Below, in pieces: positions 1 through 64,000 of a stretch of 64,000 bases of DNA; the first letter of the stretch is position 1, and the number at the start of each line of letters is the position of its first letter. Position numbers and translations under genes: made by a program. Source of the DNA: Alphaproteobacteria bacterium (GTDB taxonomy: Bacteria > Pseudomonadota > Alphaproteobacteria > UBA9219); assembly GCA_033763555.1 (NCBI GenBank), contig JANRKK010000036.1, positions 2,418-66,417 on the forward strand, in the 5' to 3' direction. The notes beneath the pieces are model-generated. The model made no database searches. It was not told the DNA's origin and worked only from the letters and a program-made list of their open reading frames with translations.

Positions 1-530
1 CGTTCCTGCCAGAACTCCATCCGCAGCGGCGCAAGGCGATAGCCGCCCCAGTAAGGCGGGCGCTGCACAGGCTTACCTTCATATTGTTTTTCGATCTCTT
101 TCACCCGCGTTTCGAGAGCGGCGCGGCTGGCCAAAGGCTGCGACTGCGCCGAGGCCCAAGCACCGATCTGGCTGCCGCGCGGTCGCGCCGCGAAATAGGC
201 GTCCGATTCCGCATCGCTGATCGGAACCACACTGCCTTCCACACGAATTTGTCGATCGAGCGATTTCCAGTAAAGGCATATGGCCGCCTTGGCATTTTCA
301 CTCAGCTGCTGACCCTTGCGGCTCTGGCGGTTGGAAAAAAACACCAACCCGCGCGCATCATAGCCACGCAGCAGAACCATGCGCACCGACGGCACGCCGT
401 CCCGGCCTGCGGTCGCCAACGCCATGGCGTTCGGGTCTTCGGCTTCGGATGTTTCCGCCAGCGCATACCATTCCCGGAACAAAGCCCAGGGATCGGCAGG
501 CGGTGTAAAATTGATATTTTCAGAGGCCAT
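1..530 (-). CDS. pdxH: pyridoxamine 5'-phosphate oxidase, 3'-truncated by window edge
   Basis: Minus-strand translation from ATG at 528-530 gives MASENINFTPPADPWALFREWY...MVLLRGYDARGLVFFSN...YWGGYRLAPLRMEFWQ, the classic PdxH motifs. The ORF runs off the window start, so it is absent from the ORF track. Confidence 0.85.
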   Translation of the reverse strand, partial: MASENINFTPPADPWALFREWYALAETSEAEDPNAMALATAGRDGVPSVRMVLLRGYDARGLVFFSNRQSRKGQQLSENAKAAICLYWKSLDRQIRVEGSVVPISDAESDAYFAARPRGSQIGAWASAQSQPLASRAALETRVKEIEKQYEGKPVQRPPYWGGYRLAPLRMEFWQE

Positions 531-734
531 GATGCTGTGCGTCCCAGGGCAGACCCTAAAGCCCTCTCTCTTATTTTCCAAGTGAATCAGGGAGTTGCCC
601 GGCCTTCGACCACTGAAAACAACTCAGGGTGGAGAAATATATTGTCCCCACAGGCGCATACGGCTATATGGTGCGCCGCTCCGCAAGGGGCATCCCGCCC
701 GCCTGTTTCGACCCCTCATTCCCCTATCCGCTGC

Positions 735-1475
735 ATGGCCAGGACATTCCCTGCCGGAAACCAATTTTTTGCGCGTATGGCCGCTTGCGGCCTGATGGCG
801 CTGCTGGCCGCCTGCGCTTCCAACCCGCCGAAGACCGCGCCGCTGGACAGTTTGAAAGCCGAGGCCGCAGAGCCAGCTGCACCTTATCGCATCGGCATCG
901 GCGATGAAATCGAAATCAAATTTCTGTTCGCACCCGATTTGAATGACCGCCTGACCGTCCGGCCCGACGGGAAAATCTCGGTCATGTTCGCGCAGGATGT
1001 GCAGGCCGCCGGACAAACCACCGAGGAACTCGCAGCCGCACTGAAGAAAAAACTGGCGAAGCGGGTCAAGCAGCTGGATATGCTGGTGGTCGTCCGCACT
1101 TTCGGCAGCCAGCGGGTTTTTGTCGGCGGCGAGGTGATGCGCCCGGGGCCCGTGCAGCTGGTGGGGCGCGAAAATATCCTGCAAGTCCTGAATCAGGTGG
1201 GATGGATTACACCCGAAGCGGGCGGCGATAAAATCGTGCTTGTCCGCCGCGACGCGGAAGGCCGTGAAAATCTTTATCCTGTCAATCTGGACAGGCTGGT
1301 GAAGGGCGAAGCCATGGCGCAAAATATCTTTGTCCAGGCAGGCGATGTCATTCTTGTACCGCCGTCGGATGCCGTGGAGGCCGACCGCTGGATTGACCAG
1401 AATATCCGTAAAATCCTGCCTTTCTCCACAGGCGCAAGCGTGGTTTACGGTATCAACACGCGGGGCACACCATGA
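735..1475 (+). CDS. polysaccharide biosynthesis/export protein (Wza/GumB/ExoF family)
   Basis: The ORF 84..1475 contains MARTFPAGNQFFARMAACGLMALLAAC (lipobox-like LAAC). Motifs GDEIEIKF, RPDGKISV, VGGEV.RPG and GDVILVP are typical of the Wza-type periplasmic export family. The start is ATG 735 (alternative ATG 777). The 5' portion of ORF 84.. is antisense to pdxH and was discarded. Confidence 0.75.
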   Translation: MARTFPAGNQFFARMAACGLMALLAACASNPPKTAPLDSLKAEAAEPAAPYRIGIGDEIEIKFLFAPDLNDRLTVRPDGKISVMFAQDVQAAGQTTEELAAALKKKLAKRVKQLDMLVVVRTFGSQRVFVGGEVMRPGPVQLVGRENILQVLNQVGWITPEAGGDKIVLVRRDAEGRENLYPVNLDRLVKGEAMAQNIFVQAGDVILVPPSDAVEADRWIDQNIRKILPFSTGASVVYGINTRGTP

Positions 1476-2698
1476 CGCCCTCGCGCCGCGAATGGCTGGT
1501 TTTCTATTACAAATATCGCGCGCGGCTGCTGGCGACTTTCTGGCTGCCTGTTTTGGCTTTTACCGCGCTGTCTTTTGTTCCCGCGCCGCTTTACCGGGCG
1601 GACAGCGTGCTGATCGTCCGGCTGGGCTCGGAATATGTCTATCAGCCCGAAGTAACCGCCAACCGCAATGTCACGGCATCGGCTATCCCCTTCGACCGCG
1701 AACAGATTTTCAAATCCGAAGTTGCCATTCTCGGCAGCCGCGATTTGCATGAGCAAACTATTAAGGCCATCGGCCTGCACAAAATATATCCCGAACTTTT
1801 TGAACCGGGCCTCGCGGCGCAAGCCGCCGGACGCATCAACGATATGGATTTCGGCGCAGCGGAAGCGGCGCTGGCCGCGCCACGGCGTTATCTTGACGAA
1901 GCTTTCACGGAACCCGGCGACAGCCCCGTCCTCGACCGCCAGCGTCTGGCCCGCGCGACCGACCGATTTGAACAGCATCTGGATTTATTGCTGGGTAAGG
2001 ATTCCGCCGTCATCACGCTGGGCTTCGAGCATCAAAATCCGGTCATCGCCGCACAGGCGCTGAACACGCTGCTGAAACTCTATATGGAGAAGCGCCGCGA
2101 GCTTTACATGGAGCCGCGCGTGGAACTGGCCCAGACACAAACCGACGCCGCTCGCACCCGCGCCCAAGCCGCCAATCAGGCGATCGAGGATTTCAAGCGC
2201 AAACATAAAATCTACGCTCTGGCCGATCAGCGCGGTGCGTTGCTGCAGGCACGGATTGAGGTGGACAAGCAGATGGCCGTTGTTTCCAGCCCGTCGCTGC
2301 AAGCGCGGCAGGCTTTTTTCACGCGGCAGCTGGATGTGCTGGATGCGCAGGAACGCGAACTCAGCGGACTGCAGCATGAAGCCAAAATTGCCGATGAGGA
2401 TTACGCCTTTTTCTCACACAAGCTGGCCGAGGCACGGGCGTTCGAGGCTTTGCAGCATGAACGTGCGGGCGGCGTGCGCATCATCCAGCCGCCTGCGGCC
2501 CGGGCCGAACCGCGCAACCTGCAACCCTTGATCATCCTTGCCGGATTGTTTCTTGGAATTCTCTCCGCCTTGCTGACAGCAGCGCTGACCGAATTTTTCG
2601 GCAGCGGCTTCTTGACACCCGAAAAACTGGAACGCCATGTCGGGCTTCCCGTTCTGGCGGTTCTGCCTTTCGACAAGGGCCTGCGGCGGAGAGCTTAG
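1472..2698 (+). CDS. polysaccharide chain-length determinant / co-polymerase (Wzz/GumC/ExoP N-domain-like, no kinase domain)
   Basis: It has an N-terminal TM helix ([18 protein letters not shown]), a long coiled-coil periplasmic region and a C-terminal TM helix ([20 protein letters not shown]). It overlaps the Wza-like stop by 4 nt, consistent with an operon. Confidence 0.7.
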
Positions 2699-5445
2699 CC
2701 GCCTGCCCCATGGCAATGCTTGTATTTTTTGCCGGAACCGCAAGGGCAAGGTGCATTGCGCGATGTCTGACCCCAGGTTTCCGGGTTTTGCGCATCGAAA
2801 ATATTCTTTACAGGCCTCAACCCGCCGCGCGGATTGGCCGGATGGCGCAACACCACACCTTCCGGCAGAGGCTCGCCGCCGAATTCAGCAGGCAGCGCGG
2901 CATCGGGACCATGCAATTCCTGCATCGCCGTCTGACGCTGCGCCATGATTTCTTCCAGTGACGGCAGGCGCAATTCGGTATGCATCAGCATCCGCGTCAC
3001 CTGCTCGCGGATGGTATCGAGCATGATCTGGAACAGGCCGAAAGCTTCGCGGCTATATTCGTTCAGCGGGTCGCGCTGGCCATAGCCGCGCAGATGAATG
3101 CCCTGCCGCAGATGGTCAAGCGCCAACAGATGGTCTTTCCAGCTTTGATCCAGCACGCTGAGCAAGGCGGCCTTTTGCGTCCGCAGCCGCGCATCATCCG
3201 TTAAAATCGCCATATTGGCGGTCATTTTTTCGGCGGCAGCCTCCTGAATGCGCTTTTCAATTTCTGGCGCGGCGACATTGTTTTCCTGCGCCCAGGCTTC
3301 GATCGGCAGATCAAGCGCCAGAATTTCCTTCGTGCGTTCCTTCAGGCCCGATAAATCCCATTGCTCGACATAGGAATGCTGTGGAATGGCTTGCGCGACA
3401 AGCGTATGCACAACCTCTTCGCGTAAATCATCGATGGTTTCTGATACATCCGCGGCTGCCATAATGTCGCGGCGCTGTTCATAGATCACCTTGCGCTGAT
3501 CATTCATTACATTGTCGAATTTCAGCAGGTTTTTGCGGATGTCGAAGTTGCGGGCCTCGACCTTTTCCTGTGCCTTGGCCAGCGCCGTGGTAATCCAGGG
3601 ATGGGCGATTTTTTCGCCGTCGCGCAAACCGAGGCGTGACAGAATTTCCTGCGTCCGGTTATGCGCACCGAAGATACGCATGAGATCATCTTCCAGCGAC
3701 AGGAAGAAAATCGAGGCGCCCGGGTCGCCTTGGCGGCCCGAGCGGCCGCGCAGCTGATTGTCGATGCGGCGGGATTCATGCCGCTCGGTGCCGATGACGA
3801 AAAGACCGCCCGCTTCGCGCACTTGTTCGCGGAATTCTTCCGTTTCCTTGCGGATGGCGGCTTCGCGTTGCGCACGTGCGCCTTCCTCGGTGATATCCTG
3901 CAATTCATTCTGCAAGCGCATATCCAGATTGCCGCCCAGCTGAATATCCGTGCCGCGGCCCGCCATATTGGTGGCGATGGTCACCGCGCCGGGACGGCCC
4001 GCCTGCGCAATAATACTGGCTTCCTGCTCGTGATACCGGGCGTTCAAGACATTATGCGGAACCTTATGTTTCTTGAGTTTTTCCGACAGCAATTCCGACT
4101 TTTCGATGGAAACGGTGCCGACCAGAACGGGTTGGCCACGGTCGCGGCATTCTTCGATGCGGGCGATGATGGCGTCATATTTTTCGGCCATCGTGCCATA
4201 GACTTCGTCATGCATATCGTCGCGCTGGACGGGCACATTGGTTGGAATCTCAAGAACCTCCAGCCCGTAAATTTCGGCGAATTCCGCCGCTTCGGTCAGC
4301 GCCGTTCCGGTCATGCCCGCCAGCTTGGGGTAGAGACGGAAATAATTCTGGAAAGTGATGGAGGCGAGCGTCTGGTTCTCGCGCTGGATGGAGACATGCT
4401 CCTTGGCTTCCAGCGCCTGATGAAGCCCATCCGAGAAACGGCGGCCCTCCATCATGCGGCCCGTAAATTCGTCGATAATGATAAGCTTGTCGTCCTTCAC
4501 GATGTAATCGACATCAGGGGCAAAAAGCTTGTGCGCGCGTAACGCCTGATTCACATGGTGGACAACCTGAATATTTTGCGGGTCATAAAGCCCGCCGCCC
4601 GGCGTCAGCAGTCCGGCTTCGCCCAGCAGGGTTTCGATCTTTTCGTTTCCAACTTCGGTCAGCGTCACAACGCGGGATTTTTCATCCTTTTCGTAATCTT
4701 CGGAGTCGAGGCGCGGAATAAGCGCATCGATCTTCATATAAAGCTCGGAGGAATCTTCGGCGGGGCCGGAGATAATCAGCGGCGTACGCGCTTCATCGAC
4801 CAGAATACTGTCGACTTCATCGACAATGGCATAATTAAAGGGCCGTTGCACCAGATCTTCATGCGCGAATTTCATATTGTCGCGCAGATAATCGAAGCCA
4901 AATTCATTGTTGGTGCCATAGGTGATGTCGGCACCATAGGCCGCGCGGCGCTCATCATCCTCCAGCCCATGCACGATGCAACCGACCGACAGGCCGAGGA
5001 AACCGTAGATTTTTCCCATCCAGGCGCTGTCGCGCTTGGCAAGGTAATCATTCACCGTCACGACATGCACGCCCTTGCCGCTGAGAGCATTGAGATAAAC
5101 GGGCAAAGTGGCGACCAGCGTCTTGCCTTCCCCGGTTTTCATTTCGGCGATCCGGCCGTCATGAAGCACCATGCCGCCGCGCAGCTGCACATCGAAGGGA
5201 CGCTGCCCGAGCGAGCGTTGCGCCGCTTCGCGCACCGTGGCGAAGGCTTCCGGCAGAAGCTGGTCGAGTTTTTCACCTTTGGCGATACGGGCACGGAATT
5301 CATCCGTCTTGGCGCGCAACTGATCGTCGGTAAGCTTGCGGAATTCGGGTTCCAGCGCGTTGATCTGCACGACGGTGGCGTCCTGCGCCCGCAGGATGCG
5401 GTCGTTATGAGAGCCGAAAAATTTACGGGCCAGCGAGGTCAGCAT
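2695..5445 (-). CDS. secA: preprotein translocase ATPase SecA
   Basis: [19 protein letters not shown]...[14 protein letters not shown]... and a C-terminal Zn finger [14 protein letters not shown]. The track start at 5448 is a TTG; ATG at 5445 was taken. Confidence 0.95.
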
Positions 5446-5575
5446 CAAACACCGGAATCATTAAGAATTCTGAGGGTTGTACATGGTTCTTTCCGGCCAG
5501 AAAAGCAAGGGCGGAGAGCGGTTTTTGCCCTGATTTTGCCGTTTTCCGCGGCAAAAAAACCGCCTAAAAGAGGCT

Positions 5576-6775
5576 ATGTCTCGCAAAAGCGCTTTTCAGG
5601 CCGACATCATCATTGTGGGCGGCGGGCCCTCGGGCCTCAGCCTGGCCACCAGCCTCGGTGCGGCAGGGCTCGAGACTATCGTGCTGGAACGCGCGGTGCC
5701 GCCTGCAAAAAATACCCGCTTCGACGGGCGGACGCTGGCACTCTCTTTCCGCTCAGCGCAAGTGCTGAAGGCCAGCGGTGTCTGGCCGCTGATCGAACCA
5801 TCGGCCTGCCCCATTCTCGATATCCGCATTGCCGACCAGAATTCCCGCGCGTATCTCGATTTTCACCATAAAGACATCGGCAACCCTTTCGGATGGATTG
5901 TTGAACATCATCTGTTCCGCGCCGCCTTGGAAAAACGCGTCCACCCGATGAAAGCCGTACGCGTTGTTGCGCCTGCCATCGTGCGCGGCATGGATTTCGA
6001 TAGTGCTTTAGCGCGCACCACACTGGAAGACGGGCAGGTCTTTTCGGCGCCTTTAGTCATCGGCGCGGACGGGCGCAACTCGGCCTGCCGTGAAGCTGCA
6101 GGTATCGAAACCTATGGATGGGATTACGGCCAGACGGCCATCGCCTGCGTTATCCGCCACAGCCTGCCACATCAGAATATCGCGGTGGAACATTTCCATC
6201 CCGGCGGGCCTTTCGCCACCCTGCCGATGACGAAACAACGCACTTCGATTGTCTGGACAGAAAAAACAAAAACAGCCGAAGCGCTCATGGAAATGAACAG
6301 AGAAAAATTCACCAAAATTTTACAGACAAAAGTCGAAGATTGGTTGGGTGATATTGAATTGCTGGGCGAGCCTTTCGTCCATCCGGTATCGTTGCAGCAT
6401 GCAAAAACCTACACCGCGCCGCGCCTGGCGCTGATCGGCGATGCGGCGCACAGCATCCACCCTATCGCGGGACAAGGGTTTAATCTCGGCATGGGCGATA
6501 TTGAGGCGCTGACGGATGTGCTGGCAAAAGCCGTGCGGCTGGGGCTTGATCTCGGTTCGCCGGACGTCCTGCGGCGCTATGAAAAACGGCGCAAGGCAGA
6601 AAATGGTAATATGGTGCTGGCGACCGACGGATTGGTACGGCTTTTCTCCAACGCCATCCTACCTATGCAGGCCGCGCGGCGCTTCGGCCTTGGCGCTGTG
6701 CAAAATATGCCCGCGCTGAAACGCTTCTTCATGCGCACGGCGATGGGAATCGGAAAAGAAAAGCGAAGCGCCTAA
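5576..6775 (+). CDS. FAD-dependent ubiquinone-biosynthesis hydroxylase (UbiH/UbiF/VisC/COQ6 family)
   Basis: An N-terminal GxGxxG motif (IIIVGGGPSGLSLA), the pattern DGRTLALS...GADGRNS...IGDAAHSIHPIAGQGFNLG, and an RBS AAAAGAGG upstream of ATG 5576. Confidence 0.85.
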   Translation: MSRKSAFQADIIIVGGGPSGLSLATSLGAAGLETIVLERAVPPAKNTRFDGRTLALSFRSAQVLKASGVWPLIEPSACPILDIRIADQNSRAYLDFHHKDIGNPFGWIVEHHLFRAALEKRVHPMKAVRVVAPAIVRGMDFDSALARTTLEDGQVFSAPLVIGADGRNSACREAAGIETYGWDYGQTAIACVIRHSLPHQNIAVEHFHPGGPFATLPMTKQRTSIVWTEKTKTAEALMEMNREKFTKILQTKVEDWLGDIELLGEPFVHPVSLQHAKTYTAPRLALIGDAAHSIHPIAGQGFNLGMGDIEALTDVLAKAVRLGLDLGSPDVLRRYEKRRKAENGNMVLATDGLVRLFSNAILPMQAARRFGLGAVQNMPALKRFFMRTAMGIGKEKRSA

Positions 6776-7182
6776 ACTTGGGGCTGCAATCCACTGGAAA
6801 TCTGTGCCACCTGCGGCATTTCGGTAAGCCGCTTGGCTTGGTCATAAGTAAGCCTTGCGGATACGAAAAAACCTTCGGCAAGCCGCATCTGATCTTTGCT
6901 GTGTGGAGATGGAACTATTTCCGCACCCAAATTTTTATTCGTTGTGTGATGTCTGTTGCGCAGGCACGAGCAACCTTCAAACGGCTTGATCCATTGTTCG
7001 CGGCCCCTATATCGGGATAAACATGACAATCGATTACGCCGCCTCTTTTTAATTCTTTCAAAAAAACGGTTGGTATTTTCCGACGACGTTTAGAGCGTTG
7101 ACGCATAATGAATTCCCTTAAAATTTAAACCTTGGGAACTCTATAGCAAATTTTCAGGAAAGTGGACTCAAGAAATCAGACT

Positions 7183-10100
7183 CTAATTAACCTTAACATC
7201 CACCCTATCCGGGTCGCCGCTGGGCACATTGGCGCCAAGCGCCCGAACATCGATGCGCGCGCTGGAAATGCCCTTGGCAGTGAGAAAGTCGCGCACCGCA
7301 AGCGCGCGGGAAAGCGACAGGCGTCGCGCATCGCGCGGCGAGGTGCTGGTGCCAACATCGGCATAGGCGGTCAGCGTCACGCGTACATCGCCATTCGCAT
7401 TCAGTACCGAGGCCAGCTTGTCGAGATTGGGCACGGCCTTGTTGCCGATATTGTCCGAGCCGCGCGTGAAGCTGAAAGTGGAGATCGACGGATCCAGCGT
7501 GAAGTGATTGCCGGGGATGAGCGGACGACCGCCTGTGGCCTTGAGACCCGAGGAAGTTTCCGCCGTATCGCGCAGCATGGGCGCGGCCAGCGGCGTGGTT
7601 CCCGCAGGCAGGTCGGCAGCCGTCGCCGGAGCCATGGGGCTTTCACCGGGCGCAGGCACAGGCGGCAGGGCGGAAGGTTCAGGCGGCGCAGCGAAGGGCT
7701 TGGACGGTTTCAGTTGCGGCATCGTGCCTGTTTCCAGCGGCGGCAAAGGGCCTGTGGGCAGGCGCGGCGTGGTCAAAGCGCCGCCGCTGACGCTGGGGGT
7801 CGGCGCAGCCTGAGGCGCAGGAGCTTCCGCAGGCGTGGAGACGAGAGAGGGCAAGGGGCCGCCACTGGTTCCGCCTGCCAGAGGCGCCACGCAGGCGACC
7901 GCGCCGCCGCCATTGGTGCCCGAGCAGCTCCATGTCCAGGGACCGCGGCCATTAACGGCGCTGGCGATACCTGCCGAACACAGCGCGCTGCGCGGCGTGG
8001 TTAAAGTCGGCACGCCGCTGGCGGAACCGCAAACGCCCGTGATCGGCGCAGGCGGTTGCAGGGGCGCGGTGCAGCTGACGCTCATCCCGCCATTTTCGCC
8101 AAGGCAATTCCAGTTCCAGGGGCCCTGCCCGCTGACGGCTGTCGCCGTTCCCCCGGTGCAAAGATCATCCATCGGCTGCACCAGAGCGGCGACGCCATTC
8201 GCGTTGCCGCACAACCCGTTCACCGACGGGCCGGGCGGCGGCGGAGCCGGAGGCACATCTTTTTGCGCCGAGCAGGATGTCGCCGCGCCACCGTTCAGGC
8301 CGCCGCATGTCCATGTCCAGGGGCCCTGGCCATACACATTGCTGGCCACGCCGCTGTCGCAGAGATTGGCAGCAGGAGCGGAAATTGTTGTCGCACTGGC
8401 GGCAGCGCCACAGGAACCATCGACCCGCGTCTGCGCCTGCGAAGCGGCCGAGCAACTGACGCTTACGCCGCCACCGGAGCCGACACAACTCCACATCCAA
8501 GGGCCTGTGCCCTGCACGCCTGTCGCTGTGCCGGAATTGCAAAGCCCTGTGGCAGGCGCGCTGCGCTGCACGGAACCGTTGGTCGCGCCGCAAGCGGCAT
8601 CGGTGAATTTCGGCGCTTCGCACGAGGCTTTATGCTTGCCCTTGGTGCAGTTCCACTGCCATGGGCCGCTGCCGCGCACCGCGCTGGCTTTTCCGGAAGC
8701 GCACAGGCTTTCCGACGGCGCTTCAGATGTTCCCGTTCCGGATACCGTACCGCAAGCAGCCTTCTCTTCCGCCACCGTCACGGCTGCGGCAGGCGCAGCC
8801 TTGGGTGCAGGGGCTTCGGTTGTTTTGGAGGAACCGGAAGACAGGCTGCCAACTCCTTGCGAGGAGGGTGACAGAGTCGAACAGGGAATGTCATGCCCTT
8901 CGACATCGCAGCTCCAATGCCAAGGGCCGTCGCCGCGCACCGCGCCGGGCTTGCCCTTGCTGCACAAATCTTTTTCCGGCGCACCGAAGGCGATGCGCTC
9001 GGACGCCGCACCACAAGCCGGATGATGCGCTTTCGCCGCACGATGCGCGGGCGGCGCGGGTGCGGCTGTTTCTTCCGAAGTCGCGCTTTCCTGCAAAGCA
9101 GGCGCAGGAACGGGTGTGGAATCCGATGCTTCGGCCGAAGCGGGCGCGCTGCCCAAAGGCGCCGTGCAGCTTTGGCTGTCACCGCCGCCTGTGCCTGCGC
9201 AGTTCCACGACCAGGGGCCAACGCCTGTTACGCGTGATGCAGCGCCCGAAGCGCAGAGATTTTCACCCGGCGCTTCAGCGACAGGAACGCCGTTCGCGCT
9301 ACCACAAGCACCATTGATGCTGATCGGTGCGGTGCAGGAAACTGCCGCGCCGCCATTCGCGCCGCTGCACGCCCAGTTCCATGGGCCACCGCCCGTCACT
9401 GACGAAGCGCGGCCAACACTGCACAAATCCTTGATCGGCGCTTCGCGATGGCTGACGCCCGAAGCCGGGCCGCAAACCGCATCCTGCCGCGGCGCGGCCG
9501 AGCAGGTCGCCGCCGCACCGCCATGTAGACCGGAACATGTCCAGTTCCAGGGGCCGCTGCCTGTCACGGCGCTGGCGTAGCCTGCCGCGCACAAATCGCT
9601 CATCGGCATGTCGCTGGCATCGGTGTTGTTGGCCGCACCGCAAGCGCCATCGATCTTCGCCGTTGCGCTGCAAGCTGCCGCATGGCCGCCATTCTTGCCC
9701 GAGCAGGCCCAGTTCCAGGGTCCTTCGCCGCTAACGCGGCTGGGAATACCGCGGGCGCAGAGGCCGGATGTGGGGGCCTGCCCCGTCGCGCCGCCAGAAG
9801 CGGCACCGCAGACGCCATCTTCAGCCATAGGCGCGGATGGGCTGGGAGCAGTGGTGGTGGTTGCAATGGCAGGCGCGGGTGTCGCCGAAGGCAGCGCAGG
9901 CGCAGCGCAGGAAACGATCATACCGCCATTCAGGCCACGGCAGTTCCAGCGCCATGGCCCGTCGCCGCTGACACTGCTGGCTTCACCGGATGCGCATAAA
10001 TCACCATAAGGCGCGGACGCCATGGCCAACCCGTTCGCGCTGCCGCAAGCGCCATCGCCCTGCGACAAGGCCGGAGCCTGATAGGCAGGCGCCGTTTCAG

Positions 10101-11031
10101 AAGGAGCCGCAAAGCTTGTGGCCGATGATGAAGGAGCCGTCAGCGGCGCCGCGCCAGCATCACCTTCGGGCGGCGCGCAGCTGTTGCTGACCCAGACATC
10201 CTGCAAGCTGCTGCCGGGACAGGCGATGCGGGTTTCACCGCGAATCTGGCCCGTGAAGCTGGCGGGATAGCCCGCCTCGGTGCAGTTTTTCACCCAGGAT
10301 TCGGAACGCGGCGTGCAGCCATCAGCATCGGGAACGGCTGGAGCCACGGGCGCCGAAATTGTTGGCGCTGGCGACGATGAAGTTGAAGCGGGCGCCGAAG
10401 ATGAAGCGCGTGGAACCTCGACACCGCCGATAAAGGTGCCGGATGATGAAGGCGCTGCTGAAGGTTGCGACGCGATTTGCGATACGGGCGCCGCCGCGCC
10501 ATCGAGAGGCATGCCACCGGATAAATCTTTCGGTTCGCGTCCGGGTTCATACTGAACGCCAGGTTCAGGCACGGAAACGGGGCGCGGCGGAACAGCATCG
10601 GATGCAGGCGCAGACGCCGCAGCCATGCCTGCGGCACCCGGCAGCTGTGGTGGCTTGAGCGGCGTTCCGACTTCTTCACCGCTTTTCTGCAGGACAAGCT
10701 TCATGCCCTGCATCATCATCAGATTGGTGGCGCTGGATTTCGGCGCGGCGGCAAGCGAGGGTGCGACAGCAGGCGGCGTTAAGACCGATGCAGGCGGCGG
10801 TGCGGCTTTTTTCGGTGGATGGGCTGTCAGCACATCCTCAAGCGTCATCTGCCCGGCTTTCAACGGCCTGTTGAATGCCGGAACATTGGGCGGCGGGGGC
10901 GACGGCACGGCCTGCTCGAGATAGGTTTCGACAGCGGCCTGCGCTGCGCCTGTCCAGCCACAAAGAAGCACGGCCGCCAGCAAGGCGAGCCCGGTTTTTT
11001 CTGTTATTTTTGAACAGCGAAGGAAGGACAT
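7183..11031 (-). CDS. secreted cysteine-repeat protein with C-terminal OmpA-like peptidoglycan-binding domain
   Basis: ATG at 11031 gives a signal peptide MSFLRCSKITEKTGLALLAAVLLCGWTGAAQA. Pro/Ala-rich linkers separate about 11 tandem ~52-aa modules of the form CG.A...(n)LC..G.AS.V.G.GPW.W.C.G..GG....C (4 Cys each). The C-terminus LTAYADVGTSTSPRDARRLSLSRALAVRDFLTAKGISSARIDVRALGA matches the OmpA/MotB C-domain. The track ORF start at 11061 is GTG; ATG 11031 is preferred. Confidence 0.8.
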   Translation of the reverse strand: MSFLRCSKITEKTGLALLAAVLLCGWTGAAQAAVETYLEQAVPSPPPPNVPAFNRPLKAGQMTLEDVLTAHPPKKAAPPPASVLTPPAVAPSLAAAPKSSATNLMMMQGMKLVLQKSGEEVGTPLKPPQLPGAAGMAAASAPASDAVPPRPVSVPEPGVQYEPGREPKDLSGGMPLDGAAAPVSQIASQPSAAPSSSGTFIGGVEVPRASSSAPASTSSSPAPTISAPVAPAVPDADGCTPRSESWVKNCTEAGYPASFTGQIRGETRIACPGSSLQDVWVSNSCAPPEGDAGAAPLTAPSSSATSFAAPSETAPAYQAPALSQGDGACGSANGLAMASAPYGDLCASGEASSVSGDGPWRWNCRGLNGGMIVSCAAPALPSATPAPAIATTTTAPSPSAPMAEDGVCGAASGGATGQAPTSGLCARGIPSRVSGEGPWNWACSGKNGGHAAACSATAKIDGACGAANNTDASDMPMSDLCAAGYASAVTGSGPWNWTCSGLHGGAAATCSAAPRQDAVCGPASGVSHREAPIKDLCSVGRASSVTGGGPWNWACSGANGGAAVSCTAPISINGACGSANGVPVAEAPGENLCASGAASRVTGVGPWSWNCAGTGGGDSQSCTAPLGSAPASAEASDSTPVPAPALQESATSEETAAPAPPAHRAAKAHHPACGAASERIAFGAPEKDLCSKGKPGAVRGDGPWHWSCDVEGHDIPCSTLSPSSQGVGSLSSGSSKTTEAPAPKAAPAAAVTVAEEKAACGTVSGTGTSEAPSESLCASGKASAVRGSGPWQWNCTKGKHKASCEAPKFTDAACGATNGSVQRSAPATGLCNSGTATGVQGTGPWMWSCVGSGGGVSVSCSAASQAQTRVDGSCGAAASATTISAPAANLCDSGVASNVYGQGPWTWTCGGLNGGAATSCSAQKDVPPAPPPPGPSVNGLCGNANGVAALVQPMDDLCTGGTATAVSGQGPWNWNCLGENGGMSVSCTAPLQPPAPITGVCGSASGVPTLTTPRSALCSAGIASAVNGRGPWTWSCSGTNGGGAVACVAPLAGGTSGGPLPSLVSTPAEAPAPQAAPTPSVSGGALTTPRLPTGPLPPLETGTMPQLKPSKPFAAPPEPSALPPVPAPGESPMAPATAADLPAGTTPLAAPMLRDTAETSSGLKATGGRPLIPGNHFTLDPSISTFSFTRGSDNIGNKAVPNLDKLASVLNANGDVRVTLTAYADVGTSTSPRDARRLSLSRALAVRDFLTAKGISSARIDVRALGANVPSGDPDRVDVKVN

Positions 11032-11169
11032 CGGCGAACAGAACCCGTCACGAATCGACACCCAAATGTTCTAATGGCATCGGGCCGCCTAGTCGATAGC
11101 GATTATTAGGAAAAAACCGCGTATTCAGGCTTTAAAAGCAGGCTGTTGCCGCAAATCCAGAGCGCGGCC

Positions 11170-11481
11170 CTAGCGGGAGGATTCGACCATCGCTTCCCTG
11201 TATGCCAGCGGCGTCAAGGGATAGCGGTTGGCGGGGTCAACATTGATCAGGCGGTTAGGATTGACGTCTTGCGGATGGGGATAACATTCCGAATAGCCCA
11301 TGGTGGAATAGCACCAGCTTTCATGTTGGGCGATCTGGCTTTCGGTATCGGCGGGCGGTTCTTCGCCGGGCTTTGTGCCCCAGATGCCCAAGGCCGCGCC
11401 ACCAAGCCCAATGACTGTGCCATTGCAACCTGACAAAATCAGTGCAGCGAGAATAAGGGACGAAAAGGAAACGAACTTCAT
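11170..11481 (-). CDS. small lipoprotein (hypothetical)
   Basis: MKFVSFSSLILAALILSGC has a lipobox LSGC. The ORF is divergent from the large Cys-repeat gene. Confidence 0.5.
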   Translation of the reverse strand: MKFVSFSSLILAALILSGCNGTVIGLGGAALGIWGTKPGEEPPADTESQIAQHESWCYSTMGYSECYPHPQDVNPNRLINVDPANRYPLTPLAYREAMVESSR

Positions 11482-11561
11482 GGCATACCCGTTGAGGCAA
11501 TGCCCCACCCCTTCAGACTAATCCGCCCGGGTTAACGAAAGTTTAAGGTTGATTTCCGGCC

Positions 11562-12476
11562 TTAAGACACAATGTCTTGGCTGCGGTAGCCCTGCGCATA
11601 GAGCAGCGCACGCAGATCGGCACAATTCACCTGATGCGCCACGGCGGCGCGGACATGCGGCTTGGCGTGATAGGCGATGCCGAGCCCGCCACCTGCATTG
11701 CAGGCATCCAACATCGGAATGTCGTTGGCGCCATCGCCGACTGTGATGGTTTCGCTCAGCGCCACGCCATGCTGCTTGCAGGCATGTTCCAGCAGCGCTT
11801 TTTTCGTGTCCTTGTCGAGCACGGGTTCGATAACGCTGCCGGAAATGAGGTTGTTCTCGACCGCCAGCGTGTTGGCATAAGCCTCATGAAATCCCAGTTT
11901 TGCGGCCACAGGCTGGACAAAACAGGTAAAGCCGCCGGAGACAAGCCAGCAGATGGCACCATGTTTTTTCATCGTCGCGATCAGCGCCTCCGCGCCCGGC
12001 ATGGGCGTGATGCGTTCCATCACCTTGATCATAAGCGAAGCAGGCTGGCCCTGCAGCAGCGCGACGCGCTCACGCAGGGCTCCGGCAAAATCAATTTCGC
12101 CATTCATGGCGCGTGCCGTGATGGCCGCCACTTTCTCGCGCTGGCCGATCGCATCGGCCATTTCATCCAGCATTTCCTGCTGGATGATCGTCGATTCCAT
12201 ATCCGCCAGAAGAAGCTTTTTCCGGCGGCCTTCTACGGGTTGCACGATGACATCAACCTTTTGGCCTTGCAGTTTTTCGACCAGCAGCGCGCGCAGTTTT
12301 TCGGCTGCCAGCCCTTCACAGAAAAGATCGGCGGCTTCGCCTTCCGCCAGCCAGTCGATACGGATATTTTTGGCGCCCTGCCCTTCGGCATAGGCGACCA
12401 TATCTTTCAGAAGCGCGGTGGAAAGTCCGGACGGTACGCCTGCGATGAAGGACGCGACGATTGTAGCGGAGGACAT
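11562..12476 (-). CDS. serB: phosphoserine phosphatase
   Basis: An HAD fold with an ACT-like N-domain; motifs ITVGDGANDIPML and LVSGGF. Confidence 0.9.
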   Translation of the reverse strand: MSSATIVASFIAGVPSGLSTALLKDMVAYAEGQGAKNIRIDWLAEGEAADLFCEGLAAEKLRALLVEKLQGQKVDVIVQPVEGRRKKLLLADMESTIIQQEMLDEMADAIGQREKVAAITARAMNGEIDFAGALRERVALLQGQPASLMIKVMERITPMPGAEALIATMKKHGAICWLVSGGFTCFVQPVAAKLGFHEAYANTLAVENNLISGSVIEPVLDKDTKKALLEHACKQHGVALSETITVGDGANDIPMLDACNAGGGLGIAYHAKPHVRAAVAHQVNCADLRALLYAQGYRSQDIVS

Positions 12477-12485
12477 TGCGGAGAG

Positions 12486-13145
12486 TTACTCGGCCGCGGC
12501 GGCTTCCGGTTCATCCCGGATCCAGGCGGCGAAATCATCTTCATCTTCCATGCCGCCATCATCGGCATTGTCGTCTTGTTCGCGCGGCAGGTTTTCCAGC
12601 ACAGGCCGCGTATCGAGCAGCCCGGCGGCCTTAAGCTCTTCCACACCCGGCAGGTCTTTCAGCGATTCCAGATTGAAATGGCTCATGAAATCCGTAGTGG
12701 TGTGCCAGGTCAGCGGACGACCCGGCGTTTCACGGCGCTTGCCCGGCTTGATCCAGCCCAGCTCCAGCAGAATGTCCAGCGTGCCACGGCTGGTTTCCAC
12801 GCCACGAATGCTTTCGATCTCGGCGCGCGTGATCGGCTGGTGATAGGCGATGATCGCCAGAACTTCGGCAGCAGCGCGCGGTAATTTGCGGCGCGGCTGG
12901 CGCGTGATTTTCATCTGCCCAGCAAGATCGGATGCCGTGCGGAAGCTCCAATGCCCGTCGGTCTCCACCAGATTCACGCCGCGCGGCGCGTAATGGTCTT
13001 TCAGCGCGCGCAGAAGTTCCGGCACATCCGTGTCCGGCAATTGCGCGGTCAGCATCTCGGCCGACAGCGGCTCGGCGCTGGCGAACAGAATAGCTTCGAG
13101 CAGCCGATATTCCGGTGTCATTTCGAGGGAAGTTTTGCGGCTCAT
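12486..13145 (-). CDS. scpB: segregation and condensation protein B
   Basis: LLEAILFASAEPLS...AAAEVLAIIAYHQPITRAEIESIRGV is a typical ScpB winged helix, with an acidic C-tail. Confidence 0.9.
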   Translation of the reverse strand: MSRKTSLEMTPEYRLLEAILFASAEPLSAEMLTAQLPDTDVPELLRALKDHYAPRGVNLVETDGHWSFRTASDLAGQMKITRQPRRKLPRAAAEVLAIIAYHQPITRAEIESIRGVETSRGTLDILLELGWIKPGKRRETPGRPLTWHTTTDFMSHFNLESLKDLPGVEELKAAGLLDTRPVLENLPREQDDNADDGGMEDEDDFAAWIRDEPEAAAAE

Positions 13146-13951
13146 TCGTCGCTCACAATTTGCGGGGTTTCACGGCGGCGCAGATATATGGGGGCGCAAG
13201 CCCCTTCCTGCTGCAACTCCAGCACGCCGTTCTTAACAAGTTCCAGCGTCGCCGCAAAGGTCGAAGCGATGGCCGAGCGGCGCTCCAGCGGCGGAACATC
13301 TTCACCCATAAAGGGCAGGAAATTCCGCAGGGCGCTCCAGCTCGGCATGACGCCCAGCTGGTTGCGCAAACGCTCAAGGCTTTCCTCAATGCTGTAAAGC
13401 CGCGTCGGGGCGATATTGTAGGCTACAGGCTTGCGGCGGCGCAAAGGTGCAGCCAGCGCCGACAGCAAATCCTGAATGGGCAGGAAATAAATCGGCTTTT
13501 CCTCGACCTCGACCTCTTCCGGCATACCGCGCAGGAAAACATCGAAGCCCAAACGCGGCAGCGCCTGCACCTGTTGCGCGGCCTTCTGCATCGCTTCGAG
13601 CCGCAGCAGCTGGAAGCGCAGCGCTTCGGCCATTTGCGCCGGGTCGGGTTCGCCCGTGTTGGGCGTTTCAACGGGCAGCAGCAAACGCGATTTCAGGAAC
13701 GCCAGCCATGCGGCCATCACGAGATAATCAGCAGCAACTTCAAGGCGCAGTTTGCGCGCCGAGGCAATGAAGGCGAGATATTGTTCGGCCAGCGGCAGGA
13801 TGGCGATTTTGCCGAGATCAACCTTCTGCTCGCGCGCGAGATTGAGCAGCAGATCGATCGGTCCTTCAAAACCGTCGAGCGCCAGCACCAGATCCGCCGA
13901 CGTTGCCGCGGCGAAAGCCTCGCTGGTGTAGGGGGTTACATCGTCCATCAT
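13142..13951 (-). CDS. scpA: segregation and condensation protein A
   Basis: FEGPIDLLLNLAREQKVDLGKIAILPLAEQYL; the start is taken at ATG 13951 (MMDDVTPY), and it overlaps scpB by 4 nt. Confidence 0.85.
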   Translation of the reverse strand: MMDDVTPYTSEAFAAATSADLVLALDGFEGPIDLLLNLAREQKVDLGKIAILPLAEQYLAFIASARKLRLEVAADYLVMAAWLAFLKSRLLLPVETPNTGEPDPAQMAEALRFQLLRLEAMQKAAQQVQALPRLGFDVFLRGMPEEVEVEEKPIYFLPIQDLLSALAAPLRRRKPVAYNIAPTRLYSIEESLERLRNQLGVMPSWSALRNFLPFMGEDVPPLERRSAIASTFAATLELVKNGVLELQQEGACAPIYLRRRETPQIVSDE

Positions 13952-14053
13952 CACGATCAAATAGCCTGAATGAAATGCGTGTCCCACAGGGACGAATCAT
14001 CTTCAAAATCGCATAAAACAGCGCTTTCCGGCAAGTTTTATCGGGCCCAAAGG

Positions 14054-15142
14054 TTAAGCCACCGCACCCTGATCCCAGGCAAGGCCGCCCAGCAATATAT
14101 CGAGCCGGGCGTTATCCGCCGCCGGATCATAGGCTTCCGGCGTCTTAACCATCGCACGGGCATGTTCCCACCGTGCCCAGGCTGCATCCTTCATCGGCCC
14201 CAGCGCGCTGGCGACCGCCTTCATCTCCTCCAGCCTGCCGTTGCAATGAAGAACAACATCCGATCCCGCCTCCAGCGCCTTGCGCGCCAGATCGTCCGGC
14301 GTGCCGCTGAGCGCTTTCATGTTGAGATCGTCCGACAGCAGAAGCCCGTCGAATCCGAGCGTGCCGCGAATAATATCCTGATGCACATTGACCGAGAGCG
14401 AAGCCGGGTTGCGCGGATCGATGGACATAAACACCGCATGCGAATTCATGCCGATGGGCAAATCTTTTAAAAGTTCAAACGGCATGAAGTCGTCGCTTTC
14501 CAGTTCGGCGCGCGTCGCATCGATGATCGGCAGCACCAGATGCGGATCGGTCTTGAGCCGCCCATGGCCGGGAAAATGCTTGATCACGGGCAGAATGCCA
14601 TGCGCCAGAAATGTCTCCGCCCACAGGCGCGCCAGAGCCGCGACCACGGCGGGCTTGCGGCTGAGCGCGCGGTCGCCGATGGCCGAGGATGCGCCGGGGA
14701 TGAGCAAATCCACCACAGGCGCGCAATTGACGGTGAAGCCAAGCTGCACCAGCTCATGCGCCACAAGCCTTGCATAACATTGCATTGCCTCTGCGCCCCA
14801 GTCGGCATCGCGCTCATACATCGCGCCGAAAGCGCGGGCCGCCGGATGCTGTGGCCAATGCGGTGGCTGCAGGCGCGATACGCGTCCACCTTCCTGATCG
14901 ATCAAAATGGGCGCATCCTCGCGCCCGACGGCGAAACGCAATTCCTTGATCAGGCCCTTGACCTGTTCCGGGTCTTCGCAATTGCGCGCGAACAGAATGA
15001 ATCCAAACGGATTGCTTTGCTTGAAAAAAGCGCGTTCCTCGGGAAGCAAGACAGGCCGCGAGCAACCGAAGATAACGGGCAGAGGCCGTCCCGCCTGGCG
15101 GCTGGAACGGGCGCGCGGCGGGGTATCCTCAGGGCCGGACAA
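14054..15142 (-). CDS. nagZ: beta-N-acetylhexosaminidase (GH3)
   Basis: ILFARN...LIDQEGGRVSRL...KHFPGHGR is a GH3 NagZ signature. The start codon at 15142 is TTG and its exact position is uncertain. Confidence 0.9.
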   Translation of the reverse strand: MSGPEDTPPRARSSRQAGRPLPVIFGCSRPVLLPEERAFFKQSNPFGFILFARNCEDPEQVKGLIKELRFAVGREDAPILIDQEGGRVSRLQPPHWPQHPAARAFGAMYERDADWGAEAMQCYARLVAHELVQLGFTVNCAPVVDLLIPGASSAIGDRALSRKPAVVAALARLWAETFLAHGILPVIKHFPGHGRLKTDPHLVLPIIDATRAELESDDFMPFELLKDLPIGMNSHAVFMSIDPRNPASLSVNVHQDIIRGTLGFDGLLLSDDLNMKALSGTPDDLARKALEAGSDVVLHCNGRLEEMKAVASALGPMKDAAWARWEHARAMVKTPEAYDPAADNARLDILLGGLAWDQGAVA

Positions 15143-15884
15143 GGAAGCAGCTCGCCTTGGCTTTTTTCAGCGCGGCGCACAGGCTGCTGGCATGGGTTTC
15201 GGTCAGGCCCGCGCTCTGCACCCGGTAATAAACGCCCTTTCCGCCCAGATCGGCACGGATGACCTGCAATTTGGTCTCGCCCAGAATGGCGGCGTATTTT
15301 TTCTGCATCTGGCCCATGGTTTTTTGCGCGGCGGCCTGTTCGGCCAGCGATGCCAGCTGAATTTTATGCTTGCCCTTGGCGGCAGTTTTGGCGGGCGCAG
15401 GCGCTGCCGCCGGGGCAGGCGCGGGTTCCGGCGCCGCAGCGACGGGGGCTGGAGACGGCGTAGGCGCTTCTGTCACCGTTGCAGGCGGCAAAGTTTCAAT
15501 CTGGCCAGGTGCGGGTGCCGCGGATGCCGTATCGGCAGGCGCGGTTGGCGCGGCACCAGCCTGCGGCGCTTCGGGCGGCGGCAAAAGATGCTCAACCGCA
15601 GGCTTCGCAGGAGAGGCGCCGTCCAGCGATTGATAGACTTGCACATCCTGATGCGGAATATCGATGCCGCCGGGTTCTTCCGGTTTTTGTTTCCAATCGC
15701 TTTCGGCGGTGATGGTGGGAATATCTTCCGGATTGGTCGGCGTCGAACCGCCGAATTTCCAATAAACGCCACTCGCGACCACCACCGCCAACAGGGCGAT
15801 GGTTATAACGCGCCGTTTCCGCCCCGGCGGATTGATGTCGGAGCGTACGGGACGTTCAGGGAACAGTTCAGGTGGAAGGCTCAT
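15129..15884 (-). CDS. SPOR domain-containing (cell division/septal PG-binding) protein
   Basis: An N-terminal TM helix, a Pro/Ala-rich linker, and a C-terminal SPOR-like region KIQLASLAEQAAAQKTMGQMQKKY...GKGVYYRVQSAGL. ATG 15884 has the SD GAGGAG. Confidence 0.7.
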   Translation of the reverse strand: MSLPPELFPERPVRSDINPPGRKRRVITIALLAVVVASGVYWKFGGSTPTNPEDIPTITAESDWKQKPEEPGGIDIPHQDVQVYQSLDGASPAKPAVEHLLPPPEAPQAGAAPTAPADTASAAPAPGQIETLPPATVTEAPTPSPAPVAAAPEPAPAPAAAPAPAKTAAKGKHKIQLASLAEQAAAQKTMGQMQKKYAAILGETKLQVIRADLGGKGVYYRVQSAGLTETHASSLCAALKKAKASCFLVRP

Positions 15885-17637
15885 GGCGCATCTCCTCGAT
15901 CGGGGCGCAGCCCATGACAGCAAGGCCGCTTTGCAGAGTTATCTGTACTGATTTAATGAGCGCGAGGCGCGTGCGGGTCAAGGCTTTGTCGTCGGGCACG
16001 ATAAAACGCAGGGAAGCGTTCTCGTTGCCCTTGTTCCACAACCCGTGAAACAGCGCCGCCAGCTCCATCAGGTAAAAAGCGATTCGGTGCGGCTCCCGCG
16101 CCTGCGCAGCCGCCTCGACAAGGCGCGGCCAGTTGGCCATGCCCTTGATCAGCTGCAATTCCTCGGCTGAGACGATGGGTTTCAGATCGGCCTGCGCCAG
16201 CGATTCTGGCGTCAATTCGGCCACCGAAAATATTTCGGCCGCATGCCGCAGGATGGAGCAACAACGCGCATGCGCATATTGCACATAGAAAACCGGATTG
16301 TCGCGGGTTTGCTCCACCACCTTGGCGAAATCGAAATCGAGCGGCGATTTCGGATCGCGCGTCAACATGAAAAACCGCACCGCGCCGGATCCCACCTGCT
16401 CCACCATCTCGCGCAGCGTCACAAGATTGCCCGAGCGCTTGGACAATTTCACAGGCTCGCCATTTTTGAAAACCTTGACGATGTTGTTGAAGATGACATC
16501 AAGTTTCGCCTTGCCATCGCTGAAGGCAGCAATAGCGGGACGCATCTTGTCGAGATAGCCACCATGGTCGGTGCCCAACACATTGATCATGAGCGCGAAG
16601 CCACGACCGATCATCTCATAATGATAGGCAATGTCGGGCATGATGTAAGCCCATGTTCCGTCACGCTTTTTCAGGGGTCGATCGGTGCTGTCGCCGAAAT
16701 TGCTGGAGCGGAACAGCACGAGAGGCTCGGGCGTCCAGCCTTCCATTTCCTTGCCCTTGGGCGGCGGCAGGGTACCCGTGTAGATCAGCCCCTTCCCTTC
16801 CAGAATCTTGAACGCCTTTTCCAGCGTGCCGTTTTCGATCAGCTCACGCTCGTTGGAAAACACATCATGATGAATGCCTATGAGGTCGAGATCCTCGCGG
16901 ATCATCTTCATCATATACTGCACAGCAAAATCGCGGACGGGCGCGAGCCATTCGGATTCCGGCTTGCCCTGCCATTTTGTGCCGTCGCGCTGCGCCAGCG
17001 AAGCGCCGACATCTTTTAGATATTCGCCGGGATAAAGCCCTTCCGGTATCGCGCCGATGGTCTCGCCCAGCGCCTCGCGGTAACGCAGATGCGTCGTGCG
17101 CGCCAGCACATCCACCTGCGTCCCGGCATCATTGAAGTAATATTCGCGCGTGACGTCATAGCCTGCTTTTTTCATCAGGTTCGACAGCGTATCGCCCAAC
17201 ACCGCGCCGCGTACATGGCCCGCATGCATCGGCCCGGTCGGATTGGCCGAGACATATTCAACATTGACCTTTTCCTTTTTGCCCATCGCGCTGTCGCCGT
17301 AACGCAGGCCAGAGGCGAGGATTTCGCGCATTTCGGCGTGCCAGACTTCCGGCTTCAGGCGCAGATTGATGAAGCCCGGCCCGGCGATGTCGACGGATGT
17401 AACGGATGGGTTTTTTTCCAGAAGGGGTTTAAGCGCCTGCGCTGTTGCCAGCGGTTTCTGGCCCGTCGCCTTGGCCGACACCATCGCCACATTGGTTGCT
17501 ACATCACCATGTTCCACTTCACGCGGCGGCTCAACGGTGAAAGGCGGAAATTCACCATGGAGCTTCAGCGCACCCGCTTTCACGGCCTCATCAATGGCGG
17601 CGCCGACGGCGTTATGGATATTTTTAAAAACGGTCAT
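15868..17637 (-). CDS. argS: arginine--tRNA ligase
   Basis: Full-length class I aaRS; HAGH-like PMHAGHVRG and KMSK-like motifs, and the Arg-tRNA synthetase N-domain. Confidence 0.95.
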   Translation of the reverse strand: MTVFKNIHNAVGAAIDEAVKAGALKLHGEFPPFTVEPPREVEHGDVATNVAMVSAKATGQKPLATAQALKPLLEKNPSVTSVDIAGPGFINLRLKPEVWHAEMREILASGLRYGDSAMGKKEKVNVEYVSANPTGPMHAGHVRGAVLGDTLSNLMKKAGYDVTREYYFNDAGTQVDVLARTTHLRYREALGETIGAIPEGLYPGEYLKDVGASLAQRDGTKWQGKPESEWLAPVRDFAVQYMMKMIREDLDLIGIHHDVFSNERELIENGTLEKAFKILEGKGLIYTGTLPPPKGKEMEGWTPEPLVLFRSSNFGDSTDRPLKKRDGTWAYIMPDIAYHYEMIGRGFALMINVLGTDHGGYLDKMRPAIAAFSDGKAKLDVIFNNIVKVFKNGEPVKLSKRSGNLVTLREMVEQVGSGAVRFFMLTRDPKSPLDFDFAKVVEQTRDNPVFYVQYAHARCCSILRHAAEIFSVAELTPESLAQADLKPIVSAEELQLIKGMANWPRLVEAAAQAREPHRIAFYLMELAALFHGLWNKGNENASLRFIVPDDKALTRTRLALIKSVQITLQSGLAVMGCAPIEEMRHEPST

Positions 17638-17640
17638 ATT

Positions 17641-18051
17641 TCAACCAACCTTTTGCCTGCCAACAATAGTGCCCTGACACCCCGAAGAGCCGCAGCTGCA
17701 TGTCATGCGCTGACCAATTGCGATACACTCAGCGTAATCAGCCGTTATTTCTTCTCCCTCATTTATATCTTTTACGGCAATGTCACATTTATCGCCTGTT
17801 GTCGTATTGGCATTGCATGAATGATTTACAAATCTTTCCGGCTTTCCCATGAGGAAGATTTTACCGTGATTGATGTCAACGTAAGGACGTTCCGATTCGG
17901 GAAGATTTTCATATTCTTCGTTGCTCAATTCTTTTGCATTCGTCCAATGCAGCACAACTTCTCCCTGCTGAAAAAGCCTGGCGGCAAAAAGTCCTCGTCC
18001 ATGAATGGGTGAGGATTTAACAATAAATCCTGCAAAGCTTTCGGGCTGCAT
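17641..18051 (-). CDS. SET-domain protein (putative protein-lysine methyltransferase)
   Basis: RFVNHSCNANT...GEEITADY are SET motifs, and the Cys-rich post-SET tail is CSCGSSGCQG. GC is about 45% versus about 60% in the flanks. The start ATG overlaps the dgt stop (TAATG). Confidence 0.8.
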   Translation of the reverse strand: MQPESFAGFIVKSSPIHGRGLFAARLFQQGEVVLHWTNAKELSNEEYENLPESERPYVDINHGKIFLMGKPERFVNHSCNANTTTGDKCDIAVKDINEGEEITADYAECIAIGQRMTCSCGSSGCQGTIVGRQKVG

Positions 18052-19235
18052 TAGTCTATCGTCTCCGACGAAAATAATTTCCTGTGCTCGCGCATGGCGT
18101 AGCGGTCGGTCATCCCGGCAATGTAATCAGCGATCAGGCGCGCCTTGGTTGCATCGCCGCTTTCTCCGGCGCGCAAAGTTTCGTACCAGGTGCCGGGCAG
18201 ACAGCTCGGCTCCTGCATGAAAAAGCCGAACAGCTCCTTCACGATGCGTCGCGCGCGCGCGCAGACGCGGTTGACCTTGCTGTGGCGGTACATGCGCGCC
18301 TGCAGGAAGTCGCGCAGGATATTGATATTTTGATTCATATCGAAACTGAAACTAACGGCGGCCTGTTTGGCGTTGCGGATATCTGCGGCGCTTTTCGGGC
18401 CGAGGCTTTCCAGATTTTGCCGCGTTGCCTCCAGAACATCCGTGACCATAAGGCCGATCACTTCACGCACCGTTTCATACATCAGTCGGTCTTTCGATGT
18501 CTCCGGATAACGCGCCTGCATGCCAAGCAGCGCGGGGCCGAACAGCGGAAGCTCTTTCACATCCTCCAGGCGAAACAGACCCGCGCGATAGCCATCATCG
18601 ATGTCATGCGTGTTGTAGGCGATATCGTCGGCGAGCGCCGCCACCTGCGCCTCGGGCCCGGCGAAACTGCCCGGCTCCAGATCCCATTGGGTGCAGAAGC
18701 TGCGGATGCCCGGCGATAAATCTTCCAGCGCGACAGGGCCGTTATGCTTGACGACGCCTTCCAGCGTTTCCCAGCTGAGATTGAGCCCGTCGAATTTCGC
18801 GTAGCGGTTTTCCAGTTTCGTCAGGATGCGAAAGGTCTGGTCATTATGGCTGAAGCCGCCCCAGGGCCGCATGGCTTCATCCAACCCCTCCTCGCCCGCA
18901 TGGCCGAAGCAGGTATGGCCGAGATCATGCGCCAGTGCCAAAGCTTCGGTCAGATCTTCATCGACGCGCAGCGCGCGGCTGATGGAGCGCGCGATCTGCG
19001 CGACTTCCAGCGAATGCGTCAGGCGCGTGCGGTAATAGTCACCTTCGTTTTCGATAAACACTTGCGTCTTGTTCCGCAATTTGCGGAAGGCACCGGAATG
19101 GATAATGCGGTCACGGTCGCGCTGGAACTCGGTACGCGTGGCGCTGCGCGGCTCAGGCACCAGCCGCCCCCGGGTTTCCCCGGCCTTGGTGGCGTAAAGC
19201 GCCAGATTTCCCATATTTTGCAGAGAGCCGTCCAT
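18051..19235 (-). CDS. dgt: dGTPase-like deoxyguanosinetriphosphate triphosphohydrolase (HD domain)
   Basis: FQRDRDRIIHS, HSLEVAQIARSI, HDLGHTCFGH. Start choice (19235, 19214 or TTG 19280) is uncertain. Confidence 0.85.
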   Translation of the reverse strand: MDGSLQNMGNLALYATKAGETRGRLVPEPRSATRTEFQRDRDRIIHSGAFRKLRNKTQVFIENEGDYYRTRLTHSLEVAQIARSISRALRVDEDLTEALALAHDLGHTCFGHAGEEGLDEAMRPWGGFSHNDQTFRILTKLENRYAKFDGLNLSWETLEGVVKHNGPVALEDLSPGIRSFCTQWDLEPGSFAGPEAQVAALADDIAYNTHDIDDGYRAGLFRLEDVKELPLFGPALLGMQARYPETSKDRLMYETVREVIGLMVTDVLEATRQNLESLGPKSAADIRNAKQAAVSFSFDMNQNINILRDFLQARMYRHSKVNRVCARARRIVKELFGFFMQEPSCLPGTWYETLRAGESGDATKARLIADYIAGMTDRYAMREHRKLFSSETID

Positions 19236-19336
19236 GGAAGGAGGATAGACCTCCCGCGGCTCTTCCGCCAGTGCGCACAAACAAAAAGGGCGGTGGGAAA
19301 ACCCACCGCCCTGAATTGTCGTCTAACCTTCAGATT

Positions 19337-20641
19337 TTAGAAGGTCATCTTTTGCGACAGCATGATCACATAACCTTCGTTGTGATCGTTGCGGTTGGCG
19401 CTCTGGTTAAAGAACACGCCGTCAACTGCCGATGTCAGGCCGGGGAACCATGTGTAGGTCGCACCAGCGCCGTAGGCGTTGAACATGACGTAGTTCGTAC
19501 CATTGACCGTCGAGGCCGTCGTACCGCTGCCACTGCGCAGCAGGTTGCTGTAGCCTTCGCCGTTCAGCCAGTTGGCGGCAACGGACACTTTGTCCATTTC
19601 GTACTTCGCACCAGCCGTCCAGACTTCTTGTTGACGGTTCTGATCGTGCACGGTGCCGTAGCGGCCCATGTCGTTATACGAACCACCGACTGTTACGCCA
19701 GCGTAGGTCACCTGACCACCGAGGCCCCAAGCTGTGAAGTCTTGGAAAGCGGGGTTGCTGGGGTCCGGACCGATGACTGTCGGCGCGTTTTGGAACAGAA
19801 CAGGCAGTGAGCCAGTTGCACCGTCGGGGCTCGAGTCACCTGTGGTGATCTGAGCGCTCAGGACAACGCTGACCGGGTTGAAGTTACCCCAGTAAGCAAT
19901 GTCACCTTCGATGACATCCTGGTACGGCGAGTAGACACGGCTGTTTGCGCTGCCGTTGCCTGTTTCGCTGAACTTGATGATGCTTGAACCGTAGTCATAG
20001 TGGTTTGGAGCATAGGACACGCCCGCCTGCACCTTGTGATTGTCGTTGCCGACTTTCGGGGTGTAGTAGGTGATCTTCGTGCTGTGCTCGGTGTTGTCGA
20101 TGCCGCTCGGCTGGAAGCGGGCGAGGGTCATCGGATCAACGAAGTCCATGTAACGGCCGTCGATTTGGCCTTCACCGACTGTCGGGGCATAAACGAACAG
20201 GTCGGAAGCGCCATGCTCGTCACCGAACAGGGCCTTACCGAACGCGCCGGATGTCCAGACATAGGCGGAGTTGACGGTTACGTTGTTACGGCCGCCGGAC
20301 CAAGGGGTCTGTTCCGGGGAACCGATATTGTCGAAAGCCGGAACGAAGTCGCTGACTTCAGGACCATTCCAGAGACTGATGTTGGCGCCGTATTCGATGC
20401 CGTTGGCAGCTTTGCCCATAGCTTCGACGTTGATTTTGAATTCCGTCAGGAAATCGCGGCTGGAACGCTTTTCGCCGGGTTCGGTGCCGGGCGATTCACG
20501 ATAGAAGCCAGCGACGAAATCGACATAACCGCCCATGTTGACGGTGATCGGCGACGGAGCCGGGGCTGCCTGAGCCGGGCTGGTTGCACCGAAAAGAGCA
20601 ACGCCAACCAAAGCTGTTGTCGCCAGTAGAACTTTACGCAT
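19337..20641 (-). CDS. outer-membrane porin (alphaproteobacterial Porin_2/Omp2/RopA-like)
   Basis: Signal peptide MRKVLLATTALVGVALFGATSPAQA, alternating beta-strand pattern, and a C-terminal aromatic residue (MTF). The SD GGGGGA lies upstream of ATG 20641. Confidence 0.75.
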   Translation of the reverse strand: MRKVLLATTALVGVALFGATSPAQAAPAPSPITVNMGGYVDFVAGFYRESPGTEPGEKRSSRDFLTEFKINVEAMGKAANGIEYGANISLWNGPEVSDFVPAFDNIGSPEQTPWSGGRNNVTVNSAYVWTSGAFGKALFGDEHGASDLFVYAPTVGEGQIDGRYMDFVDPMTLARFQPSGIDNTEHSTKITYYTPKVGNDNHKVQAGVSYAPNHYDYGSSIIKFSETGNGSANSRVYSPYQDVIEGDIAYWGNFNPVSVVLSAQITTGDSSPDGATGSLPVLFQNAPTVIGPDPSNPAFQDFTAWGLGGQVTYAGVTVGGSYNDMGRYGTVHDQNRQQEVWTAGAKYEMDKVSVAANWLNGEGYSNLLRSGSGTTASTVNGTNYVMFNAYGAGATYTWFPGLTSAVDGVFFNQSANRNDHNEGYVIMLSQKMTF

Positions 20642-20913
20642 GTTATCCCCCTCGTGGATGGATGAATGATTGAGACTGCTAGAAGTGACAAAGAGGGCAA
20701 TGCGCCCCGTCCGCGCCAATCTGGTACAGCGAACGTGAACAGACAAGCAGGAAATCAACGAAAAAAGGATTCATCGGGGTTGTGTGGCATCCGCGCAACG
20801 CGCGGGTTAACGCCTATATGATCTTGCAAAATATCGGCTTTTCCGGCATGAGGAGGGGGCGTAAAACGAAATTGGTTAACGCCTGCCGCCGTCCCACAGC
20901 CCCGGATAAAACA

Positions 20914-21441
20914 ATGACCCTCAGGAAAATTCTTGCCGCTACAGCCCTTTTGGCCCTGTTATCCGGTTGCTCAAGCCTGGGTCTCGAAAGCGACGCCACC
21001 TATAACGATAAAGACCGTGAAAAGCTCTATAAACACGGCAGTTTGGTGAGCGAGGAAGGTGGCACCAATTTGCTGGGCGGCGATGATAAAGCCAAGGCAC
21101 TTGAAAATTCCGGCATCGGCGTCAATGGATTTCTCTGGCGCGCGACCCTCGATACCATCTCCTTTATGCCCATATCATCGGCCGATCCTTTCGGTGGCGT
21201 AATCATTACCGATTGGTATTCCACCCCCGAAACGCCGGGCGAGCGCACCAAATTGAACGTCTATATCCGTGACCGTGACCTGCGCGCCGATGGCGTCAAG
21301 GTCGTTGTGTTCCGCCAGACCAAGGAATCGAACGGCGACTGGATTGATGCCGCCATTGCACCGACCACAGGCGGTTCGCTGGAAAATGCGATCCTCACAC
21401 GCGCGCGGCAAATCCGCATGGCGCAAAAACAGTTTCAATAA
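20914..21441 (+). CDS. DUF3576-like lipoprotein
   Basis: [19 protein letters not shown] has a lipobox. The gene is conserved upstream of leuS in alphaproteobacteria. Confidence 0.6.
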
Positions 21442-21452
21442 ATCCCCTTCCT

Positions 21453-24053
21453 ATGACCGAGCGCTACAACGTCCAGGCCGCCGAAACCAAATGGCAGAAA
21501 ATCTGGGCCGACAAAAAAACTTTCCAGGCGACGGAAGATAGGACGAAGCCCAAATATTATGTGATGTCGATGTTCCCCTATCCGTCGGGGCGCATCCATA
21601 TGGGCCATGTGCGGAATTACACTTTGTCGGACGTTGTCGCGCGCTTCAAGCGTGCACAGGGATTTAATGTGTTGCACCCGATGGGCTGGGATGCTTTTGG
21701 CCTGCCCGCCGAGAATGCCGCGCGCGACCGGAAAATTCACCCGGCACAATGGACTTATGAAAACATCAAAAATATGCGAGCCGAACTGGTGCGCATGGGC
21801 CTCGCCATCGACTGGAGCCGCGAGTTCGCGACTTGCGATCCGAGTTATTACAAGCATCAGCAGAAATTATTTCTGGATTTCCTGAAAGTCGGACTCGTCG
21901 ACCGCAAGGAATCCTGGGTCAATTGGGATCCGGTCGATCACACCGTTCTGGCGAATGAACAGGTGATCGACGGCAAGGGCTGGCGCTCCGGCGCTCCGGT
22001 CGAAAAACGCCAGCTTTCACAGTGGTTTTTGAAGATCACCGCCTATGCGGATGAGCTTCTGGCGGCGCTCGGCACACTCGACCGCTGGCCGGAAAAAGTG
22101 CGCCTGATGCAGGAAAACTGGATCGGCAAATCGGCAGGCGCGCGCGTACGTTTCAGCTTAATGGAAACGGCGCAGTCACGGTTGCGCGAAGCGCAGAGTA
22201 GTCGCGCCCAAGATATAGAAGTTTTTACAACGCGCCCCGATACACTCTTCGGTGCCTCCTTCATCGCGCTGTCACCCAACCATCCGCTGGCGGCACAGCT
22301 GGCACAAAAAGACGCGAAGCTTGCGGGCTTCATCGCCGAATGCAACCGCACGGGAACCTCCGAAGCCGTCATCGAGGCCGCAGAAAAAATCGGCTATGAC
22401 ACAGGATTGAAGGCACAGCATGTGTTTGAAGGGCAGGGGGCTTTGCCCGTCTATGTCGCCAATTTCGTTCTGATGGAATATGGGACGGGCGCGATCTTCG
22501 GCTGCCCCGCGCACGACCAGCGCGATCTCGACTTCGCGCGCAAATATAAATTGCCTGTGAAACCCGTTGTGCTGCCGCCTGGCGAAGATGCGAAAAATTT
22601 TGCCGTCGGCACAGAAGCCTATACCGGACCCGGCGTTATTTATAATTCACAATTTCTCGACGGGCTGGAGGTCGAAGCGGCCAAGCAGAAAGCCATCGCC
22701 GAGATTGAAAAACGAAAAGCCGGAACCGGAACTGTGCAATTCCGCCTGCGTGACTGGGGCATCAGCCGCCAGCGTTACTGGGGCTGCCCCATTCCTATTA
22801 TCCATTGCGAAAGCTGCGGCCCGGTGCCTGTGCCGGAAAAAGACCTGCCCGTGCAATTGCCGGAAGATGTGTCTTTCGACAGACCGGGTAATCCGCTTGA
22901 TCATCATCCGACCTGGAAGAATGTCGCCTGCCCGAAATGCAATAAGCCCGCGCGGCGCGAAACGGACACCTGCGACACCTTTGTCGATTCCAGCTGGTAT
23001 TTTGCGCGTTACTGCTCGGCAACCAATTCCGACAAGCCTGTGGAGCGCTCACAGGCGGATTACTGGCTGCCCGTCGATAAATATGTCGGCGGCGTCGAGC
23101 ATGCGATCCTGCACCTGCTCTATTCGCGCTTTTTCACCCGTGCGATGAAAATCACAGGGCATGTCGGCGTTGATGAGCCTTTTGCCGGACTCTTCACGCA
23201 AGGCATGATCTGCCACGAATCCTACAAGGACGAGAAAGGCCAGTGGCTCTACCCCGAAGAGGTGCAGAAAAACGCGGATGGTACAGCGCAGCATGTAAAA
23301 ACGGAGAAGCCTGTAACCGTCGGCCGCAGCGAGACGATGAGCAAGTCGAAAAAGAATGTCGTCGACCCCGGCAAGATCATCGACAGCTACGGCGCCGACA
23401 CGGCACGTTTGTTTATGCTGTCCGACAGCCCGCCGGAGCGCGATCTGGAATGGACAGATGCAGGCGTCGACGGTGCCTGGCGCTATCTCAACCGCATTTG
23501 GCGCAAAGCCGCCGAAGCGCAGTTGCCTCCGGTGGGATCACCTTTGCCGACGCAGTTCACTGATAAGGGCCAGAAAGCCCGTCGCGCCATTCATCGCGCC
23601 ATTGCCGATGTCTCGCGCGCTTTTGAGCAGTTTCATTTCAATGTCGCCGTCGCCCGCGTGCGCGAATTATCAAATGCGCTGGATGAGCTGGATGCCCAGA
23701 GCGCAAACGATATGCATGTTCTGCGCGAAGGGCTGGAAGCCCTGGCGCAGCTGGTTGGGCCGATGCTGCCGCATGTCGCCGAAGATATGTGGGAAAGGCT
23801 TGGCCATAAAACACTGTTGTGCGACACGCCCTGGCCGAAAGCCGACCCGACGCTGCTGATTGATGAAACCGTGACGATCGCCGTGCAGGTGAATGGCAAA
23901 TTGCGCGCAACGATCATGATGCCGCGCAACACGGCGCAAAAAGACGCCGAGGCCGCCGCGCTGGCTGACCCGAATGTTCAGCGTGCGATGGATGGCAAGC
24001 CCGCCAAAAAAATTATTGTCGTGCCCAATAAAATCGTCAATGTGGTGGCATGA
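21453..24053 (+). CDS. leuS: leucine--tRNA ligase
   Basis: [10 protein letters not shown] (HIGH) and KMSKS (MSKSKKN), a CP1 editing domain, 866 aa. Confidence 0.95.
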
Positions 24054-24571
24054 AGAGAACGCTTCGCCTGCACACCCGTTTCCTGTTGCCTGCCTTCTGC
24101 CTTCTGGCCGCTTGCGGATTTCAGCCGATCTATGGCGCGCAGGATAAAACGGGAACGCCCGTCGCCGGGCAGCTGAATCAGATTGCGATCGATAATATTC
24201 CCGAACGCTCCGGCCAGATTCTGCGCAATGAACTGATCGACCGCATGTATGGCCAGGGCCGCCCGCGACAACCGCTTTACAGACTCGAAGTAAAATTGCG
24301 CGCGACGCAGGAAGATCTCGGCCTCCGCGCCAACGCCACATCGACGCGAACCCTGCTGAACATGAATGCCGATTACATCCTGCGCGCAACGCAAGGCAAG
24401 GAATTGCTGCGCGGCACGGCGCACAGCATCACCAATTTCAACCGCCTGAGCACACAATACGGCAATGTCAGCGCGCTGGATGCCGCAACCGAACGCACCC
24501 TGCGCGAGGTGAGCGAGCAGATCGTCAACCGCCTCGCGCTTTATTTTGCCGAGACGGCAACGGCGAACTAG
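24050..24571 (+). CDS. lptE: LPS-assembly lipoprotein LptE
   Basis: It overlaps the leuS stop (ATGA), has the lipobox LLAAC, and its size and position after leuS are canonical. Confidence 0.75.
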
Positions 24572-24689
24572 ATATCTATAGATGCTTCCTTATAAGGTTA
24601 ACGGCAGTTGATAAGGGCTCTTTGTAAGAAAACAACTATTGATTCTAAGTGGTTAATTTCCTGTGCTTAACTTACAAGATGTGCCTGAA

Positions 24690-24731
24690 AATAAAGCTTT
24701 TTCTTGACTTATGCGCTCGCTTTACGGTAGC
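24690..24731 (+). promoter_or_regulatory. putative promoter element copy 1 (AAAGCTTTTTCTTGACTT) upstream of propeller gene 1
   Basis: An 18-nt element with a TTGACT -35-like core lies about 107 nt upstream of ATG 24800. It is 16/18 identical to the element at 26992-27009. Confidence 0.35.
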
Positions 24732-24799
24732 AACGTCCCGCCCATGGGTCACGCGAAAGATTGACCTTGAACTTATAAATTATTGCAAAGTGAGGAATC

Positions 24800-25834
24800 A
24801 TGCGCATCCAGAAATTATTTAAAGCTGTAAAAGATTCTATCTGCGGGCTTGCCGCCCTGTCAGCTGTTGCCCTGTCGCCATACGCAGCACGCGCTCAGGA
24901 TATTATAGAAGTTGAGATTCCCAAGGCTGACGGGGCCGATGTATCCGGACCCACCAGCGCTGGACGCAACATCATATTCCCTATCAACAGGCCTGGCACC
25001 ACAGGTCATCGAATTGGAGTGTTCACGCCGGAGGGACGCCCCTTTGCTGTCTTCGTGCCGACGACTCATGAAGAACAACTTGAAGGCGCCGATGTTAAAA
25101 ACGTCGCCAAAGGCCCTGGCGGTGCCTGGGGTACGCGCTACGATGCAAACGATGTTATCAAGCTCAATCTTGGCAGCGGAAGATTTAAAAAATTTGCCCT
25201 TCCGCCGAACAGCGGTCCTTTTGATCTGGTTCAGGGATCTGGAGGAATGTTTGTTACGCTGAAAATAGCAAACCAGATCGCTAAATTAAATTCCAGGGGA
25301 CAAGTTAAGGCCACATACGATATCCCCACGCCTAACAGCGGCGTTTCCCTTATTGTCAGGGGTGGAGGAGCTTTCAGAACCAGTGTTTTCTTCCTGGAGT
25401 CCAACGTCAATAAGGTGGGTGCATTTAATACTGTTACAGAAACTTTCAATGAATACCCGCTCCCTGCGGCGTGGGGAAAACCGAAGGACATCGCTGTTGA
25501 TCCCAAGACGGGCAATCTTTTGCTCGTTACCGAAAACGGATATTTCGGCAGCATGACCCCAACAGGCAGCTTCACGGCGTTTCCAGAACCCGGTGGAACT
25601 CGCCTCACAGGCGTAGCGGTCGATCCCAAGGGTAAGGTAGCGTGCACAAGCCATCAGGGCGGCACAATCTATTGCGCAACAACCAATGGAGAGCCCCTGG
25701 TAAGCATGCAGGTTCCAACGGATGCTCCCGATCTGATAGGCGTGGCCTTCTTTAGGGGTGGAAAACCGCAGCGGGGTCTTTCTCTCGAAAGAGATCAGGG
25801 ACAAGCGGCGATTTTCCCGGTTCCCAAGCCATAA
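24800..25834 (+). CDS. secreted beta-propeller repeat protein (Vgb/streptogramin-lyase-like or NHL-like), paralog 1
   Basis: It has a signal peptide and repeated blades of the form F.LP...GP.DL..G.DG..W.T...N.I.KL...G....Y..PT..SG. It has an SD GAGGA, and GC is about 50%. Confidence 0.7.
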   Translation: MRIQKLFKAVKDSICGLAALSAVALSPYAARAQDIIEVEIPKADGADVSGPTSAGRNIIFPINRPGTTGHRIGVFTPEGRPFAVFVPTTHEEQLEGADVKNVAKGPGGAWGTRYDANDVIKLNLGSGRFKKFALPPNSGPFDLVQGSGGMFVTLKIANQIAKLNSRGQVKATYDIPTPNSGVSLIVRGGGAFRTSVFFLESNVNKVGAFNTVTETFNEYPLPAAWGKPKDIAVDPKTGNLLLVTENGYFGSMTPTGSFTAFPEPGGTRLTGVAVDPKGKVACTSHQGGTIYCATTNGEPLVSMQVPTDAPDLIGVAFFRGGKPQRGLSLERDQGQAAIFPVPKP

Positions 25835-25855
25835 GCAGCCCTAAAAGCTGCCTTA

Positions 25856-26425
25856 TTAAACTGTAGTCTCGCTGGCTGTATCCAGAGCCATGCGCGCAAT
25901 GGCCAACGAAAATCCTGCGCGCGCCAGAACGGCTAGATCCTTGCGGCGTTGATCGGGCGCAGTTTTACCAGAACGAAAAGCGCCGAGTTTTTTTCGTCGC
26001 GCCAGCTTGCGTGCCGCGGTCAGTTCGACCTCTTCTGACTCCTCGCCTTCAAAAGCCGTGCGAACGATATTCTTGGAAATACCTGCCTGTGCCAGCTTCT
26101 GCTCGATGGCGCGGCGGGAGCGCCCCGCACGGCGCAGGCTGTTCAGCTTGGTTTCCGTGAAAGCCTTGTCATTCAGCACGCCGTTTTTTGTGTGCCGCTC
26201 GATAATGTTGGTTATAGTTTCGCGTAGTTTTTTTTGCGCAACATGGTCGGAAGCGAATGCCGTATCATGCATGGCTGCACGGCGCAGGCGGTTCTCCAGC
26301 ACACGGCGCAAGGCAGCTTCCGACGCCGCATAGCGTGCGAGATAGGCAAGCGCGACCTTGGCAAGCCGTTCGGAAGTCGGGATGGCGTAGCGGCGGGATT
26401 TGCGCTTCATAAGCCCCTGAATCAT
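25856..26425 (-). CDS. recX: recombination regulator RecX
   Basis: LAYLARYAASEAALRRVL... shows the three-repeat helical RecX architecture, 189 aa. Confidence 0.85.
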   Translation of the reverse strand: MIQGLMKRKSRRYAIPTSERLAKVALAYLARYAASEAALRRVLENRLRRAAMHDTAFASDHVAQKKLRETITNIIERHTKNGVLNDKAFTETKLNSLRRAGRSRRAIEQKLAQAGISKNIVRTAFEGEESEEVELTAARKLARRKKLGAFRSGKTAPDQRRKDLAVLARAGFSLAIARMALDTASETTV

Positions 26426-26535
26426 CTTTGCAACACAGGCCGGGAAAGCGCCAAACTTAAACCATTTTTAAGTTTTATAAAGCTTAGGATAAGGCTGTTT
26501 CAGGGATTTGCCGTCATTACTGAACGGAATCCGCC

Positions 26536-26841
26536 ATGCAGAGCGATCAGCATCGTTATTTTATTGAATTACAGCCCGCTGCAGGCGCGACCGTGCCGCG
26601 CAACCGCGAAGACGAAATCCGCCGCGAGCAGGCCGCCCACTTCATCACCGCCATCTATGCCTGGCTGAAAAACAACGCGCTGGGCGACAAGGTTTCCGCC
26701 GTCGCCATGACCGCCTTTGGCCAGGTGCAGATCACCTGCGAAGCCGATGTCATCAGCCGTCTGTCGGACGAGGAAGAGCTGCAGATCGCCGCCATTCGTC
26801 CAAGCGCCCTGTATGTCGAAGGCATGGGACGGCGGTTTTAA
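26536..26841 (+). CDS. hypothetical protein
   Basis: A 101-aa ORF between recX and propeller gene 2; it has a weak RBS and no recognised domain. Confidence 0.4.
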   Translation: MQSDQHRYFIELQPAAGATVPRNREDEIRREQAAHFITAIYAWLKNNALGDKVSAVAMTAFGQVQITCEADVISRLSDEEELQIAAIRPSALYVEGMGRRF

Positions 26842-26989
26842 AAAACGGCGAAGGCAGGAATTGGACGTCAAAAAAATAAATGGCACCTTCAAAGTATCCT
26901 TAACAAAAAATGAGTATGGCCAAACGTTAGAAGAGAAATCGGCTTTGTATCATTAATTTTCTTTAACAACCTTCCCAAAACCAGCGAAA

Positions 26990-27031
26990 GCAAAGCTTTT
27001 CCTTGACCTTCATTTCGGTCATAAGCTAAGA
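26990..27031 (+). promoter_or_regulatory. putative promoter element copy 2 (AAAGCTTTTCCTTGACCT) upstream of propeller gene 2
   Basis: It is 16/18 identical to the element at 24693-24710 and lies about 95 nt upstream of ATG 27087. Confidence 0.35.
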
Positions 27032-27086
27032 ACAGCCTCGTCATGTTGGCCCGCGACGGGCTTAAAAATTATTCAGGAGATAGTCT

Positions 27087-28118
27087 ATGAAAATCAAAGA
27101 ACTTCTTACATCCACAAAACTGGCCGCCTTTGCTACCGCTGCCACTCTGCTCCTGGCACCTCAATCTTCTCGCGCTCAATGGACAAAAGAAGTTTCCGTT
27201 CCATCGGCCCTTGGCGCCATAATGTCGCCGCCCGTCAGTGTTCGACGCAGTGTAGCGTTTGCCGTGAATCACCCCACCTATCAGCAGGTTGTCGTCACAA
27301 CGAGAAATGGTGCGGTGACGTCCACGTCCATACCGGCAACGGTCAGTGAGAAAAACAAAGGACCGGCTGTGACGGATATTGCCGATGGTCCCGGTGGGAT
27401 TTGGTTTACCCAATTCCATCTCGACAAGGTTGGTAGAGCCAGCCGAAGCGGAAATGTTGTTAAATATGCTCTTCCGGAAAACAGCCGTCCGACCGGCCTG
27501 ACTGAGGGACCCAAGCACGACATGTTCGTTGTCCTCCAGGGATCCGATTCCATTGCCCGACTCAAAAGAGGTGTGGTCGTCGCCGAATACAGCGTTCCTA
27601 CGCCGGATAGCGGCTTGGTTCATATCGCCAGCGGTGCCGGCCCTTCTCGTGACAATCTCTTTTTCACAGAGTGGAGAGCCGGTCAGATTGGCATCTTGAA
27701 CGCCAAGACAAATACTATCAGTGAGTATGCGCTTCCTGCGGGATTGCATACACCCACCGATATCACGGTCGATCCGAAAACAGGAAATGCCTGGTTCCGC
27801 GTAGAGGGTGACGCGCAGATCGCCATGATAACGCCGACGGGCAATATCACCGGCTTTGTGATCTCTCCCGAAGGTTATAGCGCCTCGGGCATCGCCGTCA
27901 CCCGTGACGGGGCCGTATGTGCCCCCGTGCCGGAAGCGCATGTGATTGCCTGCATGCAGCGTGATGGAAGTCCCCTGGCCGATATTCGCATCCCGTCGGA
28001 TGGATGCCTGTCAGGCGTTGCTGCTTTCAAGGGACCGCAACACAGTCGGCGCCCCGACATCGCGGTGATTGAAAATTGCGCTGCGCGCGTAGGCTTGGCA
28101 CCAGTACCAACTCCTTAA
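27087..28118 (+). CDS. secreted beta-propeller repeat protein (Vgb/NHL-like), paralog 2
   Basis: It has a signal peptide MKIKELLTSTKLAAFATAATLLLAPQSSRA and is about 35% identical to the 24800..25834 product across shared blade motifs (PTP.SG, VDPKTGN). It has an SD AGGAGA. Confidence 0.7.
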   Translation: MKIKELLTSTKLAAFATAATLLLAPQSSRAQWTKEVSVPSALGAIMSPPVSVRRSVAFAVNHPTYQQVVVTTRNGAVTSTSIPATVSEKNKGPAVTDIADGPGGIWFTQFHLDKVGRASRSGNVVKYALPENSRPTGLTEGPKHDMFVVLQGSDSIARLKRGVVVAEYSVPTPDSGLVHIASGAGPSRDNLFFTEWRAGQIGILNAKTNTISEYALPAGLHTPTDITVDPKTGNAWFRVEGDAQIAMITPTGNITGFVISPEGYSASGIAVTRDGAVCAPVPEAHVIACMQRDGSPLADIRIPSDGCLSGVAAFKGPQHSRRPDIAVIENCAARVGLAPVPTP

Positions 28119-28156
28119 TATATTGCGGACTGCGTAAAGAACGGCGAGCGATTCTC

Positions 28157-31100
28157 TTACGAGATACGCCAGACTTCCATGATGGTGTTTTTCTTGACGG
28201 TCATCGTGCCGCTGGTGTTCTTTTGTATTTGAAGTTTTAAAGTTCCAGCCGTGTTCATGGATACATAACCCATGATTTGAATGGTGTAATTGTTGGTCGT
28301 GCCGCCCAGATTTCCTGTGAAAGATCCTGAGCCCGAAAGAACGTTGCTGGCATCGACGCCGGAGCCGCTTAGCGAAGAGAAACCGGACTCTACTGCCGTA
28401 GCTGTTGCGGCTGTCATGGCAAGCTTCCAGGTGGCGGTGTTGGAAGAGACTATGGTCCCTAAAATTCTGAATCCCCATACGGTTCCCGCGGGCAGGGAAG
28501 CTGATTCACAGCCTGTCACGTCGTAGGTCACCCCAAACGAAGCGGTCGTATAGTCGCTGCCATTGCCGCAATATCCGACCCACCGGTAGAAGCCACCTTC
28601 AGCCGTGGAGGTGTGGTTGTGCGCGGCAGGGGTGCCAGCAGCACCGATCTGGTTCCATGTGCTGCTGTAATAGACTTCCATCGTCGGCACCGTACTGTTG
28701 TACCGAACCATACCATCCGAAGGAGAACCGGGACGCTGGCCCGTCGTACCCGTAGGCAGCAGCATGGCGCCCGTGGTGTTCATGGTGATTTTGCCTGTGC
28801 CCTTCGGCGCGATATTGATATCGATATTGCTGTCCGATCCTATCGCCGAGATGGTAGGGCCATTGCCCGTTGTCGCGCCCGCAATCTGCACATAATTTAC
28901 GCCCGAAGCTGTTGATTGCAGATAGAGCGTTCGACCAGCCGTACTTGTGCTGTTTGTCATGTCTCCTAATAGCAGGTTGCCTATATTTAAATGATAACTT
29001 GTGCTGGACGCAGGCGTATCCACCAGGGCCGTCGTGCCGATCAAGATATTGTTGCTGCCTGTTGTTAAAACAATGGAGCTGACAGATGGCCCAATGGCCA
29101 CATTGTTTGACCCGGTTGTGACGGCTCCCAATGCATCATAACCTAAGGCAACGTTATAGGTTCCGGTCGTGTTTGCATCCAAAGCTGCAGAACCAACCGC
29201 TGTATTGTTGGCGCCGGTTGTACTTGCATCTAAAGCGTTATAGCCAACGGCTGTATTGTAATTTCCGCTGCCGATAGTAGCAGCGGCACCCACGACCGTA
29301 CTATAAGAACCTGTAGTTGAAGCATCCGCTCCCAGGGCAACGCTGTAAGTCGTGCCGCCTGCACTCGCCTGAAAACCAACCGCTGTGTTGTAGGTGCCCG
29401 TCGTGCTGGCCTGTGCGCTGGCGCCCACCGCTGTGTTGCGATGACCGGTTGTAGCTGATGACATTGCACTGTAACCGATCGCCGTATTCAAAATCCCCGT
29501 TGTGTTGCCCGAAAGCGCCGTCGAGCCAATGGCCGTATTAAGAGCTCCGCTCGTGTTGCCATTCAATGCATTCGCACCGAGTGCTACATTGTTTGAGCTT
29601 GATAAGAGGCCAACCCCCGGCCCTGTTATGGATGCCAAGGCACCCGTCCCTATGGCGATGTTCCACACACCGGAAAGAATACCCAAATTGGTCGTAATTG
29701 AAGGAAGAGTTGAAGCGCTTCCAACGACGGTGTTGGCGTTCGTCGTATCCTGCCAGAACATTGTGCCGCCATTGAATTGCAAGACGCCCGCAGAACCAAC
29801 AGGGGCGAAATTCATGTGCTGCGTTGCTGTGGCGCCGCCGACGGCAAGCTTCACAGCGGTGCCGCTCTTGCCCGGTGTGATGGACAGATAATCTACGCCG
29901 CTGGCAATGGTATTCCACCGCTCAACTTCGATGCCGCCTGCGGCAACATTGACGGTATTCGCGCCTGAGCTAAAGAATCCGGTTGTCGCATCGCCCGAAC
30001 GACGCGGGTTAGCTGCCGAAGCCGATGTGCCAAGATCAATGGTCGAAGAACCGCCGCCTGTGCCCAGCGAATTCCATGTGCTGTTGTAATAGGCCTCGAT
30101 AGCTGGCGTCGTGCTGTTGTAACGGATCATGCCCGCCACGCCCGTAGGACGCGTGCCCGTCGTACCAACGGGAAGCAGCACGCTGCTTGTGTGGGCGCTA
30201 ACATCAAGGGCCGTGCCTGTCGTCGGCGCGCTGGGACCGATGGAGAGAGCGCCCGATGTATTCATGACGACCCGGACGGCCGCGGCGGTTCCATCCCAGA
30301 TATAAAGATTGCTGGCATAAGGTGCGCCTGTTGCGGAACCGCCCGTCGATATATTGTAGGTACGGCTGGCCGTCTTCAGTGATAATTCGGAGAAAGCATT
30401 TGTTGCCGTAGTCTCAATAAGAGCTGGTACAGTCTGCCCACTTGCTGAGCTGTAAACATGCAGCTTGTTGCCCGGAGCCGTCGTGCCAATGCCAACCCCG
30501 CCCGTGCCCTTGGGCGTCAGCACGATACCGATATTACTGTCCGAGCCTTGCGCCGAAAGCGCGGGATGCGCCGTGGTCGCTGCGCCTGCCACTTGCAGGT
30601 AATTCACGCCCGACGCCGTCGATTGCAGATAGAGGGTTTTGTTATAGGTTCCCGTGCTGTTGGTCATATCGCCTTGCAGCAGGTTACCGATGTTCAGATT
30701 GTAATTGGTTCCCGCGGCCGCTGTGGTCACAGCGTTGGACGTACCAATCAAAATGTTGTTGCCGCCCGTCGTCAGGGTCGATGAGGCGACACCATAACCG
30801 ATCGCTACGTTATTTGTCCCGGTGGTAATGCTGGAGCCGCTCGACACGCCTATCCCCGTATTGCTGGCCCCGGTTGAATTGCTGACCAATGCGAAATGTC
30901 CAACAGCCGTGTTATCGGCACCAGTTGTGTTGCTTTTTAATGAATCGTAGCCCACAGCAGTGTTACGACTACCTGTTGTAAACGCTAACGCTTCATTACC
31001 TACGGCAACGTTACGAATGCCAGTTGAATTTGTTTTAAGAGCCCACACGCCGAGCGCCGTATTATCAGCGCCGGTCGTATTGGCAGTAAGTGCGATGGTT

Positions 31101-34100
31101 CCAATCCCTATATTTCCATAACCCGTGGTGTTGGCATTCATCGCCTGATAGCCTACGGCGATATTGCCAGAACTGTCAGCAGCCGTAGCGGCCAACGCCT
31201 GATAGCCGATGGCTATATCTATCGTACCCGGTTTCACGCCCGTACCGATGCCGATCGCGGTGGTGGTGGAGGCGGAATAAGTATCCGTCGCACTGCTGGT
31301 ACCAATCAAAATATTATTCGTGCCCGTCGCCAGGGTCGTACTGCCGACCCGATAACCAATGCCGACATTGTTGGTACCTGTGGTGTTGGTTTTTAAGGCT
31401 TCCATTCCCAAGGCCGTATTGAAAGCGCCCGTCGTGTTGCCGATAAGCGCCGATGCGCCCGCGGCCGTATTGCTGGCTCCGGTGGTCGTATTTCTCAGCG
31501 CCTGGGCACCCAGCGCTGTATTGGCTGATGCGCCCGTGGTGACAAAAAGCGCAAAAGAGCCTATCGCCGTACTGTTACCGCTCGTCGCGCTATCTTTCAT
31601 GGCCGATGCGCCAACAGCTGTATTGCTCGTGCCCGTCGTATTGGCATTCAAAGCGCTACTCCCGAGCGCCGTGTTCCAGAGGCCGTTGAAGCCGCCGCCC
31701 GCCTGGGAAATTGTTCCTGAGCCCGCACTCTGACCGACAATCGTATTGGCGGCGCCATCTGACCAGAACATATTGCGGCCGTTGAACTGCAGGGTGCTTG
31801 TGGTGCCCGCCGTGGCGAGATTCAAACCTTGTGTTGCGGTCGCGCCAGCCGCTGCTATCTTGGGATAGGTGCCGCTCTTGCCCGGTGTGATGTCAACATA
31901 ATCGACGCCTGAAGCAATGGTATTCCACCGCATCGCTTCGATGCCACCTGCCGCGACGTTCACGATGTTTGCGCCCGACGTATAGAAACCCGTCGTCGCA
32001 TCGCCCGAACGCTGCGGGTTCGCTGCCGAGGCCGAGGTACCGAGTGTCAGGTTGTTACTGAGCGTGCTGTTGCTGCTCAACAGACTGTTCCAGGTGCTGT
32101 TGTAATAGGCCTCCATGCCCGTCAGCGTTGAATTGTAGCGCACCATGCCGTTGGCAGCCGTAGGACGCTGGCCCGTCGTACCGCCCGGAAGCGTCAGGGC
32201 CGTCGTCGCACTCATGGTCAGAATGCCGGCGCCCTTCGGCGTAAAGGTCATGCTGATATCCGTATCGGAACCTTGCGCCGAAAGCACCGGCGCGGCGCCT
32301 GCCGCAGCACCAGCCACCTGCAGATAATTCACACCCGATGCCGTCGACTGAAGATACAGAGTCTTATTGTAGGTTCCCGTGCTGTTGGTCATATCGCCCT
32401 GCAGCAGGTTGCCGACATTGAGATTGTAATTGGTTCCGGCGGCCGCTGTATCCACCGCGCTCGATGTACCGACAAGGATGTTGTTGGCTCCGGTTGCCAG
32501 AGTTGTCGAAGCGACCTGATAGCCGATCGCGACGTTATTCGTACCTGTCGTGATTTTTGAACCGCCCTGGAAACCGATACCTATATTGGCGACACCTGTC
32601 GTATTGGCGACAAGGGCGCTTGTACCAAAAGCTGCATTGCCAGCGCCTGTCGTATTAGCGGCGAGGGCACTTGTGCCAACGGCTGTATTGGAAGTACCTA
32701 TTGTGTTGCTTTGTAAAGCATTGCCACCCACAGCCGTGTTGAAGAAACCCGTGGTATTGGCATTGAGGGCTTGATAGCCGACGGCTGTATCCAGCCGTCC
32801 GTTAAATCCACCGCCTGTTTGGGAAATCGTCGCAGGCGCGCCGCTGAGCCCTACGATGGTGTTGAAGTTTGTTGCATCCTGCCAGAACATCGTGCTGCCA
32901 TTGAATTGCAGGACACCTGCTGCACCCACCGGGGCAAAATTCAGATGCTGCGTTGATGTCGCGCCAGCAGCGGCGAGCGTCACGGCCGTGCCGCTCTTGC
33001 CTGGTGTAATGGAGAGGTAATCAACACCTGAGGCGATGGTGTTCCAGCGCATCGCCTCGATGCCGCCTGCAGCGACGTTGACGGTGTTCGCGCCCGATGT
33101 GAAGAAGCCGGTTGTCGCATCGCCCGAGCGCTGCGGGTTTGTATCCGAAGTTGAAGTGCCCAAAACCGTGGTTCCGCCGGGAGCGGCGCTGGTCAGCAGT
33201 TCTTCCCAGGATCCGTCGATATAGGCTTCCACGGCTGGCGTATCGCTGTTGTAGCGAATCATGCCGTCCGCTGGTGAAGCTGGCTGTTGACCCGTTGTGC
33301 CACCCGGAAGCGTCAGGGCCGTTGTTGCATTCATGGTCAGAATGCCAGCGCCCTTTGGCGTGAAGGTCATACTGATGTCTGTATCGGAACCTTGCGCTGA
33401 AAACACCGGAGCCGCGCCTGCCGCCGCGCCCGCAATTTGCAAATAATTCACCCCCGACGCTGTCGATTGCAGATAGAGGGTTTTGTTATGCGTGGCATCG
33501 CTGTTGGTCATATCGCCCTGCAGCAGATTGCCAATATTTAAATTATAATTGGTACCATCCGCCGCATCCACGGCATCCGTTGTCCCTATCAGAATATTGT
33601 TCGACCCCGAAGTTAACGTTTGCGAGCCAACGCCATACCCAATGCTCACGTTATAAGAACCATCTTCATTCGCGCCGCCAGCATCACTTCCGATGCCAAT
33701 ATTGCCAACACCGCTCGCGTTGTTCGCAAGGGCGCCGCTGCCAATGGCAGTGTTGTTCGCGCCTGTTGTGAGTTGAAAAAGAGAATTAATACCAATCGCT
33801 GTGTTATAAACACCCGTTGAATTTGCATTAAGGGCGTAATGGCCAACCGCCGTATTGTAGCTGCCTGTTGTATTGTTGTTTAAAGCAGAAAATCCCAAGC
33901 CTGTATTGTTGACACCTTCTGTGTTGAAATAGAGGACTTGAAGACCAACTGCTGTGTTGTTGATGCCCGTTGTATTCGACGCAAGGGCGAGGCCGCCTAC
34001 TGCTGTATTATAATTGCCTTCCGTGTTTGCGCCCAGGGCTTGGTTTCCTACCGCTGTATTGAGGATACCAGTTGTATTGAGCTGAAGCGCTTGCGTGCCT

Positions 34101-36802
34101 ATTGCCGTATTTTCGTAGCCCGTCGTATTCGTGAACAACGAAACAAATCCAACCGCTGTGTTACCATAACCTTCGGTATTACCCTGCATGGCTCCGGCAC
34201 CAAGAGCTGTGTTGCCTTGTCCGGTCGTGTTCGAGCCCAGTGCGGCCGCACCGATGGCCGTGTTGACGCCTCCGGTGGAGTTGACACTCAAGGTTTGAAA
34301 CCCAACAGCTGTATTGTATTTGCCGTTATTGCCACCGCCAGCCTGAGAAAGGCTTCCCGGCATACCTGTATCACCGACAGCTATATTTGCATTAACCTCA
34401 TCCTGCCAAATTCCATTGAGACCACCGAGATGCAAAGCACCCGTCACGATATTCACATTGCCTGTGCCCGCAGGGGCGAGATCGAGCGTTTGATTGCTGG
34501 TCGCACCAGCAACGGCAAGTTTGACGTTCGTACCGCTCTTGCCCGGCGTGACGGACACATAATCCACGCCGCTGGCCATCGTGTTCCAGCGCATCACTTC
34601 GATACCGCCAGCCGCAACGTTGACGGTGTTCGCACCGGATGTGAAGAAACCGGTTGTCAGATCGCCCGAGCGTTGCGGGTTTGTGTTGGCGGCTTGCGTA
34701 CCGAGTGTGATGCCGCCACTGATGGTGCCCGTGACGTTACCCGTGAGATTGCCGACGAAAGTTCCAGCCGTTACCGTGCCGCCAAACGTCGCATTGCCTG
34801 TGGAGCGCTCAATCGACAAAGGTGTACCCAGCGCCGTGCCATTGTCATGGAAGCTTTGAATGGTGAAGTTCGAGCCCGCATCGCTGCCGCCTTCCGCCGC
34901 GCTATTCGTGCTGACAACCCAGCGCTTGCTGGTCGCACCCGTCGTAAACTGAATTTCGCGGCTCGTGCCCGCGGCACCTTCGATGCGGATATTGCCGACA
35001 AGATCGAGCCGTTCATTCGGCACGGTTGTGCCGAGGCCGAGATAGCCATTCTCATCCAAAATCGCCTGATCGACGCCGCCCGTGGTGAAGGTGATACCGT
35101 CATTATTCAGCGTTACGGTCTGTCCATTGCCGTCGCTTAAAACATTGGTCGAAACATTCGTCGCATAGGTCAGACGGCCATCGGCATCGACCGTACCCCA
35201 GTTGTAGCTTCCGGGCGTAACGGTCGTTGATTCCAGCTGCAACGGCCCTACCGTGCCATCTTGAATGGCGCTTCCAGGAATTGAGTTGGTCGCAAAACGG
35301 TTGGTGTCGAGAACGCCCGTTGTCAGGTTGGCCGCGTCGTTGGCGCCGAGATTGGAACGTGCCGTCGGCGCCGTTGTCGCGCCCGTACCGCCATTGGAAA
35401 TGGCAACGACGCCGCTGACATTGGTTGCATTGCCTGTCAGGGGGCCGCTGAAATTCGCAGCCGTCACAGTGCCGGAGAAAGTCGCACCGCTGCCCGACAT
35501 GGCACCGCCGAAGGTGCTGGTACCTGTGACGCCCAAGGTGCCGCCCACCGTCGCATTGCTGCCGATAGCAGCAGAGCTCAGCGTGCTGGCTCCGGCCTCC
35601 AGTGTTCCGCCCACAATGGCATTCGTCGTAACGCCCAGAGAATCGAAGGTGCCCGCGCCGCCCGCGACCGCACCGCCAAACGTCGCATCGCCTGTGACGC
35701 CCAAGGTGCCGCCGACGGCAGCATTATTGGTGATGGTGGCGGAACTGAGTGTGCTGGCTCCGGCGCTTAAAGTGCCGCCCAGGGTCGTATTGCCTGTGAC
35801 GCCAAAAGTACCGCCAACAGTGGCGTTATTGGTCACGCCGAGGGATGAGAAAGTGCCCGCGCCGCCCGCAACAGCGCCGCCGAAAGTGGCATCACCCGTA
35901 ACACCCAAAGTGCCGCCGACGGTCGCGTTGGTTGTTACAGCGGCGGAATTCAATGTGCTTGCGCCCGCCGATAAAGCACCGGAGAAAGCGCCGCTGGCCG
36001 CCGAGATCGCGCCTGTACTGACGGCCGCCAGTGTTGAGGTGCCTTGAACGTCAAGGGTTCCCCGAACGAGCAGATTACCGCTTGAGTCGACAACCAGCTG
36101 CGAGCCGACTTGACCGAATTGCACCGATGTTGTGTTGCCACCGCTGACCGTCGCCTGCCAGACCGCCGAGCGGTTGACCGCCGTCATCACGGGCCAGGAG
36201 AGAATGATGTCATCGCCTTGCGCCGAGGCATCGCCGCATCGTGTGTTCAGAGAACCGTCCGGCCCGGCAGACAGGATCATGAAAGCAGGATCGCTTCCAG
36301 GGCTGGTAGGATTTTCCCAACGGCAATAAATGTAATAATGGCCGTAGCCGTCCATTTGCTTGAGGCCCGACCCGGCGGTGAAAACACCGACTTCCGCCGG
36401 AGAGCCGGATGAACCCGCGCTGCTGGCATTGGCGGGAAGTTGCGCCTGCCCGCTGATCGCCGCCATTTTGACTGTCGAGGATGCGCACTCCGCCGAAGCA
36501 CTGCCGCCCTGCGGCGGGCAAAGCAAGGTTGTGTCAGCGCTGAGCGTTGAAGTTGCAGCCAGGGTAGTCGCGTTGGCGTTGAGATCGCCCTTGGTCGTCA
36601 TGTCATTGGTCATCTGCACGTTGCTGCGCAGAATCTGGCTGTAACCGCTGAAGAGAACGCCCGCACCGACGCCGACAAGGCCGAGCATGTACAGAATGGG
36701 GGCAATGCCAAAGCCCGCGCGGCGGCGTACCGAAGGCGAAGACGAACATGGCCGGAAGAAAGGCCGGGAGCGGCGCGCGGCTTGTGAATCTTTCTCTGTC
36801 AT
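28157..36802 (-). CDS. giant (2881 aa) membrane-anchored fibrous repeat protein (YadA-head/Hep_Hag-like and phage tail-fibre-like repeats)
   Basis: ATG 36802 has the SD GGGAG. The N-terminus is Arg-rich, followed by a TM helix GFGIAPILYMLGLVGVGAGVLF. It has long runs of 17-aa repeats NTAVGxxALxxNTTGxx. Four roughly 450-aa super-repeats each contain ...NVAAGGIEAMRWNTIASGVDY.SITPGKSGT... and ...TLPGGTTGQRP...GM[IV]RYNST.P..EAYYNSTWN.L. It has a unique C-terminal about 200-aa domain. It is Thr/Gly/Ala/Asn/Ser-rich, and its GC is heterogeneous, at 47-58%. Confidence 0.85.
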   Translation of the reverse strand: MTEKDSQAARRSRPFFRPCSSSPSVRRRAGFGIAPILYMLGLVGVGAGVLFSGYSQILRSNVQMTNDMTTKGDLNANATTLAATSTLSADTTLLCPPQGGSASAECASSTVKMAAISGQAQLPANASSAGSSGSPAEVGVFTAGSGLKQMDGYGHYYIYCRWENPTSPGSDPAFMILSAGPDGSLNTRCGDASAQGDDIILSWPVMTAVNRSAVWQATVSGGNTTSVQFGQVGSQLVVDSSGNLLVRGTLDVQGTSTLAAVSTGAISAASGAFSGALSAGASTLNSAAVTTNATVGGTLGVTGDATFGGAVAGGAGTFSSLGVTNNATVGGTFGVTGNTTLGGTLSAGASTLSSATITNNAAVGGTLGVTGDATFGGAVAGGAGTFDSLGVTTNAIVGGTLEAGASTLSSAAIGSNATVGGTLGVTGTSTFGGAMSGSGATFSGTVTAANFSGPLTGNATNVSGVVAISNGGTGATTAPTARSNLGANDAANLTTGVLDTNRFATNSIPGSAIQDGTVGPLQLESTTVTPGSYNWGTVDADGRLTYATNVSTNVLSDGNGQTVTLNNDGITFTTGGVDQAILDENGYLGLGTTVPNERLDLVGNIRIEGAAGTSREIQFTTGATSKRWVVSTNSAAEGGSDAGSNFTIQSFHDNGTALGTPLSIERSTGNATFGGTVTAGTFVGNLTGNVTGTISGGITLGTQAANTNPQRSGDLTTGFFTSGANTVNVAAGGIEVMRWNTMASGVDYVSVTPGKSGTNVKLAVAGATSNQTLDLAPAGTGNVNIVTGALHLGGLNGIWQDEVNANIAVGDTGMPGSLSQAGGGNNGKYNTAVGFQTLSVNSTGGVNTAIGAAALGSNTTGQGNTALGAGAMQGNTEGYGNTAVGFVSLFTNTTGYENTAIGTQALQLNTTGILNTAVGNQALGANTEGNYNTAVGGLALASNTTGINNTAVGLQVLYFNTEGVNNTGLGFSALNNNTTGSYNTAVGHYALNANSTGVYNTAIGINSLFQLTTGANNTAIGSGALANNASGVGNIGIGSDAGGANEDGSYNVSIGYGVGSQTLTSGSNNILIGTTDAVDAADGTNYNLNIGNLLQGDMTNSDATHNKTLYLQSTASGVNYLQIAGAAAGAAPVFSAQGSDTDISMTFTPKGAGILTMNATTALTLPGGTTGQQPASPADGMIRYNSDTPAVEAYIDGSWEELLTSAAPGGTTVLGTSTSDTNPQRSGDATTGFFTSGANTVNVAAGGIEAMRWNTIASGVDYLSITPGKSGTAVTLAAAGATSTQHLNFAPVGAAGVLQFNGSTMFWQDATNFNTIVGLSGAPATISQTGGGFNGRLDTAVGYQALNANTTGFFNTAVGGNALQSNTIGTSNTAVGTSALAANTTGAGNAAFGTSALVANTTGVANIGIGFQGGSKITTGTNNVAIGYQVASTTLATGANNILVGTSSAVDTAAAGTNYNLNVGNLLQGDMTNSTGTYNKTLYLQSTASGVNYLQVAGAAAGAAPVLSAQGSDTDISMTFTPKGAGILTMSATTALTLPGGTTGQRPTAANGMVRYNSTLTGMEAYYNSTWNSLLSSNSTLSNNLTLGTSASAANPQRSGDATTGFYTSGANIVNVAAGGIEAMRWNTIASGVDYVDITPGKSGTYPKIAAAGATATQGLNLATAGTTSTLQFNGRNMFWSDGAANTIVGQSAGSGTISQAGGGFNGLWNTALGSSALNANTTGTSNTAVGASAMKDSATSGNSTAIGSFALFVTTGASANTALGAQALRNTTTGASNTAAGASALIGNTTGAFNTALGMEALKTNTTGTNNVGIGYRVGSTTLATGTNNILIGTSSATDTYSASTTTAIGIGTGVKPGTIDIAIGYQALAATAADSSGNIAVGYQAMNANTTGYGNIGIGTIALTANTTGADNTALGVWALKTNSTGIRNVAVGNEALAFTTGSRNTAVGYDSLKSNTTGADNTAVGHFALVSNSTGASNTGIGVSSGSSITTGTNNVAIGYGVASSTLTTGGNNILIGTSNAVTTAAAGTNYNLNIGNLLQGDMTNSTGTYNKTLYLQSTASGVNYLQVAGAATTAHPALSAQGSDSNIGIVLTPKGTGGVGIGTTAPGNKLHVYSSASGQTVPALIETTATNAFSELSLKTASRTYNISTGGSATGAPYASNLYIWDGTAAAVRVVMNTSGALSIGPSAPTTGTALDVSAHTSSVLLPVGTTGTRPTGVAGMIRYNSTTPAIEAYYNSTWNSLGTGGGSSTIDLGTSASAANPRRSGDATTGFFSSGANTVNVAAGGIEVERWNTIASGVDYLSITPGKSGTAVKLAVGGATATQHMNFAPVGSAGVLQFNGGTMFWQDTTNANTVVGSASTLPSITTNLGILSGVWNIAIGTGALASITGPGVGLLSSSNNVALGANALNGNTSGALNTAIGSTALSGNTTGILNTAIGYSAMSSATTGHRNTAVGASAQASTTGTYNTAVGFQASAGGTTYSVALGADASTTGSYSTVVGAAATIGSGNYNTAVGYNALDASTTGANNTAVGSAALDANTTGTYNVALGYDALGAVTTGSNNVAIGPSVSSIVLTTGSNNILIGTTALVDTPASSTSYHLNIGNLLLGDMTNSTSTAGRTLYLQSTASGVNYVQIAGATTGNGPTISAIGSDSNIDINIAPKGTGKITMNTTGAMLLPTGTTGQRPGSPSDGMVRYNSTVPTMEVYYSSTWNQIGAAGTPAAHNHTSTAEGGFYRWVGYCGNGSDYTTASFGVTYDVTGCESASLPAGTVWGFRILGTIVSSNTATWKLAMTAATATAVESGFSSLSGSGVDASNVLSGSGSFTGNLGGTTNNYTIQIMGYVSMNTAGTLKLQIQKNTSGTMTVKKNTIMEVWRIS
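29862..30010 (-). repeat. intragenic direct DNA repeat copy (about 150 bp) inside the giant gene
   Basis: CCGCTCTTGCCCGGTGTGAT...TCGCATCGCCCGAACG.CGCGGGTT is near-identical to the copies at 31872, 32990 and 34543. Confidence 0.8.
31872..32020 (-). repeat. intragenic direct DNA repeat copy
   Basis: As above. Confidence 0.8.
32990..33139 (-). repeat. intragenic direct DNA repeat copy
   Basis: As above. Confidence 0.8.
34543..34681 (-). repeat. intragenic direct DNA repeat copy
   Basis: As above. Confidence 0.8.
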
Positions 36803-37021
36803 AAGCTCCCACCCACGCAAGCCTTCTGCGCCCAGGGCGCATGCCGAAAAGGAAGGTGCGTTTCCTGACTGTGCGTTTGAAACGTTAAAAATTGGTCAAA
36901 CCAATGAAATTTCTGGCTTTTCGGCATGCACGCAAAAGTTGAAATGCTGGATTTTCAGCCCTTTTTTGAAGGCAATTTATTTCAAATTGTTAACATCCTG
37001 CAGGCCGTGTATTTCAACGCC

Positions 37022-37492
37022 ATGTCCGCGATCAAAAAACGCCTTGCCGAACTGGGTTTCACGCTGCCGCCGCCCGCGCCTGCCGTTGCGCTCTATGTGC
37101 CCTATGTCGTCACCGGAAATCTGGCCTTTATTTCGGGCCAGATACCGCTGGAAAACGGCCAGGTGAAGCTTACGGGGCGTCTGGGCGCGGAAGTTGATCT
37201 GGCGGCAGGCCAGAAGGCGGCGCAGCTCTGCGCATTGAACATTCTTGCGCAGCTGAACAAAGCCTGCGGTGGCGATCTCGATCGCGTCAAACGATGCGTC
37301 AAGCTGGGCGGATTCGTCGCTTCCGCACCGGATTTCTTTGATCATTCCAAAATCATCAATGGCGCATCGGACGTCATGCAGCAGGTCTTCGGCGAGACTG
37401 GACGGCATGCGCGTTTTGCTGTGGGCGTCAGTACCTTGCCGTTGAATTCAGCCGTGGAAGTCGACGCGGTTTTTGAAATCAACCCAGCCTAG
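37022..37492 (+). CDS. RidA/YjgF/Rid-family protein
   Basis: MSAIKKRLAELGFTLP...ISGQIP...GGDLDRVKRCVKLGGFV...VEVDAVFE shows the YjgF chorismate-mutase-like fold motifs. ATG 37022 was chosen over the longer track ORF. Confidence 0.8.
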   Translation: MSAIKKRLAELGFTLPPPAPAVALYVPYVVTGNLAFISGQIPLENGQVKLTGRLGAEVDLAAGQKAAQLCALNILAQLNKACGGDLDRVKRCVKLGGFVASAPDFFDHSKIINGASDVMQQVFGETGRHARFAVGVSTLPLNSAVEVDAVFEINPA

Positions 37493-39063
37493 AAATTCTG
37501 CATCAGCCGTTCGATGGCCGTGGCGGGCTGACGGTGCGGTTCGATCAGGGATGAGCTTTCGGCGCGGAGATTTTCCAGGCGCTGCTGTAATTTCAGAAAT
37601 TCCTCGCGGGCTTCATCCGCTGCGCCGGAGGAGGATAAATCGCGTATCTGCTGCAGCATGCGGCCCAGATCCTGCGGCACCAGCTTGTTGATCTGCTGCC
37701 GTGAAGCCTGGTTGGTGTTGTTCAACGGCGCGGGGCGCGAAGCGGTCGGTTTCGACAATTCGGACAAATATTTCATCAGCGCCTGATGCAAGCGGTCGAT
37801 CAGAGCATGAACCTCATCATCGCTGGCCTGACGGTCCAGAGCATCGGCCAGCTCCCGCTGCGCGGTGCGAAGATTGTTTTCGGCGATGCCGGACATGCCA
37901 TCTTCAATCCGCACGGCAGCCTGCCAGATCAGGTCATTGACGGGCGCTGCCGTCGCGCGGTCATGATCCAGAACCAGCCGCACAGCACCCGAACGCAGGC
38001 TCATCAACACGATGGGATCGCCCCGGTAAATCAGGGGCTGATGTGCAATGCCCGCCATGATATTTGCGGCTTCGTTGCGCAAAATTTCGTCGCCGGGATT
38101 AGCCATCAATTTCTTGCGTTCTTCCACCAGGGCGCGGGCAACCGGATGGAAAAAGATGCGTTCCGGCAAGGTAAATTCGATGCTGTCGCTTTCCGTAGTG
38201 TGGCCCTTAGCATCCGTGGCCACCAGCTGGAGACGCACGGGCTGGCCTGCCCAGCGATGCGCTGTCAAATCCTCGAAACTGATGCGTTTCAATTCCCTGG
38301 CGTTGGACGATGCCAAGGGAATATCGACAGGTTCATGCCCAGCCAGCGGTTTGGAATCGCGCGGGCTGATGCGCGCGATAACAGATGTCACGCCATAATC
38401 ATCCGAAGCTTCGTAAGCCAAGCGCACGGCCTGACGCGTTGTGATCGATGGCGCAGCTGTGAAGGCAACAGCAGGCGGCTGATCAGGCACCACACGGATG
38501 CGCCAGGCATGAATGTCTTTTCCGCCCTGACGCAGCGCGATCATGTCGCCTGTCTGAATGGTTTCGGTGGCGCCGAAGCCATTATGCTTGTCCGGCAGGA
38601 AAGGCTGCGTCTGGCCGTTGATGGCCAGATCCATATTGCCGCTTTTGCGTTCCGCCAGATGGCTGGTGACCACGCTGCCTTCCGGCACATCGATAATTGC
38701 GCCGTCCTGGCGGATGCCCGCGGGCGTAGCGATGATCATGGGCGGCAGGCCCGTATATTCGGGTGGCGTAATCCAGGCATCGAGCGGCGGGGTGAAAAGC
38801 TTGCCCTGCATCCGGACGATGGGGTTCAATGTCGCCATCAGTTTGCCACCGCCAAGGCTCCAGCCCAGAAGCGCGAGGACGGTAACACCGACGAGAAGCG
38901 AGGAACGGAAGGCTGGAATTTTCTTTTTTTCAGATGTGAGTCGAAGGGAACCGGAAGGATCGGTTTTTTTGAGGGAACAAGCGCTGGTCTGGCGCGTCAA
39001 CATCTCAAAGCCCTGGTCAACTTCGTTTTCGCGGCCGCCTTGTCTGCCAAAGCAAGCCTTCAC
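37489..39063 (-). CDS. DUF4175/TIGR02302-like membrane protein (lysA-neighbour family)
   Basis: A TM segment LLVGVTVLALLGWSL precedes WITPPEYTGLPPM. It sits downstream of lysA, as in many alphaproteobacteria. The start (GTG 39063 or ATG 39003) is uncertain. At 524 aa it is shorter than I would expect for this family. Confidence 0.6.
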   Translation of the reverse strand: MKACFGRQGGRENEVDQGFEMLTRQTSACSLKKTDPSGSLRLTSEKKKIPAFRSSLLVGVTVLALLGWSLGGGKLMATLNPIVRMQGKLFTPPLDAWITPPEYTGLPPMIIATPAGIRQDGAIIDVPEGSVVTSHLAERKSGNMDLAINGQTQPFLPDKHNGFGATETIQTGDMIALRQGGKDIHAWRIRVVPDQPPAVAFTAAPSITTRQAVRLAYEASDDYGVTSVIARISPRDSKPLAGHEPVDIPLASSNARELKRISFEDLTAHRWAGQPVRLQLVATDAKGHTTESDSIEFTLPERIFFHPVARALVEERKKLMANPGDEILRNEAANIMAGIAHQPLIYRGDPIVLMSLRSGAVRLVLDHDRATAAPVNDLIWQAAVRIEDGMSGIAENNLRTAQRELADALDRQASDDEVHALIDRLHQALMKYLSELSKPTASRPAPLNNTNQASRQQINKLVPQDLGRMLQQIRDLSSSGAADEAREEFLKLQQRLENLRAESSSLIEPHRQPATAIERLMQNF

Positions 39064-39197
39064 AACCCGAGTATGCCGGGGAAAGGCTAAAAAAAAGATT
39101 AGGATTTGCCTGCTTTTTAGAGGTCCGTTTCGCAGCTGCGAAAGCCGGAAAAGCCTTGTGCGATGCGATAAACTTGAATGTTCAGGGAATCCGTGGG

Positions 39198-40469
39198 TTA
39201 CCCGGCTTGGGCGGATGCCGCCCAGGGTGGCAGGGCTTCCCAGCCCATCTGCTCGGCCACCGAAATGCGGCGGCGCACCACGGCATAATCACCCCCCGAG
39301 ACCATGATTTCGGGGATAAGGGCACGGCCGTTATAGGCCGAAGCCATGGCGCTGCCATAGGCCCCCGCGAAGGCAATTGCCACCAGATCGCCCGCCGCCA
39401 GATCTGGCAATTCGTAAGCCTCGCCGAACAAATCGGCCGTCTCGCAAACCGGGCCAACGACATCCCATGTCAGGCGCGATGCGGAAGATTCACGCACGGG
39501 CTGGATGCCATGCCGTGCGCCATACATGGCCGGACGCACCAGATCATTCATGCCTGCATCGATGATAAGGAAGTTTTTGGTAACGGCTTTTTTCGCATGG
39601 GTGACACGGCTGACCAGCATGCCTGCCGTCCCCACCAGCAAACGTCCCGGCTCGAAAGCCAATTTGCAATTCAGGGGGCCCAGAATATCGCGCACGAGTT
39701 TTGCGTAATCCGCCAGCGATGCGACTTTCTCGCCGCGATAGGGAATATTCAACCCGCCACCGAGATCAAGCCGCTCGATCGTCACGCCACACGTGCGCCA
39801 GTCCTGCACCAGTCTGGCCAGACGCTCGAACGCTATGCGAAAAGGGCCGTGATCGCTGACATTCGAGCCGATATGCATGGCAAAGCCTTTGAAAGCGAGG
39901 TCGGGCAGGGTGGTTGCCAGCTTCACGGCTTCATCCAGTTGTGCAGGCTCGATGCCGAATTTGCTTTCCTTATGGCCCGTCGCGGTTTTGTCCCAGGTTC
40001 CAGCGGCAACATCCGGATTGACGCGCAACGCCACGGGCGCCGTGCGGCCCAGTTCCACCGCAACCTGGCTGATCAAACGCAATTCGGGAATGGATTCGAC
40101 ATTCAGCTGGTGCAACCCGGCGATCAGGGCTGCCGTGATTTCATTGCGATCTTTGCCGACGCCGGAGAAAACGATTTTTTCAGGATGCACGCCGGCCGCC
40201 AGCGCGCGCTCCATCTCGCCGATGGACGTAATGTCGGCTCCTGCGCCGCATGCGGCCAGTGTTTGAATCACCGCCTGATTGGCATTGGCCTTGACGGCAT
40301 AGCAGATCAGCGGTTTTTCGCCCGCAAAAGCATCGGCGAAGTTTTTGTAATTCGCCTGCAACTGCGCCGTGGAATAAACATAGAAAGGCGTGCCGACCTC
40401 AGCCGCCAGCGCCTCAAGCGAAACCGATTCAGCGGACAGAGCCCCGCCGCGATAGGAAAAAGCGGTCAT
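39198..40469 (-). CDS. lysA: diaminopimelate decarboxylase
   Basis: YAVKAN (PLP Lys), GGGLNIPY and EPGR..VG motifs, 423 aa. Confidence 0.9.
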   Translation of the reverse strand: MTAFSYRGGALSAESVSLEALAAEVGTPFYVYSTAQLQANYKNFADAFAGEKPLICYAVKANANQAVIQTLAACGAGADITSIGEMERALAAGVHPEKIVFSGVGKDRNEITAALIAGLHQLNVESIPELRLISQVAVELGRTAPVALRVNPDVAAGTWDKTATGHKESKFGIEPAQLDEAVKLATTLPDLAFKGFAMHIGSNVSDHGPFRIAFERLARLVQDWRTCGVTIERLDLGGGLNIPYRGEKVASLADYAKLVRDILGPLNCKLAFEPGRLLVGTAGMLVSRVTHAKKAVTKNFLIIDAGMNDLVRPAMYGARHGIQPVRESSASRLTWDVVGPVCETADLFGEAYELPDLAAGDLVAIAFAGAYGSAMASAYNGRALIPEIMVSGGDYAVVRRRISVAEQMGWEALPPWAASAQAG

Positions 40470-40476
40470 TAAACTC

Positions 40477-40659
40477 TCAGGGTTTCGGATCAGTGGCCGG
40501 ATCGGGATAGGTCAGCGGAAAATTGTCGTTGGTCGTGCCGGGCGGCGGATCGACCGCGCCGGGCTTCTTGCCGCAGGAAGCCAACATCAACCCGAACGCC
40601 ACAAGCGCCAGGGCACGCAACGCCCGGTTTGCTTGTTCTTTGCGCGTATCGTCTGGCAT
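40477..40659 (-). CDS. small lipoprotein (hypothetical)
   Basis: 60 aa with the lipobox LMLASC; it lies immediately upstream of lysA. Confidence 0.45.
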   Translation of the reverse strand: MPDDTRKEQANRALRALALVAFGLMLASCGKKPGAVDPPPGTTNDNFPLTYPDPATDPKP

Positions 40660-40694
40660 AATGCGGCCTCTTCAGGATGGAGGGGCAGCATAAA

Positions 40695-41237
40695 ATGTTC
40701 CGGCGGCTTTTCGCAATCACTCTCTTTCTGGCATGCACAGGCATGGCACAGCCTGCCGGAGCCAATGATTTCGCGGGCCGCTTCGCACTGGCCGAGGTGC
40801 GCAAACCCGTTCCCTCCTTCATTTTTCAGGACGGCCAGGGCCGTGAAACCGACCTCAAGGCTTTCCGCGGGCGCTATGTCTTGCTGAATCTCTGGGCCAC
40901 ATGGTGCGCGCCCTGCGTGCGGGAAATGCCTGCGCTTGATGCGCTGCAGGCCCGTTTCGGCAAACAGAGACTAAGCGTGATCGCACTGACGCAGGATCGC
41001 GACGGGCTGGCCGTGGCCAAGGGTTTTTTCAACCGCTATGACATTAAAAATCTGGGCGTTTATGCCGACGGCGCAGGGCGTGCGGGCTCCATTCTTGGTA
41101 TTTCCGGATTGCCGACGACTCTGCTTATCGACCCGCAGGGGCGTGAGATCGGGCGCGTTTCCGGCAACGCCGAATGGGACGCCCCGGACACCATCGCCTT
41201 TCTTGAAGCGCGGATGTTGAAGGTCGCTACAAGATAA
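40695..41237 (+). CDS. thioredoxin-fold thiol:disulfide interchange protein (TlpA/ResA family)
   Basis: WATWCAPC active site, a signal/anchor sequence at the N-terminus, and the SD GGAGGGG upstream of ATG 40695. Confidence 0.8.
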
Positions 41238-42543
41238 ATTTCGACAGGTCGGTGTTTTTGGCGAAATCGCCCAGCTTGCCCTGCACATAGGCAGCATCGA
41301 TCGTCACCGCGGATTTCAGCTTGTCGCTAGCCTCGAAGCTGATGTCCTCCAGCAAACGTTCCAGCAAAGTGTGCAGGCGCCGGGCGCCTATATTTTCAAC
41401 GCTGGTATTCACCTCGGCCGCGAGACGGGCGATTTCGTCAATCGCATCTTCCGTGAAATCGAGCGTAACATTCTCCGTCGCCATCAGCGCCTTGTACTGC
41501 TTCACAAGGCTGGCTTCCGGTTCGGTCAGAATGCGGCGGAAATCCTCGCGTGTCAGAGCTTTCAACTCCACACGGATCGGCAGGCGGCCCTGCAATTCCG
41601 GCAGCAGATCCGACGGCTTCGCCAGATGGAACGCGCCGGACGCGATGAAAAGAATATGGTCGGTGCGCACGGTGCCGTATTTGGTGGACACCGTGGTGCC
41701 TTCGATCAGCGGCAGCAGATCGCGTTGCACACCTTCGCGGCTGACATCGCCGCCGCGGAAATGATCGGAACGCGAGGCGATCTTGTCGATTTCGTCAAGG
41801 AAAACGATGCCGTTCTGCTCCACAGCCTCAAGCGCTGTCGCTGTTACTTTATCCTGATCCAGCAATTTGTCGGCTTCTTCTTCGCGCAAAACCTCGCGCG
41901 CTTCGGAGACTTTGAGCTTGCGCGGCTTGGTACGGTTGCCGCTGAAAGCCTTGCCCAGCATATCGCCGATATTCAGCATGCCCATCTGCGCACCCGGCAT
42001 ACCCGGCACATCGAACATCGGCATGCCTTGCGAACCGCCATCCTGCACCTGAATTTCAATCTCGCGATCGTTCAACTCGCCATCCTTCAGCATATGGCGG
42101 AATTTGGTGCGGGTTTCCGGTGTGGCGCTTTCGCCGACCAGCGCATCGATCAACCTTTCTTCGGCGGCTTCCTCAGCGCGGGCCGTGACATCCTTGCGCA
42201 TACGCTCACGCGTTGTCTTGATGGCCACTTCGACCAGATCGCGGATGATTTGCTCCACATCGCGGCCGACATAGCCGACTTCGGTGAATTTCGTCGCTTC
42301 CACTTTGAAGAAAGGCGCTTGTGCCAATCGCGCAAGACGCCGCGCGATCTCGGTCTTGCCAATGCCCGTCGGGCCAATCATCAGAATATTTTTCGGCAGC
42401 ACTTCCTCGCGCAGCCCTTCGGGCAATTGCTGCCGCCGCCAGCGGTTGCGCAAGGCCACGGCAACGGCGCGCTTGGCATCGGCCTGGCCAATGATAAAAC
42501 GGTCAAGTTCGGAAACGATTTGACGGGGCGAAAGCTGGGTCAT
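41227..42543 (-). CDS. hslU: ATP-dependent protease ATPase subunit HslU
   Basis: Walker A GPTGIGKT and the AAA+ HslU I-domain, 438 aa. Confidence 0.95.
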
Positions 42544-43104
42544 TTAGAGATCAATCGCTTCCAGAGTCACATTCGTGTTGGTGTAGACGCAAATCCCGGC
42601 GGCGATATCCAGCGCCTTGCGTGCAATCGCTTCGGCATCCATATCGGGACGGTCGATCAGCGCACGCGCCGCGGCCAGCGCATAGGGCCCGCCCGAACCG
42701 ATGCCGATGATACCGTCTTCCGGTTCCAACACATCGCCTGTGCCGGACAGGATCAGGCTGGTGGATTTATCGGCTACCGCCATCATCGCTTCCAGCCGCC
42801 GCAAATAACGGTCGGTGCGCCAGTCCTTGGCCATCTCCACACAGGCGCGCATCAGCTGGCCCGGATGTTTTTCCAGCTTGGCTTCCAGCCGCTCGAAAAG
42901 GGCAAATGCATCGGCGGTCGCGCCCGCAAAGCCAGCGATCACATCGCCGTCCGTTCCGGATTTCAAACGCCGTACCTTGCGCGCGTTTGTCTTGATGACC
43001 GTACTGCCCATGGAGACTTGCCCGTCGCCCGCGATGACGGTTTTCTTGCCCTTGCGGATACCGATGATGGTCGTGCCGTGCCAGGATGGATTTTGTTCGC
43101 TCAT
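42544..43104 (-). CDS. hslV: ATP-dependent protease subunit HslV
   Basis: [10 protein letters not shown] shows the N-terminal Thr nucleophile after Met removal, 186 aa. Confidence 0.95.
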
Positions 43105-43130
43105 AGAATTTTCCCTGTAGAACCAGAAGA

Positions 43131-43165
43131 TAAGATGGGGTCGGCGAAGGCCGCGCGCAAGGCCC
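43131..43165 (-). promoter_or_regulatory. putative sigma-32 (RpoH) heat-shock promoter for hslVU
   Basis: The minus strand reads CTTGCGC-N14-CCCCATCT, which matches the RpoH consensus TTGAAA-N13-15-CCCCATNT about 30-60 nt upstream of hslV. Confidence 0.45.
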
Positions 43166-43304
43166 GGTTAACCCCCGGTTTACCATGGCTTTCTGAAAAG
43201 CCAGATGGCTCAAGGGCTTTATGCATTCTTAAGTTTTTAGGCAAATAATCGGCATATTAGCGCCAAATCATTTTTAAGCCCGGCCGGGGCAAGGAGAGAG
43301 GGCC

Positions 43305-43538
43305 ATGACATTATCGAAAGAATCCATCGACGCCCTCAGCGACCTGATCGAAAACCGCATCGCGCTGATGCATGTCGGCGACCGCGATGATCTGCGCGAA
43401 AAAGTCACGCTGCAACGCGCCCTGTGCGAATTGCGCGGCAAAGACCCCGCCGAGGATGGCATTCTGAAGAATTTCTCGGAAATCCCCCGCCGCGGCCGCC
43501 GCCGCAAGGTCAGTGACATGCTGGGCGAGCAGGCTTAA
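43305..43538 (+). CDS. hypothetical small protein
   Basis: 77 aa with the RBS AGGAGAGAGGG; there is no recognised domain. Confidence 0.45.
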   Translation: MTLSKESIDALSDLIENRIALMHVGDRDDLREKVTLQRALCELRGKDPAEDGILKNFSEIPRRGRRRKVSDMLGEQA

Positions 43539-44566
43539 AGGCCGAGTTTCTGGCCGACTTTTGCCGCAACTTCCGGCAGCTCATCAACATAAGGGCGTTG
43601 CGCCCGGTTTTTAGTTGGCCTTAGACTTTCACTATATGTGTAGCGATCCATCCAGCCCCATCGCTCCATTGTTTGGATGGTTTCATAAAGAGGATGACCC
43701 GACAATTCTCTCCGGAAATCGTAAAACCAAACTGGTTTTCTCGTGGCAAGGGCTTCTGACATCATGGAAAGCGAATCTGCTGTCACAAGAAAATGATCGG
43801 CCTGCCCAAGCAAGGCTTCGTAAGAGAAACGCTGATCGTCCAGGAAAATTCTGGGATTTCCACTTGTGTAGGAATGCAAAATATCCCGGCCAATCTCGCC
43901 CGTGCGCCGTGAGGTCAGTACAAAAAGAGATCCGTCAAAATGTTCGGCAAGTTCACGCAGGTCTATGCCGAAATTCTGAAACATTTTTTCGGTAATATCG
44001 GCATGTTCGTCAGAGCCTCCGACCAGAACAGCCATAATGGGACGGCGCATGGGGCTGAACAGATTTTCAGCCGCCGCGCGGAAGTGAGACAAAATATTTG
44101 GCGTCAAGCCATGGAGCGCAAGGCGTGTCGGAACAACATTGTCTCCATCTATCTTTTCGTGGGGCTGTGGAACAATGACATCAAACCGATTCAGATCGAA
44201 ACGGTAATGCCCTGCCGTTCCGTTGGGATGCTGAATATGAACGATCTTCGTTGTGTTGCCACTTGCTTCCTTGATGCTGAGTGCCAGCGCCGACACTTCC
44301 GGCCGGGCGCTGACGACAATATCCGGCCATGGCGGCATGAGTTTCTGATCACCTTTGCAGATAACCCGCTCAACCCCTGACGGCGCAAGGCATTCCTGCC
44401 AGGTAACAGCGGTGTTGCTGCCGCCAACAAATTGTGGCGATTGAGGAAAGCAAGATGTAACAGCGGTTTCCGAACGCAGGCCCGGTACGACCAAAGCCTC
44501 TGCCAGCGCCACGGTCTGCCTCTGCGTCGCTTTATTCCCGTCCAGCGATAAAGTCCAAATATGCAT
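43535..44566 (-). CDS. ELM1/DUF1022-family protein (mitochondrial-fission ELM1-like, glycosyltransferase-like fold)
   Basis: 343 aa with a family-like pattern ...VLVGGS...FVLTSRRT...; GC is about 48%. Confidence 0.6.
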   Translation of the reverse strand: MHIWTLSLDGNKATQRQTVALAEALVVPGLRSETAVTSCFPQSPQFVGGSNTAVTWQECLAPSGVERVICKGDQKLMPPWPDIVVSARPEVSALALSIKEASGNTTKIVHIQHPNGTAGHYRFDLNRFDVIVPQPHEKIDGDNVVPTRLALHGLTPNILSHFRAAAENLFSPMRRPIMAVLVGGSDEHADITEKMFQNFGIDLRELAEHFDGSLFVLTSRRTGEIGRDILHSYTSGNPRIFLDDQRFSYEALLGQADHFLVTADSLSMMSEALATRKPVWFYDFRRELSGHPLYETIQTMERWGWMDRYTYSESLRPTKNRAQRPYVDELPEVAAKVGQKLGL

Positions 44567-44703
44567 TGACTATAAACCTTCTCTTTTCCGGCACTATATA
44601 AGAAGAACAGCAGGTGTTTTTAGTTTCTTTTATGGTTAATGGCGGTAAAAAGGCGAAAATGGCCGGAAAAAGCACTTCACGTTAACCTCTTTTATTTATA
44701 CAG

Positions 44704-45417
44704 ATGCATCTTATGCGCCCGTTTTTTCCTGCTCTGCTTTGCATCGCATTTGTTCTGGTATCGCCTGCGCGCGCACAAAATCCGCAGGAATGCGAATCCT
44801 ATCCCGACGTTCCGGTAACGGTGAACCCGGTCTTTGAAAATCCAAAATATGATTTTTCGCAGGACATCGCCGCCATCCAGACGATGGCGAAAGACTCGCA
44901 ACGCAGCATCAGTGAAAAGCTGACACTCGGCCTGACGCGTTACGAACCGATGCTGGAGTTCCGCCTGCCGATGAAGGGCGTGATCTTCCCCAACGGCCTG
45001 GCCTGCGCCCATGCCGAGCGGGCGGAGATCACCATCGGCTACCGGAATGTAACGGTCTATGTCGCCCGCGAAGTGCCGCAGGGAAGTTGCGGCTTCGGCG
45101 AGATCATGGCGCATGAGCAGAAGCATATCGACGTCAACAAGCAACTGCTGCAGGATTATGCGCCGATGATTCAGGAAAAGCTGCGCGCCTATCTGAGACT
45201 CAATGGCGTATTCCGGGAGCGCAACCCCGATTACGCCATGCAGCTTTTGCGTGAAAAGCTGCAGGAAATCGTCAATAGCCTGGGCCTGCAAATGATGGAG
45301 GACAATCACCGCCGCCAGCAGCAGGTCGACAATATGGATGAGTATCAGCGCATCACCCTGTCCTGCAACGGCCAGATGGCCTCGATCGCCGAGCATTTCC
45401 GCATGACGGGCCATTAA
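44704..45417 (+). CDS. DUF922-like secreted putative Zn-metalloprotease
   Basis: A signal peptide and an HExxH motif (MAHEQKH), 237 aa. Confidence 0.6.
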   Translation: MHLMRPFFPALLCIAFVLVSPARAQNPQECESYPDVPVTVNPVFENPKYDFSQDIAAIQTMAKDSQRSISEKLTLGLTRYEPMLEFRLPMKGVIFPNGLACAHAERAEITIGYRNVTVYVAREVPQGSCGFGEIMAHEQKHIDVNKQLLQDYAPMIQEKLRAYLRLNGVFRERNPDYAMQLLREKLQEIVNSLGLQMMEDNHRRQQQVDNMDEYQRITLSCNGQMASIAEHFRMTGH

Positions 45418-45479
45418 TCGCCTTTTTGTCCTTGCCGCCTGTTTTACTTTTGCTCCCACTTTGCTAGTGAAGGGCGGTG

Positions 45480-48400
45480 ATGCGCGGTTTGTTTCCTGTT
45501 CTCCGGCTTTTGGCTCTCCCAGCCCTTTTGATTCTGCCCGGTTTTGCCGCGGCCCAGGAAGGCGGCGACGGAACCCTGCATGTGCTGCGCCCCGTCATTC
45601 ACGCGGAACGCGAAAAGGCCGAGCTGTGTCTGGAATTTGACCATGATCTCGATCCCGACAATGGTGCGCGGCTTGGCGCAGGCGCGCATCTGAAGGCCGG
45701 ACGCAAAACCACGGCGTTGACCTCATCAAGTGCCAGCAGCGCCGGACGGCTTCTGTGTGTGCAGGGGCTTGAGCATGGGCAGGATTACCGTCTGAGTATC
45801 GCCAGCCTGCGCGGCGCAAAGGGCGAGAAGCTGGACGGGCCTTACAATCTGAGTTTTTCCATTCCCGATCGTCGTGCTTCCTTGGTGTTTGCAGGAGCAG
45901 GTGGCGGTTTTGTGCGCTGGCAGGGGAAAAACCCGGTGCTGCGCGCCATGAATGTACCGCAGGCGGATATCGAGCTTTACCGCGTGAGCGACCCGGCTTT
46001 CATGGCGCAGGCCTGGCGGGAAAAACAGCAAACCTCGCTGGCGCCTTCGGAAAGCGCCTATCTCGCGCGCGAACGCGGCACCTTGCTGTGGAAGGGTGCC
46101 CTGGTTCTTGGCGATGCGCGCAATCAGGATATGGAGCAGAAAATTCCCCTGCGCGCCGTTGCGGGCGATATGCCGCCGGGGCTTTATCTGCTGGTAGCGC
46201 ATGGCGACAAGGCGGAAAGCGAAGATGAAGATTCTGGCCCCGCGCCAATGGCGGCTGTCTGGCTGCTGCATTCTGATCTGAAACTTAACGCTCTACGCGA
46301 TACAAAAGGCTTTTACGCCCTGGCGGAAACAGGGGATGCTCCCGCGAAAGATGTTCAACTGCTGGTCTTCGACCGCAAAGGGCAAAGTCTTTCGGAAGGC
46401 AAAAGCGGTGATGACGGCGTTGCGTTTTTTCCCTTCTCTGCTGACAAGGCTCCGAACGCGGCGCTGATCACGGGCCTCACCGCCGCAGGCGATGTTGATT
46501 TTGTCAATCTGGACTCAGCGGAAACACAGCGTCTGGCGCTGACACGCAGCGAGATTGCGCTAACAACCGATAAGCCTTTCTATCCGCCGGGCACGGACGC
46601 TTCGGTCACGCTGACAGCGCATGATATTTTTGGAAAAGCCATGCCTGTCTCCGGCAGCACATTAAAACTGCTGCGGCCTGACAAAAGCCTTTATGCAAGC
46701 CTGCCCGTGCCCAACGGCGACTCCTCAGGAAGCGCAAAAATCCCGCTTTCTGTTCCAGCTGCCAGCGGTGTCTGGCCTCTTGTATGGCAGAGCGCGGATG
46801 GCGCAGTACTGGCCGAAAATGTCCTGCGCGTTGCCTCAAGCCGCGATGCGCCACGTTTTGAGATGAGCGCCGACCGCGCCATGCTATCGCCGGAAGGTGA
46901 GGTTCATCTTGCGGTGAAAAGCCTGACCCATGACGAAAAGCCTGCGCCTTTTCTGCCGGGACGGATTTTTGTGTCCTGGGCTGTTCCCGACCGGGCCTTT
47001 CCCGGCTGGGACAATTACCGCTTCGGAACAGGCGCGGCCAATGCAAGCGATGCTACAGCGGTCGCTTCCTTCATCACCGATGATAAAGGCGCAGCCCATC
47101 TGCGCCTGAAACTGACACCGCCTGAAAATACTCCGGCTTTGCGCAGCGCCATTCTCAACCTGCAACCTGCGCCGGGCGCCGAAGCCGCAGCGCCGAAGCC
47201 GCTCGCGCTGCCCATGGCGCCGCGGGACTTTACCATTGGCGTCAAGCCGTTGGCCGCTGATGGGCGTTTCGCTGAAAATGGTGCGGCGCGATTCAGTATT
47301 GTGGCGCTCGATATTGAAGGCCGTCGCCGTGCCGTTGATAGTCTGACTTATCAAATCTATGAGGAAGGCCGCAGTTTTGAGTGGTATCAGAGTGAAGGGC
47401 GCTGGAGCTACAGGCCGCAGCAGCAGAAGCGCCGTATCGGCGGCGGCCCCCTGACGCTGGATGCTGATGGCGAAAACATCATCGACTGGCCCGTAACGGC
47501 GGGCAGCTACCGTTTGGAAATCACCCGCGCAACAGGCGGCATGCTGGCCGCCGTGAATTTCAGCGCGGGCTGGGCCGAAGCCGAAACACAAGCTTCCAGC
47601 CGCTTACCGCTGAATCTTTCGGCCTCCTCCAAAATTTTGAAGCCGGGACAGGCAGCGATTTTGCGCTTCACGCTCGACAAGCCTTCCATGGTCAATATTT
47701 TTATCGGCGATGATCATGTTCGCAAGGTTGCGCATCAGTTCATGCCCGCGGGCGCACATGAATTTTCCTTCACGCCCGAGAAAAACTGGGGACGGCAGAT
47801 CACGGCACGAGTTGAAATGCGCGGCTTTGCAGGCGAACTGATCCTGCCCCTCACGCCCGATGGAAAAGAACCTGCTGAAACAACGGCAGAAGAATCAGGT
47901 GAAGCCCTGAAGCTCAGCGCGCAATTCCCCGCTTTTCTTCGCGCGGGGGATTCCGCAAATCTTTCCCTGAGGCTGGAAGGCGGCAAGATTCCAGAAGGCT
48001 CGTACCGCTATGCGGTGAGCGCCGGAGCCGATGGCAAAATCACGAATGGCGGCGGCACCGTGGCTCTCGCGCCCGGACGGGCAAGGGATATCGTTTTTAC
48101 CCTGAAAGCCTCACAACCCGGCACCGCATCGATCAAGGCGGAAATCTCAGGTCCTGCGCGCATGCATGCCAGCGCCACATGGTCGCTTCCCATTGCTGGG
48201 CAGGATACGGTTTTGAAAGTCGTTGGCGAAGATACCTTAAGGCCGGAAGAATCCTGGCCGCCTGCGGCGGGCAAAAAAAGCGCGGCGAAAACTTTGGGTG
48301 ATTTTATCCTGATTGGTGCGCGGCCTTTGTTTGATACGCCGATTTTGCTCTCAGATGTCCTGAACGCACCGCCTGTGACGACCGCGCAGATAGCAGGGCG

Positions 48401-49652
48401 CATGGACATGCTGCGCCTCTGGCGTGATGTCATTCTGGCGACGAAGCTGCTTTCGGAATCGGTTCTGGATGCCAAGCGCCGTGATCTCCGTCTCCGCCTG
48501 CTGGCACGGCAGATGCCGGATGGCGGCTTTCCTTCCTTACCCGGCGCAGTGGCGGATATGCCCGCAACCGCAGCAGCTCTGGTTGCGCTGGCGCAGGATA
48601 CGCCCGATGCCGCCAGACTGGGGCTGGAACAGGCCGCCAGCTGGCTGCAGCATCGTCTGGAAAACAGCTGGTTCGAGGAAGGTGAACGGCCCCAGCGTGC
48701 CGCCGCCTATGCGGCGCTCGCATCCGCCGGACGGCTGAACATCGCCAATCTGCATTATTTTGCCGACACCAGCGCGGATAAATCCCTTCCGCCTCTGGCA
48801 GCGCTGCAGCTGGCTTATGCTTTCGCCCATATTGACGATCAGAACAAAACACAATTCTGGCTGAACGCGGCGGCCGTCAATAAGGATTCGCCGGATATTT
48901 CCGTAACGGCCCTGCCGCTGCTGGCTGAAAACCGTTTCTTTGATCCGCAGGTGCTTTTGCCCGCGCTGGAAAAATCATCGGGTGCGGCGGCCAAATCCTC
49001 CGGCAGCAGTGTGGGATCGATGATCGGTCTTCTGCGTGCCATTCGTGCCGTGCATGAACGCGCCGGAGGATGGCGTGTCACGATCGGCAACGACAAGCGC
49101 AGCCCAAAAACTGTTTTGACCGTTCCCGTGCCGGAAAAAACCACTGGCTTTTCCATCCGCAACACAAACGACGCGCCTTTGTTTTTTGCCGCTGTGAAAA
49201 GCGCCAATGCGACAGGCGCGCCCGTCCTCGCGCGCCGCATTTATAAAATGAACGGAACCGAAGCCGCCGCCGAAGCGCTGCTGAGTGAGAAAGAAACCTA
49301 TCTGGTCGTTCTGGAAGGTCCGTGGACAGGCAACAGCGATGCGCCCCTGCACCTGCATGATGCGCCCGGCCCCGGCCTGCGCCCGGCGGGGTGCTTGCCG
49401 GAAGCGCCGCTTGAGGTTGGCGAATCCCTCGCCTGGCTGCGCAGCCATCCACCTGGTCCCGCACCTCTGTGCGAGATCTGGGGCGGTTCGGTTGATTTCA
49501 TGCTGACGCGCGCCGAAGGCCCGGCCATGTGGCGTGCCGCCTATCTGGCACGCGCCGATCAAAGCGGCGAGTTTGCCTGGCCCGCGCCATGGGCGCAGCA
49601 GGGGCAAAACGAACCTATTCAGGGATTAAAAAGCCGGATTACAATCCGTTGA
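45480..49652 (+). CDS. bacterial alpha-2-macroglobulin family protein
   Basis: 1390 aa with a signal peptide and the MG-domain/bait/TED-like architecture typical of YfhM-type A2M. No obvious CGEQ thioester was seen. Confidence 0.8.
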   Translation: MRGLFPVLRLLALPALLILPGFAAAQEGGDGTLHVLRPVIHAEREKAELCLEFDHDLDPDNGARLGAGAHLKAGRKTTALTSSSASSAGRLLCVQGLEHGQDYRLSIASLRGAKGEKLDGPYNLSFSIPDRRASLVFAGAGGGFVRWQGKNPVLRAMNVPQADIELYRVSDPAFMAQAWREKQQTSLAPSESAYLARERGTLLWKGALVLGDARNQDMEQKIPLRAVAGDMPPGLYLLVAHGDKAESEDEDSGPAPMAAVWLLHSDLKLNALRDTKGFYALAETGDAPAKDVQLLVFDRKGQSLSEGKSGDDGVAFFPFSADKAPNAALITGLTAAGDVDFVNLDSAETQRLALTRSEIALTTDKPFYPPGTDASVTLTAHDIFGKAMPVSGSTLKLLRPDKSLYASLPVPNGDSSGSAKIPLSVPAASGVWPLVWQSADGAVLAENVLRVASSRDAPRFEMSADRAMLSPEGEVHLAVKSLTHDEKPAPFLPGRIFVSWAVPDRAFPGWDNYRFGTGAANASDATAVASFITDDKGAAHLRLKLTPPENTPALRSAILNLQPAPGAEAAAPKPLALPMAPRDFTIGVKPLAADGRFAENGAARFSIVALDIEGRRRAVDSLTYQIYEEGRSFEWYQSEGRWSYRPQQQKRRIGGGPLTLDADGENIIDWPVTAGSYRLEITRATGGMLAAVNFSAGWAEAETQASSRLPLNLSASSKILKPGQAAILRFTLDKPSMVNIFIGDDHVRKVAHQFMPAGAHEFSFTPEKNWGRQITARVEMRGFAGELILPLTPDGKEPAETTAEESGEALKLSAQFPAFLRAGDSANLSLRLEGGKIPEGSYRYAVSAGADGKITNGGGTVALAPGRARDIVFTLKASQPGTASIKAEISGPARMHASATWSLPIAGQDTVLKVVGEDTLRPEESWPPAAGKKSAAKTLGDFILIGARPLFDTPILLSDVLNAPPVTTAQIAGRMDMLRLWRDVILATKLLSESVLDAKRRDLRLRLLARQMPDGGFPSLPGAVADMPATAAALVALAQDTPDAARLGLEQAASWLQHRLENSWFEEGERPQRAAAYAALASAGRLNIANLHYFADTSADKSLPPLAALQLAYAFAHIDDQNKTQFWLNAAAVNKDSPDISVTALPLLAENRFFDPQVLLPALEKSSGAAAKSSGSSVGSMIGLLRAIRAVHERAGGWRVTIGNDKRSPKTVLTVPVPEKTTGFSIRNTNDAPLFFAAVKSANATGAPVLARRIYKMNGTEAAAEALLSEKETYLVVLEGPWTGNSDAPLHLHDAPGPGLRPAGCLPEAPLEVGESLAWLRSHPPGPAPLCEIWGGSVDFMLTRAEGPAMWRAAYLARADQSGEFAWPAPWAQQGQNEPIQGLKSRITIR

Positions 49653-50192
49653 TCAACCGATCAGTTCGACCGACGTCGCTTCGCGGCCCTTGGCCGCTGT
49701 CTGCACATGCATGCGTACGCGCTGGCCGGAATCCAGCTGCTGCACGCCTGCGCGCAACAGCACCGAGCGATGCACAAACACATCACGGTCACCGTCATCC
49801 GGCGTGACAAAACCGAAACCCTTGTCGACCTTGTACCATTTGACGGTACCATCCATCTGGGTTTCGGGCCCCGTGGGCGGCGGACGGCCGGGACGCGGCA
49901 CATCAACCACGCCCATGACCTGAAGAATACTGGCGACCTGACGGCCCTTGGGCCCGTCGGTGATTTCCACGAGCATTTTGGTGCCTTCGGGGACATCGCG
50001 AAGGCCCGCGCGGGTGACAACGGAAGAATGCATGAAAGCATCGGAGGTGCCATCAGCGGGAGCGACGAATCCGAATCCCTTCACGAGACTGAACCACTTT
50101 ACGACAGCCTCGGTCTGAAAGCCTTGAGCGGAGGACGGAGATTGATCGTACGACACAGTACTTATCCTCACCACATCTGCCGCATCTTTCAT
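49653..50192 (-). CDS. tandem cold-shock-domain protein (two CSDs)
   Basis: There are two copies of the VKWF..KGFGF[VI] RNP1 motif. A long AT-containing 5' leader (50193-50380) is typical of csp genes. Confidence 0.8.
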   Translation of the reverse strand: MKDAADVVRISTVSYDQSPSSAQGFQTEAVVKWFSLVKGFGFVAPADGTSDAFMHSSVVTRAGLRDVPEGTKMLVEITDGPKGRQVASILQVMGVVDVPRPGRPPPTGPETQMDGTVKWYKVDKGFGFVTPDDGDRDVFVHRSVLLRAGVQQLDSGQRVRMHVQTAAKGREATSVELIG

Positions 50193-50382
50193 AATCCCTT
50201 TTGGGGGGTCACACAAGCGCCCGGCCAGCACAAGCGGGGATGCGGTCTAACCGCTTGCCAGGCCAATGGAAACATCGAAATGGGTCAAAATTTAGGCCAA
50301 TTTCGAGGCTTCAGGATTTGTTAGCCATCCAGCGCTAATCTTTATAAAGGGTCTATGTGAATCCTTTGAGAAAGTTGCCGCC

Positions 50383-51171
50383 ATGAAGTTTATGGCTGTC
50401 CTGTCTGTTACCCTTTCGGCGCTGTTGATCGCTCCCGCCGCGCCAGCGCATGCCGCGAATAATCTCGATCCGTTCCAGCTCGATACCGGGCACTGGATGT
50501 CGTATCAGCGTTACAAGGAAAAAGCGGACAACCCTGAATCCTTCGCGCAAGAAGCTGCGCCCGTGGAACAGGAAGAGATTGCCGCCGCACCTGTCGAGGA
50601 GCCGCCCAAGCCTGTCGCCCCTCCGGCAATGCCCGGGATGAACAAGGGCTATAACGTGCAAATCAACTCGACTGAAGATGACGTCAAACGCCAGACCCCC
50701 AAGATCACACGCATGGAAAGCGAGCCGGAAATGCAACTGCCATCGCAAAGCTGGCAGAAGGCCGATGATGCCGCACGCCGTTCCGCCCAGAACAGCAATC
50801 TCAACGAGGAAGAAATCACGCCGCTTGATATCCGCATGAGCATGCTGCCCAGCCTGCAGGCCGCAGCGCCGCCGACGCGCGACAATAAAAAGAAAATGAT
50901 GACCGAGCTTATCAAGGCGCCGCCCAAGCCCACCGACCTGGATGCCGCTGCCTGCGCTGCTATTGATGCCTACAAAAAGCGGGAGCTTGATGCCATCCAG
51001 CGCGACCGCGAAACGCTGGCCGCCCTGCAGACCGCGATTTCCCAGCTGGGCCTGCAGAAGGAATTGAGTTTTCTGACGGACAATAACAGCAAAATGAATA
51101 TGCCTGCGGACAATCCTGTGTTGTCCGACGCGCCGGGCGCTTCGCCCACGCTTTTTGAAAAAGCTCCCTAA
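50383..51171 (+). CDS. hypothetical secreted protein
   Basis: The signal peptide is MKFMAVLSVTLSALLIAPAAPAHA; the protein is Pro/Glu-rich with no recognised domain. Confidence 0.5.
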   Translation: MKFMAVLSVTLSALLIAPAAPAHAANNLDPFQLDTGHWMSYQRYKEKADNPESFAQEAAPVEQEEIAAAPVEEPPKPVAPPAMPGMNKGYNVQINSTEDDVKRQTPKITRMESEPEMQLPSQSWQKADDAARRSAQNSNLNEEEITPLDIRMSMLPSLQAAAPPTRDNKKKMMTELIKAPPKPTDLDAAACAAIDAYKKRELDAIQRDRETLAALQTAISQLGLQKELSFLTDNNSKMNMPADNPVLSDAPGASPTLFEKAP

Positions 51172-51174
51172 GAC

Positions 51175-51747
51175 TTAAGGATAGACACTAACGGTTATCC
51201 AGTTGGTGTAGCACGCGCCGATATAGGGATAATACCCTTCGGGATAGCTGCAGTAATAGCGCAGATTCGCCGGATAGACGGGATAGGGATAAACCGGGCG
51301 CTGGTAAAAATACCAGTTTCCGCCCAGCACCCACCACCAACCATTGCGGTTATTGTGCCAGCCGCGCTGCCAATGGCCTGTGCGCCAATGATCGCGGTCA
51401 ATATGGCGGGCTTGCGGCGGACGGCGCTGCGTCTGTGCGCGGTGATCATGGCGACGATTGTCATGGGAACGGGAATATTGCGGCTGATCGCGCCGCTCAT
51501 TACCCCGGTTATCGCTGCGGTTATTATCATTGCGGCGATGATCGTTGCGATCATTCCGGTTAGTGTCGCGGCCACCTTTGTTGCCATCCCGCTCCCTGTC
51601 GCCACGGCCCTGATTATCCTGACGGGCGGGGTTGCCGCGGCGGGAATCGCCATCCGGGCCTTTTCGGCCTGCATCCTGCGCCTGCAGGGGCGCAGCCAGC
51701 GCCAGAGTCAAAGCCGCTATCAGGAAAATGCCTGTCCGTTTTTTCAT
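51175..51747 (-). CDS. secreted low-complexity Arg/Asn/Asp-rich protein with aromatic C-terminal domain
   Basis: A strong SD AAGGAGG, the signal peptide MKKRTGIFLIAALTLALAAPLQA, a run RNDRNDHRRNDNNRSDNRGNERRD, and a Tyr/Trp/Pro-rich C-terminus. Confidence 0.55.
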   Translation of the reverse strand: MKKRTGIFLIAALTLALAAPLQAQDAGRKGPDGDSRRGNPARQDNQGRGDRERDGNKGGRDTNRNDRNDHRRNDNNRSDNRGNERRDQPQYSRSHDNRRHDHRAQTQRRPPQARHIDRDHWRTGHWQRGWHNNRNGWWWVLGGNWYFYQRPVYPYPVYPANLRYYCSYPEGYYPYIGACYTNWITVSVYP

Positions 51748-51847
51748 TGCCGCGCCTCCTTTGCGTGAGGCCATTGCGCTCTTCCGGCGCGGCAAAAGAA
51801 AGGCGGAAAAGTGACAAAATGGCGATTTCAGAGAGACATAATATGTC

Positions 51848-52516
51848 TCAGGGCCATTGATAGAGAATATCCTTGGGAGGTCTGCGGGCGTTTTTCCAGT
51901 CTGCCTCAAATTGCCGTCTATAAGTTTCGGCCAAAGATGGGTTTTGCGTAATGACAACGCGGGCGGGTGAACCCCACAAAAGAACGGCGTGCTTATCGCC
52001 ATAGATATAAGACGGAACCAACCCGAAAACTTCCTTGTCAACCCAGCGGTAAATGGACGTCTCGCGGTGACCGACAAAATACACGTCGCCTTCGCAAACC
52101 AAGAGCCGCGTCTGAATGCCCTTGTGACGACCCACTTTTTCCAGATAGGCAGCGAGATGCGGCCGCGCTTTTTTGATGAATGTCTGTTCGCTGACACCCC
52201 GAACCAGAAGCTCGCCGCCTTCTTTTTCCAGCGTGGCGTAAAAATCTTCAAAAAGTCTTTGAATTGCCTGTGGCCCTTCCAGCATATCGATCTTCAGAGC
52301 CTCACGGCGATGGCGAAGGCCAGACCCCTCGGTAAATTCAATACCCGCCTCTTCCAGCGCTTTCTGAACAGCTTCAAGCGTTTTCAGACGCGGCGTTACG
52401 GCACCGCGCTCCAGATTGCCGAGCGCGGGCAGGGAAATCCCCGCCATCTTGGCCAGCATTGCCTGATCCCAATTCAGTAGCGCCCGCGCCGCCTTGATCT
52501 GTTCGATAGAGATCAT
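51848..52516 (-). CDS. XRE-family helix-turn-helix transcriptional regulator
   Basis: An N-terminal HTH (LNWDQAMLAKMAGISLPALGNLERG) and a C-terminal domain of unknown function of about 150 aa. Confidence 0.7.
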   Translation of the reverse strand: MISIEQIKAARALLNWDQAMLAKMAGISLPALGNLERGAVTPRLKTLEAVQKALEEAGIEFTEGSGLRHRREALKIDMLEGPQAIQRLFEDFYATLEKEGGELLVRGVSEQTFIKKARPHLAAYLEKVGRHKGIQTRLLVCEGDVYFVGHRETSIYRWVDKEVFGLVPSYIYGDKHAVLLWGSPARVVITQNPSLAETYRRQFEADWKNARRPPKDILYQWP

Positions 52517-52528
52517 ATCGATCTTTCA

Positions 52529-52610
52529 CCCTGTAAAGTATATTTAAAATATATCTATGCATATTTAAACATTATTTTCTAGCTGAAAATAATTTTCTCC
52601 CTGTAATGTA
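52529..52610. promoter_or_regulatory. pair of direct repeats CCCTGTAAAGTA / CCCTGTAATGTA in the XRE-SBP divergent intergenic region
   Basis: Two 12-mers (52529-52540 and 52599-52610) lie 70 nt apart in an AT-rich spacer between the divergent regulator and SBP genes; they are candidate operator sites. Confidence 0.3.
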
Positions 52611-52615
52611 GCGGT

Positions 52616-53521
52616 ATGAAATTTTTCGGGGAGATTATTATGAAAACCATCCATATTCTGTTTTTGGTTGTTTTGGTGAGCGCCGCCAGCCTTCTCTCAG
52701 CTTCTTTGGCGCGGCGAAATATGCCCATAACCGTCACGACCGCTGCCGAGCCAACCTTTGACCGCGTGATGAAAAACAAGGAACTGCGCTGCGGCTATAT
52801 CGCCTACGCCCCCAGCATCATACGCGATCCGAACACGGGCGCCTTGTCAGGTATTGTTCATGATGTCGTGGAAACGGCGGCGGCGCGACTGAAGCTGAAA
52901 GTCGTATGGGCTGAGGAAACTGCTTGGGGTCAACATCTCGAAGGTTTGAATACAGGTCGGCATGACATGCTATGCACTGCCAGTTTTGCGTTGCCGTCTG
53001 ATGCAGCGCGGGCTGAAACCATCGGGCCGCTTTATTATTCCGCTATTGGTGTCTGGGTGCGGACGGATGACAGACGATTTACAGACAATCTTGCTTCTAT
53101 TAATCACCCGCAAACCGTCATTTCAGCCATTGATGGCACGATACCAGCCATTATCGCGCAGGAACAGTTTCCCAAGGCCAAGCTGTCCTCGCATCCGCAA
53201 TTGACGGATTATTCCACCAACATGCTGGATGTCGCGCAAGGCAAGGCCGATGTGACTTTTGTCGAGAATTATTACGGCCTCGATTACCTTGCCCATAATC
53301 CGGGGACTTTAAAGAATATCGCGGCAAAGAAGCCCCTACGAGTTTTTCACGATATGCTTCTGGTGAATAAGGGCGAGTTCAAATTGCAATCCATGTTTCA
53401 GAATGTCATCGCCGAAATGCTGAATAGTGGTGAGCTCGACGCTATTATCGACCGTTACGAGCGCTATCCTGGCGCGTTGTATCGCGTGACAAGGCCGTAT
53501 ATGGTTAAAAAAGAAGGCTGA
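52616..53521 (+). CDS. orphan periplasmic solute-binding protein (ABC transporter SBP family 3, amino-acid type)
   Basis: It has a signal peptide and an SBP_bac_3-like fold pattern. No permease or ATPase genes are adjacent. GC is about 48%. The alternative start is ATG 52640. Confidence 0.7.
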   Translation: MKFFGEIIMKTIHILFLVVLVSAASLLSASLARRNMPITVTTAAEPTFDRVMKNKELRCGYIAYAPSIIRDPNTGALSGIVHDVVETAAARLKLKVVWAEETAWGQHLEGLNTGRHDMLCTASFALPSDAARAETIGPLYYSAIGVWVRTDDRRFTDNLASINHPQTVISAIDGTIPAIIAQEQFPKAKLSSHPQLTDYSTNMLDVAQGKADVTFVENYYGLDYLAHNPGTLKNIAAKKPLRVFHDMLLVNKGEFKLQSMFQNVIAEMLNSGELDAIIDRYERYPGALYRVTRPYMVKKEG

Positions 53522-53627
53522 TAAAGAATCAGTGGAATCAGACAGTTATTTTTGATTTTGTTTTTATTGATTACTTTCATAATGCAGATATAAGATGCGG
53601 ACAAGTTACTGAAAACGGAGAGATATT

Positions 53628-54140
53628 ATGAGCGACTATAGTGATCTGGTGCCATTTCAATCGGGCGATGTCATAAAATTTCAGGTTGCCGATCGTGCGC
53701 CTGCGGCAGGCAAGCCTATGCTTGGGCCAACACATGAAAAAATATATTTAATTCTCAACATTGTCGCCAAGAATGGCGACCCCTTGCCGCAACCCGTACC
53801 GCTTGAGTGCGGCCTTTACAAAAACGAGCTGCCGCGTGGAGCCAACATACAGTGGGACGGCCAACGTTTAGTCTTTGATGATCTGGATCCCGGTAAACTC
53901 TGGACGGCGACAATGAAAGACGGGATACCGCGTGTAAGGAAAGAAAACAGAGGACGATGGATTAAAGGACAATCCGGAGCTTTTATTGATGGCGCCACGC
54001 TGGTTGTAACCGACGAAGCCGCGCCCGTTCTGGAGCGACAAGAAACAAATGTTCCGGAAACCGCAGTTCCAGAACCTATTGTTCCGCAAGGTTTGCGTAT
54101 GCGCACGCGTGAAAGGCTTGCCAAAGCTCTTGGGCGTTAA
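53628..54140 (+). CDS. hypothetical protein
   Basis: 170 aa with the RBS GGAGAG; there is no recognised domain. Confidence 0.45.
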   Translation: MSDYSDLVPFQSGDVIKFQVADRAPAAGKPMLGPTHEKIYLILNIVAKNGDPLPQPVPLECGLYKNELPRGANIQWDGQRLVFDDLDPGKLWTATMKDGIPRVRKENRGRWIKGQSGAFIDGATLVVTDEAAPVLERQETNVPETAVPEPIVPQGLRMRTRERLAKALGR

Positions 54141-54146
54141 ACCAGA

Positions 54147-56963
54147 CTAATGCGCCTCGGCCCAGTTTTGGGCGTGGCCGGATTCAGCGACAATCGGCAC
54201 TTTTAAAGTCACGGATGGCTGCGGCGCGTTTTGCATCACCTCCTTGACGAGGGCGGTGGTTTTTTCGAGTTCCTTCCTCGGCACTTCAAACACCAGCTCG
54301 TCATGCACCTGCAGCAGCAGCCTTGCGCCGAGCCCGGCTTCTGCCAACGCCGGGCCGACGCGGATCATCGCGCGTTTCATGATATCGGCGGCCGTGCCTT
54401 GCAGCGGCGCGTTGATCGCCGCGCGCTCGGCCCCCATGCGGCGCATATGCATTTTATCGTTGATACTGGCGACATGCACGCGCCGCCCGAATAGAGTTTC
54501 AACATAACCGTGAGTGCGCGCGAATTCCTTGGTCGCCTCCATCCATGTGCGCAATTCATGAAAACGGTCGAGATATTGGCGGATAAATTCATTCGCTTCA
54601 CTGGAGGCGATGCCGAGCTGCTTCGCCAGACCGAAGCCGCTGATGCCGTAGATAATGCCGAAATTAATCGCCTTGGCGGCACGGCGGCGGTCCGGTGGCA
54701 AATCCTTCAGCGGAATGCCGAACACCTGGCTGGCCGTCAACGCGTGAATATCGACACCGTCATGGAAGGCCTGGATCAGCGCCTTGATATTCGCCACCTC
54801 AGCCGCCAGCCGCAATTCGATCTGCGAATAATCGACGGAGAGCAGCGTATAACCATCCTCCGCCACAAAAGCGCGGCGGATGGCGCGACCATCCTCGGTA
54901 CGGATGGGGATATTCTGCAAATTCGGGTCGGTTGACGACAGGCGTCCCGTCGCGGCGCCGACCAATGAGAACGAAGTGTGCACGCGCCCGGTTTTGGCGT
55001 CGATCTGCGCCGGTAAAGCATCCGTGTAAGTTGATTTCAATTTCGACATGCCGCGCCACTCAAGAATCTTCGCGACAATCTCATGTTCTTCCGCCAGCGG
55101 CTCCAGCACATCAACGCTGGTGGAGTAGGCGCCTGTCTTGCCCTTGCTGCCACCCGGCAAACCCATATCGCCGAACAGCACATCGCCCAGTTGCTTCGGC
55201 GAGCCAACATTAAAGGGCCGCCCGGCCAGCTTGTGGATTTCCTCTTCCAGTTTCTGCAGCCGCTTGGCGAAACCCGCGCTTTGCCCGCGCAGAATTTCGG
55301 GGTCGATGCGAATGCCTGTGCGCTCCATCGCCGCAACGACAGGCACAAGCGGTCTTTCGATACGTTCATAAACCCGCGTCACATGCTTCTGCGCGATCTG
55401 CGGCTTCAGCACATGCCAGAGGCGCAGCGCGTAATCTGTATCTTCGGCGGCATAGGCCGTGGCCCTGTCCAGCGGCACGCGGTCGAAGGTTATTTTGCTT
55501 TTGCCACTGCCCGTAACGTCGCCATAGCTGATCATTTTATGTTTGAAATGCAGCTCGGCCAGCTCATCCAGCCCATGGCCATGCAGCCCCGCGTCCAGCA
55601 CATAGGACAGCAGCATTGTGTCGTCATAGGGTGTGACATCCAGCCCATGCTGGCCTAGCACTTGCATATCGAATTTCAGATTATGCGCAATTTTCAAAAC
55701 GGATGGGTCACGCAAAAGTTCTTTCAGATTTTTGACGATCGCGGGAAAAGGAATTTGCTTCGGCGCTTTCGCATTATCAAAAGCAAACCCACCATCCGCT
55801 GGCGCAGCATCCGGGTCGATGTGATTGACGGGAATGTAACAGGCCTTGCCCGGTTCAATCGCCAGAGAAATCCCGACCAGTTTCGCCGTCGAGGCATTGA
55901 GCGAGTCGGTTTCCGTATCGATCGCCACATGCCCCTTGGCCCGCGCGGCCTCCACCCACCATTTCAGCCGTGCTTCATCCTGTACCAATTCATAATCCTG
56001 TTTGGCGTGCATGAGTTTTTCGGCAGGCGGCGGTTCGCCACTGGCCGGGACATCCTCCAGCATTTTCGCTGCCAGTTGGGTCGGCTGCGCCTCGGCGGAT
56101 TCGCCCATACGCGTCAGCAGGGAACGGAAACCCTGCGCCTGCAAAAACGCCACCAGATCCGCCTTGTGATCGGCACGGCGCTTGAGTTCCGTCAGCGGCG
56201 TCGGCATCGGCGCCTGATCGTCCAGCACCACCAGTTTCCTGGAAATCCTCGCTTTTTCAGCATTTTCGACCAGAGCTTCGCGGCGTTTCGGCTGCTTGAT
56301 GCCGCCCGCCTGTTTCAGCAGGTTTTCAAGATCACCATACTGGTTGATCAGCTCCGCCGCCGTCTTGACGCCGATGCCTGGCACGCCGGGAATATTGTCG
56401 GTGCTGTCGCCCGCCAGCGCCTGCACATCCACCACCTTGTCCGGCGTGACGCCGAATTTCTTCATCACCTCATCCGCACCGATGGAGATGGATTTCAGCG
56501 GATCGAACATTTCCACGCCCGGACGGATCAGCTGCATCAAATCCTTGTCGCTGGAGACGATACGCACGGGCCATTTCTTCTCATGCGCCGCGCGGGCATA
56601 GGCGGCGATGAGATCATCGGCTTCGTAATTCGCGGCTTCGATGGAAGGCAGGCCAAAAGCGCGCGTTGCGTCACGGATAAGGGCGAATTGCGGCACCAGT
56701 TCGGGCGGCGGCGGCGGGCGGTGCGCTTTGTACTCGGGATAAATCTCGTTGCGGAAATTCTTGCGCGCGGAATCAAAAATCACGGCGATATGCTCGGCCT
56801 TCAACTCAGCCAGCAGCTTGTGCAGCATGTTGCAGAAGCCGTAGACGGCATTCACATGCACGCCGTCGGCCCGCGTCATGTCCGGCAGTGCGTGAAAGGC
56901 CCGGAAAATAAAGCCGGAACCATCGATGAGATAAAGCATATCAGGGGCAGGACGGGCGTTCAT
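54147..56963 (-). CDS. polA: DNA polymerase I
   Basis: 938 aa with a 5'-3' exonuclease domain, a 3'-5' exonuclease domain and pol motifs (DYSQIELR, KAINFGIIYG, QVHDELVFE). Confidence 0.95.
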   Translation of the reverse strand: MNARPAPDMLYLIDGSGFIFRAFHALPDMTRADGVHVNAVYGFCNMLHKLLAELKAEHIAVIFDSARKNFRNEIYPEYKAHRPPPPPELVPQFALIRDATRAFGLPSIEAANYEADDLIAAYARAAHEKKWPVRIVSSDKDLMQLIRPGVEMFDPLKSISIGADEVMKKFGVTPDKVVDVQALAGDSTDNIPGVPGIGVKTAAELINQYGDLENLLKQAGGIKQPKRREALVENAEKARISRKLVVLDDQAPMPTPLTELKRRADHKADLVAFLQAQGFRSLLTRMGESAEAQPTQLAAKMLEDVPASGEPPPAEKLMHAKQDYELVQDEARLKWWVEAARAKGHVAIDTETDSLNASTAKLVGISLAIEPGKACYIPVNHIDPDAAPADGGFAFDNAKAPKQIPFPAIVKNLKELLRDPSVLKIAHNLKFDMQVLGQHGLDVTPYDDTMLLSYVLDAGLHGHGLDELAELHFKHKMISYGDVTGSGKSKITFDRVPLDRATAYAAEDTDYALRLWHVLKPQIAQKHVTRVYERIERPLVPVVAAMERTGIRIDPEILRGQSAGFAKRLQKLEEEIHKLAGRPFNVGSPKQLGDVLFGDMGLPGGSKGKTGAYSTSVDVLEPLAEEHEIVAKILEWRGMSKLKSTYTDALPAQIDAKTGRVHTSFSLVGAATGRLSSTDPNLQNIPIRTEDGRAIRRAFVAEDGYTLLSVDYSQIELRLAAEVANIKALIQAFHDGVDIHALTASQVFGIPLKDLPPDRRRAAKAINFGIIYGISGFGLAKQLGIASSEANEFIRQYLDRFHELRTWMEATKEFARTHGYVETLFGRRVHVASINDKMHMRRMGAERAAINAPLQGTAADIMKRAMIRVGPALAEAGLGARLLLQVHDELVFEVPRKELEKTTALVKEVMQNAPQPSVTLKVPIVAESGHAQNWAEAH

Positions 56964-56973
56964 GCCCTCTTTA

Positions 56974-58272
56974 CTACTGCGGCGGCCACGCCCTTACAAG
57001 CCGCGCATAAGCCGGGGAATTCTCGCTGATCAGCGAAGGAACAAGCGTCAGATTTTCACCCCGCCATAACGCCGGAAGACTGGCGCGGGCGCGACCCTGC
57101 GAGATACGTTGCCGCAACCCAGGCGCAAGCCTGTCCAAAGCCTCATGTGGCGGATTGCCGAGGGGACGAAGGGTGAAAACGCCTTTCTCTTGAAGTGTAA
57201 TTTTCCAGCGCCCGTCCCAGATCACCTCTTCGTCCGCCTGAATCTCCGGTACATCGGTGATGGCGGCATATTCGCGCACCAAGGTGATTTCGGATGAAGT
57301 CCGGCTGATAAGGCAGCCATGAAGCGTCGAGGGAGTCATATCCTCCGTGCCAAGCGCCTCGATCAACCGCACCAGTGATGCATATTCCGGCGCATAATCC
57401 TGCGCGTTGATGTCCTGCAGACAGGTGATTAGGGCGCGTTGCGCAATGGCGGCTGGAAGCGCGTGAAATTTGTCAAACGCGATGCGGATAGTGCCCGCGG
57501 CATCGCGGTGCGTGGCTTCCTGCAGAAAAAGCCTTGTGTAGTGATCGAGCGTATCTTTGGCTTCTGCAGCACGCGCGCCAAGATCACTCAGTCTTTCGAC
57601 AGTCAATCCTTCTTCCGCCAACAGGGGCAGAATGCGCCGCAAGCGGCCGCGTGCGAATTTTTCCGATCGGTTGGCAGGATCCTTGATGAAGGGAAGGCGC
57701 GCAGCATGACAAGTCGCCGCCAGCCTTTCGCGCGGTACACTCAGCAAAGGCCGCAACAAACGAATGCCATCTTTCATGGTCACGGCGCGCATGCCCGCCA
57801 ATCCATCGACGCCGCTGCCTTTGGCAAGGCGCATCAGGATGGTTTCTGCCTGATCCTCGCGCTGATGCCCGAGCAGAAGATCACCCACACGGTTGCGTGC
57901 GCAGGCTTCCGCCAACAAACGGTAGCGCGCCCTGCGCGCCGTAATGTGCAGTCGCGCGATGATTGGCGGATGTTCCCAACACAGAATTTCGGACGAAATG
58001 CCAATGGCTTTCAGCCGCGTCCGGGTTTCCTCAGCCTCGTACGCCGATTCCGGCCGCAAACCATGATCAACAATAAAGGCCATCAGTTCCGCCTGATGCG
58101 CATCGGCCCAGCGTTTTGCGCAAAAGGCCAGCGCCATGCTGTCCGGCCCGCCGGAAACGGCGATACCCAGACGCTGCGCGGGCGCCAGCGGCTTCATCCA
58201 TGCGGCAAATTCTTCGGCGGTAATCGCTTCAGCGGACGGCGCGAAAGTCTCAACTTTTACTGCGCGGCGCAT
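56974..58272 (-). CDS. tilS: tRNA(Ile)-lysidine synthase
   Basis: A PP-loop SGGPDSMAL at the N-terminus. Confidence 0.85.
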   Translation of the reverse strand: MRRAVKVETFAPSAEAITAEEFAAWMKPLAPAQRLGIAVSGGPDSMALAFCAKRWADAHQAELMAFIVDHGLRPESAYEAEETRTRLKAIGISSEILCWEHPPIIARLHITARRARYRLLAEACARNRVGDLLLGHQREDQAETILMRLAKGSGVDGLAGMRAVTMKDGIRLLRPLLSVPRERLAATCHAARLPFIKDPANRSEKFARGRLRRILPLLAEEGLTVERLSDLGARAAEAKDTLDHYTRLFLQEATHRDAAGTIRIAFDKFHALPAAIAQRALITCLQDINAQDYAPEYASLVRLIEALGTEDMTPSTLHGCLISRTSSEITLVREYAAITDVPEIQADEEVIWDGRWKITLQEKGVFTLRPLGNPPHEALDRLAPGLRQRISQGRARASLPALWRGENLTLVPSLISENSPAYARLVRAWPPQ

Positions 58273-59114
58273 TTGAGTTTCGTGCGCTCTTCATTCGCGC
58301 GGGCGCGAAGAGTCGGCGAGGCATTGGGATATTTGGACTTCAGCTCGCCCAACGCGACACAGGCATCTTTCGTCTTATCAAGCCCGCCCAGCGACATCGC
58401 CAGCTTCAAAAGACTGTCAGCCGCCTTGCTGCCTTGCGGATTTTGCTGCCAGGCATCGGCAAAAGCGGGTGCGGATGCATCAAACTTGCCGCGCACATAA
58501 AGTGTTTCCGCGTACCAGTATTTGGCGTTGTCGACGAGTTTATCCTTCGGGTTTTTGTCGATGAAGGTCTTGAAGGCTTTTTCCGCGTCATCATAATTCG
58601 CCTGCCGTAACAGGCCGAAGGCGCGGTCATATTGTTCCTGCACCGTCAGGCCGTAATCCGGCGGCGTTGCCGGAAGCGGTGTGGCTTTCGGATTGTTGAA
58701 GCCGCCCGTGACTTTGCCGTTCTGTATCTTGAGCGCACCGAGACTGCCCTTCGCTTCAGCCGGAGGCACGGCCGCGCCGCCAATGGCCTGAGGCGCCTCA
58801 CCCGGCGGAGCTGCCGATGCGGCAGGTGGCGGTGGCGCAGAGGGCGTAGCCGCCGGAGGCGGTGCGGATTCCAGTTTCGTCAGGCGCGCATCCATATCGC
58901 CCTGTAGGCGCTGCAGCCCCTGATCGATACGGCGGATGGAAAATTCCATCTGCTCCAGCTTGCCGTTCAAGCCGCGCATTTCATTTTCCAAACCGGACAG
59001 CCGGGTTTCATAATTGGTTCCAGTGCCGGGCACTTGTGCCATCACCGGCATTGCGGCCAGAAGGGCCAGAACAACCGCGGCTAAAAATGTCCGAAACGAA
59101 AACACAGATGTCAT
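58257..59114 (-). CDS. ybgF: Tol-Pal system protein YbgF/CpoB
   Basis: A signal peptide, a coiled-coil (LSGLENEMRGLNGKLEQMEFSIRRIDQGLQRLQGDM), and C-terminal TPR repeats. Confidence 0.8.
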   Translation of the reverse strand: MTSVFSFRTFLAAVVLALLAAMPVMAQVPGTGTNYETRLSGLENEMRGLNGKLEQMEFSIRRIDQGLQRLQGDMDARLTKLESAPPPAATPSAPPPPAASAAPPGEAPQAIGGAAVPPAEAKGSLGALKIQNGKVTGGFNNPKATPLPATPPDYGLTVQEQYDRAFGLLRQANYDDAEKAFKTFIDKNPKDKLVDNAKYWYAETLYVRGKFDASAPAFADAWQQNPQGSKAADSLLKLAMSLGGLDKTKDACVALGELKSKYPNASPTLRARANEERTKLKCAAQ

Positions 59115-59193
59115 GGTGCGCTCATGGGGCAGGGGCGTAGGAACCGCTATTATGCCCTGAAAAACGCCAAAAGAAAGGCTGTCGATAACGGGC

Positions 59194-59751
59194 CTAAGGT
59201 ACCGGAATAAAGGATGCGGTGATGTGATTGAGGCGGCTGCTTAGCACAGGTGGCATGCCAATTCCCCATTCCCTCAAAAGCGGAATAGTCTTGGCGATCG
59301 CCTCCTTGGCCGTTTCCTTCATATCCTGAGCGGCTAAAGGCGTTTCTGTGACATCGGCTAACATCCCCATGATTTGGGGTATCGAATGTTTATGCCGAAA
59401 TTCTTTGGCTTCGCCTCGCAGGGAAGCCTCCCATGTGTTTAAAACTTTCTCCAGAAGCTCCGGATGAATGCCGCTCCCGTCAAAAGTTCTTACACTTCCT
59501 TCGTTTTTAATTGTTTCAGGCTGAATAAGAATTACCACGGTTTGTTGCGTATGGACCGGGTCTTCCGGCATTTCTGCGGCGGGAGCAATGAGAATGCCGT
59601 AATCTAAAAGATCTCTTTCCACTTTTGCCCGCAGATAGGGATGCCTTGCTAAGTTTTCTAGAATATTGTCCATGAGCCAGTAATTATTGCGTTTTAAAAT
59701 TTCTTCCTTGGCTACTTTCCACTCTGCAAACTTAACCAATGCTCTGATCAT
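59194..59751 (-). CDS. hypothetical protein (low-GC insertion between ybgF and pal)
   Basis: 185 aa with the SD AGGAGA. GC is about 45%. There is no recognised domain. Confidence 0.55.
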   Translation of the reverse strand: MIRALVKFAEWKVAKEEILKRNNYWLMDNILENLARHPYLRAKVERDLLDYGILIAPAAEMPEDPVHTQQTVVILIQPETIKNEGSVRTFDGSGIHPELLEKVLNTWEASLRGEAKEFRHKHSIPQIMGMLADVTETPLAAQDMKETAKEAIAKTIPLLREWGIGMPPVLSSRLNHITASFIPVP

Positions 59752-59842
59752 AATTTTCTCCTACCGATTCAATATATCCCGCTGTTATTAAGGCGCGCTC
59801 TTTAGGCCGTGTCAATTAAGCCGCGCAGGCGTTTTTCCAAAC

Positions 59843-59876
59843 AAAAAGGCCGCAGCCTTGCGGCTGCGGCCTTTGT
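59843..59876. terminator. intrinsic (rho-independent) terminator hairpin, bidirectional
   Basis: AAAAA-GGCCGCAGCC-TTGC-GGCTGCGGCC-TTTGT has a 10-bp perfect GC-rich stem flanked by A and T tracts, immediately downstream of pal on the minus strand. Confidence 0.6.
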
Positions 59877-59895
59877 ATCAACACTTAACCAGCGG

Positions 59896-60384
59896 TTACT
59901 GGGTAACGACAGTCACGCCGCGGCGGTTTTGCGCCCAGCTGGCTTCGTTGCTGCCCAGAACAGCGGGGCGTTCCTTGCCGTAGCTGACGGTCCGGACGCG
60001 TCCGGCGCTGATGCCGTCGGCAACCAGATAGTTCTTCACGGCGGTGGCGCGGCGTTCGCCGAGCGCCAGGTTGTACTCACGCGTGCCGCGTTCGTCACAA
60101 TGGCCTTCGATCGTTACGTTGATCGAACCGTACTTCTTCAACCAGGCAGCCTGGCGATCCAGGGTCGCGCGGGCTTCCGGCTTCAGGTCGGAATCATTGA
60201 AGTCGAAGAAAACACGGTCGCCAACATTGACCACCAGATCTTCCTGCGTGCCAGGCTTGGCAGCGCCCATACGGCCATTGGCGCCACTGCCGCCTGCGCC
60301 GCCCATGCCGTCATCGGTTCCGGTCGTGTCGCACGCTGCGACGAGAACGAGTGCCGCTGCGAGGCACAAAAATTTCTTGAACAT
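59896..60384 (-). CDS. pal: peptidoglycan-associated lipoprotein Pal
   Basis: The lipobox LVAAC, the OmpA-like C-domain (NVTIEGHCDERGTREYNLALGERRA), and the SD GGGGGAA. Confidence 0.9.
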   Translation of the reverse strand: MFKKFLCLAAALVLVAACDTTGTDDGMGGAGGSGANGRMGAAKPGTQEDLVVNVGDRVFFDFNDSDLKPEARATLDRQAAWLKKYGSINVTIEGHCDERGTREYNLALGERRATAVKNYLVADGISAGRVRTVSYGKERPAVLGSNEASWAQNRRGVTVVTQ

Positions 60385-60600
60385 GGTTTCCCCCTTGCGT
60401 GAACCTCGGGGATGTGGACGGCGGATGCCGCGCCCTAGCCGAGATCAGTTAACAGATGTTGTAACGGAAATTAGCCAGCGTAACGTAGTGAATCAACCCC
60501 GATCTTTGTAAAGATTAACAAAAGGTTAGATGGGAGTGACATGATTGCAACGCTAAATCCCTTGCAACCCTTCGCAGCCATAAAGTTGCCATAAAATTTT

Positions 60601-60990
60601 TCAGGAAACGGGCTTCACCGAAAAACGGACCGTCGTGATTTTTTCCTTGGCGCTGGTATCGATGCGAAGGCGTTCGCCTTCGCGCTCCCATGTGTGCTTG
60701 TCGATATTTTTCCAACCCAGAGGCGGCAGGCTGCGGCGGTAAAAAGCATACACCGCATCAATGGCGACGGGCCCGGCGGCTTCCGTCATGGCGATGCGCC
60801 CCGCTTGCGGCGCGCTGAACAGCACATCCTGCCCTTCCACAAGCTTGAGGCCCGGCATCAAGGGAAGATCATCAATCACCTCGGCGAATTCCGGCGCATG
60901 CGCGGCCGGAGCCTGGTTCATCACCGCGGCATGCAACGGTACAGCCGCCAGCGCGGCAATCAGGGCGAAAAAGGGCAAAAATCGGTTCAT
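60601..60990 (-). CDS. hypothetical secreted protein
   Basis: 129 aa with the signal peptide MNRFLPFFALIAALAAVPLHA. Confidence 0.5.
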   Translation of the reverse strand: MNRFLPFFALIAALAAVPLHAAVMNQAPAAHAPEFAEVIDDLPLMPGLKLVEGQDVLFSAPQAGRIAMTEAAGPVAIDAVYAFYRRSLPPLGWKNIDKHTWEREGERLRIDTSAKEKITTVRFSVKPVS

Positions 60991-61102
60991 AAACCAAGGT
61001 TAAAGCATGCCGGGCTTGGCCGCACAAGATTACGCTGGAAGATTTGACTCCTGAGCTTCAAGCCCCTATAAACACGCGGTTTTTCGATAATGAGGGCCGA
61101 CA

Positions 61103-61237
61103 ATGAAACGTACTTTCCAACCCAGCAAGCTCGTGCGCAAACGCCGCCATGGTTTCCGCGCGCGCATGAAGACCGTAGGCGGCCGCAAAGTTCTGGCCCG
61201 TCGCCGCGCCCAGGGCCGCAAGCGGCTTTCGGCTTGA
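61103..61237 (+). CDS. rpmH: 50S ribosomal protein L34
   Basis: [44 protein letters not shown] is a near-universal L34 sequence. It was missed by the ORF track because it is below the 60-aa cutoff. Confidence 0.9.
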
Positions 61238-61593
61238 GCGCTAAAAAAATACCGCTGATCGTTCTCCGTAAAAGAGCTGAATTTCTTGCTGTTGCCCAGA
61301 CGGGCCGCAAATGGGTCGCGCCCGGCCTGATCCTGCAAATGGGGGTTCCCGCTGCGTCTGGCCAATTACGCTACGGCCTGACCGCCAGCCGTAAAATCGG
61401 CAATGCCGTGACGCGCAATCGCGCCCGCCGCCGCCTGCGCGCGCTGGCGCAAGAAGTTCTGCCCCCGCATGCCGCGCCCAATGACTATGTTCTGATCGCA
61501 CGCGCAACATCGCCTTCGCGCGATTTCGACGCGCTGAGAAAAGATCTGATGATCAGCCTGCAGAAACTGGGGGCATGGCGGGATGCGGCGTGA
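61234..61593 (+). CDS. rnpA: ribonuclease P protein component
   Basis: RKRAEFLAV...[11 protein letters not shown] is the RnpA motif. The putative TTG start overlaps the rpmH stop, and the exact start is uncertain. Confidence 0.75.
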
Positions 61594-61819
61594 TTTTTCC
61601 CTGTTCGGTTTGTTCTTGCGCAGCCTGATCTGGCTTTACCGCCATAGTCTTTCCTATTTCCTTGGCCGCCAGTGCCGCTTCATGCCGACCTGTTCGGAAT
61701 ATGCCGACGAAGCCATCCGCCTTCACGGCCCCGTCAAAGGGACAGGTCTGGCGCTGCGCCGCCTGGGGCGCTGCCATCCCTGGGGCGACAGCGGATTTGA
61801 CCCTGTTCAAGGCCGCTAA
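61583..61819 (+). CDS. yidD: membrane protein insertion efficiency factor YidD
   Basis: YRHSLSYFLGRQCRFMPTCSEYADEAIRLHG is a YidD signature. Confidence 0.85.
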   Translation: MRRDFSLFGLFLRSLIWLYRHSLSYFLGRQCRFMPTCSEYADEAIRLHGPVKGTGLALRRLGRCHPWGDSGFDPVQGR

Positions 61820-61841
61820 ATCCTGCTACCTCGCTCCCGAC

Positions 61842-63560
61842 ATGGACAATAACAGCAATCTCTTCGCCGCCATTCTTTTGTCGGTTCTTATTCTGATCGG
61901 CTTTCAGTATCTCTATGTGAAGCCGCAGCAGGAACATTACCGCCAGCAGGTATTGGCGGAAAAAACCGCGATGCCCCCCAAGGCGGAAGCCGTGGCCGCG
62001 CCGGAAGTTGCGGGAACCCTACGTGACCGCGCCGCGATCATCAGCGAAAGCCCGCGCATTCCCATTTCAACGCCGCAACTGCGCGGTTCCATCAATCTCA
62101 AGGGCGCACGCCTTGATGATCTGGAGCTGGTTCAGTATCGCGAAACCATCGATCCCCATTCGCCGCGCATTACCCTGCTATCGCCTTCGGGCTCGGCTGC
62201 ACCGCATTTATCCTATTACGCCGAATTCAGCTGGCTGGGTGACGGAACCGTTTCTGTCCCCGGCGCGCAGACCGAATGGAAAGCCGACGGCAAATCGCTA
62301 TCGCCCAAAGCACCGCTGCGACTGAACTGGAGCAACGGGCAGGGATTGTCGTTCGAGCGCACCATCGCCATCGACGACAATTTCATGATCACGTTGACCG
62401 ACCGCGTACACAACACAGGCAGCGCGCCCGTCACGCTTTATCCCTTCGGCCTCATCGCGCGGCAAGGCATGCCATCCGAGCACTCAACCTACATCCTGCA
62501 TGAAGGCCCGCTCGGCGTTCTGAACGGCACGCTGGAAGAACACAAATACGCCACGTTGGCCGAAGAGGGCAAAAAGACCATGGACAGTCAGGGCGGCTGG
62601 CTTGGCATGACGGACAAATACTGGCTGGTGGCGATGGTGCCGCCACAGACTGAAAAGCTTTCCGCCACCTTCGCCCATAGCCCCGGCAAGAGTGACACGG
62701 CGCACGGATTTTTCCAGACGGATTTCCGTGGCGCGGCGATGAACGTGCCAGCAGGCGGCAGCATCGAACATACATCCCAATTGTTCGCAGGCGCCAAGCG
62801 TGTTCGCCTTTTGGATGATTACGGCAAAAAATACGACATCCCGCGCTTTGACCGCGCCATCGATTTCGGCTGGTTCTATTTCCTGACCAAGCCGTTTTTG
62901 TATTTGCTCGATTATCTCAGCGAGTCCATGGGTAGCTTTGCGCTCGCGCTTCTGGTCTTCACTGTCATGCTCAAATTGCTGACGCTGCCTTTGACGCTGA
63001 AATCCAACCATTCCATGGCGCGCATGAAAGCTCTGCAGCCGGAAATGAAGCGCATTCAGGAACGCTTCGCCGATGACCGGATGAAGCAGGGCCAGGAAAT
63101 GATGGAGCTGTACAAGCGCGAAAAAGTCAGCCCCATGTCGGGCTGTGTGCCGACCTTGATCCAGATTCCGATTTTCTTCGCGCTGTATAAGGTTCTGTAT
63201 GTCGGCATCGAAATGCGACAGGTGCCCTTCTATGGCTGGATCAAGGATATGTCCGCGCCGGATCCGACATCGGTTTTCACGCTGTTCGGTCTAATCGCCT
63301 GGACGCCGCCGATGGCCCTGCAAATCGGCATCTGGCCGATCTTGATGGGCCTCAGCATGTTCCTGCAGCAGCGCCTGTCGCCGCAGCCGCCGGACAAAAC
63401 CCAGGCGCGCATGTTCATGCTCATGCCCATCCTCTTCACCTACATGCTGTCGCATATGCCCGCCGGACTTGTGATTTACTGGACGTGGAGCAACCTGCTG
63501 TCCATCGGACAGCAATGGTTCATCATGCGGCAGGATGCGCGGCGCGCTGGCAAAACGTGA
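61842..63560 (+). CDS. yidC: membrane protein insertase YidC
   Basis: An N-terminal TM helix, a large periplasmic domain, and the C-terminal conserved 5-TM core (PLT.KS..SM..M..LQPEM..I). Confidence 0.9.
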   Translation: MDNNSNLFAAILLSVLILIGFQYLYVKPQQEHYRQQVLAEKTAMPPKAEAVAAPEVAGTLRDRAAIISESPRIPISTPQLRGSINLKGARLDDLELVQYRETIDPHSPRITLLSPSGSAAPHLSYYAEFSWLGDGTVSVPGAQTEWKADGKSLSPKAPLRLNWSNGQGLSFERTIAIDDNFMITLTDRVHNTGSAPVTLYPFGLIARQGMPSEHSTYILHEGPLGVLNGTLEEHKYATLAEEGKKTMDSQGGWLGMTDKYWLVAMVPPQTEKLSATFAHSPGKSDTAHGFFQTDFRGAAMNVPAGGSIEHTSQLFAGAKRVRLLDDYGKKYDIPRFDRAIDFGWFYFLTKPFLYLLDYLSESMGSFALALLVFTVMLKLLTLPLTLKSNHSMARMKALQPEMKRIQERFADDRMKQGQEMMELYKREKVSPMSGCVPTLIQIPIFFALYKVLYVGIEMRQVPFYGWIKDMSAPDPTSVFTLFGLIAWTPPMALQIGIWPILMGLSMFLQQRLSPQPPDKTQARMFMLMPILFTYMLSHMPAGLVIYWTWSNLLSIGQQWFIMRQDARRAGKT

Positions 63561-63643
63561 TGTTTATTGTGCCGCGTTGACGCCTGAGTGTGATTCCAGC
63601 ATCATGGCCATACTTCGTTCTTCCTTTTTGAAGGAGAAATGTG

Positions 63644-63802
63644 ATGGGTCTGCGTACATCTAAAAAATTAAGATCACCTGCGTCACGAAACGCGGCCGCC
63701 TCAGCTGAAGATCGCGCTGATCTAGAAATAGCCAGGCAGCGCCTTAGATCTGAACGCCCCATCCCTTATGAGCGGGCCAGAAAAAAGTTAGGTCTCACCT
63801 AA
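63644..63802 (+). CDS. small hypothetical ORF (52 aa)
   Basis: It has a strong SD AAGGAGAA 6 nt upstream of the ATG; the product is basic (MGLRTSKKLRSPASRN...). It falls below the ORF-track cutoff. Confidence 0.3.
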   Translation: MGLRTSKKLRSPASRNAAASAEDRADLEIARQRLRSERPIPYERARKKLGLT

Positions 63803-63822
63803 ACAGGGTTTGGTAGTGCCCC

Positions 63823-64000
63823 TCAAGCCGCAGCGCAGCTCTCAAACCCTTCGCGCAAAATCTTCTCATCCAGATTGCGGCCGATGAAAACGATACGGCT
63901 GCGGCGCACACCATCGCCCCACGGCGCGAGATTGCTGCCCTCCATCATCATATGCACACCCTGAATGGCCAGCGGCTTACTGTTGCCTTTGATGTCGAGA
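63823..64000 (-). CDS. CobW/YjiA-family GTPase, C-terminal domain (5'-truncated by window edge)
   Basis: Minus-strand translation gives ...LDIKGNSKPLAIQGVHMMMEGSNLAPWGDGVRRSRIVFIGRNLDEKILREGFESCAAA*, a CobW C-terminal domain. Confidence 0.7.
   Translation of the reverse strand, partial: LDIKGNSKPLAIQGVHMMMEGSNLAPWGDGVRRSRIVFIGRNLDEKILREGFESCAAA

What the first reader, a model, noticed from the sequence alone, without database searches (positions are those of the whole stretch)
28157..36802. Giant 2881-aa membrane-anchored repeat protein combining YadA-head-like 17-aa repeats with four roughly 450-aa super-repeats
The N-terminus is Arg-rich, followed by a single TM helix, so it is not a classical cleavable signal peptide. 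There are 12 or more consecutive 17-residue repeats of the form NTAVGxxALxxNTTGxx, resembling Hep_Hag/YadA head or phage tail-fibre beta-helix repeats, but no YadA membrane anchor. Four super-repeats each carry the conserved blocks NVAAGGIEAMRWNTIASGVDY.SITPGKSGT and TLPGGTTGQRP..GMIRYNST.P.IEAYYNSTWN.L. A distinct C-terminal domain (GFYRWVGYCGNGSDY...KLQIQKNTSGT) could be a receptor-binding tip. The architecture suggests an inner-membrane-anchored or otherwise unusually exported fibre.
Basis: seen in the sequence. Interest (0 to 1): 0.8.

Follow-up and report, generated by a model that had tools for sequence, protein, structure and literature searches.

The report
Giant fibre protein with pilin-like anchor
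An uncultured relative of the predatory bacterium Micavibrio encodes a 2,881-residue protein built from phage tail-fibre parts. It starts with what looks like a divergent pilus-subunit (pilin) module, which suggests a previously undescribed way of putting a very long adhesive fibre on a bacterial surface.

Summary
An intact 2,881-aa ORF lies on the minus strand at 28157-36802. It has an Arg-rich leader, one hydrophobic helix, exact-period 17-aa repeats, four diverged super-repeats and a unique C-terminal domain. It sits among housekeeping genes, not in a prophage.

The YadA reading is not supported: there is no Hep_Hag, YadA head or anchor match and no structural match. The body is a mosaic of phage tail-fibre modules, and one domain matches a Bdellovibrio MAT predation fibre.

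Best reading: a probably trimeric adhesion fibre with a swappable tip, exported or anchored by a divergent pilin-like module, possibly as a filament-tip subunit. It is a new variant of known kinds, and its function is inferred.

The parts
36713..36802 (-). Leader, aa 1-30 (MTEKDSQAARRSRPFFRPCSSSPSVRRRAG). Arg-rich, predicted cytoplasmic, ends in the invariant Gly30.
   Evidence: Gly at -1 is present in all 24 aligned relatives, and -2/-3 are mostly Arg or Ala. In the 145-member count the selecting pattern itself required Gly at -1. Median leader length in the family is 24 aa. An SD-like GGGAG precedes the ATG.
36638..36712 (-). Hydrophobic N-terminal helix segment, aa 31-55 (FGIAPILYMLGLVGVGAGVLFSGYS). 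It resembles the alpha1-N of pilins, with Pro at +5.
   Evidence: It is the only hydrophobic window in the protein. Across 145 family members: F+1 143/145, P+5 131/145 (never E), L+7 145/145, Y+8 142/145, G+14 144/145, Y+24 128/145, Q+26 143/145. It aligns in register with Geobacter PilA-N (E 0.76) and with PilS-type pilins (hhalign P 0.004).
36152..36637 (-). Rest of the long helix plus a globular beta-sheet domain, aa 56-217. Includes the 'DPWG..Y.YC.WE' and 'ISAGPDG..T.CGD' motifs (MDGYG in this protein).
35393..36151 (-). Proximal shaft, aa 218-470. Gly/Thr/Ala-rich repeats of 17/34 aa (..NATVGGTLGVTGDATFGG..).
   Evidence: The DNA repeat family D4 has 102-nt spacing. This stretch is conserved with the syntenic homologue P0005 as part of the 45%-identical block aa 39-761.
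34703..35392 (-). aa 471-700. Contains the 'GGTGATTAPTARSNLGA' motif and a domain (aa 569-690) homologous to part of the Bdellovibrio MAT fibre Bd3182.
   Evidence: phmmer against PDB: 8ojn/8onb/8onc, E 3e-8 for the segment and 7e-6 for the whole protein. These entries are Bd3182 residues 632-922 (PMC10769870).
33164..34702 (-). Super-repeat 1, aa 701-1213. Includes the longest run of 17-aa units.
   Evidence: PHROG virion structural and tail-spike families hit here.
33701..34327 (-). Run of about 12 consecutive 17-aa units (NTAVGxxALxxNTTGxx), aa 826-1034, inside super-repeat 1.
   Evidence: Motif starts at 830, 847..., 1017 with period exactly 17. In the AF2 model of super-repeat 2 the equivalent array gives one short strand per 17 residues, with pLDDT 77-90. 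There is no Hep_Hag match.
32045..33163 (-). Super-repeat 2, aa 1214-1586. The shortest copy (373 aa).
30035..32044 (-). Super-repeat 3, aa 1587-2256. It has a duplicated repeat array and an inserted 'VGIGTTAPGNKLHV...' domain.
28643..30034 (-). Super-repeat 4, aa 2257-2720. Ends with the 'LPTGTTGQRP..GMVRYNS..MEVYYSSTWNQIG' block.
28157..28642 (-). Unique C-terminal domain, aa 2721-2881, plus the stop codon. Candidate receptor-binding tip. It has no S74 chaperone domain.
   Evidence: No homologue among 248 relatives, in PDB sequences, or in Pfam/NCBIfam. The syntenic homologue P0005 has an unrelated C-terminus.

Best explanation
The gene encodes a very long cell-surface adhesion fibre assembled from phage tail-fibre modules, probably as a homotrimer. 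It is a chromosomal gene of an uncultured alphaproteobacterium related to Micavibrio.

The fibre is not exported by a Sec signal peptide, an autotransporter barrel or a type I signal. Instead it begins with a divergent type IV pilin/pseudopilin-like module:
- a basic cytoplasmic leader ending in Gly;
- Phe at +1;
- a highly conserved hydrophobic helix;
- a small GspG-like beta-sheet domain.

Proposed mechanism (inferred):
1. The protein inserts N-in into the inner membrane like a prepilin.
2. It may be cleaved after Gly30 by a prepilin peptidase.
3. Because it lacks Glu+5, as filament-capping minor pilins do, it sits at the top of a type-4 filament or short pseudopilus.
4. That filament pushes the fibre through the outer membrane.

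Three pilin modules under a trimeric fibre would resemble the CofB/TcpB tip trimers of type IVb pili. The conserved base and shaft hold out a variable C-terminal tip that binds a receptor on another cell. Given the lineage, that cell is most plausibly prey or a host bacterium.

What is shown: the architecture, the family, the pilin-like features, the phage/MAT homology, and the conserved base with a swapped tip. What is inferred: cleavage, filament association, trimerisation and the target.
For: **Pilin-like N-module**
- G-1 and F+1 are invariant in the 24-sequence alignment.
- G+14 (144/145), Y+24 and Q+26 are nearly invariant, and the leader is basic.
- The module aligns in register with Geobacter PilA-N and with PilS-type pilins (hhalign P 0.004).
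- The AF2 model (pLDDT 80.5) has a 50-residue helix followed by a beta-sheet.
- JGI annotated one family fragment as pseudopilin PulG.
- Such strong conservation of a membrane helix is typical of pilins, not of passive anchors (inference).

[quoted passage not shown] CofB forms a tip-located trimer. Modular pilins carry grafted adhesive domains (review PMC10191384).

**Cellular, not viral**
- The N-domain occurs in 251 clusters out of 1.84 billion representatives and is always N-terminal.
- It is found in 50 species of uncultured Alphaproteobacteria, including MAGs labelled Micavibrio or 'Bdellovibrionales'.
- It is absent from 2.9 million viral contigs.

**Fibre body**
- PHROG virion structural and tail-spike families match at E 1e-73 to 5e-90.
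- tblastn finds 35-46% identity to tail fibres of Pelagibacter, Roseobacter and cyanophages.
- One domain matches the Bdellovibrio MAT fibre Bd3182.
- Relatives carry the trimer-associated families PTL_trimer, Gp34_trimer and Peptidase_S74.

**Conserved base, variable tip.** The window gene and P0005 occupy the same RidA-recX chromosomal slot. They share aa 39-761 at 45% identity but have unrelated C-termini.

**Hints of pilus genes in relatives**
- Canonical PilS-type pilin genes lie 2-3 kb upstream of the giant gene in two relatives.
- A short 219-aa 'GFxxxP' pilin-like gene lies next to one relative.
- A PilT-like ATPase lies 7.5 kb from another.
- Cultured Micavibrio has dispersed pil genes and a T2SS with no annotated GspC, G, H or K (PMC3189940).
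Against: - Position +5 is Pro (131/145) or Ala, never Glu.
- Neither PF07963 N_methyl, TIGR02532, nor any GspG/pilin HMM matches, even at E <= 10.
- Foldseek against PDB finds nothing for the N-domain model; the best hit has E 3.6.
- There is no prepilin peptidase, secretin, platform or assembly ATPase in the 64-kb window.
- None was seen in eight of the nine Pfam-labelled flanks of relatives; the ninth (L003) has a T2SSE ATPase.
- The whole genome could not be searched.
- A subfamily has a 140-200 aa HTH-containing extension before the G|F motif. That is far longer than any known prepilin leader.
- Trimerisation and surface exposure were not tested. The AF2 monomer model of a super-repeat is poor (pLDDT 61).
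- Assignment to a Micavibrio-like predator rests on submitters' labels of related MAGs and on 66-73% LeuS identity to those MAGs. It does not rest on a phylogeny.
Confidence: 0.5

Rival explanations
1. **Uncleaved signal-anchor.** The N-terminal helix is simply a type II membrane anchor (N-in, C-out). The conserved periplasmic domain is a base plate that docks to peptidoglycan or to an outer-membrane partner. The fibre reaches the surface by an unknown route, or is released in vesicles or on lysis. It is never part of a type-4 filament.
For: - There is a single long hydrophobic helix with no signal-peptidase-type site.
- No pilin HMM and no Foldseek search gives a hit.
- No pilus genes lie in the window or in most flanks.
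- A subfamily carries a large folded HTH domain on the cytoplasmic side. That fits a stable membrane protein better than a leader peptide.
- Bdellovibrio MAT fibres also reach the surface by an unidentified route (PMC10769870).
Against: - The near-invariance of G-1, F+1, G+14 and Y+24 and of the whole helix across about 145 divergent proteins is unusual for a passive anchor. It mirrors pilin alpha1-N.
- This reading offers no way for a roughly 2,600-aa fibre to cross the outer membrane.
Confidence: 0.3
2. **Mating or aggregation adhesin.** The fibre serves a conjugative or mobile-element type IVb pilus, like PilV of R64 thin pili. It determines which partner cells are contacted for DNA transfer, rather than serving predation.
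For: - Several relatives lie on mobile-element-like DNA: replication protein RPA + ParA + ISL3 in L001; integrases and a resolvase in L056; MPTase-PolyVal and an S26 (TraF-like family) peptidase in L055.
- The only canonical pilins seen next to family members are PilS-type, that is type IVb.
Against: - The window gene and its syntenic homologues sit in a conserved housekeeping slot (RidA-giant-recX-lptE-leuS) with no conjugation genes.
- About half of the 50 loci share another housekeeping slot, apt-DUF2336.
Confidence: 0.1
3. **Phage-derived structure.** The protein is a tail fibre of a prophage, tailocin or gene-transfer agent. The N-terminal hydrophobic segment is incidental.
For: Strong PHROG and tblastn matches to virion structural, tail-fibre and tail-spike proteins.
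Against: - The matches cover at most 28% of the protein and only the repeat modules.
- No phage genes occur within 64 kb.
- The gene lies in a syntenic chromosomal slot in three genomes.
- The N-terminal domain is absent from 2.9 million viral contigs.
Confidence: 0.03
4. **Trimeric autotransporter adhesin (YadA/Hep_Hag type).** This is what the first reader's repeat comparison suggested.
For: The short Asn/Thr/Gly-rich repeats 'NTAVG..AL..NTTG' superficially resemble YadA-head 'NSVAIG' repeats. Some JGI pipelines labelled relatives 'trimeric autotransporter adhesin'.
Against: - There is no YadA_anchor, Hep_Hag, YadA_head or YadA_stalk match at E <= 1 on the whole protein, or at E <= 10 on a super-repeat and on the C-terminus.
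- There is no Sec signal peptide.
- Foldseek finds no TAA structure.
- The C-terminus is not a beta-barrel anchor by any search.
Confidence: 0.02

Closest known systems
Bdellovibrio bacteriovorus MAT (mosaic adhesive trimer) fibres, e.g. Bd3182 and Bd2133 (Caulton et al. 2024, PMC10769870)
   Same: Both are chromosomal, phage-tail-fibre-like chimeric fibres in a (likely) predatory bacterium. There is direct sequence homology of aa 569-690 to Bd3182 (E 3e-8). The family splits into members with and without the S74 chaperone domain. The proximal part is conserved and the C-terminal tips are variable.
   Different: MATs are about 1,000 aa. They have a Sec signal peptide followed by a conserved beta-rich N-terminal domain of about 130 aa. 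This protein is 2,881 aa, with relatives up to 5,301 aa. It has no signal peptide and starts with a helix-plus-sheet pilin-like module. The phylum is also different.
Modular type IV pilins (PilB/PilC of Streptococcus sanguinis; PMC8179133, PMC10191384)
   Same: Both follow the same concept: a pilin module at the N-terminus with an adhesive module grafted behind it, displayed by a type-4 filament.
   Different: Known modular pilins have a canonical class III signal peptide and grafts of a few hundred residues. Here Pro replaces Glu5, no pilin HMM matches, and the graft is a roughly 2,660-aa phage-type fibre. Filament association has not been shown.
CofB/TcpB, trimeric tip-located minor pilins of type IVb pili (cited in PMC10191384)
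   Same: A homotrimer with three pilin domains at its base could cap and prime a filament. PilS-type (IVb) pilin genes lie next to two family members. The 30-aa leader is long, as in type IVb prepilins (knowledge).
   Different: No sequence or fold match to CofB was obtained. CofB is about 500 aa and is encoded within its pilus operon. This gene stands alone among housekeeping genes.
GspG/EpsG major pseudopilin of type II secretion (PDB 4lw9, 5wda)
   Different: TIGR01710 (GspG) and N_methyl do not match. Glu5 is absent. The domain is about 60 aa larger and carries a conserved Cys pair. It is fused to a giant fibre.
Tail fibres of phages infecting marine Alphaproteobacteria and cyanobacteria (e.g. 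Pelagibacter phage HTVC111P, Roseobacter phage CRP-7, P-SSM2)
   Same: They share repeat modules, namely the 17-aa arrays and the 'LP.GTT.QRP..G.RYN..E.Y..W' blocks, at 35-46% identity. PHROG 6002, 23837 and 4636 match.
   Different: The phage proteins cover at most 28% of this protein. They lack the N-terminal pilin-like domain and are encoded within virion modules.
YadA-type trimeric autotransporter adhesins
   Same: Both are long, repetitive, probably trimeric adhesins with short Asn/Gly-rich beta-strand repeats.
   Different: This protein has no C-terminal anchor barrel, no Hep_Hag or YadA HMM match, no Sec signal peptide, and no structural match.

Membership tests
Type IV pilin / pseudopilin (class III signal peptide proteins) | Short basic leader ending in Gly(-1), followed by Phe/Met(+1) | tested here: met
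   The sequence reads RRRAG30|F31. G and F are invariant in the 24-sequence alignment. F+1 is present in 143/145 family members, and R or A dominates at -2/-3. The pattern used required G at -1.
Type IV pilin / pseudopilin (class III signal peptide proteins) | About 20 hydrophobic residues after the cleavage site, forming the N-terminal half of a long alpha-helix | tested here: met
   It is the only hydrophobic window in the protein, aa 29-55. AF2 predicts a helix at 34-83. G+14 and Y+24 align in register with Geobacter PilA-N.
Type IV pilin / pseudopilin (class III signal peptide proteins) | Glu at position +5 | tested here: not met
   Pro in 131/145, Ala in 12/145, never Glu. Capping minor pilins also lack Glu5 (PMC10191384).
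Type IV pilin / pseudopilin (class III signal peptide proteins) | Match to the N-terminal methylation-site HMMs (PF07963 N_methyl, TIGR02532 GFxxxE) | tested here: not met
   No hit at E <= 10 on the isolated N-domain. The same scans detect both models in the neighbouring canonical pilins of L001 and L005.
Type IV pilin / pseudopilin (class III signal peptide proteins) | 'Lollipop' fold: a long N-terminal helix packed on an antiparallel beta-sheet | tested here: inconclusive
Type IV pilin / pseudopilin (class III signal peptide proteins) | Processing by a prepilin peptidase and polymerisation by a type-4-filament machinery | not testable with these tools
   No such genes lie in the 64-kb window.
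Trimeric autotransporter adhesin (YadA family) | C-terminal YadA-type beta-barrel membrane anchor | tested here: not met
   No Pfam hit on the whole protein. The C-terminal 170 aa have no Pfam, NCBIfam or PDB sequence match.
Trimeric autotransporter adhesin (YadA family) | Hep_Hag / YadA head or stalk repeats | tested here: not met
   No match at E <= 1 on the full length or at E <= 10 on super-repeat 2. Foldseek on the super-repeat model finds no TAA (the model has low confidence).
Phage tail fibre (virion component) | Homology to tail-fibre or tail-spike modules | tested here: met
   PHROG 6002, 23837 and 4636 at E 1e-73 to 5e-90. tblastn to 134 phage records at 32-46% identity among the 25 best-covered records listed, covering at most 28% of the query.
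Phage tail fibre (virion component) | Encoded within a phage, prophage or tailocin structural module | tested here: not met
   The flanks are housekeeping genes over the whole 64 kb. The slot is syntenic in L002 and L058. There are no tRNA genes. The N-domain is absent from viral contigs.
Bdellovibrio MAT fibres | Chimeric phage-like fibre domains with S74 or non-S74 C-terminal tips | tested here: met
   aa 569-690 match Bd3182 (8ojn) at E 3e-8. This protein lacks S74, while many relatives carry it.
Bdellovibrio MAT fibres | Sec signal peptide followed by the conserved beta-rich N-terminal domain of about 130 aa | tested here: not met
   The N-terminus here is a leader, a 50-residue helix and a pilin-like sheet. 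The MAT N-domain is as described in PMC10769870. No direct sequence comparison with a MAT N-domain was run.

The most novel reading that the evidence does not exclude
The family defines a new branch of the type-4-filament world. It would consist of 'GFxxxP' pilin-like proteins whose capping subunit is a homotrimeric, phage-derived fibre of 2,000-5,000 residues. Micavibrio-like epibiotic predators would display this fibre on a possibly retractable pilus as a long-range grappling hook with exchangeable tips for recognising prey. In one subfamily, cleavage would also release an HTH domain into the cytoplasm, coupling fibre deployment to transcription.
Probability: 0.22. Interest if true: 0.85.

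Novelty: new variant of a known kind. Interest (0 to 1): 0.65.

Why it matters
**Export route.** How very long adhesive fibres cross the Gram-negative envelope without an autotransporter barrel or a type I signal is unresolved. This includes the Bdellovibrio MAT fibres, whose surface attachment is still unknown (PMC10769870). A pilin-like module fused to a phage-type fibre gives a concrete, testable route. It would extend the 'modular pilin' principle from grafts of a few hundred residues to fibres roughly ten times larger.

**Prey or host recognition.** The family is restricted to uncultured relatives of Micavibrio, whose prey-recognition molecules are unknown. These genes, with a conserved base and swapped tips in fixed chromosomal slots, are therefore strong candidates for specificity determinants. 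They would also be another example of bacteria domesticating phage receptor-binding hardware.

Tried and rejected
**Searches that gave nothing or little**
- Pfam and NCBIfam on the whole protein and on isolated segments gave nothing useful. The one NCBIfam hit, RclR at 22 bits against a 400-bit cutoff, is spurious.
- Foldseek against PDB found no significant match for either AF2 model.
- The afdb50 library was unavailable.
- The AF2 monomer model of super-repeat 2 was poor (pLDDT 61). Only the 17-mer array and the RYN..W block were moderately confident. This is expected for an intertwined trimer.
- The C-terminal tip has no relative in PDB sequences or among 248 family proteins.
- The large-database search with the tip returned nothing, not even the query's own protein. 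That negative is therefore unreliable.

**Tool and access failures**
- The protein comparison profile-profile call failed. It was replaced by a local hhalign run after converting the alignments to a3m.
- Attempts to extend beyond the window failed. P0001 and YidC are not on record as called genes, and the other look-up returned only a 1.9-kb contig.

**Looked for and not found**
- Type-4-filament or T2SS genes were sought next to family members. ORF clustering over 53 loci and Pfam-labelled flanks of 9 loci found only conserved housekeeping synteny (apt-DUF2336; RidA-recX). The exceptions were two PilS-type pilins, one PilT-like ATPase and one short GFxxxP protein.

**Readings considered and rejected**
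- Prophage or tailocin tail fibre.
- YadA-type autotransporter.
- Assembly artefact. The repeats are only 60-79% identical at DNA level.
- Pseudogene. The ORF is intact. By contrast, the syntenic homologue in L002 and the relatives in L055 and L056 are broken into pieces, probably by long-read frameshift errors.
Full report
**1.

- The minus strand of 28157-36802 carries one uninterrupted ORF of 2,881 codons from an ATG. An in-frame TTG lies 18 nt upstream. A GGGAG Shine-Dalgarno-like motif sits 4 nt before the ATG.
- The identical protein exists in NCBI as 'MAG: hypothetical protein SFW62_07265 [Alphaproteobacteria bacterium]', on a 198,818-bp contig.
- The composition is extreme: G+T+A+S+N make up 62% of residues.
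- The leader is Arg-rich. A single hydrophobic window (aa about 29-55) is the only one in the protein.
- NTA[VLIA]G occurs 27 times. Between aa 830 and 1017 the spacing is exactly 17 residues.
The four super-repeats are aa 701-1213, 1214-1586, 1587-2256 and 2257-2720, that is 513, 373, 670 and 464 aa. They differ mainly in how many 17-mers they hold. Copy 3 also carries an inserted domain.
- The DNA copies are 60-79% identical. The repeats are therefore ancient and not a mis-assembly.

**2. Context**

- The gene is chromosomal and surrounded by housekeeping genes. On one side lie secA, scpAB, argS, a porin, DUF3576, leuS, lptE, recX and two Vgb-lyase-family genes. On the other side lie RidA, DUF4175, lysA, a thioredoxin-like gene, hslU, polA, tilS, rnpA and yidC.
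- There are no tRNA genes and no phage, pilus or secretion-system genes.
- Two other metagenomic genomes have a giant homologue in exactly the same RidA-...-recX slot: L002 and L058.
- In about half of 50 related loci the family occupies a second fixed slot, behind apt and DUF2336.

**3. The body is a mosaic of phage tail-fibre modules, not a YadA head**

- Pfam finds nothing in the whole protein at E <= 1, and nothing meaningful in an isolated super-repeat at E <= 10. That rules out Hep_Hag, YadA_head, YadA_stalk and YadA_anchor.
- PHROGs gives strong matches to 'virion structural protein' and 'tail spike protein' families, with E from 1e-73 to 5e-90.
- tblastn finds 134 phage records. They include tail fibres of Pelagibacter phages HTVC111P/112P, Roseobacter phages CRP-1/7/831, a Methylophilales phage and many cyanophages. 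Among the 25 best-covered records listed, identity is 32-46%. The matches lie only within aa about 770-2720 and never cover more than 28% of the protein.
- Residues 569-690 match PDB 8ojn/8onb/8onc at E 3e-8. These entries are the Bdellovibrio MAT fibre Bd3182 (PMC10769870).
- Relatives carry the trimer-associated families Peptidase_S74, PTL_trimer (PF26696), Gp34_trimer, Phage_T4_gp36 and DUF2793. This protein has no S74 domain.
- An AF2 monomer model of super-repeat 2 was poor overall (pLDDT 61). It predicted one short strand per 17-residue unit, with pLDDT 77-90 in that region. It has no significant PDB neighbour.
- Trimerisation is therefore inferred from homology and was not tested.

**4. 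The N-terminus is the interesting part**

*Conservation.*
- Among the relatives, about 36 of the first 119 share a strikingly conserved start...R-A-G-F-[AGM]-[ILV]-A-P-[IL]-L-Y-[ML]-L-x-L-x-G-[VI]-G-A-x-V-[LM]-F-S-G-Y-S-Q-[IV]-L-[RK]-[ST]-N.
- The conserved domain extends over about 215 residues. It includes motifs such as DPWG.YY.YCRWE and ISAGPDG.L.T.CGD.
- Counts over 145 members selected by a loose pattern that required Gly at -1:

| Position | Residue | Count |
|---|---|---|
| +1 | Phe | 143 |
| +5 | Pro / Ala / Glu | 131 / 12 / 0 |
| +7 | Leu | 145 |
| +8 | Tyr | 142 |
| +14 | Gly | 144 |
| +24 | Tyr | 128 |
| +26 | Gln | 143 |

- Positions -2 and -3 are mostly Arg or Ala. The median leader is 24 aa.

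*Resemblance to pilins.*
- This is the layout of a class III (prepilin) signal: a basic leader, Gly-1, Phe+1, and a roughly 21-residue hydrophobic stretch with Gly14 and an aromatic residue near +24.
- A profile of the domain aligns in register with Geobacter PilA-N, but only at E 0.76.
- It also aligns in register with two PilS-type pilins found next to relatives, at hhalign P 0.004.
- AF2 with a 24-sequence alignment gives a confident model (pLDDT 80.5; the core reaches 90-96). It has a 50-residue helix (34-83) followed by a beta-sheet.
- JGI's pipeline named one 181-aa fragment of the family 'type II secretory pathway pseudopilin PulG'.

*Evidence against.*
- N_methyl, TIGR02532, GspG and all other pilin HMMs fail to match, even at E <= 10. 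The same scans detect them in neighbouring canonical pilins.
- Foldseek finds nothing.
- Glu5, the hallmark residue, is replaced by Pro.

*Conclusion.* I call the module pilin-like in layout and predicted fold. I do not file it as a member of the canonical family.

**5. Distribution**

- An exhaustive HMMER scan of 1.84 billion cluster representatives finds the N-domain in 251 clusters at E <= 1e-3, and in 147 at E <= 1e-30.
- In the 150 best hits listed, complete copies of the domain start near the N-terminus, after a leader or HTH extension. The proteins reach 5,301 aa, and the short entries are mostly fragments. The smallest apparently complete member is 455 aa with an S74 domain.
- A scan of one genome per GTDB species finds it in 50 species, all uncultured. 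They are labelled Alphaproteobacteria, Rhodospirillaceae/-ales, Micavibrio sp., Micavibrio aeruginosavorus (a MAG) or 'Bdellovibrionales bacterium'. NCBI taxonomy files Micavibrio under Bdellovibrionales.
- The window's LeuS is 66-73% identical to LeuS in three of these MAGs.
- One carrier is a complete 1.64-Mb chromosome. A genome that small fits a dependent lifestyle; this is inference.
- The domain is absent from 2.9 million viral contigs.
- I found no paper describing the family.

**6. Conserved base, variable tip**

- The syntenic homologue P0005 (3,228 aa) aligns with this protein over aa 39-761 at 45% identity. The repeat modules align at about 42%. The C-terminal domains show no similarity.
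- The last 161 aa of this protein match none of 248 collected relatives.
- This is the pattern of receptor-binding fibres in phages and of Bdellovibrio MATs.

**7. Mechanism**

*Shown:*
- the architecture;
- the pilin-like features;
- the phage and MAT homology;
- the cellular rather than viral distribution;
- the conserved base with a swapped tip.

*Inferred:*
- The protein inserts N-in, like a prepilin.
- It may be cut after Gly30.
- It lacks Glu5. In filaments that residue pairs with the N-terminus of the subunit above, and it is missing from the capping subunit (review PMC10191384). The protein would therefore sit at the top of a type-4 filament or short pseudopilus, which carries the fibre through the outer membrane.
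- A trimeric fibre over three pilin modules would parallel the CofB tip trimer of type IVb pili.

*Weak contextual hints:*
- PilS-type pilin genes lie 2-3 kb upstream in L001 and L005.
- A 219-aa protein with the same GFxxxP start and a C-terminal Cys pair lies beside the L055 copy.
- A PilT-like ATPase lies 7.5 kb from the L003 copy.
- Cultured Micavibrio has dispersed pil genes, eight prepilin-like proteins, and a T2SS with no annotated GspC, G, H or K (PMC3189940).

*Against:*
- No machinery is linked to the gene in the window or in most relatives.
- I could not inspect whole genomes.

*Main rival.* The module may be an uncleaved signal-anchor with a periplasmic docking domain. This fits the subfamily whose G|F motif is preceded by a 140-200-aa HTH-containing cytoplasmic domain.

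*Confidence, by step:*

| Claim | Confidence |
|---|---|
| Surface adhesion fibre with a variable tip | about 0.85 |
| The N-module is pilin-like | about 0.65 |
| The fibre is displayed on a filament tip | about 0.35-0.4 |

**8. Comparison and novelty**

- The closest functional analogue is the Bdellovibrio MAT family, which uses a different anchor (Sec signal plus a beta-rich domain) and is three times shorter.
- The closest mechanistic analogues are modular pilins and CofB/TcpB, which have canonical signals and are 5-10 times smaller.
- The combination of a GFxxxP pilin-like module with a multi-thousand-residue phage-type fibre appears undescribed. It also has no family model.
- I rate it a new variant of known kinds. 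It is of good but not top interest, because the key mechanistic step is still inferred.

Noticed in passing
Relatives P0016, P0025, P0035-37, P0040, P0043, P0044, P0046-48, P0243; L055:7004-7450: A subfamily of the giant proteins has a conserved 140-200-aa cytoplasmic extension in front of the G|F motif. Pfam HTH_23/HTH_28 is recorded for one of them (P0243). In L055 a similar 148-aa HTH-like protein is a separate gene immediately upstream. This could be a regulator that is released or tethered by the membrane protein.
   Followed up: partly
L059:15868-23616; L060:15745-25505; L057:22703-32035: Directly downstream of pilin-type giant genes lie further fibre genes of 393 to more than 3,000 aa, many with S74 domains. 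They start with an ordinary Sec signal peptide followed by a conserved Cys-rich domain, 'C.TPTGVAG.Q.YNTSY..MQYCNG..W.NMG'. This is a second anchor class in the same genomes. It resembles the 'G.RYN..E.Y..W' block of the super-repeats.
   Followed up: partly
L055:15809-16630 and L055:17300-17959: A Peptidase_S26 gene (signal-peptidase/TraF family, with a 'GVSMAP' motif) overlaps the 3' end of a giant gene whose N-domain is 71% identical to the query's. About 700 bp further downstream lies a 219-aa protein that begins 'AGFAVGPILFLIALL' (GFxxxP) and has two C-terminal Cys. It may be a short pilin-like partner.
   Followed up: partly
L001:7377-8066 and L005:6806-7441 (minus strand): Canonical type IVb (PilS-type) pilin genes with N_methyl/GFTLTE starts lie 2-3 kb upstream of the giant gene in two relatives. 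L001 looks plasmid-like (RPA replication protein, ParA, ISL3).
   Followed up: partly
L003 (complete 1.64-Mb MAG chromosome OZ251993.1): 24297-25904, 31343-32317, 1-5440: A 503-aa S74-bearing paralogue with the same pilin-like start follows the 4,607-aa giant. A divergent PilT-like ATPase ('AIRSLIRENR') lies 7.5 kb downstream. A two-partner-secretion pair (ShlB plus a 1,447-aa TPS beta-helix protein) lies upstream.
   Followed up: partly
window 7183-11061 (minus strand): A 1,292-aa secreted protein in the window's GC peak (0.667 over 8001-10000). It has 11 Cys-rich repeats of about 55 aa ('CG.A.G...P...LC..G.AS.V.G.GPW.W.C.G.NGG....C') and a C-terminal OmpA peptidoglycan-binding domain. Only the OmpA part has a family assignment.
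   Followed up: no
window 24800-25834 and 27087-28118: Two paralogous Vgb_lyase-family (beta-propeller) genes with signal peptides flank recX. The second is convergent with the giant gene, 39 bp from its stop codon. In the syntenic locus L058 a Fic-domain gene occupies this position instead.
   Followed up: no
window 45477-49652: A 1,391-aa bacterial alpha-2-macroglobulin (bMG2/bMG3/bMG6 domains).
   Followed up: no
L002:10001-25364, L055, L056: The syntenic homologue in L002 and the relatives in L055 and L056 are split into several consecutive ORFs (for example 1,787 + 1,922 + 147 + more than 1,647 aa). All are in ENA assemblies. This is probably frameshift error in repetitive DNA rather than real pseudogenes.
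   Followed up: partly
The word-indexed database search with the C-terminal 170 aa returned no hit at all, not even the query's own full-length protein. Local phmmer finds that protein at 355 bits. Negative results from that tool for low-complexity queries should not be trusted.
   Followed up: yes
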